A stretch of 64,000 nucleotides of DNA from Aureispira anguillae (lineage in GTDB: Bacteria > Bacteroidota > Bacteroidia > Chitinophagales > Saprospiraceae). The notes beneath the pieces are model-generated. The model was given only the letters and a program-made list of their open reading frames with translations, was not told where the DNA came from and made no database searches. A program made the translations under genes and the position numbers. The stretch lies in assembly GCF_026000115.1 (NCBI RefSeq), contig NZ_AP026867.1, forward strand, positions 2,777,716 through 2,841,715. Direction: 5' to 3'. Below are positions 1-64,000 of this stretch, one piece after another. Each line of letters starts with the position of its first letter. Positions within the stretch are counted from its first letter, which is position 1.

Positions 1-3000
1 GAAAAAGCAAACATCCTACAACATTGGTTAGCAGGCGGTGAGCCTAGCAATACTGGTGACCATATTGTTATTGGTCTAGCTAGTTACACTGGTGTTGTTA
101 AATTTGGTTTTTATGCTGCTTCTTCGGTTTCTAACACAGACAACGATGTGTTTATTGACAATTTCTTAGTTACAAACCTTGCTAGCTGTGCTGCTCCTTC
201 TGCTTTAACAGCTTCTAATATCACTACGACTACTGCTGATTTAGCTTGGACAGAAAATGGTACGGCTACTTCTTGGCAAATTGAATATGGTGCACCAGGC
301 TTTACACAAGGTACAGGTACTACTGCTCTTGCTGGAAGCAACCCTCATAACCAAACAGGTTTGATGCCTAGCAGCGATTATCAATTTTATGTTAGAGCGA
401 TTTGTGGTGCTGGTGATACAAGCTCATGGGCTGGTCCATTTAACTTCCAAACGGCTTGTGGTGCTATTGTTGCCCCATGGACTGAATCATTTAGTGGTGG
501 TTTGCCCAACTGTTGGACAGACAGAGGAAACGACGCTTATATCTTTAATACAAGTGCTGCTTATGGTGCTGCTGTTGCTGGTGATTATACCGCTGGTGGA
601 GGTACCAACTATGCATGGGTTGACGGTTCTGGTGCTACTGGAACATTTGATACCTTAACAACTCCTCTGATTGATATTTCGGGACTAGCTACACCGCACT
701 TGTGCTTTGGTTTGTTTAGTAACAACACCAATGATGCAGGCAACAACACCATTATGATCGAATTCTTTGATGGTGCTGCTTGGAATCTATTGGCTACGTT
801 CCAACAAAACTTAGGTCCAGCATGGGCTCCACTTAGCTACGATCTTTCTAGCTATACAGTTACAGGTAATACACAAGTAAGATTTATTATCAATACCAAT
901 TCTACAGGTGATGCTTACTACAACGATATTCTAATTGATGATGTCAGCATGAACAATGGAGGTTGTCCTCAGTTCTGTATTGCTCCATCTGCTTTAGGTA
1001 TTGCCAATTTGCTTCAAACTACTGTAGATTTAAATTGGACAGAAAATGGTGCTGCTACTTCTTGGCAAGTAGAATATGGTGCTCAAGGTTTTGCTCAAGG
1101 TTCTGGTACGGCTGTTGTTACAGCGACCAATCCACATAGCTTGACGGGTCTAACCGATAATACTTCTTATGATTTTTATGTTAGAGCGATTTGCGGTGCT
1201 GGTGACTCTAGTTTGTGGGTAGGACCATTTAACTTTACTACACTAGCAAACTGTCCTCTACCGTCTGCTTTAACAGCAACGAATATTACTCCTACTTCTG
1301 CTGATTTAGGTTGGACAGAAAATGGTACCGCTACTTCTTGGCAAGTAGAATATGGTACACAAGGCTTTGCTCAAGGTTCTGGTACTGCTGTTGTTACTGG
1401 AAACAACCCTGAGAACATTACCGCTCTAGCTTCTAATACCAACTATAGCTTTTATGTAAGAGCAATTTGTGGTGCTGGTGATTCTAGTGCTTGGGTTGGG
1501 CCATTTAACTTTGCTACTCCTTGTGCTTTAGTTCCTGGTGATACTCCTGACGATGCGATTATGGTAACTAGCCTTCCATACAGCACAACAGGTAAAACGG
1601 ATTCTTGCTATATGGATTCTAGAGGAAATGCCAGTGCTGATGTTTGGTATCAATATATTCTTGCTCCATGTACCGATTCTTTGACCGTTTCTTTGTGTGG
1701 TTCTGCTTTTGATACTTACCTACGTATTTTTGCAAGCGATACGACCACTCAGATCTTTGCCAACGATGACAATTGTAGCACCCAATCTGAAATTGTAATT
1801 GATGTTACGGCTTCATCGACTATCAACTCTGGTGATACCATCTTTATTTTGGTAGAAGGATACAGTAGTAACGAAGGGGCTTACAACTTGAATATTTCAG
1901 ATGTTATCCAATGTCCTCCTGTTCCTGCTCCACCTTACTACCACATCGACCAAATCAACTCGGTTGATACCAATGGTGTTGCAGATTCTTTAGGCGTAAT
2001 TGCTAGAGTTAGAGGAGTTGTACACTGTATCGATTTTAGAGCAGGTACTGGACTAGAGTTCTTCCTTGCTGAATATAACAATACAGGTATCAAAGTATTT
2101 GATTTTGCTGATGTAAACGGTTATGCTGTTACAGAAGGCGATTCTTTAGAAGTATGGGGAACCGTTAGTCAATTTAATGGGCACTTGCAATTTGATCCTG
2201 ACAGCATTATTGTTGTTTCTTCAGGAAACCCACTAGTAATGCCAACTACTGTTAGTCAGTTGAGCGAAGCAACAGAAAACAAATTTGTAGACTTCCAAAA
2301 TGCATGGTTAGTAGATCCTGCACAATGGACTGGTTCTGGTTCTGGATTTAATGTAGATGTTACCAATGGTACCGATACTATTGTTGTACGTGTTGACAAT
2401 GCGACCAACTTGTATGCTCAACCAGCACCAACAGGAATGTTTAACATTTCAGGATGGGGCGGTCAGTATGATACCTCTGTTCCTCGCACAGAAGGCTATC
2501 AGTTGTTCCCTTGTGGAATAGCTTCTGTTATGCCAATTGTTATGGACGTAGCAGTAACATCGTTCTTGAACTTAGATTCTACTTATTGTAATGTAGCAGC
2601 TATCTCTGGTTCTGTTATTATTACCAATATGACTTCTAGTGTTGCTACCGACATACCTTATTCAATTACAGCCAATGGTCTTCCATTGAGTGTAGATACG
2701 ATTGCTTCCTTAGCAGGAAATGCGTCTGATACCATCACTGTTGGTCCTATCCCTGCTCTTACTGGAACGGCTTTAGTTCAAGTAACCACTGCTTTGGCAG
2801 GCGATACATCTACTGTTAATGACACCTTAGGAATGATTGTTTCTGTATCGAATACTGCTGCTGCTGCAAGCGCAACAACTACACTTTTGTGTAATGGAGA
2901 TGCTAATGGAATTATTACAGCTACTGGTTCTAATGGTATTGGCAACTATACCTACGCATGGGATTCTACCGCAACAACTGCTGTTCACTCTAACTTAACT

Positions 3001-3795
3001 GCTGGTACCTATACGGTTACAATCACAGATTCTATTGGTTGTTCAGATACTGCTACTGTTATCTTAACAGAGCCTTCAGCTATTGTATTGACGGATTCAA
3101 TTACTAACGTATTGTGTAAAGGTGATTCTACAGGTGCGATCACCCTCGCTGCTACTGGCGGAACTCCTTCTTATACTTTTGCTTGGAGTACTGGTGATAC
3201 CAGCACATCTGCAATGAATCTAGGAGCTGGCACTTATACAATTACCGTTACAGATGCCAATGGTTGTGTAGATAGCATAGCTGCTACTGTTACTCAACCT
3301 GCTACCGCTCTTAATGCATCAATTGTAGACAATGGAGATGGTACGGCTGTTGCTGTTGGTACAGGAGGAACACCTTCTTATACCTTTGCTTGGGATGCTG
3401 CTGCTGGTAACCAAACTACTGATACGGCTACTGCTTTGGTACATAATGGTACTTATGTTGTGACAATTACAGATGCCAATGGTTGTACAGACACTTCTTC
3501 TGTGGTTATTAACTTCATTGGTGTTCAAACCATTGCTAACCTTTCTAGCCTTAACCTATTCCCTAATCCAACTGCTCATAATGCATTTGTAGCGTTGGAT
3601 TTGGTAGAACAAGCTGAGGTTCAGATCAACATCATCAATTCTATTGGTCAAGTTGTTGAAAGCAAAAACTTGGGTACGGTACAATCTGAAACCGTAGAAC
3701 TAAATACTGCTGCTTTGGCTTCTGGTATTTATATGGTTCAATTTAACATTGGACAAGAACAAGTCACTAGAAAGCTTATTATAAGCAAACAATAA
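1..3795 (+). CDS. Giant secreted adhesin-like T9SS cargo protein, 5'-truncated at the window edge (frame open from nt 1). Four FN3-like repeats, a MAM-like domain, SprB-type repeats and a T9SS C-terminal sorting domain.
   Basis: No stop in frame 1 from nt 1 up to the annotated ATG at 148. Repeated 'TENGTATSWQ[IV]EYG...FYVRAICGAGD' modules (FN3-like). 'YYNDILIDDVSM' MAM/LamG-like segment. Repeats 'CNGDANGIITATGSNGIGNYTYAWD', 'TVTITDSIGC' (SprB/CHU-type). C-terminus 'LFPNPTAHNAFVALDL...GIYMVQFNIGQEQVTRKLIISKQ' is typical of a T9SS type-A CTD. Confidence 0.8.
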   Translation, partial: EKANILQHWLAGGEPSNTGDHIVIGLASYTGVVKFGFYAASSVSNTDNDVFIDNFLVTNLASCAAPSALTASNITTTTADLAWTENGTATSWQIEYGAPGFTQGTGTTALAGSNPHNQTGLMPSSDYQFYVRAICGAGDTSSWAGPFNFQTACGAIVAPWTESFSGGLPNCWTDRGNDAYIFNTSAAYGAAVAGDYTAGGGTNYAWVDGSGATGTFDTLTTPLIDISGLATPHLCFGLFSNNTNDAGNNTIMIEFFDGAAWNLLATFQQNLGPAWAPLSYDLSSYTVTGNTQVRFIINTNSTGDAYYNDILIDDVSMNNGGCPQFCIAPSALGIANLLQTTVDLNWTENGAATSWQVEYGAQGFAQGSGTAVVTATNPHSLTGLTDNTSYDFYVRAICGAGDSSLWVGPFNFTTLANCPLPSALTATNITPTSADLGWTENGTATSWQVEYGTQGFAQGSGTAVVTGNNPENITALASNTNYSFYVRAICGAGDSSAWVGPFNFATPCALVPGDTPDDAIMVTSLPYSTTGKTDSCYMDSRGNASADVWYQYILAPCTDSLTVSLCGSAFDTYLRIFASDTTTQIFANDDNCSTQSEIVIDVTASSTINSGDTIFILVEGYSSNEGAYNLNISDVIQCPPVPAPPYYHIDQINSVDTNGVADSLGVIARVRGVVHCIDFRAGTGLEFFLAEYNNTGIKVFDFADVNGYAVTEGDSLEVWGTVSQFNGHLQFDPDSIIVVSSGNPLVMPTTVSQLSEATENKFVDFQNAWLVDPAQWTGSGSGFNVDVTNGTDTIVVRVDNATNLYAQPAPTGMFNISGWGGQYDTSVPRTEGYQLFPCGIASVMPIVMDVAVTSFLNLDSTYCNVAAISGSVIITNMTSSVATDIPYSITANGLPLSVDTIASLAGNASDTITVGPIPALTGTALVQVTTALAGDTSTVNDTLGMIVSVSNTAAAASATTTLLCNGDANGIITATGSNGIGNYTYAWDSTATTAVHSNLTAGTYTVTITDSIGCSDTATVILTEPSAIVLTDSITNVLCKGDSTGAITLAATGGTPSYTFAWSTGDTSTSAMNLGAGTYTITVTDANGCVDSIAATVTQPATALNASIVDNGDGTAVAVGTGGTPSYTFAWDAAAGNQTTDTATALVHNGTYVVTITDANGCTDTSSVVINFIGVQTIANLSSLNLFPNPTAHNAFVALDLVEQAEVQINIINSIGQVVESKNLGTVQSETVELNTAALASGIYMVQFNIGQEQVTRKLIISKQ

Positions 3796-3816
3796 AATAA
3801 GCTAATATCTTTTTTT

Positions 3817-3858
3817 AAGGAAGGCTGTATTCGAAAGAATATGGCCTTCCTTTTTTTA
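3817..3858 (+). terminator. Rho-independent terminator after the first adhesin gene
   Basis: AAGGAAGGC...GCCTTCCTT perfect 9-bp stem followed by TTTTTTTATT. Confidence 0.7.
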
Positions 3859-4123
3859 TTCACGGTATAAGTTAGCAACCAAAAAAAATATTTTTAAAAT
3901 GTCTTTTAAAAATATAAAACCTTCCTTTTCTGTCAAAAAACAAACAAATTCTTGGTTAAATACAAAATAACAAGCCCCCCCATTAAAAAACTTGCCAATA
4001 ATACTTTATCTTTCGACTGTTAAAGAATCTTTAAAAGCCTCCACGCTGCATTTTACAGGAACCTATTACTTAACTAAAATTGTCAACCTCAAAACAATTT
4101 TTATTAAATTAAAAAACGCAACT

Positions 4124-6733
4124 ATGAAAGTCATTTTTACTAGCTGTCTGCTCTTTTTGTTAGCAAGCACATTGACGACTGCCCAAACTGTTTTTTCAGA
4201 AACATTCAATGGCTCAACAACCCCTACTGGATGGACTAATACCGCAACAACAGGAGGTCCTTGGGCATTCAGCACAGGGGCAGGCTATACTGTTTCTACA
4301 ATCCTAGATCACACCAATAATGGTGGTAATTATGCTTGGATTGATTTTTCTGGACCAGATGCTGGGGTTATTTTAGAAACTCCTGTTATTAACGTTTCTA
4401 CACTAACTGTTCCCTATTTAAAGTTTTATTTTGAAAGTCATTATAATGGAAGCCTAGGTACTTACAATTTAATGTACGTAGAAGCATGGGATGGCTCTGC
4501 ATGGGTAACGGTTACCACCCTACAAGGTGATACTGGCTATGGCTGGGATGAGTATGGCTTCAATGTTACTTCTTATGTCTATGGAGGTAGCAACTTAAGA
4601 ATTCGTTTCCGTGGTGAATCTGGAGGTGCTAGCAATGATTATCATAACGACCTTTTGTTAGACGACGTTGAAGTAATGGAAATGCCCACTTGCCCAACGC
4701 CTAATGGTCTATCAGCTGGTAATATCACTGCTACTTCTGCCGATTTTACTTGGACAGAAAATGGTACGGCTACCAACTGGCAAATCGAATATGGTGCTCA
4801 AGGGTTTACTCAGGGTACTGGTACTTCAGTTTTTACTACCAATAACAATCCACACAACCAAACGGGTTTAGCTTCAAGTACAACATTTGACTTGTATGTT
4901 CGTTCCGTTTGTTCTCCTGGTGATACTAGTGCATGGTTTGGTCCTGTTAATTTCACAACGGCTTGTGCTGTAGCTGTAGCTCCATGGTCTGAAAACTTCT
5001 TTGGAGGTAGTACCCCAAACTGTTGGACAGAATCTGGTTCAGAATCTTGGCGCTATAGTACAAATTCAGGATACGCTTCTGCTTCTGCTGGTGACCATAC
5101 TGGCAATGGTGGTAACTATGCTTGGATTGATGGATCTTCTCCTAGTGGTGCTTCTCAAATCAGTACATTAACAAGTCCCCCTGTTGATGTTAGTGGTTTA
5201 GCAGTTCCTTTGCTTTCTTACTGGGTTTTTTCTCATAATCCTGATGACAACACCTATAATACCCTAACGGTTGAAGTTTATGACGGTGCAGCATGGAGTA
5301 CGGTTAATACAGTTAACACGGATCAAGGAAATGGCTGGGTTAATATGATTGTTGGGCTACAGAATTTAACTATAACTGGTCCTGTACAAGTTCGTTTTAC
5401 TATTGCAGAAAACTCTCCAGGTACTGCTTTTTACAATGATATTTTGATTGATGATGTAGAAATCAAAGATGCTCCTAATGTTTCTGCTGATACTTTACTT
5501 GGGCTACAAACACTTTATTGTAGTGCGGCAGTTAATGTAGATTTAGTTATTCGCAACAAATCTGGTAATGCTGAAAATGATGTTCCATGGGCTGTTGAGT
5601 CTAACGGAATGATCATTGCGAGTGGATCTATTGCTACCATGGCTCCTAATAGTGCAGACACAATTCCTTTATTGTTAGGTGGCGTTGGTCCTGCTGGTCC
5701 TAATGCAGTTATTACAGCTTATACTTATTTAGCAGCTGATCAAACCTCTTCGGACGATACATTAACGGCTAGTGTTGGAATGTCTTATACAGGTGTTAAT
5801 GCCAATGTAACCAACCCTGTTGGATGTACTGGTAGCGCCAATGGACAAATTGTATCTGCTGGACATAGCGGAATAGGTGCTTATACTTATTTGTGGGATG
5901 CTGCTGCTGGTAGCCAAACTTCTAGTACGGCATCTGGTTTAGCCGCTGGTACTTATACCCTAACTGTTACAGATTCTATTGGTTGTTCTTCTGTTGCTAC
6001 ACTAACTCTAATAGATCCTCCAACAATGTCATTGAATAGCTCTAGCACAGATCTAACTTGTAATGGGAATAATAGCGGAACAGCTAACGTTACTGCTACA
6101 GGTGGTGTTCCTGGTTATGCTTACCTATGGTCTAATGGTCAAATGAGTAGCCAATTAATGAATGCTGCTGCTGGCACTTATATGGTAACGGTAACCGATG
6201 CCAATGGTTGTGAAATGACCGACTCTGTTACACTAACTGAGCCTACTGTTTTTGGAGCAACTGTTATTGACAATTCTGATGGAACTGCTACAGCTAGTGC
6301 AACTGGAGGAGTAGCTCCTTACACTTATCAATGGGGACCCAATGCAGGCAATCAAACAGGTGCTACAGCTTCTGGTTTGACAACTGGTGGTGTTTACTAT
6401 GTAGTTGTTACAGATGCCAATGGCTGTACAGATGTTGTTTCTTTCCAAGCAATTGTTCTTGATGTAGAAACAATCAATGCAAATACTAACATAAGCATGT
6501 ATCCTAACCCTAGTAGCGGTAATGTTTTTGTTGAATTGAATTTAGTGGAAACCAATGACGTTATCATTAGCATCACTAATGTAACAGGTCAAGTTGTTAT
6601 GACACACCAATTGGGGCAAACTAATTCTAACAAAGTTGAATTAGAAACTACGTCTTTACCAACTGGTATCTACATGGTTCAATTTAATGTAGGTTCTGAG
6701 CAAATAACCAAGAAATTAATTCTTACGAAATAA
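4124..6733 (+). CDS. Secreted adhesin-like T9SS cargo protein, paralog of the previous gene (two MAM-like domains, one FN3, SprB-type repeats, T9SS CTD)
   Basis: Signal peptide 'MKVIFTSCLLFLLASTLTTAQT' at an internal Met (the track ORF starts at 3992, but the signal peptide argues for 4124). 'TENGTATNWQIEYGAQGF', 'FYNDILIDDVEI', 'CTGSANGQIVSAGHSGIGAYTYLWD'. C-terminus 'MYPNPSSGNVFVELNL...GIYMVQFNVGSEQITKKLILTK'. Confidence 0.8.
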   Translation: MKVIFTSCLLFLLASTLTTAQTVFSETFNGSTTPTGWTNTATTGGPWAFSTGAGYTVSTILDHTNNGGNYAWIDFSGPDAGVILETPVINVSTLTVPYLKFYFESHYNGSLGTYNLMYVEAWDGSAWVTVTTLQGDTGYGWDEYGFNVTSYVYGGSNLRIRFRGESGGASNDYHNDLLLDDVEVMEMPTCPTPNGLSAGNITATSADFTWTENGTATNWQIEYGAQGFTQGTGTSVFTTNNNPHNQTGLASSTTFDLYVRSVCSPGDTSAWFGPVNFTTACAVAVAPWSENFFGGSTPNCWTESGSESWRYSTNSGYASASAGDHTGNGGNYAWIDGSSPSGASQISTLTSPPVDVSGLAVPLLSYWVFSHNPDDNTYNTLTVEVYDGAAWSTVNTVNTDQGNGWVNMIVGLQNLTITGPVQVRFTIAENSPGTAFYNDILIDDVEIKDAPNVSADTLLGLQTLYCSAAVNVDLVIRNKSGNAENDVPWAVESNGMIIASGSIATMAPNSADTIPLLLGGVGPAGPNAVITAYTYLAADQTSSDDTLTASVGMSYTGVNANVTNPVGCTGSANGQIVSAGHSGIGAYTYLWDAAAGSQTSSTASGLAAGTYTLTVTDSIGCSSVATLTLIDPPTMSLNSSSTDLTCNGNNSGTANVTATGGVPGYAYLWSNGQMSSQLMNAAAGTYMVTVTDANGCEMTDSVTLTEPTVFGATVIDNSDGTATASATGGVAPYTYQWGPNAGNQTGATASGLTTGGVYYVVVTDANGCTDVVSFQAIVLDVETINANTNISMYPNPSSGNVFVELNLVETNDVIISITNVTGQVVMTHQLGQTNSNKVELETTSLPTGIYMVQFNVGSEQITKKLILTK

Positions 6734-6772
6734 ATTCAATTGCTATTTGTACAATAGCAGATCATACGATAA

Positions 6773-6808
6773 AAACCATTCAAGCTTACGCTTGGATGGT
6801 TTTTTTTT
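6773..6808 (+). terminator. Rho-independent terminator after the second adhesin gene
   Basis: AAACCATTCAAGC ttacg CTTGGATGGTTT stem then TTTTTTTT. Confidence 0.65.
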
Positions 6809-6825
6809 GCCTGATTGGTGACGAC

Positions 6826-6972
6826 CAAAAACAAACGAGCCAATGATGAATGATCACCATTGGCTCGTTTTAATAAAAAAGGAGCAGAAATACACCAGCT
6901 GCTACAACCACCTACCCTTGCTTGCTTTCACACCTGGGGGATTTAATGGGAGCTTGCCATGTATCTCCAACT
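6826..6972 (-). ncRNA. Candidate small RNA, copy A (minus strand): -7 promoter box, ~145-nt body, intrinsic terminator hairpin
   Basis: Minus strand reads ...TTATATTTG (a Bacteroidota TAnnTTTG -7 box at 6980..6987) with a TTG ~22 nt further upstream. The transcript would end in a 13-bp perfect hairpin (AAACGAGCCAATG/CATTGGCTCGTTT, 6833..6880) followed by U-rich sequence. The overlapping + strand ORFs in the two copies are in different frames, so the unit is not coding. Confidence 0.35.
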
Positions 6973-6995
6973 CCGAGTGCAAATATAAGACACTT
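6833..6995. repeat. Copy A of a ~165-bp direct repeat (about 95% identical to copy B)
   Basis: Aligns nearly base-for-base with 7252..7415: 'aaacgagccaatgatgaatgatcaccattggctcgttttaataaaaaaggagcagaaa.acaccagctgctacaaccacctacccttgcttgctttcacacctgggggatttaatgggagcttgccatg.atctccaactccg.gtgcaaatataaga'. Confidence 0.9.
6980..6987 (-). promoter_or_regulatory. Bacteroidota-type -7 promoter element (TATATTTG) for sRNA candidate copy A
   Basis: rc of CAAATATA; conserved in both repeat copies. Confidence 0.35.
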
Positions 6996-7245
6996 TTTCT
7001 ATTTTTGCAATTTCTAATCCTATAATTAGCTTTTTTTTTAATAATAATTTGATTCCCTCTCAAGCTCCATTTCATAAGTAATACACGATCAAGTATTAAG
7101 GCTTTTTTTATTCTGAATTATTTTTTGAAAAAATTTAACTATTTTTCAATCTGGGTAATCTCAGTGCCATTTTACTTCAAACAAACCTCCCTATAACTTC
7201 CGAATATTATCCTTGTTTTCCCTTTTTCTTTCCTTCAAAATTTCT

Positions 7246-7392
7246 AATAAAAAACGAGCCAATGATGAATAATCACCATTGGCTCGTTTTAATAAAAAAG
7301 GAGCAGAAACACACCAGCTGCTACAACCACCTACCCTTGCTTGCTTTCACACCTGGGGGATTTAATGGGAGCTTGCCATGCATCTCCAACTC
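7246..7392 (-). ncRNA. Candidate small RNA, copy B (minus strand)
   Basis: Same architecture as copy A: -7 box TTATATTTG (rc at 7399..7406), hairpin 7252..7289, followed on the minus strand by TTTTTTATT. Confidence 0.35.
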
Positions 7393-7415
7393 CGTGTGCA
7401 AATATAAGATGCTTT
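7252..7415. repeat. Copy B of the ~165-bp direct repeat
   Basis: See copy A. The two copies start 419 bp apart, in the intergenic region between convergent genes. Confidence 0.9.
7399..7406 (-). promoter_or_regulatory. Bacteroidota-type -7 promoter element (TATATTTG) for sRNA candidate copy B
   Basis: rc of CAAATATA; conserved in both repeat copies. Confidence 0.35.
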
Positions 7416-7677
7416 TTCCATTCTAACAAGCTTTCTCCAAAAATAAATTCCTTCCTTTTTACAAGACATTGGCTATCAATATTTATTTTTTTATTTTTTC
7501 TTAAAATTATTTTTCAATTATAATTCAAAGACTTTTTTTCCCATTTATGATAAAATGGAATCGTTTTTTGCTCCTAAACTTAAAGTCTATTTCTTCTATT
7601 TTTTCTAAGGTGTGGCTTTCCCTTTTTAGACTCAAAGTTGATAGAACTATTTTATAAATGCAGTTGTAGTCTTAATC

Positions 7678-8454
7678 TTAAAAAGTTACTCCTAGTCTTA
7701 ATGACAATGCATAAATAGAATTTAGACCAAGTCCTCTATCCTGGATTGTGCAACCAACGTCCATTGTCAAATGGCATTTTTTGGTAGATGGAAAACGGAC
7801 ACCTAAAGATGGACGAGCATAAAAACCTCCTGTTTGATTTCCCCCTGCCCAAAAGTTACCTCCAAGTAAAAAACCATAGCCAATATTTACGTCGTAATAC
7901 ATGCTTGCAGACCCTTTGAAAAAATACCCCCGAACATTGGCATAGGCTGGCATATAAAGCTCGTAAGCTGGTACATTAAAACCAATTCCTGCTCCCACAC
8001 TCAGTAATCTATGAAATTGATAACCGACTACATAGTCAAGACTCAATCCAGAAGGAAGCCCCCCTGATGCACCTAAAAAACGCTCGTTGGAGAACATCAG
8101 CCCTCCCATAATAGAATGGTATATTCCTTTATCTTTTACATGCAATGGGCGTTTTGAATGGATAGTTTTAGTTTTATCGCTCTCCTTTACTTTCTCTTTC
8201 TCTATTTTTATAACCTCTGAGCTATTATAAACTAATATGCTTCCTCCTAAGATTCTAATCTTAATTGTCTTTTTGGGATCATACTCCAAAACTTCTCCTC
8301 GTACAATTTCACCATTTTCCAGATGTACAACATCCTTCATTTCGCTTTGGGCAGACAAATCCAATGCAACCAACAAAGCAAAGCTAAAAATTAACAAGAA
8401 TCGATATATCATTTGTTTTAATTTTTGTGATTGGTCAATAAAAAAGGCAGACAA
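7678..8454 (-). CDS. Small outer-membrane beta-barrel protein with a conserved N-terminal periplasmic domain (tandem paralog 1)
   Basis: Signal peptide. N-terminal domain 'DVVHLENGEIVRGEVLEYDPKKTIKIRILGGSILVYNSSEVIKIEKE'. Glycine/aromatic-rich alternating strands. C-terminal 'LRLGVTF', the terminal Phe typical of an OMP. Confidence 0.65.
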   Translation of the reverse strand: MSAFFIDQSQKLKQMIYRFLLIFSFALLVALDLSAQSEMKDVVHLENGEIVRGEVLEYDPKKTIKIRILGGSILVYNSSEVIKIEKEKVKESDKTKTIHSKRPLHVKDKGIYHSIMGGLMFSNERFLGASGGLPSGLSLDYVVGYQFHRLLSVGAGIGFNVPAYELYMPAYANVRGYFFKGSASMYYDVNIGYGFLLGGNFWAGGNQTGGFYARPSLGVRFPSTKKCHLTMDVGCTIQDRGLGLNSIYALSLRLGVTF

Positions 8455-8498
8455 CCTTGCCTACCCATTATTTTATCTTGTATAAAAGAACAGAGCAA

Positions 8499-9290
8499 CT
8501 AGAAAGTTATCCCTACCCGTAACGAAGGTCTATAAAAAGTTCTTTTTTCGAAAATTGGGTTATTGTTCCAATCTATATATTCATACTCACCAAACTGAAT
8601 TACATAACCAAAATTCAGAAAAACATGAGTTCTTTTGTAAGAAGGAAAACGGACTCCAATAGACGGTCTTAGATACAAACCACCCTTTGCCGTCTGTAAG
8701 TTTCCAATACCACCAAATCCAAACATTTGATCCTTTACGGCAATTCCATATCCTACATCAATTTGGTAGAATAGACTCGCAGAAGATTTCATAAAGTTTC
8801 CTCGGATATTTGCATAAACAGGTACAAAACTATAGCCTCCAAGCCTCATAACTCCGACCCCTCCACCAAGGCCTATTAGGCGATGAAAATGCCAACCAGT
8901 TGTTGTGTTTAAGCTAATTCCTGGTTCAGGAGATCCCCAATCTGAGATTCCCATTAATGTTCCTCCTGCAACAGTATGGTATAAACCGATCCCTGGTCTG
9001 TGGTTGGTACGATCCTTTTTAGCTGTTTTAGAATGGCGAGGAGTTGTATTCTGACTGGCTTCTTTTTCTATTTTAATCACCTTTGAACTCTCATAGACCA
9101 AAACACTCCCCCCATAAATCTTAATCTTAATATTTCCTTTAGGGTCATACTCCATAACCTGTCCTCGTATCACACTCCCATTCTCCAAATAAACAACATC
9201 ATCTTGCGCTTCTTGAGCCCAGCTAACTGTTGTCATCAAACAGATAACAATTAAACTTATCAACCAATTGCTCAATTTATTTTGATTCAT
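8499..9290 (-). CDS. Small outer-membrane beta-barrel protein (tandem paralog 2)
   Basis: 'DVVYLENGSVIRGQVMEYDPKGNIKIKIYGGSVLVYESSKVIKIEKE', ends 'LRVGITF'. Clear paralog of 7678..8454. Confidence 0.65.
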   Translation of the reverse strand: MNQNKLSNWLISLIVICLMTTVSWAQEAQDDVVYLENGSVIRGQVMEYDPKGNIKIKIYGGSVLVYESSKVIKIEKEASQNTTPRHSKTAKKDRTNHRPGIGLYHTVAGGTLMGISDWGSPEPGISLNTTTGWHFHRLIGLGGGVGVMRLGGYSFVPVYANIRGNFMKSSASLFYQIDVGYGIAVKDQMFGFGGIGNLQTAKGGLYLRPSIGVRFPSYKRTHVFLNFGYVIQFGEYEYIDWNNNPIFEKRTFYRPSLRVGITF

Positions 9291-9355
9291 ATATTTTTAT
9301 TTTTCTTATCAATAATCCATCCATTGGTAACTTCTTTTTTACAAAAGAAAAGCAA

Positions 9356-9403
9356 TAGAGATAGGCAAATTGATGCGTTTACCTATCTCTACCCTATTTT
9401 TTT
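9356..9403. terminator. Hairpin terminator between the OMP gene and the beta-propeller gene
   Basis: TAGAGATAGG...CCTATCTCTA 10-bp perfect stem, then CCCTATTTTTTTTAGGG. Confidence 0.5.
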
Positions 9404-9410
9404 TAGGGAT

Positions 9411-10709
9411 TTATTTTGCAACAGGTATATGACTTAACACCTGTAAGTTTGAAGGGTCTGATGTATTGTACTGGTGGAATCCATCTTCACCTACTACCAA
9501 AAGAACATTAGCATTTGGAATTGTAATCGCATCATAAGTAGCGATAGAAGCATCGTGGAACAATTGGTTTTGACCGATGTTTTGTTTGTTTGCAACATCA
9601 AATACTTTTAAACCAGCAGAACCATCGCATAGATATAGTTTATCGTTTTCAACACTTAAGCCATGTGGATTATGCATATCCGTAGAACTCACTAAAGAAG
9701 GGTTCAATACGTTAGTAATGTCAATAACATCCAACTGGTTGCTAAACGTTTGGCAATTAGTACCTCCACGCAATGTTACATAAGCAAAGTTACCATCAAC
9801 AAATACAGGATCACAAGCTGTTGCATGCTGAAATTCACTAATGTAAGTAGGATTTTGAGGATTGGTATTGTCATAGATATACATTCCTGTATTACTACCA
9901 ATAAATAATTTATCACCATAAGGGAAAATTGTTTCAATTCCCCAACCCATACCAATGGTAACTTGATTTACAGGAGTAGGATTCTCTGCATTAGTAATAT
10001 CATAGATATTCATATTTTGCTCATCAACAATATAAAGGTTTTGACCATTGATTGCAAAACGAGCCATTGAACCTCCGATACCAATTGCTTCACGTCCTGA
10101 TCCTGCAACAGAAGCAGAAACACCACCTGTATTATTGTTCATATCGACATTGTTCATTGCCATAGGATTATTTTGCATCCCTCCAAACTGTGCATTTTGG
10201 ATAGCTACTTGGTCGTTACATTGTATTTCTTCTGTCACTTCTTCGCTATCGTAAGCAACCAATAAGCCCTCTGCACTACTACCATAACTTGGGAAAGCAT
10301 CTTCTACTCTTTTTTTGAGGCGAACATCTTGAATATTGGATACATCTATTGCCAACAAATCAATGTAGTTATCAGCATAAAGTGTCGTACCACTCATAGC
10401 AATATCAATATTGCCAGGAATAGAGATAAATGCCAACTTATTAGGAGAAGCAGGATTAGCATTATCAATAACATGAACTCCTTCGCCTTTTTCATTAATT
10501 AGAATAAGGTTGCCATATAAATAGATTTTACCTGGATTTTTTAACTCTCTAGCAGGTTCTACAGTAGGATTGACCCGAATCTCATCCAGTGATTTATAAA
10601 TGGGGGTATGTTTTGTGTATGTCATTACTCTTGTGCAGTCATCTTTAGCACAACTAACTAGTAAAAACAACATACAAAATGCGGCAAAAAACACATTCTT
10701 TCTGTACAT
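9411..10709 (-). CDS. LVIVD-repeat-like beta-propeller lipoprotein (paralog 1)
   Basis: Lipoprotein signal 'FLLVSCAKDDC'. Repeated motifs 'NPTYISEFQHATACDPVFVDGNFAYVTLRGG' and 'MHNPHGLSVENDKLYLCDGSAGLKVFDV' resemble LVIVD repeats. Confidence 0.6.
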   Translation of the reverse strand: MYRKNVFFAAFCMLFLLVSCAKDDCTRVMTYTKHTPIYKSLDEIRVNPTVEPARELKNPGKIYLYGNLILINEKGEGVHVIDNANPASPNKLAFISIPGNIDIAMSGTTLYADNYIDLLAIDVSNIQDVRLKKRVEDAFPSYGSSAEGLLVAYDSEEVTEEIQCNDQVAIQNAQFGGMQNNPMAMNNVDMNNNTGGVSASVAGSGREAIGIGGSMARFAINGQNLYIVDEQNMNIYDITNAENPTPVNQVTIGMGWGIETIFPYGDKLFIGSNTGMYIYDNTNPQNPTYISEFQHATACDPVFVDGNFAYVTLRGGTNCQTFSNQLDVIDITNVLNPSLVSSTDMHNPHGLSVENDKLYLCDGSAGLKVFDVANKQNIGQNQLFHDASIATYDAITIPNANVLLVVGEDGFHQYNTSDPSNLQVLSHIPVAK

Positions 10710-10937
10710 AAAACTTAGTTTTAATGATTATTAAATAAATTAAGATAAGTATTGGTGTCCTTCATATAATATTTACATTTTCCCTTGTCCTCAAGAACGA
10801 GTTCTTTTAGAAATAAGTTAGAAAGTTTTAATAGTTTAACACGATTACATCTGTTAAATAAAGAAACTCAATCACACTATCGATAACATACCGAATGAAA
10901 AATAGGCTACCCTACCTTTAATTAAAAAAAATAAAAA

Positions 10938-10975
10938 AAGCCCCACAATTATTTATTGTAGGGCTTTAATTAAAC
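10938..10975 (-). terminator. Rho-independent terminator downstream of the 11022..12218 gene (minus strand)
   Basis: On the minus strand AAAGCCCTACAAT...ATTGTGGGGCTTT followed by TTTTATTTTTTTT. Confidence 0.6.
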
Positions 10976-11021
10976 AGCTATTATTAAGCAAGTTTTGTAC
11001 TTTAATACTCTGTTTTTATGA

Positions 11022-12218
11022 TTATGCTTCAATTGTAATTTCACTAATACGCTCCAAATTATTAGGATCCATTGCGTCGTACTGGAAGATTCCTTCTTTT
11101 CCGACTACAATCAACGTTCCATTATCCATATTAGGAATCACATCGTAAGCTTTGCGAATATCTCGATCTGCAAATTTTAAGTTGTCTAAAATATTTCTTT
11201 TGTCTGTAACATCAAACACTTTTAAGCCTTGGTTTCCATCGCAAAGAAATAGTGTATTGTTTTGTACACTTAAACCATGTGGGTTGTGCATTTGAAAATT
11301 CTTAACCAAGGTTGGGTTTTTAATATCTGAAATATCAACAACATCCAATTGGTTAATTGCACGGTCACAAGGTCCGCCGCTACGCAATGTTACATAAGCG
11401 TGCTTACCTGATACAACAACAGGATCACAAGCTATGGCATGCTCAAACTTGCTCAAAAAACGAGGATTGGCTGGATCTGAGTTATCATAGATATACATTC
11501 CTTCTGTTCCACCAATAAACAATTGTCCTTCGTGGGGGAAAATAGTTTCTACATTAAAATCCATAGCGATTTCATTCATCTTTTTAGGATTTTCAACATC
11601 TGTAATATCATATACGACCATGTTATTACCATCCAAGACATACAGGCTGTTATCAACAATGGTAAAACGAGCCATTGAACCACCAGCCCCAACAGGATTA
11701 CCAGCACTAGCTGGTGCGCCATGAGAAACAGCTTGGAATTGGGTTCCTTTCATTCCCCCCATTGGTTCAAGACCATTATTCATAGCCAACAATTGTTCTC
11801 TACGTTCTTTTTCAAACACTTTAAAAGCATTCTTTACTCGCTTAATAGCTCCTGTTTTGGTATTCAAAGCCACTAAATCCATGTAGTTATCTGCATAAAT
11901 AACATCTCCTTTTACGGCTACATCTATGTTGCCAGGTATTTTTATAAAACCAACTTTTTTAGGCTCTTGTGGGTTTTCATTAAAAACCATATGAATACCT
12001 TTTCCCATTTCATTGATAAGGATCATATCGTCTTTCACATAAATTTTTCCAGGATTGGTTAACTTACGAGCTTCTTGTAGTTCTATACCTTGCTTACGCA
12101 TTTCATCAGATGTTTTGTAGCTAATCTGATTGTTATTAGCATCTGTATTGGCATCACTACATCCAATTAATAAGGAACTTGCGATTAGTGCTGCTCCAAA
12201 TACAAACATTTTTTTCAT
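11022..12218 (-). CDS. LVIVD-repeat-like beta-propeller lipoprotein (paralog 2)
   Basis: Lipoprotein signal 'LLIGCSDANT'. 'MHNPHGLSVQNNTLFLCDGNQGLKVFDV', 'HAIACDPVVVSGKHAYVTLRSGG'. About 45% identical to 9411..10709. Confidence 0.6.
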   Translation of the reverse strand: MKKMFVFGAALIASSLLIGCSDANTDANNNQISYKTSDEMRKQGIELQEARKLTNPGKIYVKDDMILINEMGKGIHMVFNENPQEPKKVGFIKIPGNIDVAVKGDVIYADNYMDLVALNTKTGAIKRVKNAFKVFEKERREQLLAMNNGLEPMGGMKGTQFQAVSHGAPASAGNPVGAGGSMARFTIVDNSLYVLDGNNMVVYDITDVENPKKMNEIAMDFNVETIFPHEGQLFIGGTEGMYIYDNSDPANPRFLSKFEHAIACDPVVVSGKHAYVTLRSGGPCDRAINQLDVVDISDIKNPTLVKNFQMHNPHGLSVQNNTLFLCDGNQGLKVFDVTDKRNILDNLKFADRDIRKAYDVIPNMDNGTLIVVGKEGIFQYDAMDPNNLERISEITIEA

Positions 12219-12545
12219 CTTAATTATGAGTTTTATTATTAAACAAACGTTTATGTTTTTTTAGTAGAATATAAATCACTTATACGATAACTACTCTAAA
12301 TTGTTCTCCATTTTGTTTTTAATAAAGTAATCTCGTGATCTATTGTTTATTAAATATAAATAATTTTATCCAAAAAATAGAAAACCAAATAGTTATTAAG
12401 TTTCCTTTAATAAATTATTTATTTTTTAACCAACCTTTTTTAGGTATTCGAGATACTTTAAATGAAGAATTTTTATTTGGGATAATACAATACACAACTC
12501 TATTTTTTATAATAAAGTTTCCTAAAATAGACAATTAACATTTAA

Positions 12546-13949
12546 TTACAAGACCTCCTCGATTGGTCTTTGATTTCTAAGCTCCCAGATCAACATTCCA
12601 AATACCAACAGGTACTCTATTCCGATTACCCAAGAATTTTCTGCAAAATGCCCTCCTTGATAACTAATATAGGTGAGTCCTGCTAAAGCCGTCCATAGTA
12701 AAGCATAACGATAAGCCGTAAACACCGAAAAAAGCACCAATGTACTTAAATACCAAGGGTGAATGGTCGTCGCTAAAAAAAAATGGATAGAATAAATGAA
12801 TAAAAAACTGCCTAAAAAATAGTGGGTGGACTGGCGAATGCCTTTTCGGATAGAAAGCAGTATTATTAACACTAAATCGACAATAGGCAGACTTTTTCGC
12901 AATAAGACATACAAATCTAATCGAAGTAAATTTTCTATTGGACCAATTCCTCTAAAGTAATCGTGATATTCCCACCATTGCCAATATTCATTAATCAAGC
13001 CATAACGCAAGGCATAATAAACACTTGCATTAAATTCAAAATGAGCAAAATACAAACCCATACTTGTTTTTATTTTTTGCAATAGCCCCAGATCAAAAAA
13101 CAGGCAAAACAGCCCCAAATTTACAATTCCTACTACTCCACAATAAAACACGCCTTTTTTAAACCATAAACGATGCAACAACAATGGCATAAACATTAAT
13201 GGGAGCAACTTAGCACCAACAGCCAGTGCAAAACTCAAGGCAGAATAACCCAATTGTTCTTTTAATAGCCAATAAATTGACAAGGTTAAGAAAAAAATCA
13301 TTATGCTCTCTGTGTGCAAATTCCCTGACAACTCAATAATTACTAAGGGATTAAAAGCATAGAAAAAAGCTAAATAAATGGGTTGTTTTAAATGTTCTAA
13401 TACTTTTGTGAGAAGCAGTATCGTTCCTGCTTCTAAACATAAAACCAATGCACTCAAAATAATCAGGCTTGCCCAAACATTGTCTAAACATAAAAAACTT
13501 GCTGCGGCAAAGAAAAATTGAGTGACAGGGGGATATACAGAGTAAAAGTCTGGTGAGTTTAAATGTTCGTACAGTTGCCCTAAGTACGCCTCTTTGTAAA
13601 CAGCCGTATCCACTAACTCAGAAGGAAGAAATTGATAGGGGTTTAGCCCACTACTCAGCAAACGGCCATCCCACAGGTATCGCCAAAAATCATCTGACAA
13701 TTCGGGCGAAGCCAATAAAAAAACGCCTCTAAATGCCAGAGCAGCAGCTATAAAATAGTTAATTTTTAGCGGCTTAAATAACTTAGGTGCATGATAACAC
13801 CAATAAAAATACCCTCCAAACAACAGTAAATATAAACCTGCAAAAGGTTCAAAAGAAGTTCGTGGTATAAGATAACCTATTATAGCATAAGCCACAATAG
13901 AACCGATAAATAGTATGTAATTCGTTTTCATAAAAAATGGTTTAAACAA
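12546..13949 (-). CDS. Polytopic integral membrane protein, possibly a GT-C-fold glycosyltransferase (DUF2029/GT87-like)
   Basis: More than 10 predicted hydrophobic helices with aromatic-rich loops. No soluble catalytic domain seen. Family assignment is from memory and weak. Confidence 0.5.
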   Translation of the reverse strand: MFKPFFMKTNYILFIGSIVAYAIIGYLIPRTSFEPFAGLYLLLFGGYFYWCYHAPKLFKPLKINYFIAAALAFRGVFLLASPELSDDFWRYLWDGRLLSSGLNPYQFLPSELVDTAVYKEAYLGQLYEHLNSPDFYSVYPPVTQFFFAAASFLCLDNVWASLIILSALVLCLEAGTILLLTKVLEHLKQPIYLAFFYAFNPLVIIELSGNLHTESIMIFFLTLSIYWLLKEQLGYSALSFALAVGAKLLPLMFMPLLLHRLWFKKGVFYCGVVGIVNLGLFCLFFDLGLLQKIKTSMGLYFAHFEFNASVYYALRYGLINEYWQWWEYHDYFRGIGPIENLLRLDLYVLLRKSLPIVDLVLIILLSIRKGIRQSTHYFLGSFLFIYSIHFFLATTIHPWYLSTLVLFSVFTAYRYALLWTALAGLTYISYQGGHFAENSWVIGIEYLLVFGMLIWELRNQRPIEEVL

Positions 13950-13989
13950 GGGTTTAAGTCAACCATTTTTATTAAAAAATCAATTATAA

Positions 13990-15213
13990 CTAGCTTGTTA
14001 CGCTAGGAGCAAAATACATTTCAAAAAAAGCATGCACACAGGTAGAAGATAAATCATTTTTAGAAGCATTGGTCAAAAAGACAATCCCAACATCTTCTTT
14101 AGGGCAAAATCCCATTTCAGGTCTATAGCCTCTTACATATCCACCATGATAAACAATTCTATTTTTTTTATAATTAAAAATGCGCCAGCCCATTCCATAC
14201 CAAGCCTCTGATAAACCAGGTGCCCAAGTTTCGTAATATTTAGAATCATCATTGATTGGGATATGTGGCTTAAAAATTTCATTCAATACATTTTTGGGAA
14301 TTACATCTGGACGATGTCCCAACATAGCTTTTAACCAAAGTGCCATATCCGATATACTTGCATTAACCCCTGCTGCAGGGCCTACATTGTACCACTTTTT
14401 GCGAATATTGACATCATTCCAGCCCCTTCTATTGCTAAAAGTATGGGGAAACCCTTTGTTTTCATTCGCCATCATAGCTCCATAACCACTTGAGGCATCC
14501 TCCATCCCCAAAGGATTAAAAATCATAGAATCCAACAAAGCTTCATAAGATAAATTGGTTACTGATTTTCCAATTTCGCTAATGGCACTAAAGATTGCAT
14601 TTTGATAGGCAAATTTCTCAGCAGGCTTTGCTTCAATAACTGCATTTTTTAAGCCACGAAGAATACTAGTGCAAGACAAATTTTTGGTTATAAGGCTTGT
14701 GCCAGAATACTCTTTTAAACCCGTGGTATGGCTAAGTGTATGCCGAATTGTAAGCGCTTCTGTTTGTTTCCTGCTTCTCAACCTAAAATTAGGTAGATGT
14801 GCTTTTACCTTATCATTCCAGTTTATATAGCCTTTATGCACTAATAAGCCTGCCAAAACAGCAGCAAATCCTTTGGATACAGAAGCTAGTCTAAAAACAG
14901 TATGCTCATCTACAAGCGCTTCTTTTCCTTTTTTTCGAATGCCATAGGTATTTACACTGACAACCTCCCCATCTTTAACAATCGCATAAGCCAAACCAGG
15001 CAAATCCAATTCTTCAGATTTCCCTCGAATGAACTCTTCGTATTGCTTAATTAAATTACGCATTCGAATTTCTTCAGGGTCAGGCTCATTAAGCAACTTT
15101 GCCTTTTTTCCTTTTTCAGCTAATTTCAACGCCTCTTCTGAAGGTCCATTATTACAATTTCCAAATAGGACAGTAATCCCAACTAAAAGAATCCACTTCC
15201 AAACTATCTTCAC
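13990..15213 (-). CDS. Serine hydrolase of the beta-lactamase / penicillin-binding-protein-like family (class C fold)
   Basis: S-x-x-K active-site motif 'LASVSKGF'. 'YQNAIFSA'. N-terminal signal/lipobox 'LFGNCNNG'. About 400 aa. Confidence 0.8.
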   Translation of the reverse strand: MKIVWKWILLVGITVLFGNCNNGPSEEALKLAEKGKKAKLLNEPDPEEIRMRNLIKQYEEFIRGKSEELDLPGLAYAIVKDGEVVSVNTYGIRKKGKEALVDEHTVFRLASVSKGFAAVLAGLLVHKGYINWNDKVKAHLPNFRLRSRKQTEALTIRHTLSHTTGLKEYSGTSLITKNLSCTSILRGLKNAVIEAKPAEKFAYQNAIFSAISEIGKSVTNLSYEALLDSMIFNPLGMEDASSGYGAMMANENKGFPHTFSNRRGWNDVNIRKKWYNVGPAAGVNASISDMALWLKAMLGHRPDVIPKNVLNEIFKPHIPINDDSKYYETWAPGLSEAWYGMGWRIFNYKKNRIVYHGGYVRGYRPEMGFCPKEDVGIVFLTNASKNDLSSTCVHAFFEMYFAPSVTS

Positions 15214-15331
15214 TTCTTTATCTTGTTTTTCTTGTTTAGGTAAAAAATTAACCGTTAGGTTCTTTCAAGCTCCTAAGTAGTTAAGAGAAAAATTTATCCT
15301 ATTGTCTGTCTATATTGTTAACACATCTTGC

Positions 15332-16369
15332 TTAGACATGTTCATGATTAGATTCATGATCTAATTTTTCGCCACAATAAGGGCAATAAATAAAAGCCTT
15401 ACCAAAATGTTGCCCACAATCATGTTTAGCGTTGGTTCTTGGCACAGCAGTTGGTCTATCTAATTCTTCAGGAACGCTTTTTTCGCCTCCCTCATCCATT
15501 TTCTTGGTATTGATTTTTTGAAATTGAGCTTGTGGTAAATTTCCTTTGGGAACATAATTATCAATCTCTTCTTCCTTAATGGTGCCATCTTCCAATTTTT
15601 CGATAAAAGCAGAACTCAAAATACCTGCTGGCAAAGCAACCAAACCAATTCCAAGCAATGCGATTAAGCCCGACAAAAACTTCCCCAAGGGAGTAATGGG
15701 AAAAACATCACCATACCCCACCGTTGTTAAAGTAGCAATTGCCCACCAAAATGAAGCAACAATATTGGGAAACAATTCGGGTTGCACAGGTCCTTCTACG
15801 TACCACATTAAGGTAGCAGATACCAATAATAACACAAAGGTCACAAACATGGTAATTCCCAAATCGTGGCGCTTTTCTGTAAAAACTTCGGCAACCACTG
15901 TAATCGAATTGGTAAAGGAATTCATCTTAAAAATTCTCAACAAACGAGTAATTTTTAGGATTCTAATAAAACGAAAATCACTTCTTCCGAATTCTCTCAA
16001 CCCAAAGAAGGACATAAAATGGAAGAAAATAGGTGCAATGGCTATCAAATCTACAATTCCTGTTCCAGAAGTTATAAACCGCCAAGCAGCAGCAGACCAG
16101 TTGTCAATGTCTTTGTATTTATAGTCAGCGGTAAAAACCCTAAGCACATATTCAACAGTAAAAATACCCAGTGTTATATTCTCAAATTGGTCAAAGTAAT
16201 AGCCATATTGCGTTCTTAATCCTGCAAAGGACTCTAAGACGATTGTTACAATGCTCAACAAGATGAGTCCTGTAATAAAAATCTCAAACGACTGACTTCC
16301 TATACTTTGTTCTTCATCATTGTCTATAAAATGGTATATGTGTTCTCTTAATCCTCGTTTTTCAGACAT
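15332..16369 (-). CDS. Voltage-gated (Kv-like) potassium channel with a C-terminal zinc-ribbon
   Basis: Selectivity filter 'TTVGYGDVFP'. S4-like 'RFIRILKITRLLRIFK'. Six hydrophobic segments. C-terminus 'CGQHFGKAFIYCPYCGEKL'. Confidence 0.8.
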   Translation of the reverse strand: MSEKRGLREHIYHFIDNDEEQSIGSQSFEIFITGLILLSIVTIVLESFAGLRTQYGYYFDQFENITLGIFTVEYVLRVFTADYKYKDIDNWSAAAWRFITSGTGIVDLIAIAPIFFHFMSFFGLREFGRSDFRFIRILKITRLLRIFKMNSFTNSITVVAEVFTEKRHDLGITMFVTFVLLLVSATLMWYVEGPVQPELFPNIVASFWWAIATLTTVGYGDVFPITPLGKFLSGLIALLGIGLVALPAGILSSAFIEKLEDGTIKEEEIDNYVPKGNLPQAQFQKINTKKMDEGGEKSVPEELDRPTAVPRTNAKHDCGQHFGKAFIYCPYCGEKLDHESNHEHV

Positions 16370-16620
16370 ACAATCAGCTTCTATAGTTTTTATGTTTTGT
16401 TCTTTGATAACTTCTAGTTTGTCAAAGCATTTAAGTCAATCGCTTTGTTTCGGCTACTTTGAGCTACCAAAGTTCCTTATTTTACAAGTTACAAAGCTTA
16501 AGATAAAAAACAAAACGCTTATTCCATATTAATCCTTCTTTTGTCATATTTTTTTATGATTTTGTAAAAAAAAACAGCTCAGTTTGTACTTCAAATCGCA
16601 GGTTAATAAGTTAAAAACAT

Positions 16621-16821
16621 TGGTTCTTTGACAAATTGTGTGGAATCGTAAACTACCTTGCCTGCTTATTACTACTTTTGTTATAAGTTATAGGTCGTAA
16701 GTCGTATGCCCTGTATTTACAGGAACTAAGCATACAACTTACGACCTATAACTTTCTTCTAAAAAAGTAGTTAAAAGCTTACCCTTTTTTAGTATTTACC
16801 ACACGACTTATCAAAGAACCA
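16621..16821. mobile_element. Palindromic MITE-like element, copy 1 (imperfect ~23-bp terminal inverted repeats, central 23-bp stem-loop)
   Basis: TIRs TGGTTCTTTGAcaaattGTGTGG / CCACACgacttaTCAAAGAACCA. Core 'gttataggtcgtaagtcgtatgc cctgtatttacaggaactaa gcatacaacttacgacctataac'. A second copy lies at 54211..54478 in inverted orientation. Confidence 0.55.
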
Positions 16822-16897
16822 AAATATTTAAAGCCTCATTTATTGCCTTTCTTTTTATAGCTTTGTCAACACATCTACAAAAACCTATTTTAGTACA

Positions 16898-19297
16898 ATG
16901 AAGAAACTAGCCCCCCTTATTTTTTTTATATTCCTTTCCTTTTTGTGTAAGGCTCAATTTTTAGTTCAGGGCACTATTATCGATTCAATTAGTAAAACAC
17001 CGCTTCCTTTTGTTAACATTAGTTTTAATGGTGATCCTCAATTGGGTACTACATCAGATATTGACGGATATTTTAGTTTTGAACACAATGCTTCTTTAGG
17101 CTCTATCCAATTGAGTTATGTTGGTTATCAAAGTCAATCAATTCCACTTGATAGTTCCAAAGAATCCCTCTTATTAAGTATGCAAAAGACGGATTTTGCA
17201 CTAGAAGAAATAGTAGTAGTAGCTGGCGAAAATCCCGCTTACCGAATTATACGTCGTGCAGCTAAAAACAGAATACAGCACGATCCCGATCAAATACCTG
17301 CCTACACCTTTAGCAGTTATCATAAAATGAGGGTTTTTGACCAAAATAATCATCCCAACTTAACAGAGGACACTACTTTTTCTCAAAAACTGGATTTTTA
17401 TTATACCATGATGGAAATTCTATCTGAAACGCAATATATAGCCCCCGATAAGCAACAAGAAACCATCATAGCGAGCAAGGTATCTGGTTTTAAAGCTCCT
17501 ACTTTTGTTACCGCTTTTGCAGAAATACAGCCCACTAGTTTTCACAAAGAAAACTTTCTCATTTTAGACAAAGAATACCTAAATCCTATCAGTACAGGCT
17601 GCTTAAAAAAGTATGAATATCGCTTAGAAGATACCATTTATCAAGCACAAGATACCGTCTATATGATTAGTTTTTTTCCTAGAAAGGGGAAAAACTTTGA
17701 TGCTCTCAAAGGTATTCTATACATCAACACCAATGGTTATGCCATTCAAAATGTATTGGCAGAGCCCGCAGGAAGACAAAAAATTCATCTAAAAATAGAG
17801 CAACAATATACATTTATCGATCAACAAAAATGGTTTCCTACCCAACTCAATTTTGAAATTGAATTGGCTCCTAGAAAAACGGATACCTTTACCGTTCAAG
17901 GCAAAAAATACCTGAGCAATATCAATTTATCGCCCTCACTTACGCCTAAAGATTTTGGTCTTAACAAGGTCAATATTCGAGAAGATGCCCACCTCAAGGA
18001 TAGTACGTATTGGATAGCACACCGAAAGTATCAATTGAGTGCCAAAGAAAAAAAGACCTATCAGGTTATTGACAAAGTAGCACAAGGGCTTCCCATTGAA
18101 TTATTAATGGGGGTTATCAATGAATTGGGAGAAGAACGCATTCAACTAGGTCCTTTGTCTGTCAATTACACGCAAATAATGGAATTTAATTTGCACGAAC
18201 AATTTCGATTGGGTCTAGGACTATATAGCAGTTACAAATGGTGTCCTTATTTTTCTGTTGGTGGTTATTTTGCGCATGGTTTTAAAGATAAAAAATGGAA
18301 GTATGGCGGCAGTATTACCTTTCGTCCCAATCCTACAAAAGATTTTGGTTTTCAATTGAGTTATATAGATGATATTATAGAACCTGCCTCGATTATTCAA
18401 AACACGCATTCTTTGTCCAAAATGGTGCTGCCCAACCAAAGTTTTACTCGACGCAATGTACTGGATCAGATGGACAAAACCTATGAAATGGAGGTTTCTG
18501 CTTATTTCAGATCCTTTCGTTACCTTAGAACACGTATTTTTGGCAACTGGAGTTACAAAATTCCACTTTATGCGTATCGTTTTGCACTAAATAGTGAATC
18601 TCATCAGCAATTTAAATTTGCTCGAATTGGCATACAGTTTCGCTTTTCTTACAAAGAAGATTATATAAAAATAGGTTCTAGCAATGTAGGCATAAGAAGC
18701 CGCTATCCCGTTCTCTATTTCAGCTACACCAAAGGGTTAAAAGGTTTTTTAGATGGTGGGTTTGATTATCATAAAATTGTTGCAGGCTTACAAAGTAGTT
18801 TTTTCATCAAGGGTTTTGGTCGCACCTCTTGGTTTGTACAAGGAGGCTGGGTAGGGGGCGAAACGCCCTATCCGATCTTATTTAATGGTCGGGGCAGTTA
18901 TGACCGTTGGAGAATGTTTTTGATTAAAAACACCTTTCAAACCATGCGCCCCAATGAGTTTTTGTCCAACAAATTTGTATCTATTTTCCTAGAGCATAAT
19001 TTTGGTAATTTATTGTTTAACAGTCCTAATTTTAAGCCCGAAGTGAAGCTTTATCAAGCCATTGGTTTTGGGTGGCTTGACCGACCAGAACAGCATCAAG
19101 ATATTGTGGTGCAAGACATGAGAAAAGGGTATTTTGAAAGTGGCTTGATGCTCTCTAATCTCATTCGTTTGCCCATTTTTAACTTTGGTTATTTTGGGCT
19201 TGGAGCAGGTGTTTTTGTACGCTATGGTCCTTATTATTTACCCAATGCTATCATGGATAATATTGCCTTTAAAATTGATCTATCATTTTCTTTTTAA
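16898..19297 (+). CDS. CarboxypepD_reg-like domain plus DUF5686-family protein (Bacteroidota-specific, unknown function)
   Basis: Signal peptide. N-terminus 'QFLVQGTIIDSISKTPLPFVNISFNGDPQLGTTSDIDGYFSF' (carboxypeptidase regulatory-like domain). About 800 aa. Beta-rich C-terminal region ending in aromatic residues. Confidence 0.6.
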   Translation: MKKLAPLIFFIFLSFLCKAQFLVQGTIIDSISKTPLPFVNISFNGDPQLGTTSDIDGYFSFEHNASLGSIQLSYVGYQSQSIPLDSSKESLLLSMQKTDFALEEIVVVAGENPAYRIIRRAAKNRIQHDPDQIPAYTFSSYHKMRVFDQNNHPNLTEDTTFSQKLDFYYTMMEILSETQYIAPDKQQETIIASKVSGFKAPTFVTAFAEIQPTSFHKENFLILDKEYLNPISTGCLKKYEYRLEDTIYQAQDTVYMISFFPRKGKNFDALKGILYINTNGYAIQNVLAEPAGRQKIHLKIEQQYTFIDQQKWFPTQLNFEIELAPRKTDTFTVQGKKYLSNINLSPSLTPKDFGLNKVNIREDAHLKDSTYWIAHRKYQLSAKEKKTYQVIDKVAQGLPIELLMGVINELGEERIQLGPLSVNYTQIMEFNLHEQFRLGLGLYSSYKWCPYFSVGGYFAHGFKDKKWKYGGSITFRPNPTKDFGFQLSYIDDIIEPASIIQNTHSLSKMVLPNQSFTRRNVLDQMDKTYEMEVSAYFRSFRYLRTRIFGNWSYKIPLYAYRFALNSESHQQFKFARIGIQFRFSYKEDYIKIGSSNVGIRSRYPVLYFSYTKGLKGFLDGGFDYHKIVAGLQSSFFIKGFGRTSWFVQGGWVGGETPYPILFNGRGSYDRWRMFLIKNTFQTMRPNEFLSNKFVSIFLEHNFGNLLFNSPNFKPEVKLYQAIGFGWLDRPEQHQDIVVQDMRKGYFESGLMLSNLIRLPIFNFGYFGLGAGVFVRYGPYYLPNAIMDNIAFKIDLSFSF

Positions 19298-22200
19298 ATA
19301 CATCGTACATTTTAAGGGTTCCCAATACCAATTCTAGCGTATTCCCATTGGCAGTTGTGACCAAGCGTTCTTTTCTTTTTAGGTTGGTTATTGCCTTGTT
19401 ATAAATAGGATTGTTAGAAACCGTAATTAATTTGCCATTTTGATAATGAAAATAATACCAATTACCACTGGCTGCGGTTAGATAATAAATGAGTGCATCG
19501 CCGTCCCGATCATTGGGCAGAATTGCTAGTTTTCCATCTACTAATTGTCCAAGGTGCTGACTTCCGATGCTGACCAACTGTAACGATTTATTTTTAGATT
19601 GAAAGGACATCGTTTTAGCATTCCAAAACAAAGGATTATGGATGAAAAAGAAATCCTGTCTTTTATTTTTAGGCAATTGTAAGTCACCCTGATTTTTAAA
19701 CCTTTTCCACAATCTATCAAACAAGTTTTTGTCCTTTATCCAATTTTGTAAATGCTGTGCAAAATCAAGCTTATTGATACGGTTATAATCCAAAGGGTGT
19801 TTTAGGTTTTCGTCAGACAAAAAATCAGCCACCATCAATGCCTTAAGAACAGTGGGCAATTTAAAATCAATTCCCATCGTTATTTCAAAATGACAGTCCT
19901 TTTCTGAGTTGAGTAGATAGGTACAATTCCCTACCATGTCCAAGCCGATTTGAGGCATTCCCTTTTTATTAAATCCCTTATCCCAATTAAATCGCCCATC
20001 AATGACAACTTTTTGGCGCTGTTCATTTATTTTCAATACATCTCCCACTGTATTCCCCGCTAACAACCTAGCAGCACTCCCCCAGCAATAATTGCCATGC
20101 TCTGAATCAAATTTAAAAATATCGATTGTTTCAAAAATGGCTCGATCACTTGCCCGCTTTGGAGCACCCAAAATAGTAGTGTACAAACCGATAGAATCCA
20201 AATTTAGGTACAAACCTGTATATAAATTTTTATTGCTAAGTTGCTTCGATCGTTGGAGTTGAAGATATACATTTTGCTTGTCTATGCTTGACTGAATAGG
20301 AAACCATTGTTGATTGGGGAAGATAGAAGAGGCAAGTTTAGCTTCTCCTTCAAAAGATAATAACTTAGATTGCGCATAAAGTTTAACCTTCCCCTTAAAT
20401 TGAAGGTGCTGCCCCAAATAAAAACTAGCACTTTCATCTATTTTACCTTCTGCTGTTGTTACGGATTCGTGCTCAGATACTCGTTGCGTTTGAAGATTAG
20501 GCAATGCAATTTTTTGAAGCCTACCATTTCCCCAATCAAAGGTCAAAAAACCTTTTCCCTTATATGCATTCTTGTTTAAAATACTTATTTCAGCATCCTG
20601 AATTAGGTGATTTTGATGCAAGGTATCCGCAATAACAATGGCTCCTTTTAAGGGCTTTAGTTTAGCGGCTCCTTCTAGTAATACCTGCCCCTTATTAGGG
20701 TAAATAAACGCATCTGCTACCCGAATGTAATCCACGCCATCAATTTTAAGCTGCCCTGTTTCCAAATTATAATCCGCCTTTGTTCCTTTAAATTTCAAAG
20801 CGTCTTGCGCTGCCTCCGTTGCTAAAAAGAACCCCTTTTTACCATTTGTCCTTTCCATCAAGATATGGTTCGTTGCCATATTCCAATGAAATTGATCCAA
20901 AGAAGTTTGATATTTATTATAGGGCAATTCTGTAATCAAATTTTCTTCTTGAACAATAAAATCAGCGATCTTTTGCTTAAAGTCAATCTTCAACGCAACA
21001 TTTTCATTTTCAAAACCAAATTTTTGTGCCCCATTTGCTTTTAGTATAACAGCAGCCGAAGATGAACTCAGCCCATTCTGTCCAAATTCATAATCTCCCT
21101 TAGGGTTTGACTCAATGGTAGCTCCTGACCAATCAAAAGTCCCTCGACCTTTTAATCCTTCGGTTGTCAAAGTTAGCTGACCATCTAAGGAACAATTTTG
21201 TTGCTCAAACAATCGAAAAGGGAAACCTTCCCCTAAGGCAGAATTTAGGCATAGGCTATCTTGGTAAGGCAACCAACGCACCTTTATATTTTCGCCTTCT
21301 ACCCTAGGAAATTCAATTCCTGCCTGCACAGAAGCACTCAAACTAAACTGTTCAACAGCATTAGCCGTTAACAATTCTGGCAAAAAAGTAATCGCATTGG
21401 CTAGCATTGAAGCGCCTAAGCAACTGAATCTGCCCTTGCCCATCAAGCCTGCATTAGAAAGTTCTAAAACACCACTAAAGGTTCCCAAGCCATTTTTTAG
21501 ATGGCGACAATAAATAGCCTCAGGCTTATGATTGGGAATAAGCATCCTAAACCCCAAAGACAAATCGTGGTACATCACCCTCAATGGCGTTGTTATAGGA
21601 GCAAAAATATTGGCAGCATACAAACTCCCATTAAATGACAATTGCGCTGGTTTTAACTCATCTAAAGCATTGAGAACAAATGGTTCTAACTGATAATAAA
21701 ACGTTGCTCTAGGATAGCTGTTTTTGCCTTGAAGATTTCGTTGGTCATAATAGGCCCTAGAAAAAGTCGTTGATTCAAAAGAAGGAAATTTAGTCGCACT
21801 CTTTTTTCGTCCAGATTTATTGGTGGGTGAATCTATTGATAAAACACCTTTTGCTCCTTCTAAAACCGTCTGAATCGCTTCCAATTCTCTCGTCGGATTT
21901 CCTTGTGAATCAACCGCTCTTGCAGGAGGGGAATTTTCTTTTTGTTGCGCCCACTGGTTGTTGTATTTTTTGCGTTTATAAATAAAAAAATTTAGCCTAT
22001 CGATCTTTTCCAAGCCCACTTGGTAAGTCGTATAATTAAACTTAAAATCTCGCCCTAAAAAATCACAATTTCCTGCACTTAATTGCCCCTCAAAATGTAG
22101 ATTTCCCTTCTCCAAACAACGCACAGTCTTCTGTGGCTGCACAAAAACTTGTTGAGAATCGCTCAATAAAAATTGACGAACTCCAAAAACCGCAAGTTCT

Positions 22201-24071
22201 TTTTTATCAATATTTAAAACTGCATTGTTTTTTTTACTTTTTGAGTTAGAAGGCAAGGCTAACAACCTTATTTTATCATAATCGTGTTCAATTTTTTGCC
22301 GATTGGTAGATGTTATATAATGAAATAACTTTTTGCGCAATCGCAGCCTGCCCTTTGATTTATTATAAATCAAAAAACCATCTTTTTCCATCCGTAGATA
22401 CAAGGGCAATGTGGTTTCTTTATTAAACGTTGAGTTGGCAATTAGAGTGGGCATTTTTTTTACATCCATTGCCGCAAATCGGTACAACAGACCACTTCCT
22501 CGCATAAAATCGCTAAAATCCTGTTGTTCTTCTATTATTTTAAAACTCGTATTTTTTCGAGCACGTTGAATCTCATTGGAGGTCATCAAAATGACCTTTT
22601 CCATTCGCTTATCCAAGACCAAAGCCAAGTCGTTTGCATCCAGCCAATGTTCAGATGGATTAAGATTAGTATCAATAGATGCGTTCAATTTTATTCCATA
22701 CAACCCCATTTTAATAAGTGGATTAACCATTCCCAAGCTTTGATAAGCAGTGACCAAACCTTCATCAAAATAAGCCTCTGAGGAAAAGAGGGCATTTTGA
22801 TTATTATCACCAAATGCTATCGTATTGCTATCGATCTGCCACTCTACCCTATTCGCAGTTATGTTCATCGCCTGTAAGGAGTTGGCATAAGCCACTTCCG
22901 AAATTTTTCGTTGGGTTCGAGTTAATAGGATGGTTCTTAACTTGGGGTCGTATAAAAAATTAATCTCAGGATGGCAGATCGAATCTAAACTTCCATTTAC
23001 ACCATGAAGATAAAGGGTTGTGGTTGCAGCAAGCGATTGAATCTGCCCATTTTTTAGCCAATCAAATGCAGCACTTTCAATCTTTGCAATACGCCGTTGC
23101 GCTTTATTTTGTAGGTAAATGGTTGCGGTTGTATCTACTTTGCCTAACAACTGAAGTTTTTCCCCTTCTAAAATCCAACCCCCTTTTGCCTTTATCCCTT
23201 TGCGTTCTTGCTCTAGTTCGGCAATCGCTGATTTAAAGATAGGATGGCGAAAAGAAGCAATACTTCTTTTCCTTATTTTATGGTCTAAAACTCCTTGCAA
23301 GGGCGGCGCATTTCCAAACCAATTATAAAGCCTTACCTCAGATGCACTATAAAAATCATGAACCGTATTGATCTGGTATTCGCCCAATAACGCATAGGGG
23401 CTTTGTTGATCCTTCTTCCTCCAATTGACCCTTCCGCCCAATCCTTCCCAATGCTTTTCCAAAGGAAAATAACTCCCCTGTGTATTTAGAATACTTAGCG
23501 AATCCTTTTGAGCATAACAATAAAGATTGGTTTTGGAGTAATTAACAGCCAAGCGCCCTTCTTCATAGCTCCAATCAAAAGATGAGCTTGAAGCAAGCCA
23601 TTGATGGACTGCTTTTGGAGCTTCATACAATTGCCCTGTCTCCAAAAAAATACTAACCCATTTCAAATAGTCTTCTACTTTCGTATTAGCAGTTGTTTTG
23701 TCTAAAAATTGCCTAGTGATACGGAGCCACTTCTCCAATTCTGAAAACGAGAGCTGTTTATCTTTTGAAAAGGTATTTATAATGGTCAGTAAATACTGAA
23801 AAACAATAGCTTTTTGGGTATGTTTTAATAATTTGTTGCCAATTAAGGCGAGTGCCTGATAATGCGCTTTTGAGAGTTGTTGTTCTTCTTGCTGTCTCTT
23901 AAATTCGGCTAAGGTCAAGGCAGCAATTTTTGTTTTTTGAGGCTTCAACATTTTTTCAAAAAACTGATAGCAGGCTCTTGGGTCACTGGATATAGAATCT
24001 ACATCTTGCCCCTTCAAACCAACATTAGTTAAACATAAGCAAACAAATAACAAGATTTTAAAACGTTTCAT
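19269..24071 (-). CDS. Very large (1600 aa) secreted protein of unknown function, possibly AsmA/TamB-like
   Basis: Signal peptide 'MKRFKILLFVCLCLTNVGLKGQD'. Long beta-rich region without TM helices. The 3' end overlaps the convergent gene 16898..19297 by 29 bp. No catalytic motif recognised. Confidence 0.6.
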   Translation of the reverse strand: MKRFKILLFVCLCLTNVGLKGQDVDSISSDPRACYQFFEKMLKPQKTKIAALTLAEFKRQQEEQQLSKAHYQALALIGNKLLKHTQKAIVFQYLLTIINTFSKDKQLSFSELEKWLRITRQFLDKTTANTKVEDYLKWVSIFLETGQLYEAPKAVHQWLASSSSFDWSYEEGRLAVNYSKTNLYCYAQKDSLSILNTQGSYFPLEKHWEGLGGRVNWRKKDQQSPYALLGEYQINTVHDFYSASEVRLYNWFGNAPPLQGVLDHKIRKRSIASFRHPIFKSAIAELEQERKGIKAKGGWILEGEKLQLLGKVDTTATIYLQNKAQRRIAKIESAAFDWLKNGQIQSLAATTTLYLHGVNGSLDSICHPEINFLYDPKLRTILLTRTQRKISEVAYANSLQAMNITANRVEWQIDSNTIAFGDNNQNALFSSEAYFDEGLVTAYQSLGMVNPLIKMGLYGIKLNASIDTNLNPSEHWLDANDLALVLDKRMEKVILMTSNEIQRARKNTSFKIIEEQQDFSDFMRGSGLLYRFAAMDVKKMPTLIANSTFNKETTLPLYLRMEKDGFLIYNKSKGRLRLRKKLFHYITSTNRQKIEHDYDKIRLLALPSNSKSKKNNAVLNIDKKELAVFGVRQFLLSDSQQVFVQPQKTVRCLEKGNLHFEGQLSAGNCDFLGRDFKFNYTTYQVGLEKIDRLNFFIYKRKKYNNQWAQQKENSPPARAVDSQGNPTRELEAIQTVLEGAKGVLSIDSPTNKSGRKKSATKFPSFESTTFSRAYYDQRNLQGKNSYPRATFYYQLEPFVLNALDELKPAQLSFNGSLYAANIFAPITTPLRVMYHDLSLGFRMLIPNHKPEAIYCRHLKNGLGTFSGVLELSNAGLMGKGRFSCLGASMLANAITFLPELLTANAVEQFSLSASVQAGIEFPRVEGENIKVRWLPYQDSLCLNSALGEGFPFRLFEQQNCSLDGQLTLTTEGLKGRGTFDWSGATIESNPKGDYEFGQNGLSSSSAAVILKANGAQKFGFENENVALKIDFKQKIADFIVQEENLITELPYNKYQTSLDQFHWNMATNHILMERTNGKKGFFLATEAAQDALKFKGTKADYNLETGQLKIDGVDYIRVADAFIYPNKGQVLLEGAAKLKPLKGAIVIADTLHQNHLIQDAEISILNKNAYKGKGFLTFDWGNGRLQKIALPNLQTQRVSEHESVTTAEGKIDESASFYLGQHLQFKGKVKLYAQSKLLSFEGEAKLASSIFPNQQWFPIQSSIDKQNVYLQLQRSKQLSNKNLYTGLYLNLDSIGLYTTILGAPKRASDRAIFETIDIFKFDSEHGNYCWGSAARLLAGNTVGDVLKINEQRQKVVIDGRFNWDKGFNKKGMPQIGLDMVGNCTYLLNSEKDCHFEITMGIDFKLPTVLKALMVADFLSDENLKHPLDYNRINKLDFAQHLQNWIKDKNLFDRLWKRFKNQGDLQLPKNKRQDFFFIHNPLFWNAKTMSFQSKNKSLQLVSIGSQHLGQLVDGKLAILPNDRDGDALIYYLTAASGNWYYFHYQNGKLITVSNNPIYNKAITNLKRKERLVTTANGNTLELVLGTLKMYDVFKKKMIDQF

Positions 24072-24331
24072 GCGAAAGGGTTTTAGTGTAAGGGTATTAG
24101 AAGTTATGACAAATGAAATGATATGGCTGCCAATTTATTTTTTCCTATACAATTCGTAATAACTTCTATTAGCTACGCTGATTTTTGGTTCCTAAAGCGA
24201 TCATAACGGATGAAGATATTGCCTTTTTATACGAGATCTGGCGAAAAGTAACGTTCTAAATTCATTTTTATTTTGCAGATAATTTAAATTTAAATATATT
24301 TAATATTATTGCACATTTTAAAATTCCCCTC

Positions 24332-24910
24332 ATGGCTAAGTTATTTAAAGGGCTTTTTTACCTGCTAAGTTTATGCTGTATTTTTATTGTTGGTTATGCG
24401 CTCCTCCAAAATTCGGGTGGGGAAAATTTATTTCAATCAACAACCCAAAACATTAAAGCGGCCAGCTTATTCTCCAATAATTTATCTGCACACAATTTGT
24501 TTTCTACTGTTGAATCCAAAATCGAAATTGACATCAAAAAGGGAAAGTTGTATTTGTATCCAACGCAAGTTGTCTATGCCACTAAAATAAACAATACCAT
24601 GAGGATTGTTTATAAATCTGCTTCCAAAGAATACCGAACAGCAATTTTAAGCATTAATCTAAAAGACTTGTTAGACAAACTCCGCTCAACTAGAAATAGT
24701 GCTGATTTTATTGCCGAAAAAAGCTTTTTGGCAAATCTTAATTGCATTGAACGTTTCCAGAAAGAACTTAGAGAGGAATTTCGTTCAAAGGTTACCTATG
24801 ATAAACATATCATCATGGAAGATGCTTTTAAAATAAAACTAACGCAAAAATTTGATGGTTCAAGCCTAATTGATAAGATTAATCACCGCCATTTTGTAGA
24901 AACAAACTAA
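24332..24910 (+). CDS. Hypothetical membrane-anchored protein
   Basis: N-terminal TM 'LFYLLSLCCIFIVGYALL'. No recognised domain. Confidence 0.45.
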   Translation: MAKLFKGLFYLLSLCCIFIVGYALLQNSGGENLFQSTTQNIKAASLFSNNLSAHNLFSTVESKIEIDIKKGKLYLYPTQVVYATKINNTMRIVYKSASKEYRTAILSINLKDLLDKLRSTRNSADFIAEKSFLANLNCIERFQKELREEFRSKVTYDKHIIMEDAFKIKLTQKFDGSSLIDKINHRHFVETN

Positions 24911-25111
24911 CACGCTCAAAAAAATTTAAAATTTTTTTTGCTGGATTTCAATTCAAAAACTTAGGATTTCAACTCTAAATGTTGGCAGTTCATTTTTCGT
25001 CTTTTTCTACCCCTTTTTTTTCTTATAATTTTATTTCATCTTTGTATAACAACAGATGGTCAAAATTTTGCATTGATCCAATCTATTTTTCACAATTAAA
25101 AAACTAAGAAA

Positions 25112-25249
25112 ATGAGCAAGAAAATTGATCCAAAAGACAATCAATCGAATCAACAGAATGCCAACAAAGGAACAGATGGAACGAACAAACAGTACGATCA
25201 AGCCCAAGGCAATCGAGGAACACAACTAAATCCCAATCAGAAAGATTAA
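25112..25249 (+). CDS. Candidate small hydrophilic protein (45 aa) 'MSKKIDPKDNQSNQQNANKGTDGTNKQYDQAQGNRGTQLNPNQKD'
   Basis: Not in the supplied track (under 60 aa). Start context similar to the next sORF ('cacaattaaa...ATGAGCAAG'). Composition resembles small stress-induced hydrophilins. Confidence 0.3.
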   Translation: MSKKIDPKDNQSNQQNANKGTDGTNKQYDQAQGNRGTQLNPNQKD

Positions 25250-25293
25250 GGTAGATTTTAAATTATTTATTCCACAATTAAATCATTAATACG

Positions 25294-25401
25294 ATGAGCA
25301 AGACTAAAAACCGCCCGTCAAATGGGCCAAGTACTACAGGCAATAAATCAGGGAAAGGAAGAGGCAACAATCCGCCTGCTCCAAAGCCTAAAAAAACGTA
25401 G
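25294..25401 (+). CDS. Candidate small hydrophilic protein (35 aa) 'MSKTKNRPSNGPSTTGNKSGKGRGNNPPAPKPKKT'
   Basis: Tandem to the previous sORF. Shares the 'MSK' start and upstream 'ccacaattaaa' motif. Confidence 0.3.
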   Translation: MSKTKNRPSNGPSTTGNKSGKGRGNNPPAPKPKKT

Positions 25402-25534
25402 TTTTACCTAAGTACAGAATGAGTCAATGCAATTGTTGTTAAATTGGCTCATTCTTAAATAACTAAGCACAATCAATTCTGTCCAGTACTCGATTAAAAA
25501 ATAGTTAGAAATTTTTGTTACAGTGTACTTATGC

Positions 25535-26761
25535 TTAATTTTGCACTTTAGAAACAGGTCTAGGACGGATCAACTCCTTATAAAAATCCAGCAAGCGGTT
25601 GGCAATGGATACATTGTCATAATGCTGGTGAATAAAATCGGCCGCAGCCATTCCTACTTCTGTTACAAAATCGGAATTGTCGTAACAACGAATAATTTCA
25701 CGAGCAAAAGCAGACGCTTCGTTCGCAATCAAAACTTCTTTGTTGTGTCGAGCATGGATTCCTTCTAGCCCCAAATCTGTGCTTAGTACTACTTTGCCCA
25801 ATGCCATGCCTTCCAATATTTTAACTCGCATACCACTCCCCGAAAAAAGAGGCACGAGCATAACATCGTGAGAATTGATAAAATCTGATGCACTTGGAAC
25901 CTCGCCATGAATGACCACATTCTTCCACTTTTTTTCGAGCAAAGTAGCGGGTGTGTTTCGCCCTGCAATATGAAAAACAGCATCGGGAACGGCTTCTAAT
26001 ACCTTGGGCCAAACCGCTTCCAAAATCCATTCTATCCCTTCTATATTGGGCATCCAATCTAAGGAACCTATAAAACAAAACGTAGGCTGTTTTTGCTCGG
26101 TTCTTTTTTGTTTATAGTCCTCCAATTCTAAACCAATAGGAGTTACATGAGCAGGAATTTTGCAGCCCAATTTTTTGAAAAAATTCAAATCTCGCTCCGT
26201 AATGGCTACCATCATATCATACTTATTCAAGTATTCTAGCTCAAAATTCTCTAGGCGTTTGGTTAACAAACTCAGATAAACCTTTTTGGCACCAATAGAG
26301 GTATTATCCGTTATTCTTTTCCAAATTTCATGTTCTACATTGTGCGAACGCATCACCACCTTTGCCTTAGAATACTTCTTAATGGTATCTACATAAGGGG
26401 CTAAATAGAGCGTTTCTAACTGTACAATATCGTAGTCGTTTTGAGTTAGCAGTTCGATTAATTTAGCATCAAAATGGGGTGAGATAAAGCGTGATATGTG
26501 ATAAGATTGGCTGCTAAACAAATTCAGAAAGGCATCTTTAATTTTTAATCGATTATCAACATCTACCAAATGCATTGCTTCATAATGGTCAAAGCTTTTA
26601 GGCACCTCCTTTTCATCAAAAAAATGTTTGCTTGTATTCATCCCCAGCAAAGTTACCTCACAATCCAATTTATTCAAAGCCTTCGCTAAATAAGTAATCG
26701 CAATAGCTTCACCATCTTTTAATGGAAAGGGGAATTTTTTACACAACTGAAGTATTTTCAT
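25535..26761 (-). CDS. Glycosyltransferase family 4 (GT-B fold, 'glycosyl transferases group 1')
   Basis: C-terminal 'GSGMRVKILEGMALGKVVLSTDLGLEGI' (EX7E-like GT4 signature region). About 400 aa. Confidence 0.8.
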   Translation of the reverse strand: MKILQLCKKFPFPLKDGEAIAITYLAKALNKLDCEVTLLGMNTSKHFFDEKEVPKSFDHYEAMHLVDVDNRLKIKDAFLNLFSSQSYHISRFISPHFDAKLIELLTQNDYDIVQLETLYLAPYVDTIKKYSKAKVVMRSHNVEHEIWKRITDNTSIGAKKVYLSLLTKRLENFELEYLNKYDMMVAITERDLNFFKKLGCKIPAHVTPIGLELEDYKQKRTEQKQPTFCFIGSLDWMPNIEGIEWILEAVWPKVLEAVPDAVFHIAGRNTPATLLEKKWKNVVIHGEVPSASDFINSHDVMLVPLFSGSGMRVKILEGMALGKVVLSTDLGLEGIHARHNKEVLIANEASAFAREIIRCYDNSDFVTEVGMAAADFIHQHYDNVSIANRLLDFYKELIRPRPVSKVQN

Positions 26762-26892
26762 CTTTTATTAATTTTCTAAGGACAGCACCAACTCTGCTTG
26801 TTGACTCGCAAGCAAAGCGAGCTATATAACAGCTTAATAGGATAAATTACACGCTTAAAATAGCTCTATTCCAGCTATCAAAGTCTAAAAGT

Positions 26893-27642
26893 CTACCGAG
26901 TAAACATCAATTCACGCTCGGTAGAAAGCGCTTCATTAAACTGGTAACTATCTAAATCAAAGGACTTCATATCCTCAGGGTTTTGCAAACGATTTTTGAC
27001 CACATATTGTGCCATCATTCCTCTTGCTTTTTTGGCAAAAAAGGAAATGACCTTATATTTTCCGTTTCTTAGTTCTTTAAAATTGACCGTCCATAGGTTG
27101 CCGTTTAGCTCTTTCTTTTTTATTGCTTTAAAATATTCGTTGGAGGCTAAGTTGACAATATCCTTTGTTTGGGTAGCATTAATTTGCTCGGTAATGGTCG
27201 ATTTCCAAAACTCGTATAAATTATTGGCTTGGCGAATTTTAAGTTTTGTCCCCATTTCCAACCGATAAGGCTGCATCAAATCTAGGGGTCTCAAAAAACC
27301 ATATAAGCCAGATAAAATCCCAATGTGCTCTTGTGCAAAGGCTAATTCTTTTTCATCAAATGTTTCAGCCGCCAAGCCTTGATAAACATCCCCCTTAAAA
27401 GCCAAGATTGCTTGTTTGGCATTCGATAGGTCAAAAGGAACTGAAAAATTATTAAACCGTTCTACATTCAAATCTGCTATCTTTTCGCTGACTCCCATTA
27501 GCTTTTGTAGCTTTGGGGCATCAAAGGTTTGCATTTTTTTGATCAATTTTTGACTCTGCGCTAACAATTGAGGTTGCGTGTAATTTTGAACGGATGTGGC
27601 TTGAAAATCTAGTGTTTTGGCTGGTGATAATAATAATAGCAT
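26893..27642 (-). CDS. yaaA: Peroxide stress protein YaaA (UPF0246/DUF328)
   Basis: Characteristic N-terminus 'MLLLLSPAKTLDF'. About 250 aa. Confidence 0.8.
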   Translation of the reverse strand: MLLLLSPAKTLDFQATSVQNYTQPQLLAQSQKLIKKMQTFDAPKLQKLMGVSEKIADLNVERFNNFSVPFDLSNAKQAILAFKGDVYQGLAAETFDEKELAFAQEHIGILSGLYGFLRPLDLMQPYRLEMGTKLKIRQANNLYEFWKSTITEQINATQTKDIVNLASNEYFKAIKKKELNGNLWTVNFKELRNGKYKVISFFAKKARGMMAQYVVKNRLQNPEDMKSFDLDSYQFNEALSTERELMFTR

Positions 27643-28163
27643 GTAGATATAGATCGTAAATTTTAAATTGAAGTTGTCAGATGTTGTTGTCTAAAAAACA
27701 ACGCCGCAAAAATAATACTAAAAAAAGAAATAGAGCATTTTTTATTAATTAAGAATCTATATTCATACAAAACAGCTAATAATATCGTTCTACTACCAAA
27801 AAGAATTTATTGCTTCTAAGTAAGTCGATGGACCATACCATTAGCAATACTGCTAATGTGTGGTTATCAAAGAAGCAATTTTCTATTTTACAGCTTGTTC
27901 TAGGAATAGCTCTACTTTTTTAGGGCAAATTCCATTTATTTTTTAATTTTAGGTCAAAATTATAATACTCCGCTGATTGGCTCCCTATGGTCATGAGATA
28001 GTTGTTTAGTTTTTGAAGAAAAAAACATAAAAAGCATCTTACATAAATTTGATAATCAGCATTTTAATACTTTGACCAACAAGATTACACGTTGCTAATT
28101 ATCAAGTTGATACGATTTTCTAGCGGAGTAATGAATTAACTACCATATAGATATCAATACTTT

Positions 28164-28913
28164 ATGTACAAAAACAAAAAAGTTGTGGTCGTTTTGCCAG
28201 CATACAATGCTGCTGAAACACTTGAAATGACATACAAAGAAATTCCTTTTGACCTTGTAGACGATGTGATTCTTTGTGATGATGCCAGTAAGGATCATAC
28301 AGCAGAAGTGGGACGTCAACTAGGAATTAAGCATATCATCATCCATGAAAACAATAAGGGATATGGTGGAAATCAAAAATCACTCTACAATAAAGCACTA
28401 GAAATTGGTGCTGATATTGTCATTATGCTGCATCCCGATTATCAATATACGCCCAAATTAATCCCCTCTATGGTGAACATCATTGGAGAAGATTTATACC
28501 CAGTAGTACTAGGTTCTAGAATTTTGGGCAAAGGAGCCCTTAAGGGAGGAATGCCGCTATATAAATACATTGCCAACCGTTTTTTAACCTTTTCTCAAAA
28601 TGTATTGGTGCGCTACAAATTGTCAGAATACCATACGGGCTACCGCTCTTTTAGCCGAGAAGTACTAGAAACCATTAATTTTAATGCCAACGATGATGAT
28701 TTTGTTTTTGACAACGAAATGCTATCTCAGATTATTTACGCTGGTTTTGATATTGGGGAAGTCACTTGCCCAACTAAGTATTTTGAAGAGGCTTCTTCTA
28801 TCAATTTAACACGCTCTATCAAATATGGCTTGGGCGTATTGGCTGTCTCAGTTAAGCACTTTTTTAATAAACTAGGTGTCCTTAAGTCGCCCATTTATAA
28901 ACGATTAAAATAA
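28164..28913 (+). CDS. Glycosyltransferase family 2 (polyprenol-phosphate/Dpm1-like)
   Basis: 'VVVVLPAYNAAETLE', 'DDASKDHT', D-x-D-like region. 249 aa. Confidence 0.8.
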   Translation: MYKNKKVVVVLPAYNAAETLEMTYKEIPFDLVDDVILCDDASKDHTAEVGRQLGIKHIIIHENNKGYGGNQKSLYNKALEIGADIVIMLHPDYQYTPKLIPSMVNIIGEDLYPVVLGSRILGKGALKGGMPLYKYIANRFLTFSQNVLVRYKLSEYHTGYRSFSREVLETINFNANDDDFVFDNEMLSQIIYAGFDIGEVTCPTKYFEEASSINLTRSIKYGLGVLAVSVKHFFNKLGVLKSPIYKRLK

Positions 28914-28938
28914 GAATCGTTAAATTGAATTTAAAACG

Positions 28939-28995
28939 TTGCCAATTTGAAGGGAAACTCTGTAGCAACTTCTTCAAATTGGCAATTATTCTTTT
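28939..28995 (+). terminator. Rho-independent terminator after the GT2 gene
   Basis: TTGCCAATTTGAAG...CTTCAAATTGGCAA 14-bp stem then TTATTCTTTT. Confidence 0.6.
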
Positions 28996-29248
28996 GCCCC
29001 TCCTTTCCTTCCTACCACTACGGATTTTTCTAATTGGAACCGTTTTTTTATGTTAACCCGTTCCCACCCTAAACTTGCTTCTGCTTTTAGAAGCCCCCCT
29101 TAGCAACAGCCTCTTTGTAAGCTCCTCCAAGAAAATTAGAGAAATAAGACTTTTCTTAAAGGGGTATTCTTATATTGCAAAATAGACCTATCCTATAGTA
29201 TCTATTACGTTAATACTTCAAAGAATCCACTTAGAGCCATTTTCTATT

Positions 29249-39232: not shown

Positions 39233-39376
39233 AGCATGGGTCTTCTGATCAGATAATTTATGAGCATAGACGCTTAGAAAGTTCTTGTGGTTGGATTTAG
39301 GGCAAAGGAATTTTCGTTCATTGATTACCTTTGGTACAACTATATCCAATTGAATATTTTTTTAAACAAACAAAGG

Positions 39377-40543
39377 TTAAGGCTCTATCGCCAAATAACG
39401 ACTAACATCAAGCCCCAGCTCCGTAGCATATTGCTCAATTAATACCCGTTTATAATTGCGTAAATTATCCAAATTGCCAACTGCCAATTCATCCATCAAA
39501 CGATTTCCAAGAATATAAGTCACTACATTTTCGCCATAATTTTGAGCAATGAGTCCTTGTATTGGTTTAAATATATTCTTTTTAGCCTCATCCCGAATCG
39601 CTCGTTGCTTTTTCCGAGCCTGATAAACCTCTGAACTCACTCGTTTTAATGCCCTTTCGGTATTGGAAAGCCCTAATTGTGCAGCTTCACGCTCCAACTG
39701 TTGACGTTTTGCCCACAATTCATCCTTAAAATCTTCATTTTTGAGCGACTTATAAATGCCCTTTATCTTACTAAAACGGTAAATTTGTTTTGGGCGCTCA
39801 GCTAATTCTCTTAGATATTCTTTATCAATAATTTGATAACTTGGGCGATTGTATTTTTTGGCAATGACCTCTCTAAATTCTAGGAGCCCTTTAAAAATGT
39901 AAAACTCCTGCTCAGAGAGCCCATTTTTATCTTTTTCTTTGAGATAATTATTGTTGTCAACATCTGCATAAGAAAGCCTATCAATCACTTTATTTTCTTC
40001 CTCTATCCAAGCCAAAATTTCTTTTTGTTGAGCATAGTCAACTAATACCGCCTTCATATCAATCAAATAAAGCACATCTTTGGCCGCATAGTCGATTTGT
40101 TTTTCGGAAAGAGGCCTTAAAAACCAGTTGCTTTTTTGGGCAGATTTACTGATTTCAATATCTAATACTTCAAACAAAGCGCTTGCCAAGGAAGCGGGCG
40201 GATAATCTAATAAACGCATAGCAATTGCTACATCAAATGTATTCTGGGGAAAACAGCCCAAAGAATGAAACAATCTCAAATCTTCGCCAAAAGAATACAC
40301 TACTTTTTCAATCTTTGGATTTTCGACAATTTTAAATAAATCATTGAGTTCAATGCCCTTGCTCAAGGGATCAATAATAAAACATTTTCCTCCTGCAAAA
40401 ATCTGGATCAAACAAAGATTAAATCCATAGCGATAACGATTTTTATCAAATTCTAAGTCAATTGCAATGGTCTTTTCTTGATTTAAAAACTCGACACATG
40501 CTGCCAATTCCTCATTACTATCTATATACTGCCAATTGTTCAT
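39377..40543 (-). CDS. rnd: Ribonuclease D (DEDDy 3'-5' exonuclease + HRDC domain)
   Basis: 'TIAIDLEFDKNRYRYGFNLCLIQIF' exo motif I, 'YAAKDVLYL' motif III, followed by an HRDC-like region. Confidence 0.8.
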   Translation of the reverse strand: MNNWQYIDSNEELAACVEFLNQEKTIAIDLEFDKNRYRYGFNLCLIQIFAGGKCFIIDPLSKGIELNDLFKIVENPKIEKVVYSFGEDLRLFHSLGCFPQNTFDVAIAMRLLDYPPASLASALFEVLDIEISKSAQKSNWFLRPLSEKQIDYAAKDVLYLIDMKAVLVDYAQQKEILAWIEEENKVIDRLSYADVDNNNYLKEKDKNGLSEQEFYIFKGLLEFREVIAKKYNRPSYQIIDKEYLRELAERPKQIYRFSKIKGIYKSLKNEDFKDELWAKRQQLEREAAQLGLSNTERALKRVSSEVYQARKKQRAIRDEAKKNIFKPIQGLIAQNYGENVVTYILGNRLMDELAVGNLDNLRNYKRVLIEQYATELGLDVSRYLAIEP

Positions 40544-41572
40544 ATTTACCGTTCTACTCTATTTATCTTTTTAATAAAAAATGGCATTGGTTTTTGCAAG
40601 CCCAACCCTCATCCCAAGATTCCAAATATACGCATCATGCATTGCAAACTCATCATAGTTCTTTGGATTAAATCCAATTTATATCCAGTATAACTTACAC
40701 ATCAACCGTACAAATGTTCATTTTTTTTGCTAAAAAACCATTGATAAAAACGAACATTATCACAAAAGATTTTTGCTAAAAAAAGAAATGCTCCAACTGG
40801 GCTAGAGTCGGAGCATCATTCCTAAATACTATAGTTCAAATTAATAGGAATAGATAATTCCATCATTATCAATAGACATAAGACGAATCTTTATGAATGT
40901 ATGACAATTTTCTTTGACATAAATTTCAAATAATCTTGATGGGCGTCAAAATCAGATAAAAAGCACCATAAAGTAATTCTTAATACCATCAAAAACAATG
41001 AAGTTTATCCATTACCTCGCCTAGGGCTTTTCCCTCGACGCTAATTCTCATGAAATGTACAAATTTTTTTTTCTTTATAAAAGAAAAAAAAGAATTTATC
41101 CCTTGATTATTACCAATATTCTAATAAAAAGTCTCTCTAAAGACAACAGAAGCAGGTTCTTGTCTTTTTTTTATACTCCAACCAGCTAGAAACTAAAATT
41201 ATTACATCTTTTATAAGCATTCTTCTCAAAATAGTAAGTAAGTAGATGGACAAAATTAGTGTCCTATTAATTAACGTATATTTTTTTAGCCTACAAGGCA
41301 AAAACCAAAGCTTTAGCGGGCTAAAGCGAGGATTTTTAACGCAGCTAGGGTAGAAAAAGATGCTTAATTTATTCATAATTATTTTTATCCACCTACTTAA
41401 TGAAGCAAAACTAATGATTGTAAATTTTAGCCGTCTTTTTGTACCAAATGAGACCATCAATGCTATTTTGTTTTCTGATTAAAAGAGATAAACTATCTCC
41501 ATTTAATCATTGATGGAGTGGCATTCGTAAAAGTAACCCTTTGGGTTCCCTCTAAACAAAAAAAAATCCAAA

Positions 41573-41618
41573 GTTATATTACAAGTATTATGTAATATAA
41601 CTTTGGATCCTTTCTATT
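41573..41618 (-). terminator. Rho-independent terminator for the HYR-repeat gene (minus strand)
   Basis: ATCCAAAGTTATATTACA agtatt ATGTAATATAACTTTGGAT 18-bp stem, followed on the minus strand by TTTTTTTTT. Confidence 0.7.
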
Positions 41619-41660
41619 AATTTTTTCGCTATCCAAAATGAGCTTACAAAAGAACGCTTT

Positions 41661-43553
41661 TTAATGTTCAATTTGGATGCGCTTGGCTACCCTAGCCTGT
41701 TCACTTTGGATATAAACAATGTACATTCCAGTTGGCAAACTAGAACAATCAATCTCGTAATCGTCTGTTGCCGCTCGTTCCCAATCGTTATAAAAAACAA
41801 CTTGCCCTGCTAGGTTGTATATGACTACCTGTTGAATTGGGTCTCCTAGCGTTGTTACAGTGAGAGTGCCAGTAGTAGGATTTGGAAATATAAGGATTGG
41901 TTCTTTAGGAGAGGTAAATGCCTGATGCTGATTCGCCAGTAAGCAACTATCAATTTCTAGATAAAATGAATCAGTCATCGGACAACCTTGTCCATTGTTT
42001 GGAACGATTGTAAAATAATAATTTCCTGTATGAGCAAATGTTAAGCTGTCTATTTGTCCGCTAATAGGCCCTGAACTAATTGTCCCCAATGGACCAATCC
42101 AATCGGCTTGATAAACCAAGCCATTATTAGGCAAGATGCCCTCCATATTTAACGTATCACCAGTACAATGCCATAAACTATCATAAGTAGGAGTTACAAT
42201 GGTTGGGGTATCTGCAAAAATATGAACCGTATTTAAACAAGTATTCCAATTGCCATTCGCATCTTCAACGGTTAAAGTATAAGTAACAGTCCCTATATCC
42301 TGACAAGTAAAAACAGAAGGCGTTAAATAGCTCGTATCAATTGTACAATTATCATAAGCTACCCCCACATCCGCAGGCGTTAGTATCCAAAGAGAATTAC
42401 CAGTTAGATTAACATTTGCAGCATTGCAAACTATGGTCGGCTTAATGCTATCTCTAATGGTAACTGTTGTTGCGCACGTACCTGTATTTCCACTAGGATC
42501 TCGAATCAATAAGTAAACAGAATCTACCCCAACGTCCACACAACTATAGTTCTTAATATAATTTCCGTTTAGAAAAGTTCGAGCTGTTATGGCACAATTA
42601 TCCGTGCTTAAGTCGTCAATATCCGCCGCTGATACCGCAGCATTTCCTGTGGTCGCCAAATACACTTCAACAGGCTTGCACTGTACAACAGGAGGAATGG
42701 TATCCAACACCTGAATTTGAGTGGCACAATTTACCATATTCCCATTGGCATCACCAATGGTTAAGTTTACGGTGTTGTTTAGTCCTATCTTAGAACAGTT
42801 GTAATTCCATACGCTGTCTCCATTAATATGAAAAAACAAATTATTGTTGCCACAATTGTCAACACTTCCAGCATCAAAATCAGAGGCAGCAACAGTTCCC
42901 TGTCCAAGGCTATCTACATAAACAGTTATAGTATTCAAACAAGATGCAATTGGAGGGATGTTGTCTACAATTGAAATAACTGCTCGGCAGCTATTTTGCC
43001 TTCCATGGTTATCAATTACGGTTAGACTAGCAACATGCGGAGAGCTTGCTATACTATCGCAATTAAATTGAATGCTTTGTTGGCCGTCAATTAATTTACT
43101 AGCAATCTGGCAATTATCCATACTATAGAAATCAATATCATCTGGAACAACGGTTACCAAGCCTGTACTATCCAAATATGTCGTTATATTTTGACAAGAA
43201 ACCAAGGGAGCCAAGGTATCACGAACTTGAATCTGCGTTGCACAAGTGGCTGAGTTTCCTGCATAATCAAAAACCCTCAAAACAGTTTGCGCAGTTAACC
43301 CCACCACAGAACAATCGACTAAAAGAGAGTCTTGCCCATTTATGGTATAACGTTGTATGCCGCAATTATCGACGCTCCCTGCATCTATCCTACTCGCCCT
43401 CACCCATTTTGTGCCTGTATTGTTTAAGTAAACCGCAAGTGGCTGATTCCTACAAAATACAGTAGGAGGCAAAGAATCAGAGGTGCATTGTGCTTGCAAT
43501 AAATGATTATTACAGAGGCATAACAGAATGCACCAAAAATACAATTTGTTCAT
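41661..43553 (-). CDS. Secreted HYR (hyalin-repeat)-like multi-repeat protein with a T9SS C-terminal sorting domain
   Basis: Signal peptide at the internal Met 'MNKLYFWCILLCLCNNHLLQAQ'. Six or more repeats of the form 'VDCS..G....V.RVFDYAGNSATCATQIQVRDTLAPLVSC'. C-terminus 'ILIFPNPTTGTLTVTT...IYNLAGQVVF...MYIVYIQSEQARVAKRIQIEH'. Confidence 0.75.
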   Translation of the reverse strand: MNKLYFWCILLCLCNNHLLQAQCTSDSLPPTVFCRNQPLAVYLNNTGTKWVRASRIDAGSVDNCGIQRYTINGQDSLLVDCSVVGLTAQTVLRVFDYAGNSATCATQIQVRDTLAPLVSCQNITTYLDSTGLVTVVPDDIDFYSMDNCQIASKLIDGQQSIQFNCDSIASSPHVASLTVIDNHGRQNSCRAVISIVDNIPPIASCLNTITVYVDSLGQGTVAASDFDAGSVDNCGNNNLFFHINGDSVWNYNCSKIGLNNTVNLTIGDANGNMVNCATQIQVLDTIPPVVQCKPVEVYLATTGNAAVSAADIDDLSTDNCAITARTFLNGNYIKNYSCVDVGVDSVYLLIRDPSGNTGTCATTVTIRDSIKPTIVCNAANVNLTGNSLWILTPADVGVAYDNCTIDTSYLTPSVFTCQDIGTVTYTLTVEDANGNWNTCLNTVHIFADTPTIVTPTYDSLWHCTGDTLNMEGILPNNGLVYQADWIGPLGTISSGPISGQIDSLTFAHTGNYYFTIVPNNGQGCPMTDSFYLEIDSCLLANQHQAFTSPKEPILIFPNPTTGTLTVTTLGDPIQQVVIYNLAGQVVFYNDWERAATDDYEIDCSSLPTGMYIVYIQSEQARVAKRIQIEH

Positions 43554-43576
43554 AATATAATAGTATGTCGTTAATG

Positions 43577-43626
43577 TATGTGTGTGTGTGTTGTGTGTAT
43601 TTAGCCTACTTGTGTGTGTGTGTGTT
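43577..43626. repeat. Two (TG)n/(CA)n dinucleotide microsatellite tracts 25-75 bp upstream of the HYR-repeat gene start
   Basis: 'gtatgtgtgtgtgtgttgtgtgt' and 'tgtgtgtgtgtgtgtg' (8 perfect units). Confidence 0.9.
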
Positions 43627-44517
43627 CCGTCAGAAAGTGGGAATTCTTTCTTAAATGATTCTCTATAAAAGTAGTTTATCAAACAACAAAAGTTGCTTAA
43701 TTTTTAAAAAGAGGTGATTGATTGTAAAATGGAACTAAAGACTAATGTTTAGAGAAAGTCTAGACAATTACTTTTCTCTAAAAAATCAACTTAATAATAG
43801 GTTTTTAGTTTTTACTCTAAACAAAAATTATCCTTATCTTTTGCTTATACTCTTTAACCGTAATACTCCGTTAATTAACTGTGTTGCTACTACGTGGTTT
43901 TTAGTTTTTTAATGTTTTAAGTTACAAAAACATATGATACTAATAATCAACTGCGCAGCACTCATGCAATAATATGATACAATTTACTACGTGAGCCTTG
44001 TTACTCACTCTGTTCGTGAGGTCGCAAGCTCTGTTCGGGTTTTCAACGGAGTAATGTAACCGATTACAATTGATACTACAATAATACAATAAAAAACAAA
44101 AACTACCAACAATAGGCAGAATTTAATTTTAGACTAAACCTTTTGGTCAAAATTAAATTCTAATAAAAAATTTAGGTTTTTTATATAAAAAAAACAGCAT
44201 TAAGAAAATGAAAAATAAGTGCATACTTCCGCTTACGAACTAGTTTTATTGCTTGCTGCTGTTAATTCCCACCTCACACTTAAAATATTCCCTATCCATT
44301 TTATAAGAATCAAAGGGATAACGTTTAGCCTAAAAAAAGAAGATTTTTAAGTTTTAACTTTTAAATTGTATGAATATTCAATTATTTTATTTTACTTTGT
44401 ATTACACCGATCATTAAATACACAATGTTTTACAAACAAATAGATTTGTTTTTGCTACTAAAAACCTTGCATAAGCATTCAAATTTATTGCATATTTATT
44501 TCACGAAAATTAGTTTT

Positions 44518-45225
44518 ATGAAAATTATTCATTGGTTATTTCCCCTTATTTTTATAACCACATTCCCATCTTTTCCCCCACTCAACAACAACAATTCCCC
44601 CATTGCCTTTTCAAGTTCTGTTTCTTATGGAATTGCGCCCCCTGCCGAAAAAAAAACCACCCATTCAAAAAAAAGAAAGGCAAAAAGACAAAAACACAAA
44701 CGGAACCGCAAATACAAAAAGCATCCCAATAACGTCACTTCAAAAAAAGCAGGCTCTAGATTTTTAACCTTGGGTATTATATTTTCAGCGCTCTTTCTTG
44801 GCTTCTTGCTTGCCTCTATTATTATTTTGGCAGGATTTGGAACAGGAGCATTTGGGCTAAATTTACTCATTTTATTTCCTACTGTTTTGATGTTTCTAAT
44901 TGGCACTCCTTTTCTATTTATTGGTTTATATCTAACGTTGAAAGCAAATAAAGTTGAAGAACCCATAAAAAGAAGTGAAACAGAGCTTCGAAAAGAAGTA
45001 GCCAACTTACCAGAGCGAGAAATTGTCCACTATTTGGAATTAAACGATGCTTTAGCAGCAGAGAAAATCAAAATTATAAATTTTGACCGAAACCTTAAAT
45101 CCAGAAGAGCAGCAGGCGTGCCATTGTCAGAACTAAAAAGAGAGTTGGACGAAATTAATCGCAGTATGCGTGTTATAAAAAAAGAAATTTCTATACTAAA
45201 GAAGAAAGCCCAAAATCAACAATAA
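44518..45225 (+). CDS. Hypothetical membrane protein with a highly basic K/R-rich segment, two TM helices and a C-terminal coiled coil
   Basis: 'HSKKRKAKRQKHKRNRKYKKHPNN', TM 'FLTLGIIFSALFLGFLLASIIILAGFG', C-terminal 'ELKRELDEINRSMRVIKKEISILKKKAQ'. Start uncertain (44425 or 44518). Confidence 0.45.
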   Translation: MKIIHWLFPLIFITTFPSFPPLNNNNSPIAFSSSVSYGIAPPAEKKTTHSKKRKAKRQKHKRNRKYKKHPNNVTSKKAGSRFLTLGIIFSALFLGFLLASIIILAGFGTGAFGLNLLILFPTVLMFLIGTPFLFIGLYLTLKANKVEEPIKRSETELRKEVANLPEREIVHYLELNDALAAEKIKIINFDRNLKSRRAAGVPLSELKRELDEINRSMRVIKKEISILKKKAQNQQ

Positions 45226-45371
45226 ATTTATTTTCCCTTATTTCACACTGCATGTTCTACTGTATTAAAATCAGAGAACATGCAGACTAGGGTTTTCCTA
45301 CCCTTCTATAAGCTTCAAAAAAGCTAAAACAAAGTCCTCTAACGACTAATTCATTTATAAAAGCACCACCA

Positions 45372-46574
45372 ATGAAAAATTTAATCTTCCCTAGCCTTTT
45401 ACTATTAACGCTACTATTTTTGACAGGTCTTGCTCAAGCTCAAACTGTCGCCATCCCCGATGCCAATTTCAAAACAGTATTGCTTAACAATACCGCCATC
45501 AATACTAATGGGGATACAGAAATCCAAACCATAGAAGCCCAATCCTTTTCAGGAAATCTTAATGTAAACAATAGAAACATCCTAGATCTTACAGGTATTG
45601 AAGCCTTTACGGCCCTAAGTGGTCTAGACTGTGGGGGTAATCAATTAACAAATCTAAATGTGACCCAAAATACAGCGCTAACCAGCCTCAGTTGTCATTC
45701 TAATCAACTTAGCAGCCTAAATTTGGCTCAAAATACAGCATTAGAACATTTAAATTGCTTTTATAATCAGTTGACAAGTTTAAATTTAACGCAATGTACA
45801 GCACTAACTCAATTGCAATGTAACAATAACCAACTTAACAGTTTAGACCTTAGTGCTTGCACAGCCTTACTTCATTTAGATTGCTCCAGTAATCAATTGA
45901 CCAGTTTTAATATAACCAAAAACACCGCTTTAATAAGACTCGATTGTTCTCTTAATCAGATTTCAAGTTTGGATCTTACCGCCTGCCCTGCCCTTCTCAA
46001 TGTTTCTTGCAGCATTAATCAATTATCTGCCTTGGATCTTAGTCAAAATCTCCTTTTAGTACACTTATATTGCTCTCGCAATCAACTAAGCAGTTTAGAT
46101 CTTAGCCAGAATTCCGCCCTAAAAACCTTACAGTGTGCCAACAATCAATTAACCTTCTTAAATGTAAAAAATGGCAACAATCAAGCGATTACTAGTTTCA
46201 TGACGTTTTACAACCCTAACCTAACTTGTATACAAGTAGACAATGCCACCTATTCTAGTTCAAACTGGCCCCTTATTGATCTTACAAGCCACTTTAGCAC
46301 CAACTGTTTTACCAACCGTACAAGCTTAACAGCAACAGAGCAAAACATCAAAGTTTACCCAAATCCTATCGTGCAAAATTTCACCGTTGATTTAGGGCAA
46401 TCACAGCCAACGTTTACGGTACAAATTACCAACACCACAGGACAAATTATTTTGAAGAAAACGTATACCAATACCCAACAAATAGAGATCGCCTTACAAG
46501 AACATTCTGGTATTTATTTTTTAACCATCTACAACGAAAAAGAAATATTCACGACTAAAATCATCAAAGAATAA
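45372..46574 (+). CDS. Leucine-rich-repeat (internalin-like) protein with a T9SS C-terminal sorting domain
   Basis: Signal peptide. About 10 repeats of 'L..L.C..NQL.SLDLS'. C-terminus 'IKVYPNPIVQNFTVDL...GIYFLTIYNEKEIFTTKIIKE'. Confidence 0.75.
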   Translation: MKNLIFPSLLLLTLLFLTGLAQAQTVAIPDANFKTVLLNNTAINTNGDTEIQTIEAQSFSGNLNVNNRNILDLTGIEAFTALSGLDCGGNQLTNLNVTQNTALTSLSCHSNQLSSLNLAQNTALEHLNCFYNQLTSLNLTQCTALTQLQCNNNQLNSLDLSACTALLHLDCSSNQLTSFNITKNTALIRLDCSLNQISSLDLTACPALLNVSCSINQLSALDLSQNLLLVHLYCSRNQLSSLDLSQNSALKTLQCANNQLTFLNVKNGNNQAITSFMTFYNPNLTCIQVDNATYSSSNWPLIDLTSHFSTNCFTNRTSLTATEQNIKVYPNPIVQNFTVDLGQSQPTFTVQITNTTGQIILKKTYTNTQQIEIALQEHSGIYFLTIYNEKEIFTTKIIKE

Positions 46575-46617
46575 AAATTCTATTAAAAACTCCTTTCAAT
46601 TGACATAAATTTAAAAC

Positions 46618-46648
46618 TTAGGCAAATTTCATTGCCTAAATTTTATTA
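46618..46648 (+). terminator. Terminator after the LRR gene
   Basis: TTAGGCAA atttca TTGCCTAA followed by ATTTTATT. Confidence 0.5.
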
Positions 46649-46749
46649 CCTTCATTTAGAATCTCTTGTTAATTGCAGTTGAAGCTCAATCTTCTTTATT
46701 TCGGTTGTTTCTATTATCTTCTTTGCCCAACTGCACCAAAAAACTACGA

Positions 46750-49122
46750 ATGAAAAATATACTCATCTTTTTATGCTCTTTTATAGGTATCTGTTCCATT
46801 GTTGCACAAGAAACCCCAAGTCAAACAATTCGTGGAAAAGTTGTTGATAAAGTCAGCCAAATGCCTCTAATTGGAGTAGTAATTTTAGTGGCCGAAACCG
46901 ATTTAAATACCACCTCTGATATTGATGGAAATTTTGTATTAGAAAACGTGCCGATTGGTCGCCAAATTATAACCACTCAGTACCTTGGCTATGAACCTTA
47001 CATTTCCGAAGATTTAATTATTTCTTCTAGCAAGGAAATGTATTTAGAGATTGGGCTGACCGAACAAGTCGAAGTCACCGAAACCGTTGTCGTAACGGCC
47101 TCTGGAAGTGCAGATGGTGTAGGGAATCAAGCAATCAATGATTTATCGGTGGTTAGTGCTCGCTCTTTTTCGGTAGAAGAAACGAAACGATATGCCGCAA
47201 GCATTGACGACCCTGGGCGTATGGCAGCAGCATTACCTGGTATTCAAACCGATCAGGACAATGAAAATGATGTTGTTATTCGTGGTAATTCTGCTTTTGG
47301 GGTACTGTGGAGAATGGAAGGACTCGAAATTCCCAACCCTACTCATTTTGGTCGCCCTGGCACTACAGGCGGTGGAATTTCTGTTTTTAGTGCTTCTGTC
47401 TTAGGCAATACCGACCTCTCTACAGGAGGTTTTGCCGCCGAATATGGCAATGCCTTATCGGGTGTTTTTGATATGCGAAACCGCCGAGGAAATATGGTCA
47501 ACAGAGAGCATTCTATCAAAATTGGACTAATTGGTTTAGGGGCATCTACTGAAGGACCAATTAAGAAAGGTCGAAGTTCTTATTTGATTAATTACCGCTA
47601 TTCTACCTTGGGAATTCTCAATGCAATAGGTATGTATGTTGTTCGTGAAAATGTTGGAAATAATTTTCAAGACTTATCCTTTAACCTGACCTTTAACTCT
47701 AAAGATAATAAAGATGAATTTAAGATTTTTGGAATTGGTGGTTTAAGCGATGAAATATGGTTTACCAAAGAAGATACAACCGAATGGAAAACTTATTTGG
47801 ATTATATTGACGAGAGAAACGGTTCTAATTTAGGTATTTTAGGCTTTACTTACCGACGTTTAATCAACGAAAAATCTTACCTAAAAGTAGTCTTAGGAAC
47901 GGTATTGAATCATCATTATCTAAAACAAGCCATTCCCAATTTGACCACACTGGACATTAAAGACAAAGATGTTGTTGAAGATTATGATTATAAAACATTA
48001 AGAAGTCAATTGCACCTTACTTATAGCAATAAATTAAGCAATCGTTTTCGGCTAAAAGCAGGTGCTTCTTTAAGTGCCAATACCTATTGGTTGCGCAATA
48101 GTGTAGACAATGGCAATGGCGATTATAATTACTTGGATAATGTTAATGGCAATACTTTTTTGGTGCAAGCCTATGCGCAAGGGAGTTATCGCCCAATGGA
48201 AAAACTAACCTTTAACTTTGGTTTCCATGCCCTATTGCTTACCCTCAACAATACCTATAGTATAGAGCCTAGAGTTTCTATGCAATATAAGCCATTCAAA
48301 AATACAACCCTTAGTGCCGCTTATGGTTTGCATGGCAAAGCCTTGCCCATTGGGACTTATTTGTTGCAATTGCCTGATGCTTCTGGTGCAATTACACAAC
48401 CCAATAGAAATTTAAAAATTGCCAAAGCGCACCATGCTATACTCGCCTTTCAACAAGTTATTGGCTTAGGCTTTCGCCTCAACCTTGAAGGTTACTATCA
48501 ATATACCTTTGACAATCCAACCAGCCCCATTCCCAATAGCGGTTATTGGTTCCTTAATGAACGAGATAATTATGGAACTCAAGCAATGGTTTCTGAAGGG
48601 CAAGGACAAAACTATGGGGTGGATTTAAGCATTGAGAAGGCATTTAGCCGCAACTTCTTTATTTTGGCAACGGGTTCTTTGTTTTGGTCTCAATACAAAT
48701 CTTTGGGGGATGAGTTTTGGAGACGTACTAGAATTGACAAAAGATGGGGCGTTGCTGTTATGGGAGGCTATGAATTTACCTTCAAAAAAGGCGGTGTTTT
48801 ACAAATTGGTCTAAAATCCTTTGTTTCTGGCGGGCTGCGCTATACGCCTGCCGATGTTGAAGCCTCTAAAAAAGCAGGGGTGCTGGTAGAAGATACCAAC
48901 AATTATTGGGGGGCTTCCTCTGGAACTTATTTCCGTTTAGATGGTCGCATTGCTTATCGAAAAGATCACAAAAAGCTTTCTTATACCATTTCTTTGGATG
49001 TACAAAACATTACCAATACCAAAAATGTTCGCTATTTTATTTATGATCGTACTGAGGGCACTTTAGTACCACGCCATCAATCTGGCTTGTTGCCTGTTAT
49101 CAGTTTCCAAATTGATTTTTAA
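46750..49122 (+). CDS. TonB-dependent-receptor-like outer-membrane beta-barrel protein with an N-terminal CarboxypepD_reg domain (tandem paralog 1)
   Basis: Signal peptide at the internal Met 'MKNILIFLCSFIGICSIVAQ'. 'IRGKVVDKVSQMPLIGVVILVAETDLNTTSDIDGNFVL'. Plug-like 'DLSVVSARSFSVEETKRYAASIDDPGRMAAALPGIQ...NDVVIRGNS'. C-terminal 'VISFQIDF'. Confidence 0.7.
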   Translation: MKNILIFLCSFIGICSIVAQETPSQTIRGKVVDKVSQMPLIGVVILVAETDLNTTSDIDGNFVLENVPIGRQIITTQYLGYEPYISEDLIISSSKEMYLEIGLTEQVEVTETVVVTASGSADGVGNQAINDLSVVSARSFSVEETKRYAASIDDPGRMAAALPGIQTDQDNENDVVIRGNSAFGVLWRMEGLEIPNPTHFGRPGTTGGGISVFSASVLGNTDLSTGGFAAEYGNALSGVFDMRNRRGNMVNREHSIKIGLIGLGASTEGPIKKGRSSYLINYRYSTLGILNAIGMYVVRENVGNNFQDLSFNLTFNSKDNKDEFKIFGIGGLSDEIWFTKEDTTEWKTYLDYIDERNGSNLGILGFTYRRLINEKSYLKVVLGTVLNHHYLKQAIPNLTTLDIKDKDVVEDYDYKTLRSQLHLTYSNKLSNRFRLKAGASLSANTYWLRNSVDNGNGDYNYLDNVNGNTFLVQAYAQGSYRPMEKLTFNFGFHALLLTLNNTYSIEPRVSMQYKPFKNTTLSAAYGLHGKALPIGTYLLQLPDASGAITQPNRNLKIAKAHHAILAFQQVIGLGFRLNLEGYYQYTFDNPTSPIPNSGYWFLNERDNYGTQAMVSEGQGQNYGVDLSIEKAFSRNFFILATGSLFWSQYKSLGDEFWRRTRIDKRWGVAVMGGYEFTFKKGGVLQIGLKSFVSGGLRYTPADVEASKKAGVLVEDTNNYWGASSGTYFRLDGRIAYRKDHKKLSYTISLDVQNITNTKNVRYFIYDRTEGTLVPRHQSGLLPVISFQIDF

Positions 49123-49170
49123 AACTAAGTGATTATAGCTTCAGCGTTCATCGATTGGAAACTAATTTTA

Positions 49171-49245
49171 TATAGAGTTTTATATTGTTCGGCTTGCCTA
49201 AAAACTACTCTAAAAACAAGGCTTACAATATAAAACTCTTTTTTA
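49171..49245 (+). terminator. Long-stem terminator after the first TonB-dependent-receptor-like outer-membrane gene
   Basis: TATAGAGTTTTATATTGT...ACAATATAAAACTCT followed by TTTTTT. Confidence 0.55.
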
Positions 49246-49429
49246 ACCCTTCATTGCCAAAGACGAGTTGTTGTTCTGATAGGCAGCAAGATTAAAATTT
49301 AAAATAAGCACTTTAATTGGATGCATAAACCTCCTCCTGCAATTATTTCTAAGTCATTCACTAGCCTATTCTTTTCAAAATAGCTACTTTTGCTTTTAAA
49401 TACTGAAAGCCACTACAAAAGTTTAGCTA

Positions 49430-51805
49430 ATGAAATATCTATTTTGCTTGTTTCTATATTTAACCTCAAGTTTTATTTTAGTTGCCCAAGACGACAAAAC
49501 TCAAACCATCCGTGGTAAAGTAGTTGACCATGCCAGCCAGATGCCACTAATTGGTGTAGTCTTAATGGTTAGTGAAACAAATATCAATAGTGTTTCTGAC
49601 GAAAATGGCAATTTTGTTTTGGAACAAGTGCCACTAGGCCGCCAAACCATCAATGCTCAATATTTGGGCTACGAGCCTTATACCTCTGAAGACCTGATTA
49701 TCTCCTCTAGTAAAGAACCTTACCTAGATATTTTGCTAAAGGAACAGGTAGAAGTCACAGAGACGGTAGTGGTAAAAGCATCTAAAGGTGCAGATGGCGT
49801 TGGCAATCAAGCCCTCAATGATTTATCTGTCGTTAGTACCCGTTCTTTTTCGGTAGAAGAAACCAAACGTTATGCCGCAAGCATTGATGACCCAGGGCGT
49901 ATGGCAGCAGCACTTCCTGGCGTTCAAAGTGATCAAGACAATGAAAATGATGTTATCATTCGTGGCAATTCCTCTGCGGGGGTATTGTGGCGTTTAGAAG
50001 GCTTAGAGATCACCAACCCAACTCACTTTGCCCGCCCTGCTTCTACGGGGGGTGGGATTACGGTTTTTAGTGCCGCATTATTGGGGAATACTGATTTTTC
50101 TACGGGAGGTTTTGCTGCTGAATATGGCAACGCCTTTTCTGGTGTTTTTGATATGAGATTCCGAAAAGGCAATATGACGCAACGAGAACATTCTGCCAAA
50201 ATTGGTTTGGTGGGACTAGGTTTTGCAACAGAAGGGCCTATGAAAAAAGGAAGGAGTTCTTATTTAATCAATTATCGCTATTCTACACTTGGTGTTCTAA
50301 ATGCTATGGGCTTGTATGTCGTTCGAGAAAATGCCTCTAACAATTTTCAAGATTTATCTTTTTGCTTCACTTTTAATTCTAAAGACAACAAAAACGAATT
50401 TAAGATTTTTGGCGTTGGTGGTAATAGTGACGAGCTTTGGTGGGTCAAAGAGGATACCGCAGATTGGCAAAACAATTGGGATTATCAATACGAAAAAGCA
50501 GGCTCTAACCTAGGAGTTTTGGGGCTAAGTTATCGCCGACTTATCAACGAAAAATCTTACCTAAAAGCTACCGTTGGTTCTGTTTTTAGCCACATTTTTT
50601 CGACTCAGTATGAACCAGAAATCACAAATTTAGAGAATAGAGATACCTTTGAGGTTTATGACTTTAAAATTTTGCGTACTCAAGCACATCTAACTTATAG
50701 TTACAAATTTAGCAATCAATTTAGATTAAAAGCAGGTGGGTTGTTTCATGCCATTAGCCATTGGCTCAACCTAAGCGAACGACGCCCCACAGATGCCGTC
50801 AATCAGCAGTATTTAGCCCTTGGAGATGCCAATACGGATATTTTGCTGCAAGGTTACGCCCAAGGAAGCTACCGCCCCACTAGTCAACTGACCATTAATG
50901 CTGGGGTACATGCTATGTATTTTGCCATGAATAATACTTATAGTATTGAACCTAGGCTCTCGGTGCAATACAAACCTTTTTCGAAAACAACCCTTAGTGC
51001 CGCTTATGGTCTACATGGGAAAGTTATCCCAATTGGGACGTATTATCTTAGAATAAAAGATCAACAGGGCAATTATAGCCAACCCAACAAAAATTTAAAA
51101 ATTGCCAAATGGCACCATGCCATCCTCTCTTACCAACAAGTAATCGGTTTAGGGTTCCGAGCAACGCTAGAAGCCTATTATCAATATGGTTTTGATATTC
51201 CTACTAGCCCTGATAGTTCTAGTACTTATTGGTTATTTAATGAGCGTCAAGCTTATGGCTATGAAGCGATGATTTCGGAAGGGCAAGCACAAAACTATGG
51301 TATAGATATGACGCTAGAAAAAGCGTTTGGTCGAAACTTTTTTATTTTGTTAACGGGCTCTATTTATCAATCTCAATACAAATCTTTAGGCGATACAGAG
51401 TGGAGAAACACTAGGGTCAATAAGGGTTGGGGAACTAGCTTAATGGGAGGTTATGAGTTTGTGTTCAAAAAAGGAGGCGTATTACAGGTTGGTCTTAAGA
51501 ACTTTTTGGCAGGAGGCATACGTTATACCCCTGCTGACGAAGCAGCATCCAAAACCGCTGGCGCATTGATAGAGGACAGCAACAATGCTTTTGGGGCACA
51601 GGCTCCTATTTATTTTAGATTAGATACCCGAATTGCCTATCGAAAAGATCACAAAAAACTTTCTTACACCATTGCTTTAGACATTCAAAATGTGGCGAAT
51701 CATAAGAATATTATTTATTATGCTTATGATCGACAAAAAAACAGCTTATTTCCTCGTTACCAATCGGGTCTTTTGCCTGTTATCAGTATTCAGATTGATT
51801 TTTAA
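49430..51805 (+). CDS. TonB-dependent-receptor-like outer-membrane beta-barrel protein (tandem paralog 2, about 70% identical)
   Basis: 'IRGKVVDHASQMPLIGVVLMVSETNINSVSDENGNFVL', 'NDVIIRGNS', C-terminal 'VISIQIDF'. Confidence 0.7.
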   Translation: MKYLFCLFLYLTSSFILVAQDDKTQTIRGKVVDHASQMPLIGVVLMVSETNINSVSDENGNFVLEQVPLGRQTINAQYLGYEPYTSEDLIISSSKEPYLDILLKEQVEVTETVVVKASKGADGVGNQALNDLSVVSTRSFSVEETKRYAASIDDPGRMAAALPGVQSDQDNENDVIIRGNSSAGVLWRLEGLEITNPTHFARPASTGGGITVFSAALLGNTDFSTGGFAAEYGNAFSGVFDMRFRKGNMTQREHSAKIGLVGLGFATEGPMKKGRSSYLINYRYSTLGVLNAMGLYVVRENASNNFQDLSFCFTFNSKDNKNEFKIFGVGGNSDELWWVKEDTADWQNNWDYQYEKAGSNLGVLGLSYRRLINEKSYLKATVGSVFSHIFSTQYEPEITNLENRDTFEVYDFKILRTQAHLTYSYKFSNQFRLKAGGLFHAISHWLNLSERRPTDAVNQQYLALGDANTDILLQGYAQGSYRPTSQLTINAGVHAMYFAMNNTYSIEPRLSVQYKPFSKTTLSAAYGLHGKVIPIGTYYLRIKDQQGNYSQPNKNLKIAKWHHAILSYQQVIGLGFRATLEAYYQYGFDIPTSPDSSSTYWLFNERQAYGYEAMISEGQAQNYGIDMTLEKAFGRNFFILLTGSIYQSQYKSLGDTEWRNTRVNKGWGTSLMGGYEFVFKKGGVLQVGLKNFLAGGIRYTPADEAASKTAGALIEDSNNAFGAQAPIYFRLDTRIAYRKDHKKLSYTIALDIQNVANHKNIIYYAYDRQKNSLFPRYQSGLLPVISIQIDF

Positions 51806-53258
51806 TGGTTTCTATGGCTTCTTTTAGCCATGTTTTACTAACAATAGGCGTTGCCGCTTCAAAAAATAATTCTAGTTTTTCAACTTCTTTCTGGAATTTT
51901 TCTTTGCGAATAAACCCTTGACTGTCTCTCAATTTGTAAATTTTGCGAATGACATTGATAAAGTTGTAGAACATTTCTTTATCCAAGTCTGTCATTTGTT
52001 GGTTTCGCTTTAGGTAATTCCGAAAAGCATCAATTAGAGAATACAGGGCTTCGCCTTCGTCTAGCTCATAATAGATTCTCAATTGAATCATTTTTGCTCC
52101 TGTATGATAAGTCCAATTGGAAAAAACGACATTGTACAAGGCTTGCAAGGCACCTTTATAATCCTTGGTAGAATACAATAAAAAAGACAGCAAATAAGAA
52201 TAAACACTCTCCCGAACTTCGGGAAGCAGTGCATCCTTATAGGTTTCTATAAATTCTTCCGCCCATTTATAATCACCAAGATTAATGGCAATCGTGCCTA
52301 TATTTTTAAAATCTCCCGCAGATAAAAAGCCATCTACAAAATTAATTTCATGCTTAACCAAAAACTTGGAAATACTAAGCAGTTCTCGCAAATATTTATT
52401 GCTTGCGGTATTTCTTTTATAAGCTCTTATGCAATGATTTTCTAAATAATCGTAAATGTTTTTTAGCTCCAATTTTGAAAAGAGAGCTTGATATTCTTCC
52501 AACCATTGTTTTACATTAAAATACTCCTCGTCTGTACGATCCCCATTTAATAACATTTTAAGGGTTGCTGCGTATATTTTAATGGTTGGTTCTTGAGCGT
52601 AACTGCTGTTTTGCTGGTTCAAATAAACAAATAGTTCGTCTACCAAACGATATTGATAATTGCTGCCGATGACCTTATTTCGGCTAACCATATCACAGGC
52701 AATTTTTAGTTTTTTGGTAATGAAAAACAAGTCCAAAAAATCATTTTTCATTTGCAGGTTTTCATTATAGCTCCTACCTCCTTGGGTAATAAAATTTACA
52801 TCTAGTTCTTTGTAATAGGCAAATTTTTCCCAATAAAGATCTTCTATGTCGCTATACGAACTATCTGAACTACGTTCTATCTTACGCAGGATTGCATTGT
52901 AATCTTTGAATTGTTTGCGCTGTCTTAGTTCTGCTAAGATCTTGATTAAATGTTGATTTTTTTTATCCTCATGGGTCGTAATCACTAAAAAATCATGCAA
53001 TAGCCCCAATAATTTAGAAGCCACGCTATGCAAAGCATTGCCATCAAATTGTTTATTGGGATACAAATGCTTAAATACCCGTTCTTTTTCGAGGCGATGT
53101 TGTCGCTTATTATTTGGAATATACTTGGCTAAATACAAACATAGCTTCTTAACCTCCGCATGTTTATTATAAAATGGCGAATGCACATAGTCCGAAAAAC
53201 GAGTAATTTCTCTAGAATTTAAATACTGAAAAAGTGTTACAAGTTTAGTTTTATGCAT
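51783..53258 (-). CDS. Hypothetical alpha-helical protein (491 aa), unknown function
   Basis: Long ORF with no recognised motif. The 3' end overlaps the convergent gene by 23 bp. Confidence 0.55.
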   Translation of the reverse strand: MHKTKLVTLFQYLNSREITRFSDYVHSPFYNKHAEVKKLCLYLAKYIPNNKRQHRLEKERVFKHLYPNKQFDGNALHSVASKLLGLLHDFLVITTHEDKKNQHLIKILAELRQRKQFKDYNAILRKIERSSDSSYSDIEDLYWEKFAYYKELDVNFITQGGRSYNENLQMKNDFLDLFFITKKLKIACDMVSRNKVIGSNYQYRLVDELFVYLNQQNSSYAQEPTIKIYAATLKMLLNGDRTDEEYFNVKQWLEEYQALFSKLELKNIYDYLENHCIRAYKRNTASNKYLRELLSISKFLVKHEINFVDGFLSAGDFKNIGTIAINLGDYKWAEEFIETYKDALLPEVRESVYSYLLSFLLYSTKDYKGALQALYNVVFSNWTYHTGAKMIQLRIYYELDEGEALYSLIDAFRNYLKRNQQMTDLDKEMFYNFINVIRKIYKLRDSQGFIRKEKFQKEVEKLELFFEAATPIVSKTWLKEAIETIKNQSEY

Positions 53259-53374
53259 GATTAATGATCGATATTAATTATTAATTTCATCACAGGTGGT
53301 ATTCAATAATGCTCTGTAATGGCATTTCATAGTTAAGAATAAACCTCACATTTTTGCTAAACAAAACGCTACTA

Positions 53375-53890
53375 TTAAATGTCCAACAGTCCTTCTGGCA
53401 AACTCATGGTAACCAACTTCTCATTTTTATCAACATCAATGATCCAAGCTGCCCTTAGTGGGATCAAAATTTCTTTTGTTCCTGTGTCAACGGTTGCCAT
53501 TTCTTGTTGAGGATACTCATCCACATATTGGATGGTTCCAACTCTACCCGCCTCTTCTTCTTTCAAGGTATAGCCCTCCAAAAAACTATATTCCAACCCT
53601 GTGTCATTAATTTCCTCTTCGCTCAAAGAAATATCCTGTCTACGCAAATACAGTCGTTTATTGGTCAAAAGACTCGCATCTTCTTTGGTATCAATATCCT
53701 CAAATTTTAAAATTAAGGTTTCGGTTCCTCTCAAATCTTCAATAAAAAAAGGAGCCTTTTCTCCTCTTTGCTCTACAAAAAAAGCATCTACCTTGGCTAC
53801 ATCTCCCCAAAAACGTTCATCAATCGTTCCTTTTAATTCACCATTTAAACCATGTGGCTTTTTTATTTTTCCAATCTCAATATACTCCAT
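53375..53890 (-). CDS. rimM: Ribosome maturation factor RimM
   Basis: N-terminus 'MEYIEIGKIKKPHGLNGELKG' (RimM GxxxxxHGxxGE motif), 171 aa, PRC-barrel-like C-terminus. Confidence 0.75.
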   Translation of the reverse strand: MEYIEIGKIKKPHGLNGELKGTIDERFWGDVAKVDAFFVEQRGEKAPFFIEDLRGTETLILKFEDIDTKEDASLLTNKRLYLRRQDISLSEEEINDTGLEYSFLEGYTLKEEEAGRVGTIQYVDEYPQQEMATVDTGTKEILIPLRAAWIIDVDKNEKLVTMSLPEGLLDI

Positions 53891-54210
53891 TCTATTCTAT
53901 GCTATTTTCTAAAAACTTTTCTAATTCTATTTCTGTTATACTAATAAGTAACTAATAAATGCCTACTTTTTTAAAATCTGATGGAATGGGCTTTTTCTAA
54001 TCGGCTATTAGAAGCTAAATCCCTGCATATTTAGACATTAAATACAAGGCTCGATGGAGCATAATGCCTAAATTCCAAAAGCAAAGAGATCTAAAAATAG
54101 CCAAAAGCTAACCCAATTTTAATTTTTATAGAAATTGTCAGGTAAACAAATAATCCATATTACAATATACTAAATACATGGTGTAATAAAAATGGACGAT
54201 ATAAAAATAA

Positions 54211-54478
54211 TGGTTCTTTGATAAATCGTGTGGTAAACACTAAAAAAGGGTAAGCTTTTAACTACTTTTTAGCTTCGCTGCTAGGCATCTCCGTTGGTAC
54301 ACCATACCAAACTCTCGTGCACTACGTTTATGTGGTTTAGTAGAAAGTTATAAGTCGTAAGTCGTATGTCCTGTATTTACAGGAACTAAGCATACGACTT
54401 ACGACCTATAACTTATAACAAAAGTAGTAATAAGCAGGCAAGGTAGTTTACGATTCCACACCATTTGTCAAAGAACCA
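54211..54478. mobile_element. Palindromic MITE-like element, copy 2 (inverted relative to copy 1, with a ~70-bp internal insertion)
   Basis: TIRs TGGTTCTTTGAtaaatcGTGTGG / CCACACcatttgTCAAAGAACCA. Same central hairpin 'gttataagtcgtaagtcgtatgtcctgtatttacaggaactaagcatacgacttacgacctataac'. Confidence 0.55.
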
Positions 54479-54623
54479 AAATAATTAAGTACAGCTATAG
54501 GCTAGGTCTGTTGTTAAATCCACTTAGTTAATTATCTTTATGGAAGCTTTAGGCCTAAAGTAACTCAATATTATGTTAAAAAAATTATACCAACATTTAT
54601 TTAAGCAAAAAAAAAATATCAAT

Positions 54624-54947
54624 ATGAAATGGAAAGCGCTTAATACCATTCAGGACCTAGAAACGGCTCTAGAAGCGTCTCATAATCAGCCCGTAGCCTT
54701 ATTCAAACACAGTACCCGTTGCTCGGTTTCTTTAATGGCAAAAAAAAGCGTTGAGCGCTTTTGGGACTTAGATATTGATGCTTATTATTTGGATTTAATA
54801 GCCCATAGAGATGTGTCCAATGCTATCGCCGATCAGCTTAATATTCAACACCAATCGCCTCAAATGATCCTAGTAAAAAAAGGAGAAGCAATCTATAATG
54901 CTTCACATGGGGCAATAGATGTAGATGCTATGGGAGAACTTCTATAA
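54624..54947 (+). CDS. ytxJ: YtxJ-like thioredoxin-fold protein (bacillithiol-system monothiol redoxin family, DUF2847)
   Basis: 'ALFKHSTRCSVS' contains the TRCxxS signature. About 108 aa from the internal Met 'MKWKAL'. Confidence 0.65.
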   Translation: MKWKALNTIQDLETALEASHNQPVALFKHSTRCSVSLMAKKSVERFWDLDIDAYYLDLIAHRDVSNAIADQLNIQHQSPQMILVKKGEAIYNASHGAIDVDAMGELL

Positions 54948-55763
54948 TTAATTCAACAGCAGGAAATCGGGGATATCTTCTTTAGTAATTAAGACCAAAT
55001 CCCCGATTTCATTTTCTTGAATTAGCAGCATTCCTTCGTTGGGTTTATTGCGCAACTCTTTGGTAAAATCATGCGCTACAAAAACAACCATTCTATTAAC
55101 TAATTCTGTAATCTTATACAGTTTTCCTATCCTGCTAACCAAGCGATACTCAACGCCATTGGATAAAACCGTTAATTCTAAAAATCGCTTAGTCCCTTTT
55201 ATTTCCTTGGCAGCAATGATTTGCCCATCTTGGAACTTCACATCTGCATAATAATCTGAATTAATAGCTTTGCGAATAGGGTATTTTAGACGACGAGTCA
55301 ACACCTCTTGCTGCAACCACAAATCTTTTAGTTGTTCTGTTGCCGTTTTGCTATTACAAATCACCTTTACAGGAAAATTTTTGGGCACATAAATCTGAGC
55401 AATTACCTCATCTGTTAAGGCAATTCCTTGAACAGTAATTGCATGATGAATTTCTGGCAACTGAACTCGAAGAATTTTGTCCTTCCGTTTACCACGCATG
55501 CTATAACGTCCCTTTCTAGCCAGCCTTTTGAGAAAGTCATCGGGCAAACTAAAGGATTCTACCTGAGTAAAGGTTCGAACAATTTTTTTATCCCAATCAA
55601 TAATCTCATAGGGAATTTGCAAATCAATTAAAATCGTATCGCTTTCTTTCAATGAAAACGAACGCACATATTCCTTTAGGAATTGTGTTTGTCCATTTTC
55701 ACTCAATGCTAATACGGCAATCAATATCAAGAGTGCTTTTTTCATCATAGGGGCTTTATCCAA
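54948..55763 (-). CDS. Hypothetical secreted protein
   Basis: Signal peptide 'MMKKALLILIAVLALSENGQTQ'. No recognised domain. Confidence 0.55.
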   Translation of the reverse strand: MDKAPMMKKALLILIAVLALSENGQTQFLKEYVRSFSLKESDTILIDLQIPYEIIDWDKKIVRTFTQVESFSLPDDFLKRLARKGRYSMRGKRKDKILRVQLPEIHHAITVQGIALTDEVIAQIYVPKNFPVKVICNSKTATEQLKDLWLQQEVLTRRLKYPIRKAINSDYYADVKFQDGQIIAAKEIKGTKRFLELTVLSNGVEYRLVSRIGKLYKITELVNRMVVFVAHDFTKELRNKPNEGMLLIQENEIGDLVLITKEDIPDFLLLN

Positions 55764-55831
55764 TTCAACATTTATTATCTAAGTAACTAAACGGAATGGA
55801 TTGTAAATTTACAATCCATCCTTGTGCTTCA

Positions 55832-58039
55832 TTACTTAACAGCACCTCCATTCATAGCCGTATCTTTAGGACTCACAAAAATTAATTTACCAGCTTCATT
55901 TTCAGCCATTAAAATCATTCCCTGCGATTCAATTCCCATCATTTTTCGAGGAGCTAAATTAGCCACCAAGACCACTTGTTGACCAATAATTTCAGTTGGT
56001 TCATAATGCAAGGCAATACCAGAAACAACCGTTCTAGACTCAAAGCCTAAATCCACGGTTAGTTTTAATAATTTTTTAGCCTTTTTGACTTTTTCCGCAG
56101 CAACAATCGTCCCTGTTCTAAAATCAACCTTCACAAAATCATCAAAGGTGCATTCTGCTTTGACAGGTTCGGCTTCTTTGGCTGCCGCTGCTTCTGCTGC
56201 TGCCTGTTTTTGTTTGAGTACTTCTAACTTTTCTTTTTGAAGCTCCACCAATGCCAGTCTAGATTTATCTTTTCTATCGTTAATTTTGGCGAATAACAAT
56301 TCAGGCGTATTGATTGCATGACCATTTTCCAATAGCGTTTTTCCCTCTGCAAGAAGTGTTTTAAGACGATCAAAATCACCTATCTGTAAAGCCTCTAGCC
56401 CCAACAAATTTCTTAATTTTGCAGCCGTAAAAGGCAAAAAAGGTTGGCTTGCAACACTCAAAACAGTAGCAATTTGCAAACTTAAATTCATCACTCCTTT
56501 CACCAACTCAGAATCGGGCTCTCCTTTCCAGATTTTCCATGGCTCATTGCGTTGCAATAAGATATTAGCATAACTAGAAATATCCATTAGTGCCTGTACC
56601 CCATTTTTAAATTCATAGTTTAGGATACAAGTTTCTAACTTTTCTACTTTCAAGAGTAAGACTTTTAAGGCCTCTTCAATAGTTGTTGTGCTATCTTCTT
56701 CCACATCCTTAATCACAGTAGTTGGGTTGGCCGCAGGCACCTTTCCTTCGTAATATTTGTGTGTTAATGTAATTACACGATTGATTAGATTTCCTAAGTT
56801 AGCAACCAATTCATTGTCGTGTAGTGCTACAAATTCATCCCATTTAAAATCACCATCTTTATTTTCTGGCAAAGTACGAATCAGAGCATAACGCAAGGCA
56901 TCTTCTTTATTTGGGAAAGCATCAAAGTCATTTAAATATTGATGCTGTTCGATCACCCATCCTCTAGATTTTGAAAATTTCTTTCCTTCTAAATTCAAGA
57001 ACTGATTGGCAGGAACCGTTTTGGGCAAGACATAATCGCCGTGCGCTTTGAGCATAGCAGGAAACACAATACAATGGAAAACAATATTGTCCTTTCCAAT
57101 AAAATGCACCAACTCTATGTCCTCTCCTTTCCAATAGCTTTCCCAATCTTTATCATTCTCCAATGCCCATTGTTTGGTTGCAGAAATATAACCAATAGGC
57201 GCATCAAACCAAACATACAACACTTTGCCTTCTCCCCCCTCTACGGGTACTTTTATTCCCCAATCTAGGTCTCGAGTAATGGCTCTAGGCAGCAATCCGC
57301 CCGTTTTTTTTCCCGTTTCTTGATCTACCTTTTCCTCTAGCCAAGAATTGCACTGACCAATAACATGCGTTTTCCAAGTTTTGGGATCGTGCAACTGCTT
57401 GCCATCTACTTTTCCAGTATTAATCCATTCTTTTAGCCAATCGCTGTGCTTATCCAATTTAAAATACCAGTGTTTTGTCTTTTTTAACACAGGCAATTTA
57501 CCACTCAGGGTAGATTTTGGATTGATTAACTCCGTAGGAGATAAAGTAGAACCGCATTTTTCGCATTGATCACCGTATGCTTCTGGATGGTCGCACTTTG
57601 GACAAGTTCCAACGATATAACGATCTGCCAAAAATTGATTAAAATCCTCGTCGTAATACTGTTCGCTTTCTTTTACCTCAAATTCGCCCCCTTTTTCTAA
57701 TAAGGTTTTAAAAAAATCTTGAGCTGTTTCATGATGTAAAGCCGCACTTGTACGATGGTATTTATCAAAAGAAATGCCTAAACGTTCAAAGGTTTCTTTG
57801 TTTAAATTATGATAGGTATCAATAATTTCTTGGGGGCTTCTCCCCTCTTTTTTTGCTCGGATTGTAATTGCTGCGCCATGCTCATCAGAACCACAGATGA
57901 AGGCAACATCTTTACCTTGCAAACGCAAAAAGCGAGCATAAATATCTGCTGGTAAATAAGCTCCTGCCAAGTGTCCTAAATGCAAAGCCCCATTAGCATA
58001 AGGTAATGCAGCCGTTATGGTATGTTTTTTATTATTCAT
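55832..58039 (-). CDS. metG: Methionine--tRNA ligase with a C-terminal EMAP/tRNA-binding domain
   Basis: 'PYANGALHLGHLAG' (HIGH-class motif), zinc knuckle 'CPKCDHPEAYGDQCEKCG', 'KFSKSRG' (KMSKS), C-terminal 'GQQVVLVANLAPRKMMGIESQGMIL'. Confidence 0.95.
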   Translation of the reverse strand: MNNKKHTITAALPYANGALHLGHLAGAYLPADIYARFLRLQGKDVAFICGSDEHGAAITIRAKKEGRSPQEIIDTYHNLNKETFERLGISFDKYHRTSAALHHETAQDFFKTLLEKGGEFEVKESEQYYDEDFNQFLADRYIVGTCPKCDHPEAYGDQCEKCGSTLSPTELINPKSTLSGKLPVLKKTKHWYFKLDKHSDWLKEWINTGKVDGKQLHDPKTWKTHVIGQCNSWLEEKVDQETGKKTGGLLPRAITRDLDWGIKVPVEGGEGKVLYVWFDAPIGYISATKQWALENDKDWESYWKGEDIELVHFIGKDNIVFHCIVFPAMLKAHGDYVLPKTVPANQFLNLEGKKFSKSRGWVIEQHQYLNDFDAFPNKEDALRYALIRTLPENKDGDFKWDEFVALHDNELVANLGNLINRVITLTHKYYEGKVPAANPTTVIKDVEEDSTTTIEEALKVLLLKVEKLETCILNYEFKNGVQALMDISSYANILLQRNEPWKIWKGEPDSELVKGVMNLSLQIATVLSVASQPFLPFTAAKLRNLLGLEALQIGDFDRLKTLLAEGKTLLENGHAINTPELLFAKINDRKDKSRLALVELQKEKLEVLKQKQAAAEAAAAKEAEPVKAECTFDDFVKVDFRTGTIVAAEKVKKAKKLLKLTVDLGFESRTVVSGIALHYEPTEIIGQQVVLVANLAPRKMMGIESQGMILMAENEAGKLIFVSPKDTAMNGGAVK

Positions 58040-58450
58040 TGACTTTTTTTGTTTTTAACTTTTTAGGCTGAGTACAAGACAAAACAGGTAAAGGATACTG
58101 ATAAAGTACAGTTTAAGCTAAAACTTATATTTCGATCTTAGATACTAGATCGCTTTGCTTTTAGATTATAGACCCTATAACAGCCTAATAGGGTCTATAA
58201 TCTAAACGTATGAATGTAATGATCGAGCAGGCTTGATCTAAGACCTGAAAAATAGTTCCATTAATCCCTTACTTTATTTAATTCCTACTGTTTTGTCCTG
58301 TACACGCTTTTTAGGGAATAAGTTTTTTTGCTGAATGAATAATTACACCAAAAATGCTTCTTTAGTTCCCATAGGGGCAAAAATAAACACTAGCCTTAAA
58401 AAAGCTAGTGTTTATTGTGTTTTTTATATAAAAATCTTGCTAAGTTCTAT

Positions 58451-59941
58451 CTAGCTCATCATTCTAGCATGAACAAAAGAATAGCCACTAATGATAGTAT
58501 ATCCTAAGAATACTAAAATGTGAAAAGGCAACATTCCAATTACACCACTATAGATAGAAACAATAATAGTAGACAAAAATACCAAGGCCAAAAATAATTC
58601 TGCTTTAGCAACTGGGCTTACCCCTTTTGACAAATATTTATTTTTCTTCCACCCCTTTGCTTTTTTATCTTCCAAATTGAATTTTGGCGTACGCACAAAA
58701 GGTGTCTTTTTGCCAATATAGCCTTCAAAAGCGGCCATAGCATTGTGCAATGCCATACCCATAGACAATGCCAAGAAGAAAGGAAATCTAATGACAAATG
58801 AAAATAGCGTTTGCAAAGAGAAACCGCCTCTTGTATGTTCATAAGACAACCAAAAGAAAAGCGAAACCATAATCATATTCAACGATCCCAAAGCAGCATA
58901 AGACAAAATATCATTATAGATAACATTTTGGTTTTGATATTCGTACTGAATCCAAACTAAAGGAATGCTACTCAAAGACAACAATAGGATGCAAATAAAG
59001 ATACCTGTATTCATCAAATGTGATACGGCGTGCAATTTATCCACAAAGCCCATATCTTTGGCTTTAAAAACTCGTGGTAAATTCTTTACAGCACATTCAG
59101 CAGCACCTTTGGTCCAACGGAATTGCTGGCTTTTAAAAGCATTCATAGCAACGGGCAACTCTGCTGGAGTAGTTACATCTCCTAAGTATTTAAATACCCA
59201 GCCCTTTAATTGAGCACGGTAGCTCAAATCTAAATCCTCTGTCAAGGTATCTGAAGACCAGCCTCCTGCATCCTCAATACAAGCACGTCTCCAAAGACCA
59301 GCAGTTCCATTAAAATTCATAAAATGCCCAGACATATTACGTCCCATTTGCTCTACTACAAAATGAGCATCCAATGCCAAGGCTTGCATTTGAGTAAGGA
59401 ATGAATAATCTTTATTCATGTGCTCCCATCTTGTTTGTACAACGCCAATTTGCTCATCCTTGAAATAAGGAATCGTTCTTTTTAGGAAATCAGAATGTGG
59501 AATAAAATCAGCATCAAATACTGCCACAAATTCTCCTTTAGAAATGGTCAAGCCATAAGCTAATGCACCAGCTTTAAAACCAACACGCTCAGGACGTCTT
59601 ACTTGCTGAATGTCCCAACCATGGTGTTCTAAGCTCTTGATTTTATCTGCAATAATTTGTACCGTTTCGTCCGTAGAGTCATCCAAAACCTGAATTTCAA
59701 CCTTGTCTTTAGGATAATCCAATAACACGATTGCATCCAACAAACGCTCTACTACATAGAGCTCATTGTATACAGGCAATTGAATGGTTACTGTAGGAAC
59801 AAAATCGTCTGTCATAACAGCATTGTTTCTTTCTTTGCGGCGTCTCCACCAAAAGCTAATTGCAAGGTGCAACTGCACGCAACTATAAAGAAAAATAAAA
59901 ATGAGGGGAAGTGCGTACAACGCAATGATCAATATTTCCAC
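58451..59941 (-). CDS. Membrane-embedded processive family-2 glycosyltransferase (cellulose/chitin-synthase-like)
   Basis: N-terminal TM. 'VLDDSTDET', 'FDADF', 'QQFRWTKGA' (QxxRW). Several C-terminal TMs. Confidence 0.8.
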   Translation of the reverse strand: MEILIIALYALPLIFIFLYSCVQLHLAISFWWRRRKERNNAVMTDDFVPTVTIQLPVYNELYVVERLLDAIVLLDYPKDKVEIQVLDDSTDETVQIIADKIKSLEHHGWDIQQVRRPERVGFKAGALAYGLTISKGEFVAVFDADFIPHSDFLKRTIPYFKDEQIGVVQTRWEHMNKDYSFLTQMQALALDAHFVVEQMGRNMSGHFMNFNGTAGLWRRACIEDAGGWSSDTLTEDLDLSYRAQLKGWVFKYLGDVTTPAELPVAMNAFKSQQFRWTKGAAECAVKNLPRVFKAKDMGFVDKLHAVSHLMNTGIFICILLLSLSSIPLVWIQYEYQNQNVIYNDILSYAALGSLNMIMVSLFFWLSYEHTRGGFSLQTLFSFVIRFPFFLALSMGMALHNAMAAFEGYIGKKTPFVRTPKFNLEDKKAKGWKKNKYLSKGVSPVAKAELFLALVFLSTIIVSIYSGVIGMLPFHILVFLGYTIISGYSFVHARMMS

Positions 59942-59943
59942 GT

Positions 59944-60639
59944 TTATCTATGTTTGAATATTGTTGTAATAATTTTATAACCTGCCAAAATAGTTCCTTT
60001 GATAGTACCTGAAATTTTTGATTTGCCAACCCTTACTCGATAAGAGACAGGGATTTCAGTCGTTTTAAGTCCATGCTTTGCAGCTTTGACTTGCATTTCT
60101 ACTGTCCACCCATAGGTTTCATCACACATATTTAAGTCTATCAGTCTGTCGTATCTAATTGCTCTAAAGGGTCCCAAGTCGGTATAAATAACCCCATAAA
60201 ACCATTTAATAAGTTTTGTTGCTAACCAGTTTCCAAACACTTGTTGAGGAGTCATAGACCCCTGTTGTTTGTTTCCTGTTGTTCGTGAACCAATTACCAT
60301 CTCTACATCGCTTTCCAAAATTGGTGCCACTAATTGATAAGTCTCTTCAGGATAATCTGAATAATCAGCATCCAAAAAGACAACAATGTCTGGTTTCTTT
60401 TTCATTTTTTTTAAGTAGTCAATCCCTTTCAAACAAGCAAAACCATAGCCCTGCCGCAATTCATCCAAAACCACTGCTCCTGCTTTGGCGGCTACATTTG
60501 CTGTCTTATCATTCGAATTATTATTGACTACTATAATTTCTCTAACAAGATCTTTAGGAATATCTTTTATAACACGCCCTACCGAGTTTTCTTCATTGTA
60601 GGCAGGGATGATAACAACGATATCTGCTGTTTTTATCAT
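59944..60639 (-). CDS. Family-2 glycosyltransferase (Dpm1/GtrB-like polyprenol-phosphate sugar transferase). Its stop lies 3 bp before the start of the processive GT2, so the two are translationally coupled.
   Basis: 'DIVVIIPAYNEENSVGRVIKDIP', 'FLDADYSD'. Confidence 0.8.
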   Translation of the reverse strand: MIKTADIVVIIPAYNEENSVGRVIKDIPKDLVREIIVVNNNSNDKTANVAAKAGAVVLDELRQGYGFACLKGIDYLKKMKKKPDIVVFLDADYSDYPEETYQLVAPILESDVEMVIGSRTTGNKQQGSMTPQQVFGNWLATKLIKWFYGVIYTDLGPFRAIRYDRLIDLNMCDETYGWTVEMQVKAAKHGLKTTEIPVSYRVRVGKSKISGTIKGTILAGYKIITTIFKHR

Positions 60640-61271
60640 TTAACGTTATGTTTTGTTATTCTTAAGATGATGCTAATCCTTTTGCGCCCCTATTCAACCT
60701 AAAATAAATCCGTCTAAAAAGTTGTTTTTGGTAGCGATCGTTTAAATATGCCGCAAAAGTAGTATAAAAAAAACAGTTTACAACAAATTTTTATAGCTTT
60801 TCTAACTGTTGAGCAAAACATTAAACATTAATTTAATATGATCTCAAAAGCTAAGTTCTACATTTCATGAAGAATTAAGTCATCTATAACGTTTTAGGTC
60901 ACACTAAGAAATAATTTAGAAAAATTACCATCCAAAAAAATGAAGTGTTAAAATTTTGCCTCATTTTCTTTTATTTTTAAGCGTTTTAAAAAAAATAGAG
61001 TCAACGACAAGTGTGTAACTTCACTTTTTGGTTAAACAAAAAAGTAGAAACTGCATTATTACAGCATGCATCCATCTAAATTTTATTAATTACCTTTGCT
61101 AAACTGTAGCAACCCACAACAAATTTTATAAGGATTAATAAATAAGACTTATAAAGTAATTAAACTAAAGTTATTTTTTTTTACCTTGATATTAGAAAAT
61201 GCTACGGCAAACTTAAAATCCCACCAGAGTTGCCAAAGAACCCAATATTATAAAATATTTATTCTATTATT

Positions 61272-61688
61272 ATGAGTTTATTATTACCAATTTTAGCCAT
61301 CGTCACAGGCTCACTTGCTGCCGCTTCTGTTGTTATCAAAAAATCGCCTGATGCGGCCAACCTAATCCAAAAAATCAAGCCCTACGAAGCGTTTATAGGT
61401 GCAGCATCCCTTATTGTAGGAACATTGTCGCTCCTAAGCATCACTACCTATTTTAGGGCCAACTTCATTTATGGGTCTATTTGCACAGCCTGTATTGTTT
61501 CTTGTATTGTTATGGGATTTTTGCTAGGTTACCCTGTTTTGCAAGACTTTTTGTTGGATGAACTTAGTGAAGATGCTAGAGCAAAAAGCAAAGAAATTTA
61601 TGAGCGCCTAACTCCCTATAAAATAAGCTCAGGTTTAGTGGCAATGGGTACAGGTGCCTATTTACTGATTACAGGAATTTTATTCTAA
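61272..61688 (+). CDS. Small 4-TM membrane protein, unknown function
   Basis: Four hydrophobic segments. No recognised motif. Confidence 0.5.
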   Translation: MSLLLPILAIVTGSLAAASVVIKKSPDAANLIQKIKPYEAFIGAASLIVGTLSLLSITTYFRANFIYGSICTACIVSCIVMGFLLGYPVLQDFLLDELSEDARAKSKEIYERLTPYKISSGLVAMGTGAYLLITGILF

Positions 61689-61702
61689 GAAGTATACGAT
61701 AT

Positions 61703-62341
61703 ATGCCAAAAACTGTTGATACCCAGCACTTGATTCGTCAACTGGAACGATTAAATCAGCGCCTATCTGAAATTGTTGCTCGAGATTTCCCTAATTTGAC
61801 CAATGAGCAACTTAATTGGAGAGAAAAAGAGGGAAAATGGAGCATTGCAGAATGCCTAACGCACCTCAACTATGTAGCAGATTATTATTTTCCTGCTACC
61901 CTAAAAACAATTGCATCAGCTCAGGCAAGAAAAACAAAACCGCTTCCTACCTTCACTAGGGGCTGGTTAGGGCACTATTATGTGAGTAAATTTCGACTAA
62001 GACCTGACAACCAAGTCAAGAACAAGCTAGAGTCGCCCTTAAAATATAATCCACAACTCATTTCATCGAGCCAATTGAATGGAGCAACTGTTATCAAGGA
62101 TTTTTTGGAACGTCAACAACTAATAGACAAAATGCTGTCTGATTCTAAGACGATTAATATACAGAAAGCACGGGTTTATGCCCTGTTTTTTGGCTTTGTT
62201 AATATTCGGCTTGGGGATATGCTAAAGATGCTAATTTATCATACAGAACGTCATATTGTTCAAGCTCAACGCATTCTTTATCACGATTATTTTCCAGGGA
62301 ATTTTCCTTTGGATGCCCTATTTTCTGAGCGAGAAAATTAG
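61703..62341 (+). CDS. DinB_2 (DUF664)-family protein
   Basis: 'WREKEGKWSIAECLTHL' and 'HTERH' resemble DinB/YfiT-like four-helix-bundle metal-binding motifs. Confidence 0.6.
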   Translation: MPKTVDTQHLIRQLERLNQRLSEIVARDFPNLTNEQLNWREKEGKWSIAECLTHLNYVADYYFPATLKTIASAQARKTKPLPTFTRGWLGHYYVSKFRLRPDNQVKNKLESPLKYNPQLISSSQLNGATVIKDFLERQQLIDKMLSDSKTINIQKARVYALFFGFVNIRLGDMLKMLIYHTERHIVQAQRILYHDYFPGNFPLDALFSEREN

Positions 62342-62613
62342 ATTCAATTGTTTCTGAAATTAAAAAATAGCTTGATCCTTGGCTAAAGCTAAAACACACC
62401 TACAAAACTGATAAACAAATCCCTACCTACTTTTTTTTCTTATTAATCTTGGAAATTCATTTTTTTTTGATTCAACTAGAATTGACAAAATTATCAAAGA
62501 ACCAATTTTATTAATTACTTTTGCTTTCAAGTTAATTGATTTGAATTAGAACTAATGGAAAATTGTTTCATTCCAAACTCAAATCTTCAAACCTTCAAAT
62601 TAAAATAAGTACT

Positions 62614-63603
62614 ATGAGCTTACGCAACGATTGGACAAAAGAAGAAATTGAAGCCATTTACAACAAGCCACTTTTAGAATTAATTTATGAAGCGGCTACC
62701 ATACATCGCAAGAATAATGATCCTAGTGAAGTACAAGTATCTACGCTTCTATCGATTAAGACAGGTGGTTGTCCCGAAAATTGTTCCTACTGCCCACAAT
62801 CTATTCATCACAACACAGATTTAGAACCTGAACGTTTACTTTCCTTAGATGAGGTAATGACAAAAGCAAGCATTGCTCGACAAAATGGTTCTACCCGTTT
62901 TTGTATGGGAGCAGCTTGGAGAAACGTAAAAAATAACAAACAATTTGATCGTGTTATTGACATGGTTAAAGGAGTTAATACATTGGGAATGGAGGTTTGC
63001 TGTACGCTTGGCATGCTTACCAAAGAACAAGCTGAACGCTTAAAAGAAGCAGGACTTCATGCCTACAACCACAATTTGGATACCTCGGAAGGACATTACG
63101 CAGAAATTATAACTACTCGCACCTATCAGGATCGTCTAGATACCTTGGAACATGTTCGAGAAACAGGTCTCAATGTTTGTAGTGGTGGTATTATTGGTTT
63201 GGGCGAAACAACAGAAGATAGAATTACCATGTTGTTTACCTTAGCGAATTTGCCTAAGCATCCAGAATCCGTTCCAGTTAATGCCTTGGTCGCTGTAAAA
63301 GGTACTCCATTAGAAAACCAAGAGCGTGTTTCTGTTTGGGATATGGTTCGTATGATTGCTACTGCTCGTATTATTATGCCTAAATCACAGGTTCGCTTAT
63401 CTGCTGGACGTCAAGAAATGCCGATCACTGAACAAGCCTTGTGCTTTATGGCTGGTGCCAGTTCTATTTTTGCTGGTGAAAAGTTGCTAACAACACCTAA
63501 TCCAGAAGTTAATCAAGATAAACTTATGTTTGAATTATTGGGATTAAAACCAATGGCTGCATTTAAAGGTCAAGAACAAGAACTAGCAGCAACAGAATTC
63601 TAA
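62614..63603 (+). CDS. bioB: Biotin synthase (radical SAM)
   Basis: 'TGGCPENCSYCPQS' CxxxCxxC motif. 'WTKEEIEAIYNKPLLELIYEAA'. About 330 aa from the internal Met at 62614. Confidence 0.95.
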   Translation: MSLRNDWTKEEIEAIYNKPLLELIYEAATIHRKNNDPSEVQVSTLLSIKTGGCPENCSYCPQSIHHNTDLEPERLLSLDEVMTKASIARQNGSTRFCMGAAWRNVKNNKQFDRVIDMVKGVNTLGMEVCCTLGMLTKEQAERLKEAGLHAYNHNLDTSEGHYAEIITTRTYQDRLDTLEHVRETGLNVCSGGIIGLGETTEDRITMLFTLANLPKHPESVPVNALVAVKGTPLENQERVSVWDMVRMIATARIIMPKSQVRLSAGRQEMPITEQALCFMAGASSIFAGEKLLTTPNPEVNQDKLMFELLGLKPMAAFKGQEQELAATEF

Positions 63604-63643
63604 ATATTGAGCAACGTATAAGTTCCCGTTGGGACAAAATAAA

Positions 63644-63690
63644 AAAGCCAATTACTTTTGAAACAAAAAGTAATTGGCTTTTAAAATTTT
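63644..63690 (+). terminator. Rho-independent terminator after bioB
   Basis: AAAAGCCAATTACTTTT gaaac AAAAGTAATTGGCTTTT followed by AAAATTTT. Confidence 0.7.
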
Positions 63691-64000
63691 GGTAGCTCTA
63701 CGCAACTATTTGTTTATAAATCATGTTGTTAAAGATGTGGTTTTTGCTTTCCTTCTACAAAAAAGGCAAAAAACCCACAGGGTAATAGAAAAAAGAGCAC
63801 ATTTTTAGCCTCAAACATACTTTTACTCCGTTTATTAACGTTTAGTAAAATAGGACTAACCAATTGATTTTGTTTAGTAAAGCTGTTTAAATTATTCTTT
63901 TTGCGCTATCCTATATCTTTTTTTGTTTTTCTACGTATACAATAACAATTAACGCCTAAAGTAAAATTTTCATTTTATTTTGTTCCCGAAAATTGTTGCT

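Follow-up and report, generated by a model that had tools for sequence, protein, structure and literature searches.

The duplicated unit lying between two convergent genes of Aureispira anguillae was identified, with a probability of about 0.93, as two tandem, independently transcribed ffs genes, which encode the SRP RNA of this bacterium. SRP RNA is a universal and well-understood bacterial RNA, and the gene itself belongs to an already known housekeeping RNA; only the second copy is unusual. The window analysed here is a stretch of 64,000 nucleotides, and positions in A. anguillae are counted from its first letter. A repeat search revealed one direct-repeat family, with units at 6827-7010 and 7246-7429, each of 184 nt and 93% identical to one another. 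The original prediction, made from the letters of the DNA, had described a duplicated unit with starts 419 bp apart between convergent genes, and this was borne out: the start-to-start distance was 419 nt, and both units were contained in the 944-bp gap between the SprB/MAM/T9SS-tail protein gene and the gene for a 258-aa signal-peptide protein (Table 1). Position-by-position comparison showed the edges of the unit to be sharp, as 8 of 12 positions beyond 6827 and 9 of 14 beyond 7010 differed, which is approximately random. A 28-nt core of the unit occurred twice in the window and not once in 100 shuffles. The two copies differed at 4 of 149 nt in the core made up of hairpin and RNA as against 6 of 29 nt in the promoter part (Fisher p = 0.0015), and thus the differences avoid the functional core. 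Local alignment of the inter-copy spacer with the region upstream of copy B (7430-7677) gave a score of 29, dinucleotide shuffles giving 27 ± 4, so that these two regions showed no homology and the detectable repeat is confined to about 184 nt.

Table 1. Positions of the tandem SRP RNA genes, their signals and their neighbours in the window, and of the tandem copies in the sister clade.
Feature	Sequence	Position	Strand	Details
SprB/MAM/T9SS-tail protein gene	window	4124-6733	+	real start 4124, stop 6733
Copy A intrinsic terminator	window	6826-6870	-	17-bp hairpin 6870-6833 and T-tract; -27.4 kcal/mol, z -9.1
SRP RNA (ffs / 4.5S-type) copy A, downstream in transcription direction	window	6877-6981	-	RF04183, fold, covariation
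Copy A promoter (predicted)	window	6980-7010	-	-33 TTG 7010-7008, 20-nt spacer, -7 box TATATTTG (TAnnTTTG) 6987-6980
AT-rich spacer between gene units	window	7011-7245 (235 nt)	.	without RNA family or conserved ORF
Copy B intrinsic terminator	window	7245-7290	-	18-bp hairpin 7290-7251 and TTTTTTATT; -27.7 kcal/mol, z -10.2
SRP RNA copy B, upstream in transcription direction	window	7296-7400	-	RF04183
Copy B promoter (predicted)	window	7399-7429	-	-33 TTG 7429-7427, -7 box TATATTTG 7406-7399
258-aa signal-peptide protein gene	window	7678-8454	-	
SRP RNA copies	L019/L020	~8410-8512 and 8888-8990		
SRP RNA copies	L022	9208-9310 and 9874-9976		
SRP RNA copies	L028	3716-3814 and 4144-4242		

The surroundings of the locus contained several other features. 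Between the stop codon of the SprB/T9SS gene and the copy A terminator, a 15-bp hairpin (6771-6804) with A-runs and T-runs at its sides was present, which looks like a bidirectional intrinsic terminator. Three tandem pairs of paralogues were seen nearby, comprising SprB-repeat/T9SS-tail surface proteins (148-3795 and 4124-6733, plus strand), signal-peptide proteins of about 260 aa without a Pfam match (7678-8454 and 8499-9290, minus strand) and LVIVD beta-propeller proteins (9411-10709 and 11022-12218, minus strand). This neighbourhood of tandem paralogue pairs seems prone to tandem duplication. Further away, an 835-aa ORF (30747-33254, minus strand) matched PF11978, the shoulder domain of the major vault protein (3e-28), and the vault repeat PF17795, which makes it a homologue in bacteria of the shell protein of eukaryotic vaults. 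The genes ffh and ftsY were absent among the 24 larger ORFs of the window that were scanned against Pfam, roughly a dozen ORFs of 150 aa or more lying outside this set.

A minus-strand non-coding RNA gene in two copies had been predicted, and a covariance-model scan of both copies had been proposed as a check. The scan matched each copy to the Rfam family RF04183 (Bacteroidales_small_SRP), thereby confirming the prediction. Copy A scored 55.6 bits (E 4.6e-10) over model positions 1-107 on the minus strand, only 0.4 bits above the gathering score of 55.2 bits, and copy B matched at full length on the same strand with 51.1 bits (E 6.5e-9), 4 bits under the gathering score, the model having been made for Bacteroidales and the host being a member of the Saprospiraceae. 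Other families of the SRP clan (CL00003) also overlapped and were discarded for their lower scores. The local scan covered 6500-7900, where the remaining matches were noise and none fell inside the inter-copy spacer; a second scan covered the whole window at gathering threshold, and copy A, again with 55.6 bits, was its sole RNA family match. Standard Rfam-based annotation therefore recovers at least copy A. Since copy B lies just below the gathering score, a pipeline may miss it, and it could be mistaken for a new sRNA.

The minimum free energy fold of each copy was a single long hairpin with an apical GAAA tetraloop. The tetraloop sits on a stem of 3 bp, below which come a symmetric loop of 5x5 (CCAGG / AGCAA), then a short helix and a 4+2 asymmetric internal loop, and finally a long basal helix. 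In copy A this last helix extends from about 6974 to 6881, with a U-tract after it at 6880-6875. According to the published description of SRP RNA in bacteria (PMC4091067), the two internal loops, one symmetric and one asymmetric, are the binding site of the 54-kDa protein, and the receptor is contacted by the GNRA loop at the apex; the fold found here, with its GNRA tetraloop, 5x5 loop and asymmetric loop, agrees with it. The GAAA loop, which in both copies is closed by the pairs U.G, G-C and U-A, was invariant in an alignment of 15 Saprospiraceae sequences, as were the domain IV block CCCCCAGGUGUGAAAGCAAGCAAGGGUAG and the columns of the symmetric and asymmetric loops. RNAalifold on these 15 sequences gave 28 pairs, and compensatory double changes were found in 12 of them, so that both the conservation of the RNA and the compensatory substitutions, on which the original prediction was to be judged, were present in relatives. 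Helices of an Alu domain, which in large SRP RNAs lie 5' and 3' of the S-domain hairpin within a total length of about 250-280 nt, were absent, as just 6 nt separate the promoter box from the basal helix, the T-tract comes directly after that helix and the RNA is about 98-105 nt long. A body of about 145 nt followed by a hairpin had been described earlier; the hairpin does lie downstream of the RNA, and the length has to be corrected to the 98-105 nt of the conserved RNA. Likewise, an internal AGCAG/CUGCU stem that had been pointed out fell outside the conserved fold. The layout of promoter, body and terminator, together with the duplication, resembles that of sibling sRNAs, and the unit had accordingly been taken for a pair of novel trans-acting regulatory sRNAs like Qrr, OmrA/B or GlmY/Z. 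That proposal did not hold. Both copies are full-length matches to an SRP RNA family, the best sRNA-type match, Qrr, reached 15.7 bits (E 9.9) where the gathering score is 50, the predicted Ffh-binding loops are invariant, the helices covary, and the conserved unpaired bases are those of the SRP domain IV loops. Moreover, the copies lie where, by synteny, the locus of each more distant relative has its single SRP RNA match. A regulatory sRNA pair is thus effectively refuted.

Coding on the opposite strand was also considered. Plus-strand ORFs lie over the copies at 6843-7025 (60 aa) and 7262-7426 (54 aa), and a small protein encoded by them would be in line with their identity of about 90% and their common frame relative to the repeat. 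The ATG, however, falls within the terminator hairpin, which is specific to the lineage, stop codons break the frame in L001, L002, L006, L007, L009, L011, L012, L016 and L017, and the conservation follows the paired helices of the RNA. The antisense ORF was therefore rejected as a coding gene, its frame being broken by stops in most relatives, and the chance that such a protein is made is negligible. The original prediction had also argued against coding, on the ground that the ORFs over the two copies are in different frames. Its conclusion stands because of the stops in relatives; the argument from frames does not, since the ORF starts are 419 nt apart and share the same relative frame.

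Each copy had been predicted to possess its own -7 box, with a TTG upstream, and its own intrinsic terminator, and all of these were found, the TTG being 20 nt upstream of the box. The promoters were called from the sequence by scanning for the Bacteroidota consensus (-33 TTG, -7 TAnnTTTG). In all the relatives aligned, the basal helix was preceded at a constant distance by the TAnnTTTG box and followed by a T-run. On this basis, transcription would start at about 6974 in copy A and about 7393 in copy B. The terminator hairpins, earlier given as 13 bp, actually have 17-18 pairs including one G.U (z = -9 and -10), and the sole difference between the copies in this hairpin sits in its loop. The unit is thus an RNA gene and not the duplicated 3' UTR of a neighbouring gene, which had been named as a finding that would go against the prediction. 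Upstream of the promoters the copies differ more. Copy B keeps the ancestral AAGCTTG context of the -33 element seen in relatives, which has been lost from the -33 region of copy A. Homology with relatives by blastn reached 7448-7479 upstream of copy B, and upstream of copy A it ended at 6997-7010 in most close relatives and at 7047 in L006. A matrix of promoter identities gave no decisive upstream or downstream orthology for the window copies. An A/T motif similar to AATTTATTT was seen at 7445-7455 (minus strand), some 50 nt before the basal helix, and at the same position in L020, L022, L028 and L026. Nearly all Aureispira SRP RNA copies are preceded by this motif, which was degenerate ahead of copy A; an UP-like element is one possible reading of it, and mere ancestral upstream sequence is another.

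Within the Rfam-matched RNA, copy B differed from copy A at three positions (7310, 7381 and 7395). The difference at 6976/7395 falls in the unpaired 5' end. Two adjacent pairs of the basal helix, U-A and A-U in copy A, are U.G and G.U in copy B, whereby pairing is kept; on the plus strand these differences read T at 6962 and 6891 in copy A and C at 7381 and 7310 in copy B. The same G/G stem variant as in copy B was found in the single-copy gene of the relative L004, and both versions of the stem are therefore compatible with function. As the three differences are all structure-neutral, the two copies are most likely both functional and redundant, so far as can be judged from their sequences. 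Alternatively, one ffs gene could do the work, the other being a neutral, recent or decaying duplicate without selective value. The loss of the AAGCTTG context in copy A, whose promoter part is unlike that of copy B at 6 of 29 positions, would suit such a state, as would the single match in each of the 16 loci of distant relatives described below. Against it, neither copy has lost its -33 TTG, its -7 box, its fold or its terminator, their RNA differences are neutral for structure, and every sister-clade contig that spans the site (L019/L020, L022, L028) has two copies, which argues for long retention. We consider a single working gene unlikely, and favour two functional copies.

Distant relatives were sought by searching the exact domain IV 28-mer in species-representative genomes and in metagenome contigs. 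This search, which detects the canonical GAAA core only, gave 13 loci in the genomes, all from Saprospiraceae or Aureispira MAGs, and 3 metagenome contigs, with one match at each of these 16 loci; 7 of the 13 genome loci passed the Rfam gathering score. The gene order of the window, with an OMP-like gene, the SRP RNA and a converging SprB/T9SS gene, was also found in Aureispira L003, L004, L005 and L010, each having one SRP RNA match. Since the gene order is common to the window and these relatives, the locus is the orthologue of the ordinary ffs with one extra copy. The outgroup L024/L025, with about 69% identity in the LVIVD protein, also had one SRP RNA copy. In L024, an Aureispira-like TARA metagenome contig, the SRP RNA (8195-8292) is followed by an IS200-type Y1 transposase gene (8537-9103), and the SprB/T9SS gene that other relatives have at this position is absent. 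In a third lineage, P0002, with 79% LVIVD identity, the contigs end short of the SRP locus.

The 28-mer search missed the sister clade of A. anguillae, which was reached through the neighbouring LVIVD protein (9411-10709, minus strand). The closest homologues of this protein are 74-78% identical to it and belong to that clade, whose own LVIVD proteins share 87-91% identity. For L019/L020, L022 and L028, the values are about 76-77% to the window protein and 88% among themselves. Each of the sister-clade contigs that span the site had two SRP RNA copies in tandem there (Table 1), and four short-read contigs (L021, L023, L026 and L027) break off inside the upstream copy. The upstream copy of L020 and both copies of L022 read CAGAUGUUAACGCAAGCAAGG, with AGA in place of AGG in the symmetric loop and UAAC as the apical loop. 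In L028, both copies have UAAC followed by ACA, with the closing pair covarying from U.G to U-A; AGA occurs in the downstream copy only, and the upstream copy keeps AGG. The downstream copy of L020 is canonical (GGAA). Thus L020 has one GNRA and one URRC loop, L022 and L028 have two URRC loops each and A. anguillae has two GNRA loops. URRC is a widespread alternative to the GNRA apical loop in bacterial SRP RNAs (PMC4091067), and UAAC fits it, so that the sister clade shows a known kind of variation. UMAC/UNAC loops can take GNRA-like folds (PMC12550061). As a side observation, the inter-copy spacer of L022 carried a nested palindromic insert of about 390 nt (9407-9799), centred on a perfect inverted repeat of 33 bp (9545-9623) that three more arm pairs enclose; the insert resembles a MITE or a long hairpin element.

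Near-identical tandem repeats can arise from errors of assembly, and a single ffs might have been falsely doubled in the genome sequence. Two short-read contigs from Logan (run DRR408736), each 100% identical to the window, bear on this possibility. The end of one, at 7351, is 30 nt beyond 7381, the last base specific to copy B, and that of the other, at 6882, is 30 nt beyond 6852, the last base specific to copy A. Logan assembly uses k=31. At a repeat present twice, a k=31 de Bruijn graph gives just such contigs, with the variants of one copy on either side and a break exactly k-1 bases into the common stretch, and this speaks against misassembly. The differences between the copies fall at defined positions, the spacer between them is unique sequence, and sister genomes assembled by others show the same arrangement. 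A short-read contig over the spacer was also sought by way of a spurious ORF (6902-7075), and none was on record. An artefact is hence extremely improbable, and the two copies are taken as real.

Regarding the origin of the pair, tandem duplication of the whole unit of promoter, RNA and terminator in an ancestor shared by A. anguillae and the sister clade appears most likely. It is the simplest reading, because the sister clade also has two tandem copies at the same site. The spacers of L020 and L028 are clearly homologous to each other, and the similarity of the window spacer to sister-clade spacers was marginal, its score being reached by 11 of 200 and 6 of 200 shuffles. The terminator hairpins are alike within each genome and differ between lineages, which independent duplications would also explain. 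Gene conversion acts at this locus, and the duplication, which is probably old and has been retained, bears signs of it. Both L020 copies share a derived GACCTC in the 3' arm of the hairpin; in L022 and L028 a marker tied to position has been kept, the upstream copy reading AATAACAAT and the downstream copy AATAGCAAT. A fuller scenario would combine an old duplication of the normally single-copy ffs, retained in an Aureispira subclade under concerted evolution by gene conversion, with this duplication acting in the sister species as a bridge in the change from GNRA to URRC and with selection, rather than chance, keeping the A. anguillae pair for dosage or differential promoter use. We offer this scenario tentatively, as possible rather than probable.

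Taken together, these features suggest how the locus may work. A separate promoter of the Bacteroidota type (-33 TTG, -7 TAnnTTTG) would drive minus-strand transcription of each gene. The transcript would begin at about the first G of the basal helix, form a hairpin of about 98 nt and terminate at the U-tract directly after that helix. The 17-18-bp terminator hairpin located 10 nt further on could then serve as a backstop, or be part of a precursor that is trimmed. From established knowledge of SRP, the internal loops (CCAGG...AGCAAGG) are expected to bind the M domain of Ffh and the apical GAAA tetraloop to help in recruiting the receptor FtsY, and the particle would bring ribosomes making membrane proteins to SecYEG. 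Both copies would supply one SRP pool, the second either raising gene dosage or simply persisting, and selection and gene conversion would have kept the copies alike since the duplication.

We found no specific report of duplicated bacterial SRP RNA genes in the literature. The unusual aspect of the locus is the conserved tandem duplication with concerted evolution only, which makes it a modest evolutionary curiosity. The mixed, all-URRC and all-GNRA tandem paralogues nevertheless provide a natural example of an essential RNA changing a functionally critical loop, and the tandem ffs pairs, conserved in several Aureispira species, offer a means of asking if URRC loops can stand in for GNRA loops, and the reverse, in FtsY recruitment.

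In E. coli, a single ffs gene is present and its RNA is cut by RNase P from a precursor with a 5' leader. In contrast, the predicted start in the window is at the base of the helix, and two genes are arranged in tandem. The motif AGG-3 bp-GNRA-3 bp-AGCA is common to E. coli 4.5S RNA and the RNA described here. E. coli 4.5S RNA likewise consists of the helix 5/8 hairpin only, with a GNRA loop and the Ffh loops and without an Alu domain (cf. PMC4091067). The Bacillus subtilis scRNA, of the Bacteria_large_SRP type, has the same SRP function and the same domain IV. It differs in having an Alu domain (the extension of helices 2-5) and a length of about 270 nt, whereas the RNA of the window is a single hairpin of about 100 nt without that domain. 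The likeness to RF04183 comprises the alignment over model positions 1-107, the basal helix and the CCAGG...AGCAAGGGUA...GGUUGUAGC core. The apical loop of the RF04183 consensus is UGAU, of the URRU type known from some Bacteroidetes SRP RNAs (PMC4091067), as against GAAA, a GNRA loop, in the window copies. The same contrast holds for bacterial SRP RNAs with URRC loops, among which are the UAAC-bearing upstream copy of L020 and both copies of L022 and L028, both copies of A. anguillae being of the GNRA type.

Follow-up and report, generated by a model that had tools for sequence, protein, structure and literature searches.

Two palindromic intergenic repeats of Aureispira anguillae, very probably non-autonomous MITEs of the ISL3 insertion-sequence family

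Results

Two inverted copies of one palindromic element

Two long palindromic repeats within a 64-kb stretch of Aureispira anguillae (Saprospiraceae) DNA are, with a probability of about 0.93, non-autonomous miniature inverted-repeat transposable elements (MITEs) of the ISL3 insertion-sequence family. The whole of this stretch is called the window below. Each copy consists of two 22-bp ISL3-type ends around a non-coding and largely palindromic interior unrelated to ISL3 elements, and is bordered by an 8-bp A+T-rich duplication. The mobile miniature inverted-repeat element that a preliminary description had considered is thus supported by the 8-bp duplications and by the existence of full-length ISL3 elements with the same ends.

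The two intact copies occupy positions 16622-16820 (copy 1, 199 bp) and 54212-54477 (copy 2, 266 bp) and have the 22-bp terminal inverted repeats GGTTCTTTGAYAARTNGTGTGG in common. The preliminary description had located both palindromes and their repeats correctly, as judged from sequence and alignment, while its boundaries (201 and 268 bp) ran one base too far at each end; the true ends are GG...CC, as set by the target-site duplications and by the full-length insertion sequences. When the terminal 23-mer TGGTTCTTTGAYAAATYGTGTGG was searched with at most one mismatch, the window gave four matches forming two inverted pairs (16621-16643, + strand; 16799-16821, - strand; 54211-54233, + strand; 54456-54478, - strand), and 100 dinucleotide shuffles gave none. 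Meanwhile, the central-stem 15-mer GTCGTAAGTCGTATG occurs four times in the window, with 0.01 occurrences expected. Both copies possess a 24-bp central stem with a 20-nt loop, and neither contains an open reading frame (ORF) of 60 aa or longer. The parts of the two copies are as follows.

16622-16820, + strand: MITE copy 1, arm order A - stem/loop - B, delimited by terminal repeats and 8-bp duplication
16622-16643, + strand: left terminal inverted repeat of copy 1 (GGTTCTTTGACAAATTGTGTGG), 22/22 against the left end of the full-length element L059
16686-16753, + strand: central hairpin of copy 1, stems 16686-16709 and 16730-16753, loop 16710-16729 (inverted repeat I4 and predicted fold)
16799-16820, - strand: right terminal inverted repeat of copy 1 (GGTTCTTTGATAAGTCGTGTGG on the - strand)
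54212-54477, - strand: MITE copy 2, inverted relative to copy 1, + strand arm order B - stem/loop - A (alignment A1, repeats I1 and I2)
54212-54233, + strand: terminal inverted repeat of copy 2 on the rimM side (GGTTCTTTGATAAATCGTGTGG)
54346-54413, + strand: central hairpin of copy 2, stems 54346-54368 and 54391-54413, loop 54370-54389
54456-54477, - strand: terminal inverted repeat of copy 2 on the ytxJ side (GGTTCTTTGACAAATGGTGTGG on the - strand)

The arms of copy 2 are the arms of copy 1 reversed, as detected by the repeat finder (I1, 99 nt at 95%; I2, 83 nt at 87%) and in the four-way alignment A1.

Repeated coding DNA was also seen elsewhere in the window. The + strand ORFs at 46666-49122 and 49430-51805 (818 and 791 aa) lie next to each other and are paralogous, several blocks of their DNA being ~70-78% identical, and the large ORFs at the window start (148-3795 and 3992-6733) contain repeated coding units spaced ~220-790 bp apart.

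Target-site duplications at both copies

A target-site duplication of 8 bp is typical of the ISL3 family. Duplications of this length, which the preliminary description had named as a sign to look for, were found at both copies: the flanks of copy 2 match perfectly (8/8), and those of copy 1 carry one mismatch (AAAACATT vs AAAATATT).

16614-16621, no strand: left target-site duplication of copy 1 (AAAACATT), adjoining the GG end, 7/8 against the right flank
16821-16828, no strand: right target-site duplication of copy 1 (AAAATATT)
54204-54211, no strand: left target-site duplication of copy 2 (AAAATAAT), 8/8 match to 54478-54485
54478-54485, no strand: right target-site duplication of copy 2 (AAAATAAT)

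Similar duplications flank other members of the family described below. Among 22 paired members, the two flanks agree at 7 or more of the 8 positions in 16, of which 10 have perfect duplications, while only 6% of the control pairs made of non-cognate left and right flanks reach 7/8. The signal is confined to 8-bp flanks taken at the GG/CC ends, and the duplicated sites are A+T-rich with a T at the end nearly always.

Full-length ISL3 elements carry the same ends

An exact copy of the terminal sequence on a Rhodothermales contig (L022) is followed, just inside it, by an open frame encoding an ISL3 transposase with the Pfam domains DDE_Tnp_ISL3 (1.2e-55), Zn_ribbon_ISL3 and HTH_Tnp_ISL3. A protein search with this transposase returned a large family of 397-aa proteins, many of them on contigs of ~1.25-1.4 kb, and the DNA behind three such proteins proved to be complete elements of 1256-1258 bp with the 22-mer at both ends. 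A cognate full-length insertion sequence with the same terminal repeats, for which the preliminary description had suggested a search, therefore exists and encodes an ISL3 transposase. The hosts are other Bacteroidota and Rhodothermales assemblies. The proteins P0126 (from L042) and P0157 (from L039-L041) score 320-323 bits against the NCBIfam ISL3 model NF033550 (cut-off 180), and the element-encoded proteins carry Pfam PF01610, PF14690 and PF13542.

The ends of these elements agree closely with those in the window. L042 shows no mismatch to the repeat pattern at either end and has the duplication GTTTATTT on both sides; the left repeat of copy 1 is 21/22 identical to both of its ends. L043/L044 deviates from the pattern by one and three mismatches and is flanked on both sides by a perfect 8-bp duplication, AAAAATAT. 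L047 (1258 bp) is likewise flanked by a perfect 8-bp duplication, ATTTTTTT, and the left end of L059 (1256 bp) is identical to that of copy 1 at 22/22 positions. The Saprospiraceae element from which P0157 derives (L039-L041) has a two-base variant of the repeat. A second metagenome scan with the repeat added 22 more stretches, among them MITEs of 62-237 bp and the full-length elements L047, L059 and two of ~1365 bp. The latter two (L050:175-1540 and L057:229-1590) have the same 22-bp end as well, and their ISL3 transposase is ~33% identical to the 397-aa clade; hence the end is either conserved far beyond that transposase clade or exchanged between clades.

The full-length elements are almost wholly coding, with a start codon ~20 bp inward of the left repeat and a stop codon directly next to the right one. 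The MITE interior is therefore not derived from them. BLAST of both window copies against seven full-length elements aligned the terminal 22-25 nt only, and since nothing is common beyond the ends, the MITE is not a simple internal-deletion derivative.

Cognate elements are present in other Saprospiraceae (L039) and other Bacteroidota. However, tblastn with three cognate transposases gave no ISL3 transposase gene in the 64-kb window or in the loci fetched from Aureispira metagenome-assembled genomes (MAGs), and the 120 best transposase homologues include no match named Aureispira. An autonomous partner in the A. anguillae genome is therefore putative, and both copies could be fossils that no longer move. 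The bounding ends expected of an autonomous partner ISL3 gene in A. anguillae would be GGTTCTTTGA...TCAAAGAACC.

Palindromic intergenic repeats could also be moved by other machinery, and the hairpin together with the inverted loop described below could suggest single-strand intermediates. The copies might then be REP/BIME repeats moved by a RAYT, or palindrome-associated elements derived from IS200/IS605, a group that transposes in single-stranded form. REP/BIME repeats associated with RAYTs are imperfect palindromes of ~20-40 bp with neither long terminal inverted repeats nor target-site duplication, and IS200/IS605-derived elements have subterminal hairpins and a Y1 HUH transposase, again with neither terminal inverted repeats nor duplication. 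The window copies do have 22-bp terminal repeats and an 8-bp duplication, and the transposase associated with their ends is of the DDE ISL3 type instead of Y1/HUH, so that this origin is extremely unlikely. Membership in REP/BIME was rejected on the size of the element (199-266 bp), its 22-bp repeats and its 8-bp duplication; membership in the IS200/IS605-derived class was rejected on the repeats, the duplication and the associated DDE ISL3 transposase.

A wider family with a constant end and variable interiors

An exact scan for the terminal sequence, with one genome per species, returned 32 stretches. Nearly all of them are MAGs labelled Aureispira, Saprospiraceae, Saprospirales or Chitinophagales, with one Rhodothermales and one Cytophagales match; A. 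anguillae is not among the 32. When mismatches were allowed, mostly inverted pairs 90-550 bp apart were found. With the family members set in register, the 22-bp end is constant, while the interiors are lineage-specific and usually palindromic, some of them being perfect hairpins of ~100 bp. A constant end with a variable interior is the pattern of non-autonomous elements sharing a transposase-binding end, not that of a conserved RNA or regulatory site. In other collections, the window-type central stem gave no match in JGI metagenomes, the terminal repeat gave none in viral contigs, and BLASTN of copy 1 against the PLSDB plasmids gave none.

A subfamily in Aureispira MAGs (for example L001:6746-6937, L008:917-1113 and L012:6108-6305) has CGTTC instead of GGTTC at one end almost always, and the element closes with ...GAACG in 10 of 11 copies. 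This fixed end asymmetry is absent from the window copies.

When up to one mismatch is allowed, the 13-mer forming the repeat's outer core has eight occurrences in the window (0.38 expected). The fragments beyond the two intact copies are probably decayed solo ends or collapsed mini-elements, and the following two are convincing.

61221-61242, - strand: intergenic GGTTCTTTGGCAACTCTGGTGG, 30 bp upstream of the ORF at 61272, agreeing with the repeat consensus at 18/22 positions; probably the relic of a solo end
62491-62503, - strand: intergenic GGTTCTTTGATAA, agreeing with the outer core at 13/13 positions; probably the relic of a solo end

Counted within the 64-kb window, there are two intact elements and at least two end relics. 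Two weak cases (27855-27876 and 16398-16432) are intergenic look-alikes of the ISL3-type terminal repeat.

Intergenic positions and neighbouring promoters

The element lies between an ion-channel gene (- strand) and a gene for a DUF5686 protein (+ strand) at locus 1, and between the genes for RimM (- strand) and YtxJ/BrxC (+ strand) at locus 2. The distances to the neighbouring ORFs are 77 bp (locus 1) and 95 bp (locus 2) on the + strand side, and 252 and 321 bp on the - strand side. The DUF5686 protein is 100% identical to a protein named from A. anguillae. The gene identities of the preliminary description, with its channel gene confirmed as an ion channel, as well as its spacings held good on re-examination. 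Its suggestion that the element inserts into promoters between divergent genes over-read two cases. Of the 27 family members examined, every one occupies intergenic DNA and none falls within an ORF, and the contexts of the 23 classifiable members, which rest on mechanically called ORFs, are 13 tandem, 9 divergent and 1 convergent. The distances of the members to neighbouring ORFs range from 7 to 716 bp. The family is therefore intergenic with a preference for A+T-rich targets and without specificity for divergent promoters.

TAnnTTTG is the consensus of the Bacteroidetes-type promoter -7 box. A perfect box of this type, TAGCTTTG, is found at 16858-16865, between copy 1 and the start of the DUF5686 gene. 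On the other side, upstream of the ion-channel gene, the block ACAAGTTACAAAGCTT...AAAAAACAAAA (16486-16520) is invariant in four Aureispira-like genomes (alignment A2), while the surrounding intergenic DNA is unalignable. The block probably serves the channel gene as promoter or operator. With the box on one side and the conserved block on the other, copy 1 would sit between two core promoters and outside both.

Related species lack the element and near-identical strains keep it

In relatives with conserved gene order, the intergenic region orthologous to locus 1 measures 206 bp (L034) or 268 bp (L037/L038) vs 528 bp in the window, and that orthologous to locus 2 measures 121 bp (L068) vs 682 bp. 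The terminal repeat was not found in the orthologous intergenic regions of L034, L037/L038 or L068. As the flanking proteins of these relatives are only ~73-77% identical, their intergenic DNA is unalignable base for base and gives no base-exact empty site.

The closer strains compared at locus 2 all carry the insertion. Both element ends are found at exactly the same locus-2 site in the near-identical strains or populations SRR35212566 and SRR35212567; the rimM-side end of copy 2 is at this site in L071 and L072, and the ytxJ-side end in L069 and L070. Hence the insertion at locus 2 predates the divergence of these strains. As the arms differ by 5-13% between the copies and locus 2 is common to near-identical strains, both insertions are probably not recent. 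The short-read (Logan) contigs of the window strain and of related strains all break inside the element, as is to be expected of a repeat.

Predicted hairpins and the regulatory readings

Copy 1 is predicted to fold into a long imperfect hairpin. The predicted hairpins reach -77 kcal/mol (copy 1) and -98 kcal/mol (copy 2), with z scores of -9.8 and -5.6 for the minimum free energy of the interior. At gathering thresholds, Rfam 15 matched nothing on either copy, and its only match in the window is one SRP RNA. The sole sub-threshold match on the elements is to a microRNA-precursor model, at 30.6 bits vs a threshold of 63. Among the 11 copies of the related Aureispira subfamily, stem covariation is essentially nil (covariation term +0.63, double changes in 3 of 42 pairs).

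The SRP RNA is itself one of a pair. Tandem copies of the small SRP RNA (RF04183) lie on the - strand at 6877-6981 and 7296-7400, within a direct repeat of 184 nt that is 93% identical (6827-7010 and 7246-7429), and a 39-nt hairpin comes after each (6833-6871 and 7251-7289). The first copy scores 55.6 bits vs a gathering threshold of 55.2, and the second, at 51.1 bits, falls below it. To our knowledge, most bacteria have a single SRP RNA gene and a duplicate is unusual.

A long stable hairpin found twice in a 5' intergenic region might be taken for an immobile, host-encoded structured RNA gene or a cis-regulatory palindrome, with the two copies as paralogous regulatory sites. We consider this very unlikely: an 8-bp target-site duplication borders each copy, the termini are identical to those of transposase-bearing insertion sequences, no Rfam family is reached at gathering score, the orthologous loci of related species lack the element, and the arms are oppositely oriented at the two loci. 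The REP-like or regulatory palindrome offered as an option in the preliminary description was set aside on similar evidence, as only the termini are conserved across lineages, no relevant Rfam match exists and covariation is nil.

The copies could instead be MITEs that have since been domesticated, so that the hairpin now acts in cis at both loci as an RNase III-targeted or transcript-stabilising hairpin, an attenuator or a promoter carrier, with the 77/95-bp spacing being functional. The strength of the predicted hairpins would suit such a role, as would the retention of the locus-2 insertion in several near-identical strains and the rarity among family members of convergent, terminator-only settings (1 of 23). 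However, the similar spacing rests on two cases, in a family with distances from 7 to 716 bp and every context type; the interior is not conserved across lineages; and stem covariation is nearly absent (+0.63; 3/42 pairs). A TAnnTTTG-type motif, TACTTTTG, which reads inward from arm A at 16673-16680, would fit a promoter carrier, but ~0.3-0.5 such motifs are expected per element by chance, the motif is absent from related subfamilies, and both core promoters of locus 1 seem to lie outside the element. Domestication is thus unlikely. The hairpin may have an effect in cis on its neighbours, and nothing in the data requires one.

An inverted loop and a variable interior

The preliminary description had called copy 2 inverted, which is right for both arms and wrong for the central loop. 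On the + strand, the 20-nt loops of the two copies (16710-16729 and 54370-54389; direct repeat D12, alignment A1) run in the same direction, while the arms are inverted. The loop has therefore been flipped relative to the arms in one copy. No recurrent loop flips were found in the related Aureispira subfamily (none in 11 copies), so the flip in the window counts as a single event.

Copy 2 also carries an extra segment in one arm, whose size is corrected here from the ~70 bp given earlier to 67 bp.

54270-54336, + strand: 67-bp segment present in copy 2 only, TTTAG at both borders, a gap in alignment A1

This segment has no second occurrence in the window or in the 66 loci fetched by the time of the search, and it shows no significant fold. 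The contig L067 (Logan ERR13986111), whose positions 1-75 are orthologous to ~54212-54290 of the window, has a flank ~96% identical to that of copy 2 and still shows the duplication together with the outermost 18 bp of the end facing rimM. Beyond these 18 bp, its interior is entirely unlike copy 2. A 13-nt motif, TAGCAGCGAAGCT, is common to the L067 interior and the 67-bp segment of copy 2. As the simplest guess, the L067 interior arose by internal rearrangement or by conversion from another subfamily.

The loop flip and the unlike interior of L067 could be signs that the palindromic core of this MITE family is unusually plastic in vivo, which we regard as rather unlikely. If it were so, by frequent hairpin- or cruciform-driven template switching or by module exchange between copies, these MITEs would offer a natural readout of how palindromes behave in Bacteroidota, and some copies might work in cis as switchable elements. 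Only two features are out of the ordinary, and both mildly so: the inverted loop, and an interior that is specific to one strain at one of the loci.

Discussion

Mechanism and implications

Taken as ISL3-type MITEs, the two copies can be given a simple history. A DDE transposase of the ISL3 family, supplied in trans by a full-length element, would bind both ends, move the element and insert it at a staggered 8-bp cut, and repair of this cut would leave the 8-bp duplication. The positions between divergent genes would then reflect a preference for A+T-rich targets and a tolerance of intergenic insertions. The flipped loop and the variable interiors may be by-products of the palindrome, produced by recombination inside the element, by a switch of template from one stem arm to the other at replication, or by gene conversion between copies.

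The repeats are of an ordinary bacterial kind and involve no new regulatory device and no new mechanism. For annotation, the two palindromes are best masked as ISL3-type MITEs, together with several dozen repeats like them in MAGs of Saprospiraceae, instead of being entered as regulatory RNAs or promoters. For assembly, such repeats account for short-read contig breaks in these genomes. The comparison also defines a Bacteroidota/Rhodothermales clade of very compact ISL3 elements with a highly conserved 22-bp end and many palindromic MITE offshoots.

Comparison with known systems

A regulatory effect has been documented for Correia elements, and none for the Aureispira MITE. The classical palindromic MITEs of bacteria, such as the Correia elements of Neisseria or MITEAba12 of Acinetobacter (PMC6382973), are like the Aureispira MITE in that they are short, form hairpins between genes, have terminal repeats and a target duplication, and fall into many subfamilies. 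They differ from it in parent insertion-sequence family, duplication length and host phylum.

A closer parallel in end type comes from Microcystis aeruginosa, in which a 187-nt stem-loop MITE with the ends GGCTCTTCG and 8-nt direct repeats has been ascribed to transposases of the ISL3 family (PMC11448079). ISL3 elements of ~1.2 kb have matching terminal repeats, and mobilisation in trans by an ISL3 transposase was inferred (PMC11448079). Like it, the Aureispira MITE is non-coding, measures ~190 nt, forms a stem-loop and combines GG-starting ISL3-type ends with an 8-nt duplication. The ends themselves are different: those of the cyanobacterial MITE are GGCTCTTCG, of which 9 nt are conserved, whereas those of Aureispira are GGTTCTTTGACAAAT.GTGTGG, of which 22 nt are conserved. 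The Microcystis MITE was caught moving between laboratory strains, whereas the mobility of the Aureispira MITE is inferred only.

The full-length ISL3 elements (L042, L043/L044, L039-L041, L047 and L059) are coding and 1256-1258 bp long, and the Aureispira MITE shares only the ends with them. At these ends, the 22-bp sequence agrees at up to 22/22 positions and the duplication is 8 bp long and A+T-rich in both.

What the first reader, a model, noticed from the sequence alone, without database searches (positions are those of the whole stretch)
43554..43640. Dinucleotide (TG/CA) microsatellites immediately upstream of a T9SS surface-protein gene: candidate phase-variation switch
Two tracts, (TG)~6 interrupted and a perfect (TG)8, lie 25-75 bp upstream of the signal-peptide start codon of the HYR-repeat T9SS protein. 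That position is where the promoter -33/-7 spacing or a 5' leader would be affected by slipped-strand gain or loss of repeat units. The frame is also open through the repeats back to an upstream ATG (MINYFY..., translated as THTHT...), so if translation started there, a unit change would shift the frame. Simple-sequence-repeat control of surface adhesins is classical in Neisseria/Haemophilus/Bacteroides, but such tracts are rare in bacterial genomes.
Basis: partly seen in the sequence, partly recalled or inferred. Interest (0 to 1): 0.55.

Follow-up and report, generated by a model that had tools for sequence, protein, structure and literature searches.

The report
CA microsatellite upstream of T9SS gene
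Two short CA-dinucleotide runs sit just in front of a secreted surface-protein gene of the eel-larva pathogen Aureispira anguillae; they are real and far beyond chance, but they most likely lie in the untranslated mRNA leader, and nothing available shows that they act as an on/off switch.

Summary
On the + strand, (TG)7.5 at 43611-43625 and an interrupted tract at 43575-43598 (perfect core (TG)6.5) are the only dinucleotide runs of 4 or more units in 64 kb. On the gene strand they read (CA)n, 22-72 nt upstream of ATG 43553 of a 630-aa HYR plus T9SS-sorting-domain protein of Aureispira anguillae.

The switch interpretation is only partly supported:
- **Frameshift idea rejected.** The upstream in-frame start is TTG, not ATG. 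It would bury the signal peptide. Orthologues start at the ATG, and one has an in-frame stop 8 codons upstream.
- **Promoter-spacer idea disfavoured.** No Bacteroidota -7 box (TAnnTTTG) or TTG lies around the tracts. A promoter-like pair conserved in three species (GCAAC, 17-21 nt, T[A/T]nnTTT[A/G]) lies upstream of them, which puts the tracts in a leader of about 107 nt.
- **The tracts are a lineage-specific insertion of about 50 nt.** The spacer they occupy is 68, 19 and 2 nt long in the three species.
- **Predicted folding is insensitive to unit number.**
- **Tract lengths (7 and 6 full units) are borderline for hypermutability.**

No second strain exists in the databases, so length polymorphism could not be tested. 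One oddity remains: the sister species has a degenerate CA tract elsewhere in the same intergenic region.

The parts
43611..43625 (-). Distal perfect tract: (CA)7.5 on the gene strand, (TG)7.5 on the + strand; 58-72 nt upstream of the ATG
   Evidence: It begins directly after the conserved GGAACA block.
43575..43598 (-). Proximal interrupted tract, on the gene strand: TA(CA)3 A (CA)6 TACA. Perfect core 43579-43591 = 6.5 units; 22-45 nt upstream of the ATG
43599..43610 (-). 12-nt linker between the tracts (AGTAGGCTAAAT on the gene strand). It belongs to the lineage-specific insertion of about 50 nt
   Evidence: Absent from the orthologous position in L005 and L004.
41661..43553 (-). Gene for a 630-aa T9SS cargo protein: N-terminal signal peptide, HYR/Ig-like repeats, type A C-terminal sorting domain. 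WP_264792828.1, Aureispira anguillae
43680..43682 (-). In-frame upstream TTG used as the start in GenBank BDS11675.1 (673 aa). Rejected here as the start codon
43623..43650 (-). Block conserved in three species: dyad GAAAGaattcccaCTTTCT (43650-43632) followed by GGAACA (43628-43623). The GGnAACA element ends 68 nt from the ATG here, 19 nt in the sister species and 2 nt in the outgroup
43666..43673 (-). Best candidate -7 promoter box, TACTTTTA (consensus TAnnTTTG, 1 mismatch). Predicted transcription start near 43661
   Evidence: Consensus and position (-12 to -5) from PMC6847099. Inferred, not mapped.
43686..43715 (-). Conserved upstream block ACCTCTTTTTAAAAAT..GCAACTTTTGT, containing GCAAC at 43696-43692, 18 nt before the -7-like box

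Best explanation
The tracts are a compound (CA)n microsatellite specific to the A. anguillae lineage. It arose by replication slippage, probably seeded at the ...GGAACA(T/C)A... sequence. It sits inside the 5' untranslated leader of a fast-evolving gene for a T9SS-secreted HYR-repeat surface protein.

It lies downstream of the likely sigma-A-type promoter and of a conserved dyad block, and upstream of the true ATG. In that position, gain or loss of a CA unit changes leader length by 2 nt. It does not change the reading frame or promoter geometry.

The most likely effect on expression is none or slight. An unstructured, A/C-rich spacer is compatible with initiation without a Shine-Dalgarno sequence, as in Bacteroidota. 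The tracts are mildly slippage-prone at best and are not an on/off switch.

- **Shown:** the tracts, their non-randomness, the identity of the gene, the start codon, the absence of the tracts at the homologous place in orthologues, and the variable spacer length.
- **Inferred:** the promoter and transcription-start position, the location in the leader, and neutrality.
For: 1. **True start is ATG 43553.** The signal peptide begins there and orthologues align from there. The sister species (L005) has an in-frame stop 8 codons upstream of its ATG. The outgroup L004 is open for about 30 codons upstream. RefSeq uses this start.
2. **Orthology is positional.** The flanks are RNase D on one side and the prominin-like gene plus a CarboxypepD_reg/TonB-type pair on the other. 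The flanking proteins are 87% identical, against 54% for the HYR protein.
3. **The tracts are an insertion.** The conserved dyad plus GGnAACA block is followed by 68 nt (window), 19 nt (L005-L007, L003) and 2 nt (L004) before the ATG. The extra sequence in the window is the two tracts plus the linker. The length of this spacer is therefore evolutionarily free.
4. **Candidate promoter lies upstream of the tracts in all three species.**
   - The arrangement GCAAC, 17-21 nt, T[A/T]nnTTT[A/G] is present in each.
   - Exact TAnnTTTG boxes sit 40-49 nt before several other start codons in this window, so this promoter type is used here.
   - No -7-like box or TTG lies around the tracts.
5. **In F. 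johnsoniae the -33 element is weak.** This makes a spacer-length switch a poor fit for this phylum (PMC6847099).
6. **Folding is insensitive to unit number.** Varying either tract from 0 to 12 units leaves the mean unpaired probability of positions -20 to +20 at 0.59-0.61.
7. **Lengths are borderline.** Seven and six full units are at or below the cut-offs used for phase-variable dinucleotides. A survey of Neisseria found that dinucleotide tracts did not vary among isolates (PMC5953494).
8. **The only other assembly agrees.** The Logan contig from DRR408736 runs unbroken and identical through both tracts.
Against: - The transcription start is not mapped, and the -7-like box has a mismatch at the nearly invariant G.
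- The gene is the kind that contingency loci control: a surface protein that evolves fast, in a host-associated pathogen of eel larvae (PMC11230566).
- Two tracts side by side are far beyond chance.
- The sister species carries a degenerate CA-rich tract on the same strand in the orthologous intergenic region. It is the only such tract in its 10 kb. That hints at selection or a shared origin rather than pure neutrality.
- Leader-located repeats can modulate expression in other bacteria (M. catarrhalis uspA2; my own knowledge, not verified in the library).
- Length heterogeneity was not tested.
Confidence: 0.55

Rival explanations
1. Transcriptional phase variation or 'volume control'. Slippage in one or both tracts changes the spacing or helical phase between promoter elements, or between a regulator site (the conserved dyad GAAAG..CTTTC) and downstream elements. 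One specific version: the conserved GGAAC acts as an ECF-type -35 element and the distal tract is its spacer. Expression of the surface protein would then switch or be graded within a clonal population.
For: - The tracts are highly non-random.
- They lie within 75 nt of the start of a rapidly diverging T9SS surface protein.
- They reach the lower candidate cut-off of 6 units.
- The distal tract starts exactly at a conserved GGAAC.
- The organism is described as a pathogen of eel larvae.
- A CA-rich tract recurs in the orthologous intergenic region of the sister species.
Against: - No -7/-33-like motifs flank the tracts.
- In the orthologues GGnAACA ends only 19 and 2 nt from the ATG, so there it cannot be a -35 element.
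- The spacer length is unconstrained across species (68, 19 and 2 nt).
- The sister-species tract is interrupted and identical in three samples, while two homopolymers in the same region vary.
- The A. anguillae tract is identical in the only other assembly.
- Simple-sequence-repeat phase variation is not documented in Bacteroidota.
Confidence: 0.22
2. A functional CA-rich element that does not depend on length. It could be a binding site for a protein on the DNA or on the mRNA leader. It could be a translation-enhancing unstructured spacer. It could be an alternating purine-pyrimidine tract that adopts Z-DNA under supercoiling and tunes the divergent promoters. Selection would then maintain CA-richness rather than mutability.
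For: - In two species, the only CA-rich tract in 64 kb and in 10 kb lies in the orthologous intergenic region, and on the gene's sense strand in both.
- The tracts share the same order of interruptions..ACACA-A-CACACA..CA-T-ACA...
- The tract is predicted to be unpaired.
- Low structure near the start codon favours initiation in Bacteroidota (PMC6847099).
Against: - The positions differ: about 230 nt upstream of the ATG and upstream of the candidate promoter in the sister species, but in the leader here.
- The outgroup L004 has none.
- Removing the tracts in silico changes start-site accessibility only from 0.59 to 0.57.
- No known RNA family matches.
- No binding factor is known.
Confidence: 0.12
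3. Translational frameshift switch. Translation starts at the upstream TTG (43682), reads the repeats as THTHT..., and a gain or loss of 2 nt shifts the frame and turns the protein off.
For: The frame is open from TTG 43682 through both tracts. The GenBank record BDS11675.1 annotates this 673-aa product.
Against: - The 43-residue extension would sit in front of the signal peptide that Sec export, and hence T9SS, requires.
- The orthologues' signal peptides begin at the equivalent of ATG 43553.
- The sister species has an in-frame stop 8 codons upstream of its ATG. L004 has one about 30 codons upstream.
- RefSeq uses the 630-aa form.
- There is no ATG in the extension.
- The extension sequence is low-complexity repeat translation.
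Confidence: 0.03

Closest known systems
Haemophilus influenzae hifA/hifB fimbrial promoter (TA)n switch (named from my own knowledge; simple-sequence-repeat control in Haemophilus is listed in PMC11868660)
   Same: A dinucleotide repeat immediately upstream of a surface adhesin gene, with slipped-strand mispairing as the proposed source of change.
   Different: There the repeat is the spacer between the -35 and -10 elements of overlapping divergent promoters, with 9-11 units. Here no promoter elements flank the tracts. The likely promoter is upstream, the units are CA, there are only 6-7 per tract, and there are two tracts.
Moraxella catarrhalis uspA2 (AGAT)n repeat in the 5' untranslated region (my own knowledge; the library search found only a secondary mention)
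   Same: A simple repeat inside the transcribed leader of a surface-adhesin gene. This is the best positional analogue if the leader assignment is right.
   Different: It is a tetranucleotide with many more units, and its effect on expression was shown by experiment. It gives graded, not on/off, control. None of this has been tested here.
Invertible-promoter (invertase) phase variation of Bacteroides surface structures (PMC11868660)
   Same: The same phylum and the same class of target: surface molecules.
   Different: That mechanism is site-specific inversion between inverted repeats by a recombinase. No convincing inverted repeats flank this intergenic region. The best pair has 25-nt AT-rich arms, 80% complementary.
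Insertion-sequence switching of the T6SS in Aureispira sp. CCB-QB1 (bioRxiv 10.1101/2024.01.29.577165)
   Same: The same genus, and a heritable mechanism generating population heterogeneity in a cell-envelope machine.
   Different: It works by IS insertion and loss, not repeat slippage. The target is the T6SS, not a T9SS cargo protein.
Non-variable dinucleotide tracts found in Neisseria phasome surveys (PMC5953494)
   Same: Dinucleotide tracts of 6 or more units near genes that pass the bioinformatic filter.
   Different: In Neisseria they were compared across 118 genomes and did not change in repeat number. Here no second genome exists for comparison.

Membership tests
SSR-mediated phase-variable (contingency) locus | Uninterrupted repeat tract long enough to be hypermutable (dinucleotide cut-off of 6 or 8 units in PhasomeIt-based surveys) | tested here: inconclusive
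   There are 7 full units (43611-43625) and 6 full units (43579-43591). This passes the cut-off of 6 and fails the cut-off of 8; both are quoted in PMC5953494.
SSR-mediated phase-variable (contingency) locus | The tract is placed so that a unit change alters expression: inside the ORF, between core promoter elements, or at a regulator site | tested here: inconclusive
   It is not inside the ORF, because the true start is ATG 43553. No -7/-33 motifs flank it, and the best candidate promoter is upstream. The transcription start is not mapped.
SSR-mediated phase-variable (contingency) locus | Tract-length polymorphism within a population and among strains | not testable with these tools
   No second A. 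anguillae strain is in the protein collection. A Logan contig from DRR408736 is identical. It may come from the same strain's genome project, which I could not check, and a consensus contig cannot show minority alleles.
SSR-mediated phase-variable (contingency) locus | Association with a surface or host-interaction gene under diversifying pressure | tested here: met
   The gene encodes a HYR plus T9SS sorting-domain protein. It is 54% identical to its orthologue, while the flanking proteins are 87% identical.
Promoter-spacer repeat switch (hif type) | The repeat lies between the two core promoter elements | tested here: not met
   There is no TTG on the gene strand in 43554-43650 (read). There is no match to TAnnTTTG with 1 mismatch or fewer downstream of 43666.
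Translational (in-frame) repeat switch | The repeat lies inside the translated reading frame | tested here: not met
   The upstream TTG frame is open. However, the extension precedes the signal peptide and the orthologues' signal peptides begin at the ATG. The sister species has an in-frame stop 8 codons upstream of its ATG.
Leader (5' UTR) repeat modulating expression (uspA2 type) | The repeat is in the transcribed leader, and expression depends on repeat number | tested here: inconclusive
   The leader location is inferred from the conserved promoter-like pair. Predicted start-site accessibility is flat from 0 to 12 units. Dependence of expression on repeat number cannot be tested here.
Bacteroidota invertible promoter | Inverted repeats flanking a promoter segment, with a nearby recombinase | tested here: not met
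   Only AT-rich, imperfect inverted repeats were found in 43300-44500. No recombinase domain was found in the neighbours scanned. Not every ORF in the window was scanned.
T9SS cargo protein (type A C-terminal domain) | N-terminal Sec signal peptide and C-terminal Por_Secre_tail domain | tested here: met
   Por_Secre_tail matches residues 555-628 at E = 1.7e-14. The N-terminus is MNKLYFWCILLCLCNNHLLQAQC. NCBI's name is 'T9SS type A sorting domain-containing protein'.

The most novel reading that the evidence does not exclude
The tracts are a true contingency locus: the first simple-sequence-repeat-driven, slippage-based switch or rheostat for a T9SS-secreted adhesin in Bacteroidota, in a Saprospiraceae pathogen of eel larvae. 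The CA-rich tract in the orthologous intergenic region of the sister species would then be the decayed trace of the same selected, mutable element.
Probability: 0.12. Interest if true: 0.6.

Novelty: new member of a known kind. Interest (0 to 1): 0.3.

Why it matters
If the tracts did vary and control expression, repeat-mediated phase variation would extend to Bacteroidota and to T9SS cargo. In that phylum only invertases and, in Aureispira, insertion sequences are known to generate such heterogeneity. It would also bear on how a fish-larva pathogen varies its surface.

As it stands, the practical value is modest:
- It corrects a start-codon annotation: the GenBank 673-aa form should be 630 aa.
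- It gives a concrete, cheap test: a read pileup at one locus.
- It shows that an intergenic microsatellite next to an adhesin gene is not in itself evidence of a switch.

Tried and rejected
- **Genome-collection scan with the protein.** It returned only one distant match to the sorting domain, so no orthologues came from there.
- **Metagenome scan for the conserved dyad plus GGnAACA pattern.** It found nothing.
- **Cluster look-ups for the HYR protein, the prominin-like neighbour, the LRR T9SS protein and RNase D.** Every 90% cluster contains only the A. anguillae genome itself, so no strain comparison is possible.
- **Rfam.** At gathering threshold and at E up to 1 on the intergenic region there was no relevant family. 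The only hit was a meaningless eukaryotic scaRNA at E = 0.11.
- **RNA folds of the leaders and of the GC-richer island.** The z-scores were -0.4, -0.1, +1.1 and +0.2, so there is no evidence of selected structure. A natural variant in L007 (G to A) even breaks a pair of the dyad. I therefore describe it as a conserved block with dyad symmetry, not a proven hairpin.
- **Sigma-70-type promoter scan.** Hits did not exceed shuffles, and it is the wrong promoter type for this phylum.
- **GGAAC as an ECF -35 element with the distal tract as spacer.** Rejected as the main reading because in the orthologues the motif ends 19 and 2 nt from the ATG.
- **Invertible promoter.** No convincing inverted repeats.
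- **The two tracts as a 30-nt tandem duplication (family D1, 72%).** Most of the identity is the CA run itself, so this is not convincing.
- **Homology between the window tracts and the sister-species tract.** The interruption order is similar, but the flanks map elsewhere: L005 'TTGTAGCATAC' pairs with window ~44073-44063, not with the linker. This is unresolved.

Full report
**1. The observation**

The + strand carries TGTGTGTGTGTGTGT at 43611-43625, which is 7.5 units. It also carries an interrupted tract at 43575-43598, TG TA (TG)6 T (TG)3 T, whose perfect core at 43579-43591 is 6.5 units. A regular-expression scan shows these are the only dinucleotide runs of 4 or more units of any type in the 64-kb window.

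(TG)6 with up to one mismatch has 7 overlapping hits, all at this site. Dinucleotide-preserving shuffles give 0.13 +/- 0.39. An iid model predicts about 1.2 (CA)6-type runs and 0.07 (CA)7-type runs in the whole 7.58-Mb genome. Two such runs 20 nt apart are therefore products of slippage or duplication, not of chance.

**2. The gene and the organism**

The minus-strand ORF 41661-43553 encodes 630 aa. It has a HYR domain and a Por_Secre_tail (type A T9SS sorting) domain. Its N-terminus, MNKLYFWCILLCLCNNHLLQAQC, looks like a signal peptide.

The protein is 100% identical to WP_264792828.1 of Aureispira anguillae, whose chromosome is 7,583,665 bp. The literature describes A. anguillae as a pathogen of Japanese eel leptocephali (PMC11230566).

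The window holds three more T9SS cargo genes: 148-3795, 3992-6733 and 45372-46574.

**3. The start codon**

GenBank BDS11675.1 is a 673-aa version that starts at TTG 43682 and translates the repeats as THTHT... RefSeq uses the 630-aa form.

Two orthologue groups were recovered from Logan assemblies. One is 54% identical (P0002 cluster; loci L003, L005, L006, L007). The other is 45% identical (P0003; L004). Their signal peptides start at the position equivalent to ATG 43553. The sister species has an in-frame stop 8 codons upstream of its ATG. L004 is open for about 30 codons upstream.

A 43-residue extension in front of a Sec signal peptide would also be non-functional (inference). The frameshift-switch reading is rejected.

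**4. Orthology and rate of evolution**

Synteny is conserved. RNase D lies on one side. A small membrane protein ('prominin family') and a pair of CarboxypepD_reg/TonB-type proteins lie on the other.

The flanking receptor-like proteins are 87% identical between A. anguillae and the sister species. The HYR protein is 54% identical and the divergent membrane protein 41%. This is a fast-evolving island in a conserved frame.

**5. What the orthologous upstream regions show**

Local alignment finds a few conserved blocks in an otherwise unalignable, AT-rich intergenic region (28% GC). Going towards the gene, they are:
- an ACTCC...GGAGT inverted repeat
- ACCTCTTTT(T)AAAAA...GCAAC
- a -7-like box
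- a block with dyad symmetry: window GAAAGaattcccaCTTTCT (43650-43632), L005 GGAAAGtttccctCTTTCT, L004 AAAGGActaatcaTCCTTT
- GG(n)AACA

After GGnAACA the ATG follows at 2 nt (L004), 19 nt (L005-L007, L003) and 68 nt (window). The extra sequence in A. anguillae is exactly the distal tract, the 12-nt linker and the proximal tract. The distal tract begins within GGAACA-CACA...

With L004 as outgroup, the tracts are a derived insertion or expansion in the A. anguillae lineage. The length of this segment is evidently not constrained.

**6. Where the promoter probably is**

The Bacteroidota sigma-A promoter has a nearly invariant -7 box, TAnnTTTG, at -12 to -5, and a weak -33 element (PMC6847099; PMC9723704). 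In this window exact boxes lie 40-49 nt before several start codons: 148, 16898, 49430 and 62563. The type is therefore used here.

Upstream of the HYR gene, the only match with 1 mismatch or fewer within 130 nt is TACTTTTA at 43673-43666. In all three species a T[A/T]nnTTT[A/G] box sits 17-21 nt after a conserved GCAAC. No TTG and no -7-like box lie around or between the tracts.

I infer a transcription start near 43661. That gives a leader of about 107 nt containing the dyad block and both tracts. This is inference and the start is not mapped.

The consequence is that unit changes would alter leader length, not promoter geometry.

**7. Would leader length matter?**

The tracts are predicted to be unpaired. 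Varying either tract from 0 to 12 units leaves the mean unpaired probability of -20 to +20 at 0.59-0.61. Removing the whole insertion gives 0.57. None of the leader folds is better than shuffles. On present evidence a change of one unit should be nearly neutral.

**8. Mutability and polymorphism**

Phasome surveys use dinucleotide cut-offs of 6 or 8 units. They also report that dinucleotide tracts in 118 Neisseria genomes did not vary (PMC5953494). The tracts here are at that border.

The one independent assembly of this locus is a 2.6-kb Logan contig from DRR408736. It is identical over 480 nt, including both tracts. It may come from the same strain's genome project, which I could not check, and a consensus contig cannot exclude minority alleles.

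No other A. anguillae strain exists in the 15-billion-protein collection. The 90% clusters of four proteins from this locus hold only this genome.

In the sister species, three samples differ at two homopolymers (G5/G6, A7/A8) in the same intergenic region. They are identical across their interrupted CA tract.

**9. An unexplained point**

A CA-alternation score singles out this site alone in the window (17, against 7 or less elsewhere). In L005-L007 it singles out one site alone: L005 5760-5805, CACATACACAACACACACATACACACACAAA, with a score of 19. That site lies in the orthologous intergenic region, on the sense strand of the orthologous gene.

However, it lies about 230 nt upstream of the ATG and upstream of the conserved promoter-like blocks. 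The order of interruptions resembles that of the window's proximal tract, but the flanks do not match. L004 has nothing comparable.

Possible explanations are recurrent birth, movement of a CA segment within the region, or selection for a CA-rich element. I cannot decide between them. This is the main reason I keep appreciable probability on functional readings.

**10. Comparison with known systems**

Repeat-driven phase variation is classical in Neisseria, Haemophilus, Campylobacter, Helicobacter and mycoplasmas. In Bacteroides, phase variation works through invertases (PMC11868660). In Aureispira the documented switch is IS insertion into T6SS genes (bioRxiv 10.1101/2024.01.29.577165).

The hif-type promoter-spacer model fails its defining feature here, and so does the in-frame model. 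The nearest positional analogue is a leader repeat such as uspA2 (AGAT)n (my own knowledge). Its defining property, expression that depends on repeat number, is untested here.

**11. Verdict**

This is a real, lineage-specific compound CA microsatellite. It most likely sits in the 5' leader of a T9SS surface-protein gene. It is a legitimate but weak candidate for repeat-mediated variation.
- The third, a leader effect, is predicted to be small.
- Estimated probabilities: neutral or near-neutral leader microsatellite 0.55; transcriptional switch or rheostat 0.22; length-independent CA element 0.12; frameshift switch 0.03.
- Interest 0.3; a new member of a known kind.

Noticed in passing
window 43680-43682 / 41661-43553: Annotation conflict. 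GenBank BDS11675.1 gives a 673-aa product starting at TTG 43682 and translating the CA repeats as THTHT... RefSeq WP_264792828.1 gives 630 aa from ATG 43553. Orthologues and the signal peptide support the 630-aa form. The divergent neighbour likewise has 266-aa (GenBank) and 235-aa (RefSeq) versions.
   Followed up: yes
L005 5760-5805 (also L006 5759-5804, L007 488-533): The sister species carries an interrupted CA-rich tract in the orthologous intergenic region, on the same strand. It lies about 230 nt upstream of the ATG, at a non-homologous position. It is the only CA-rich tract in those loci.
   Followed up: partly
L005/L006/L007 intergenic region (alignment A3, columns 175 and 329): Homopolymer length differences among three samples of the sister species: G5 versus G6 and A7 versus A8. 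The rest of the 520-nt region is nearly identical. This could be real slippage polymorphism or assembly error.
   Followed up: no
window 43875-44047: An insert of about 170 nt that is GC-richer than its surroundings (43% versus 28%). It lies between the arms ACTCCGTT (44047-44040) and AACGGAGT (43873-43866). In the sister species these arms form a short hairpin with a 14-nt loop. The insert contains CGAACAGAG twice and small hairpins. The Logan contig L001 ends inside it, at window 43969. It has no Rfam match, no significant fold and no second copy in the window.
   Followed up: partly
window 44118-44161: A perfect 13-nt inverted repeat, AGAATTTAATTTT / AAAATTAAATTCT, 18 nt apart, in the same intergenic region. 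In the sister species the corresponding motif, TTGGAATTAAATTTTGTTTTG, occurs as two direct copies 29 nt apart. It may be a regulator-binding site for the divergent gene pair.
   Followed up: no
window 3975-3981: A C7 run in a 36% GC genome, 10 nt before the listed TTG start of another T9SS cargo gene (3992-6733; SprB repeats, MAM, Por_Secre_tail). About 0.8 such C/G runs are expected per 64 kb by chance (my own iid estimate), so it is not significant on its own.
   Followed up: partly
window 54607-54616: An A10 run at codons 12-15 of a small BrxC-type (monothiol bacilliredoxin) gene, 54573-54947. It is the longest homopolymer in the window. The Pfam domain starts at residue 22, so the true start may lie downstream.
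   Followed up: no
window 30747-33254 (minus strand): An 835-aa protein with major vault protein shoulder and repeat domains (MVP_shoulder E = 3e-28, Vault_3) plus Band_7. It is a bacterial vault-like protein.
   Followed up: no
window 19269-24071 (minus strand): A 1600-aa ORF with no Pfam match at E <= 0.001.
   Followed up: no
window 6877-6981 (minus strand): Signal recognition particle RNA (Rfam Bacteroidales_small_SRP, 55.6 bits). An exact TAnnTTTG box lies at 6987-6980, at its 5' end. This confirms that Bacteroidota-type promoters are used in this genome.
   Followed up: partly
window 41137-41460 versus L004 2490-6833 / L005 7872-9341: Gene content between the HYR gene and RNase D differs among species. 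The relatives have a 489-aa gene on the opposite strand, and L004 has an extra 785-aa HYR/SprB T9SS gene. In the window the best match to the 489-aa protein is 37% identical and lies elsewhere, at 51813-53258. The window has an extra LRR T9SS gene at 45372-46574. This is a variable island of T9SS cargo genes.
   Followed up: partly
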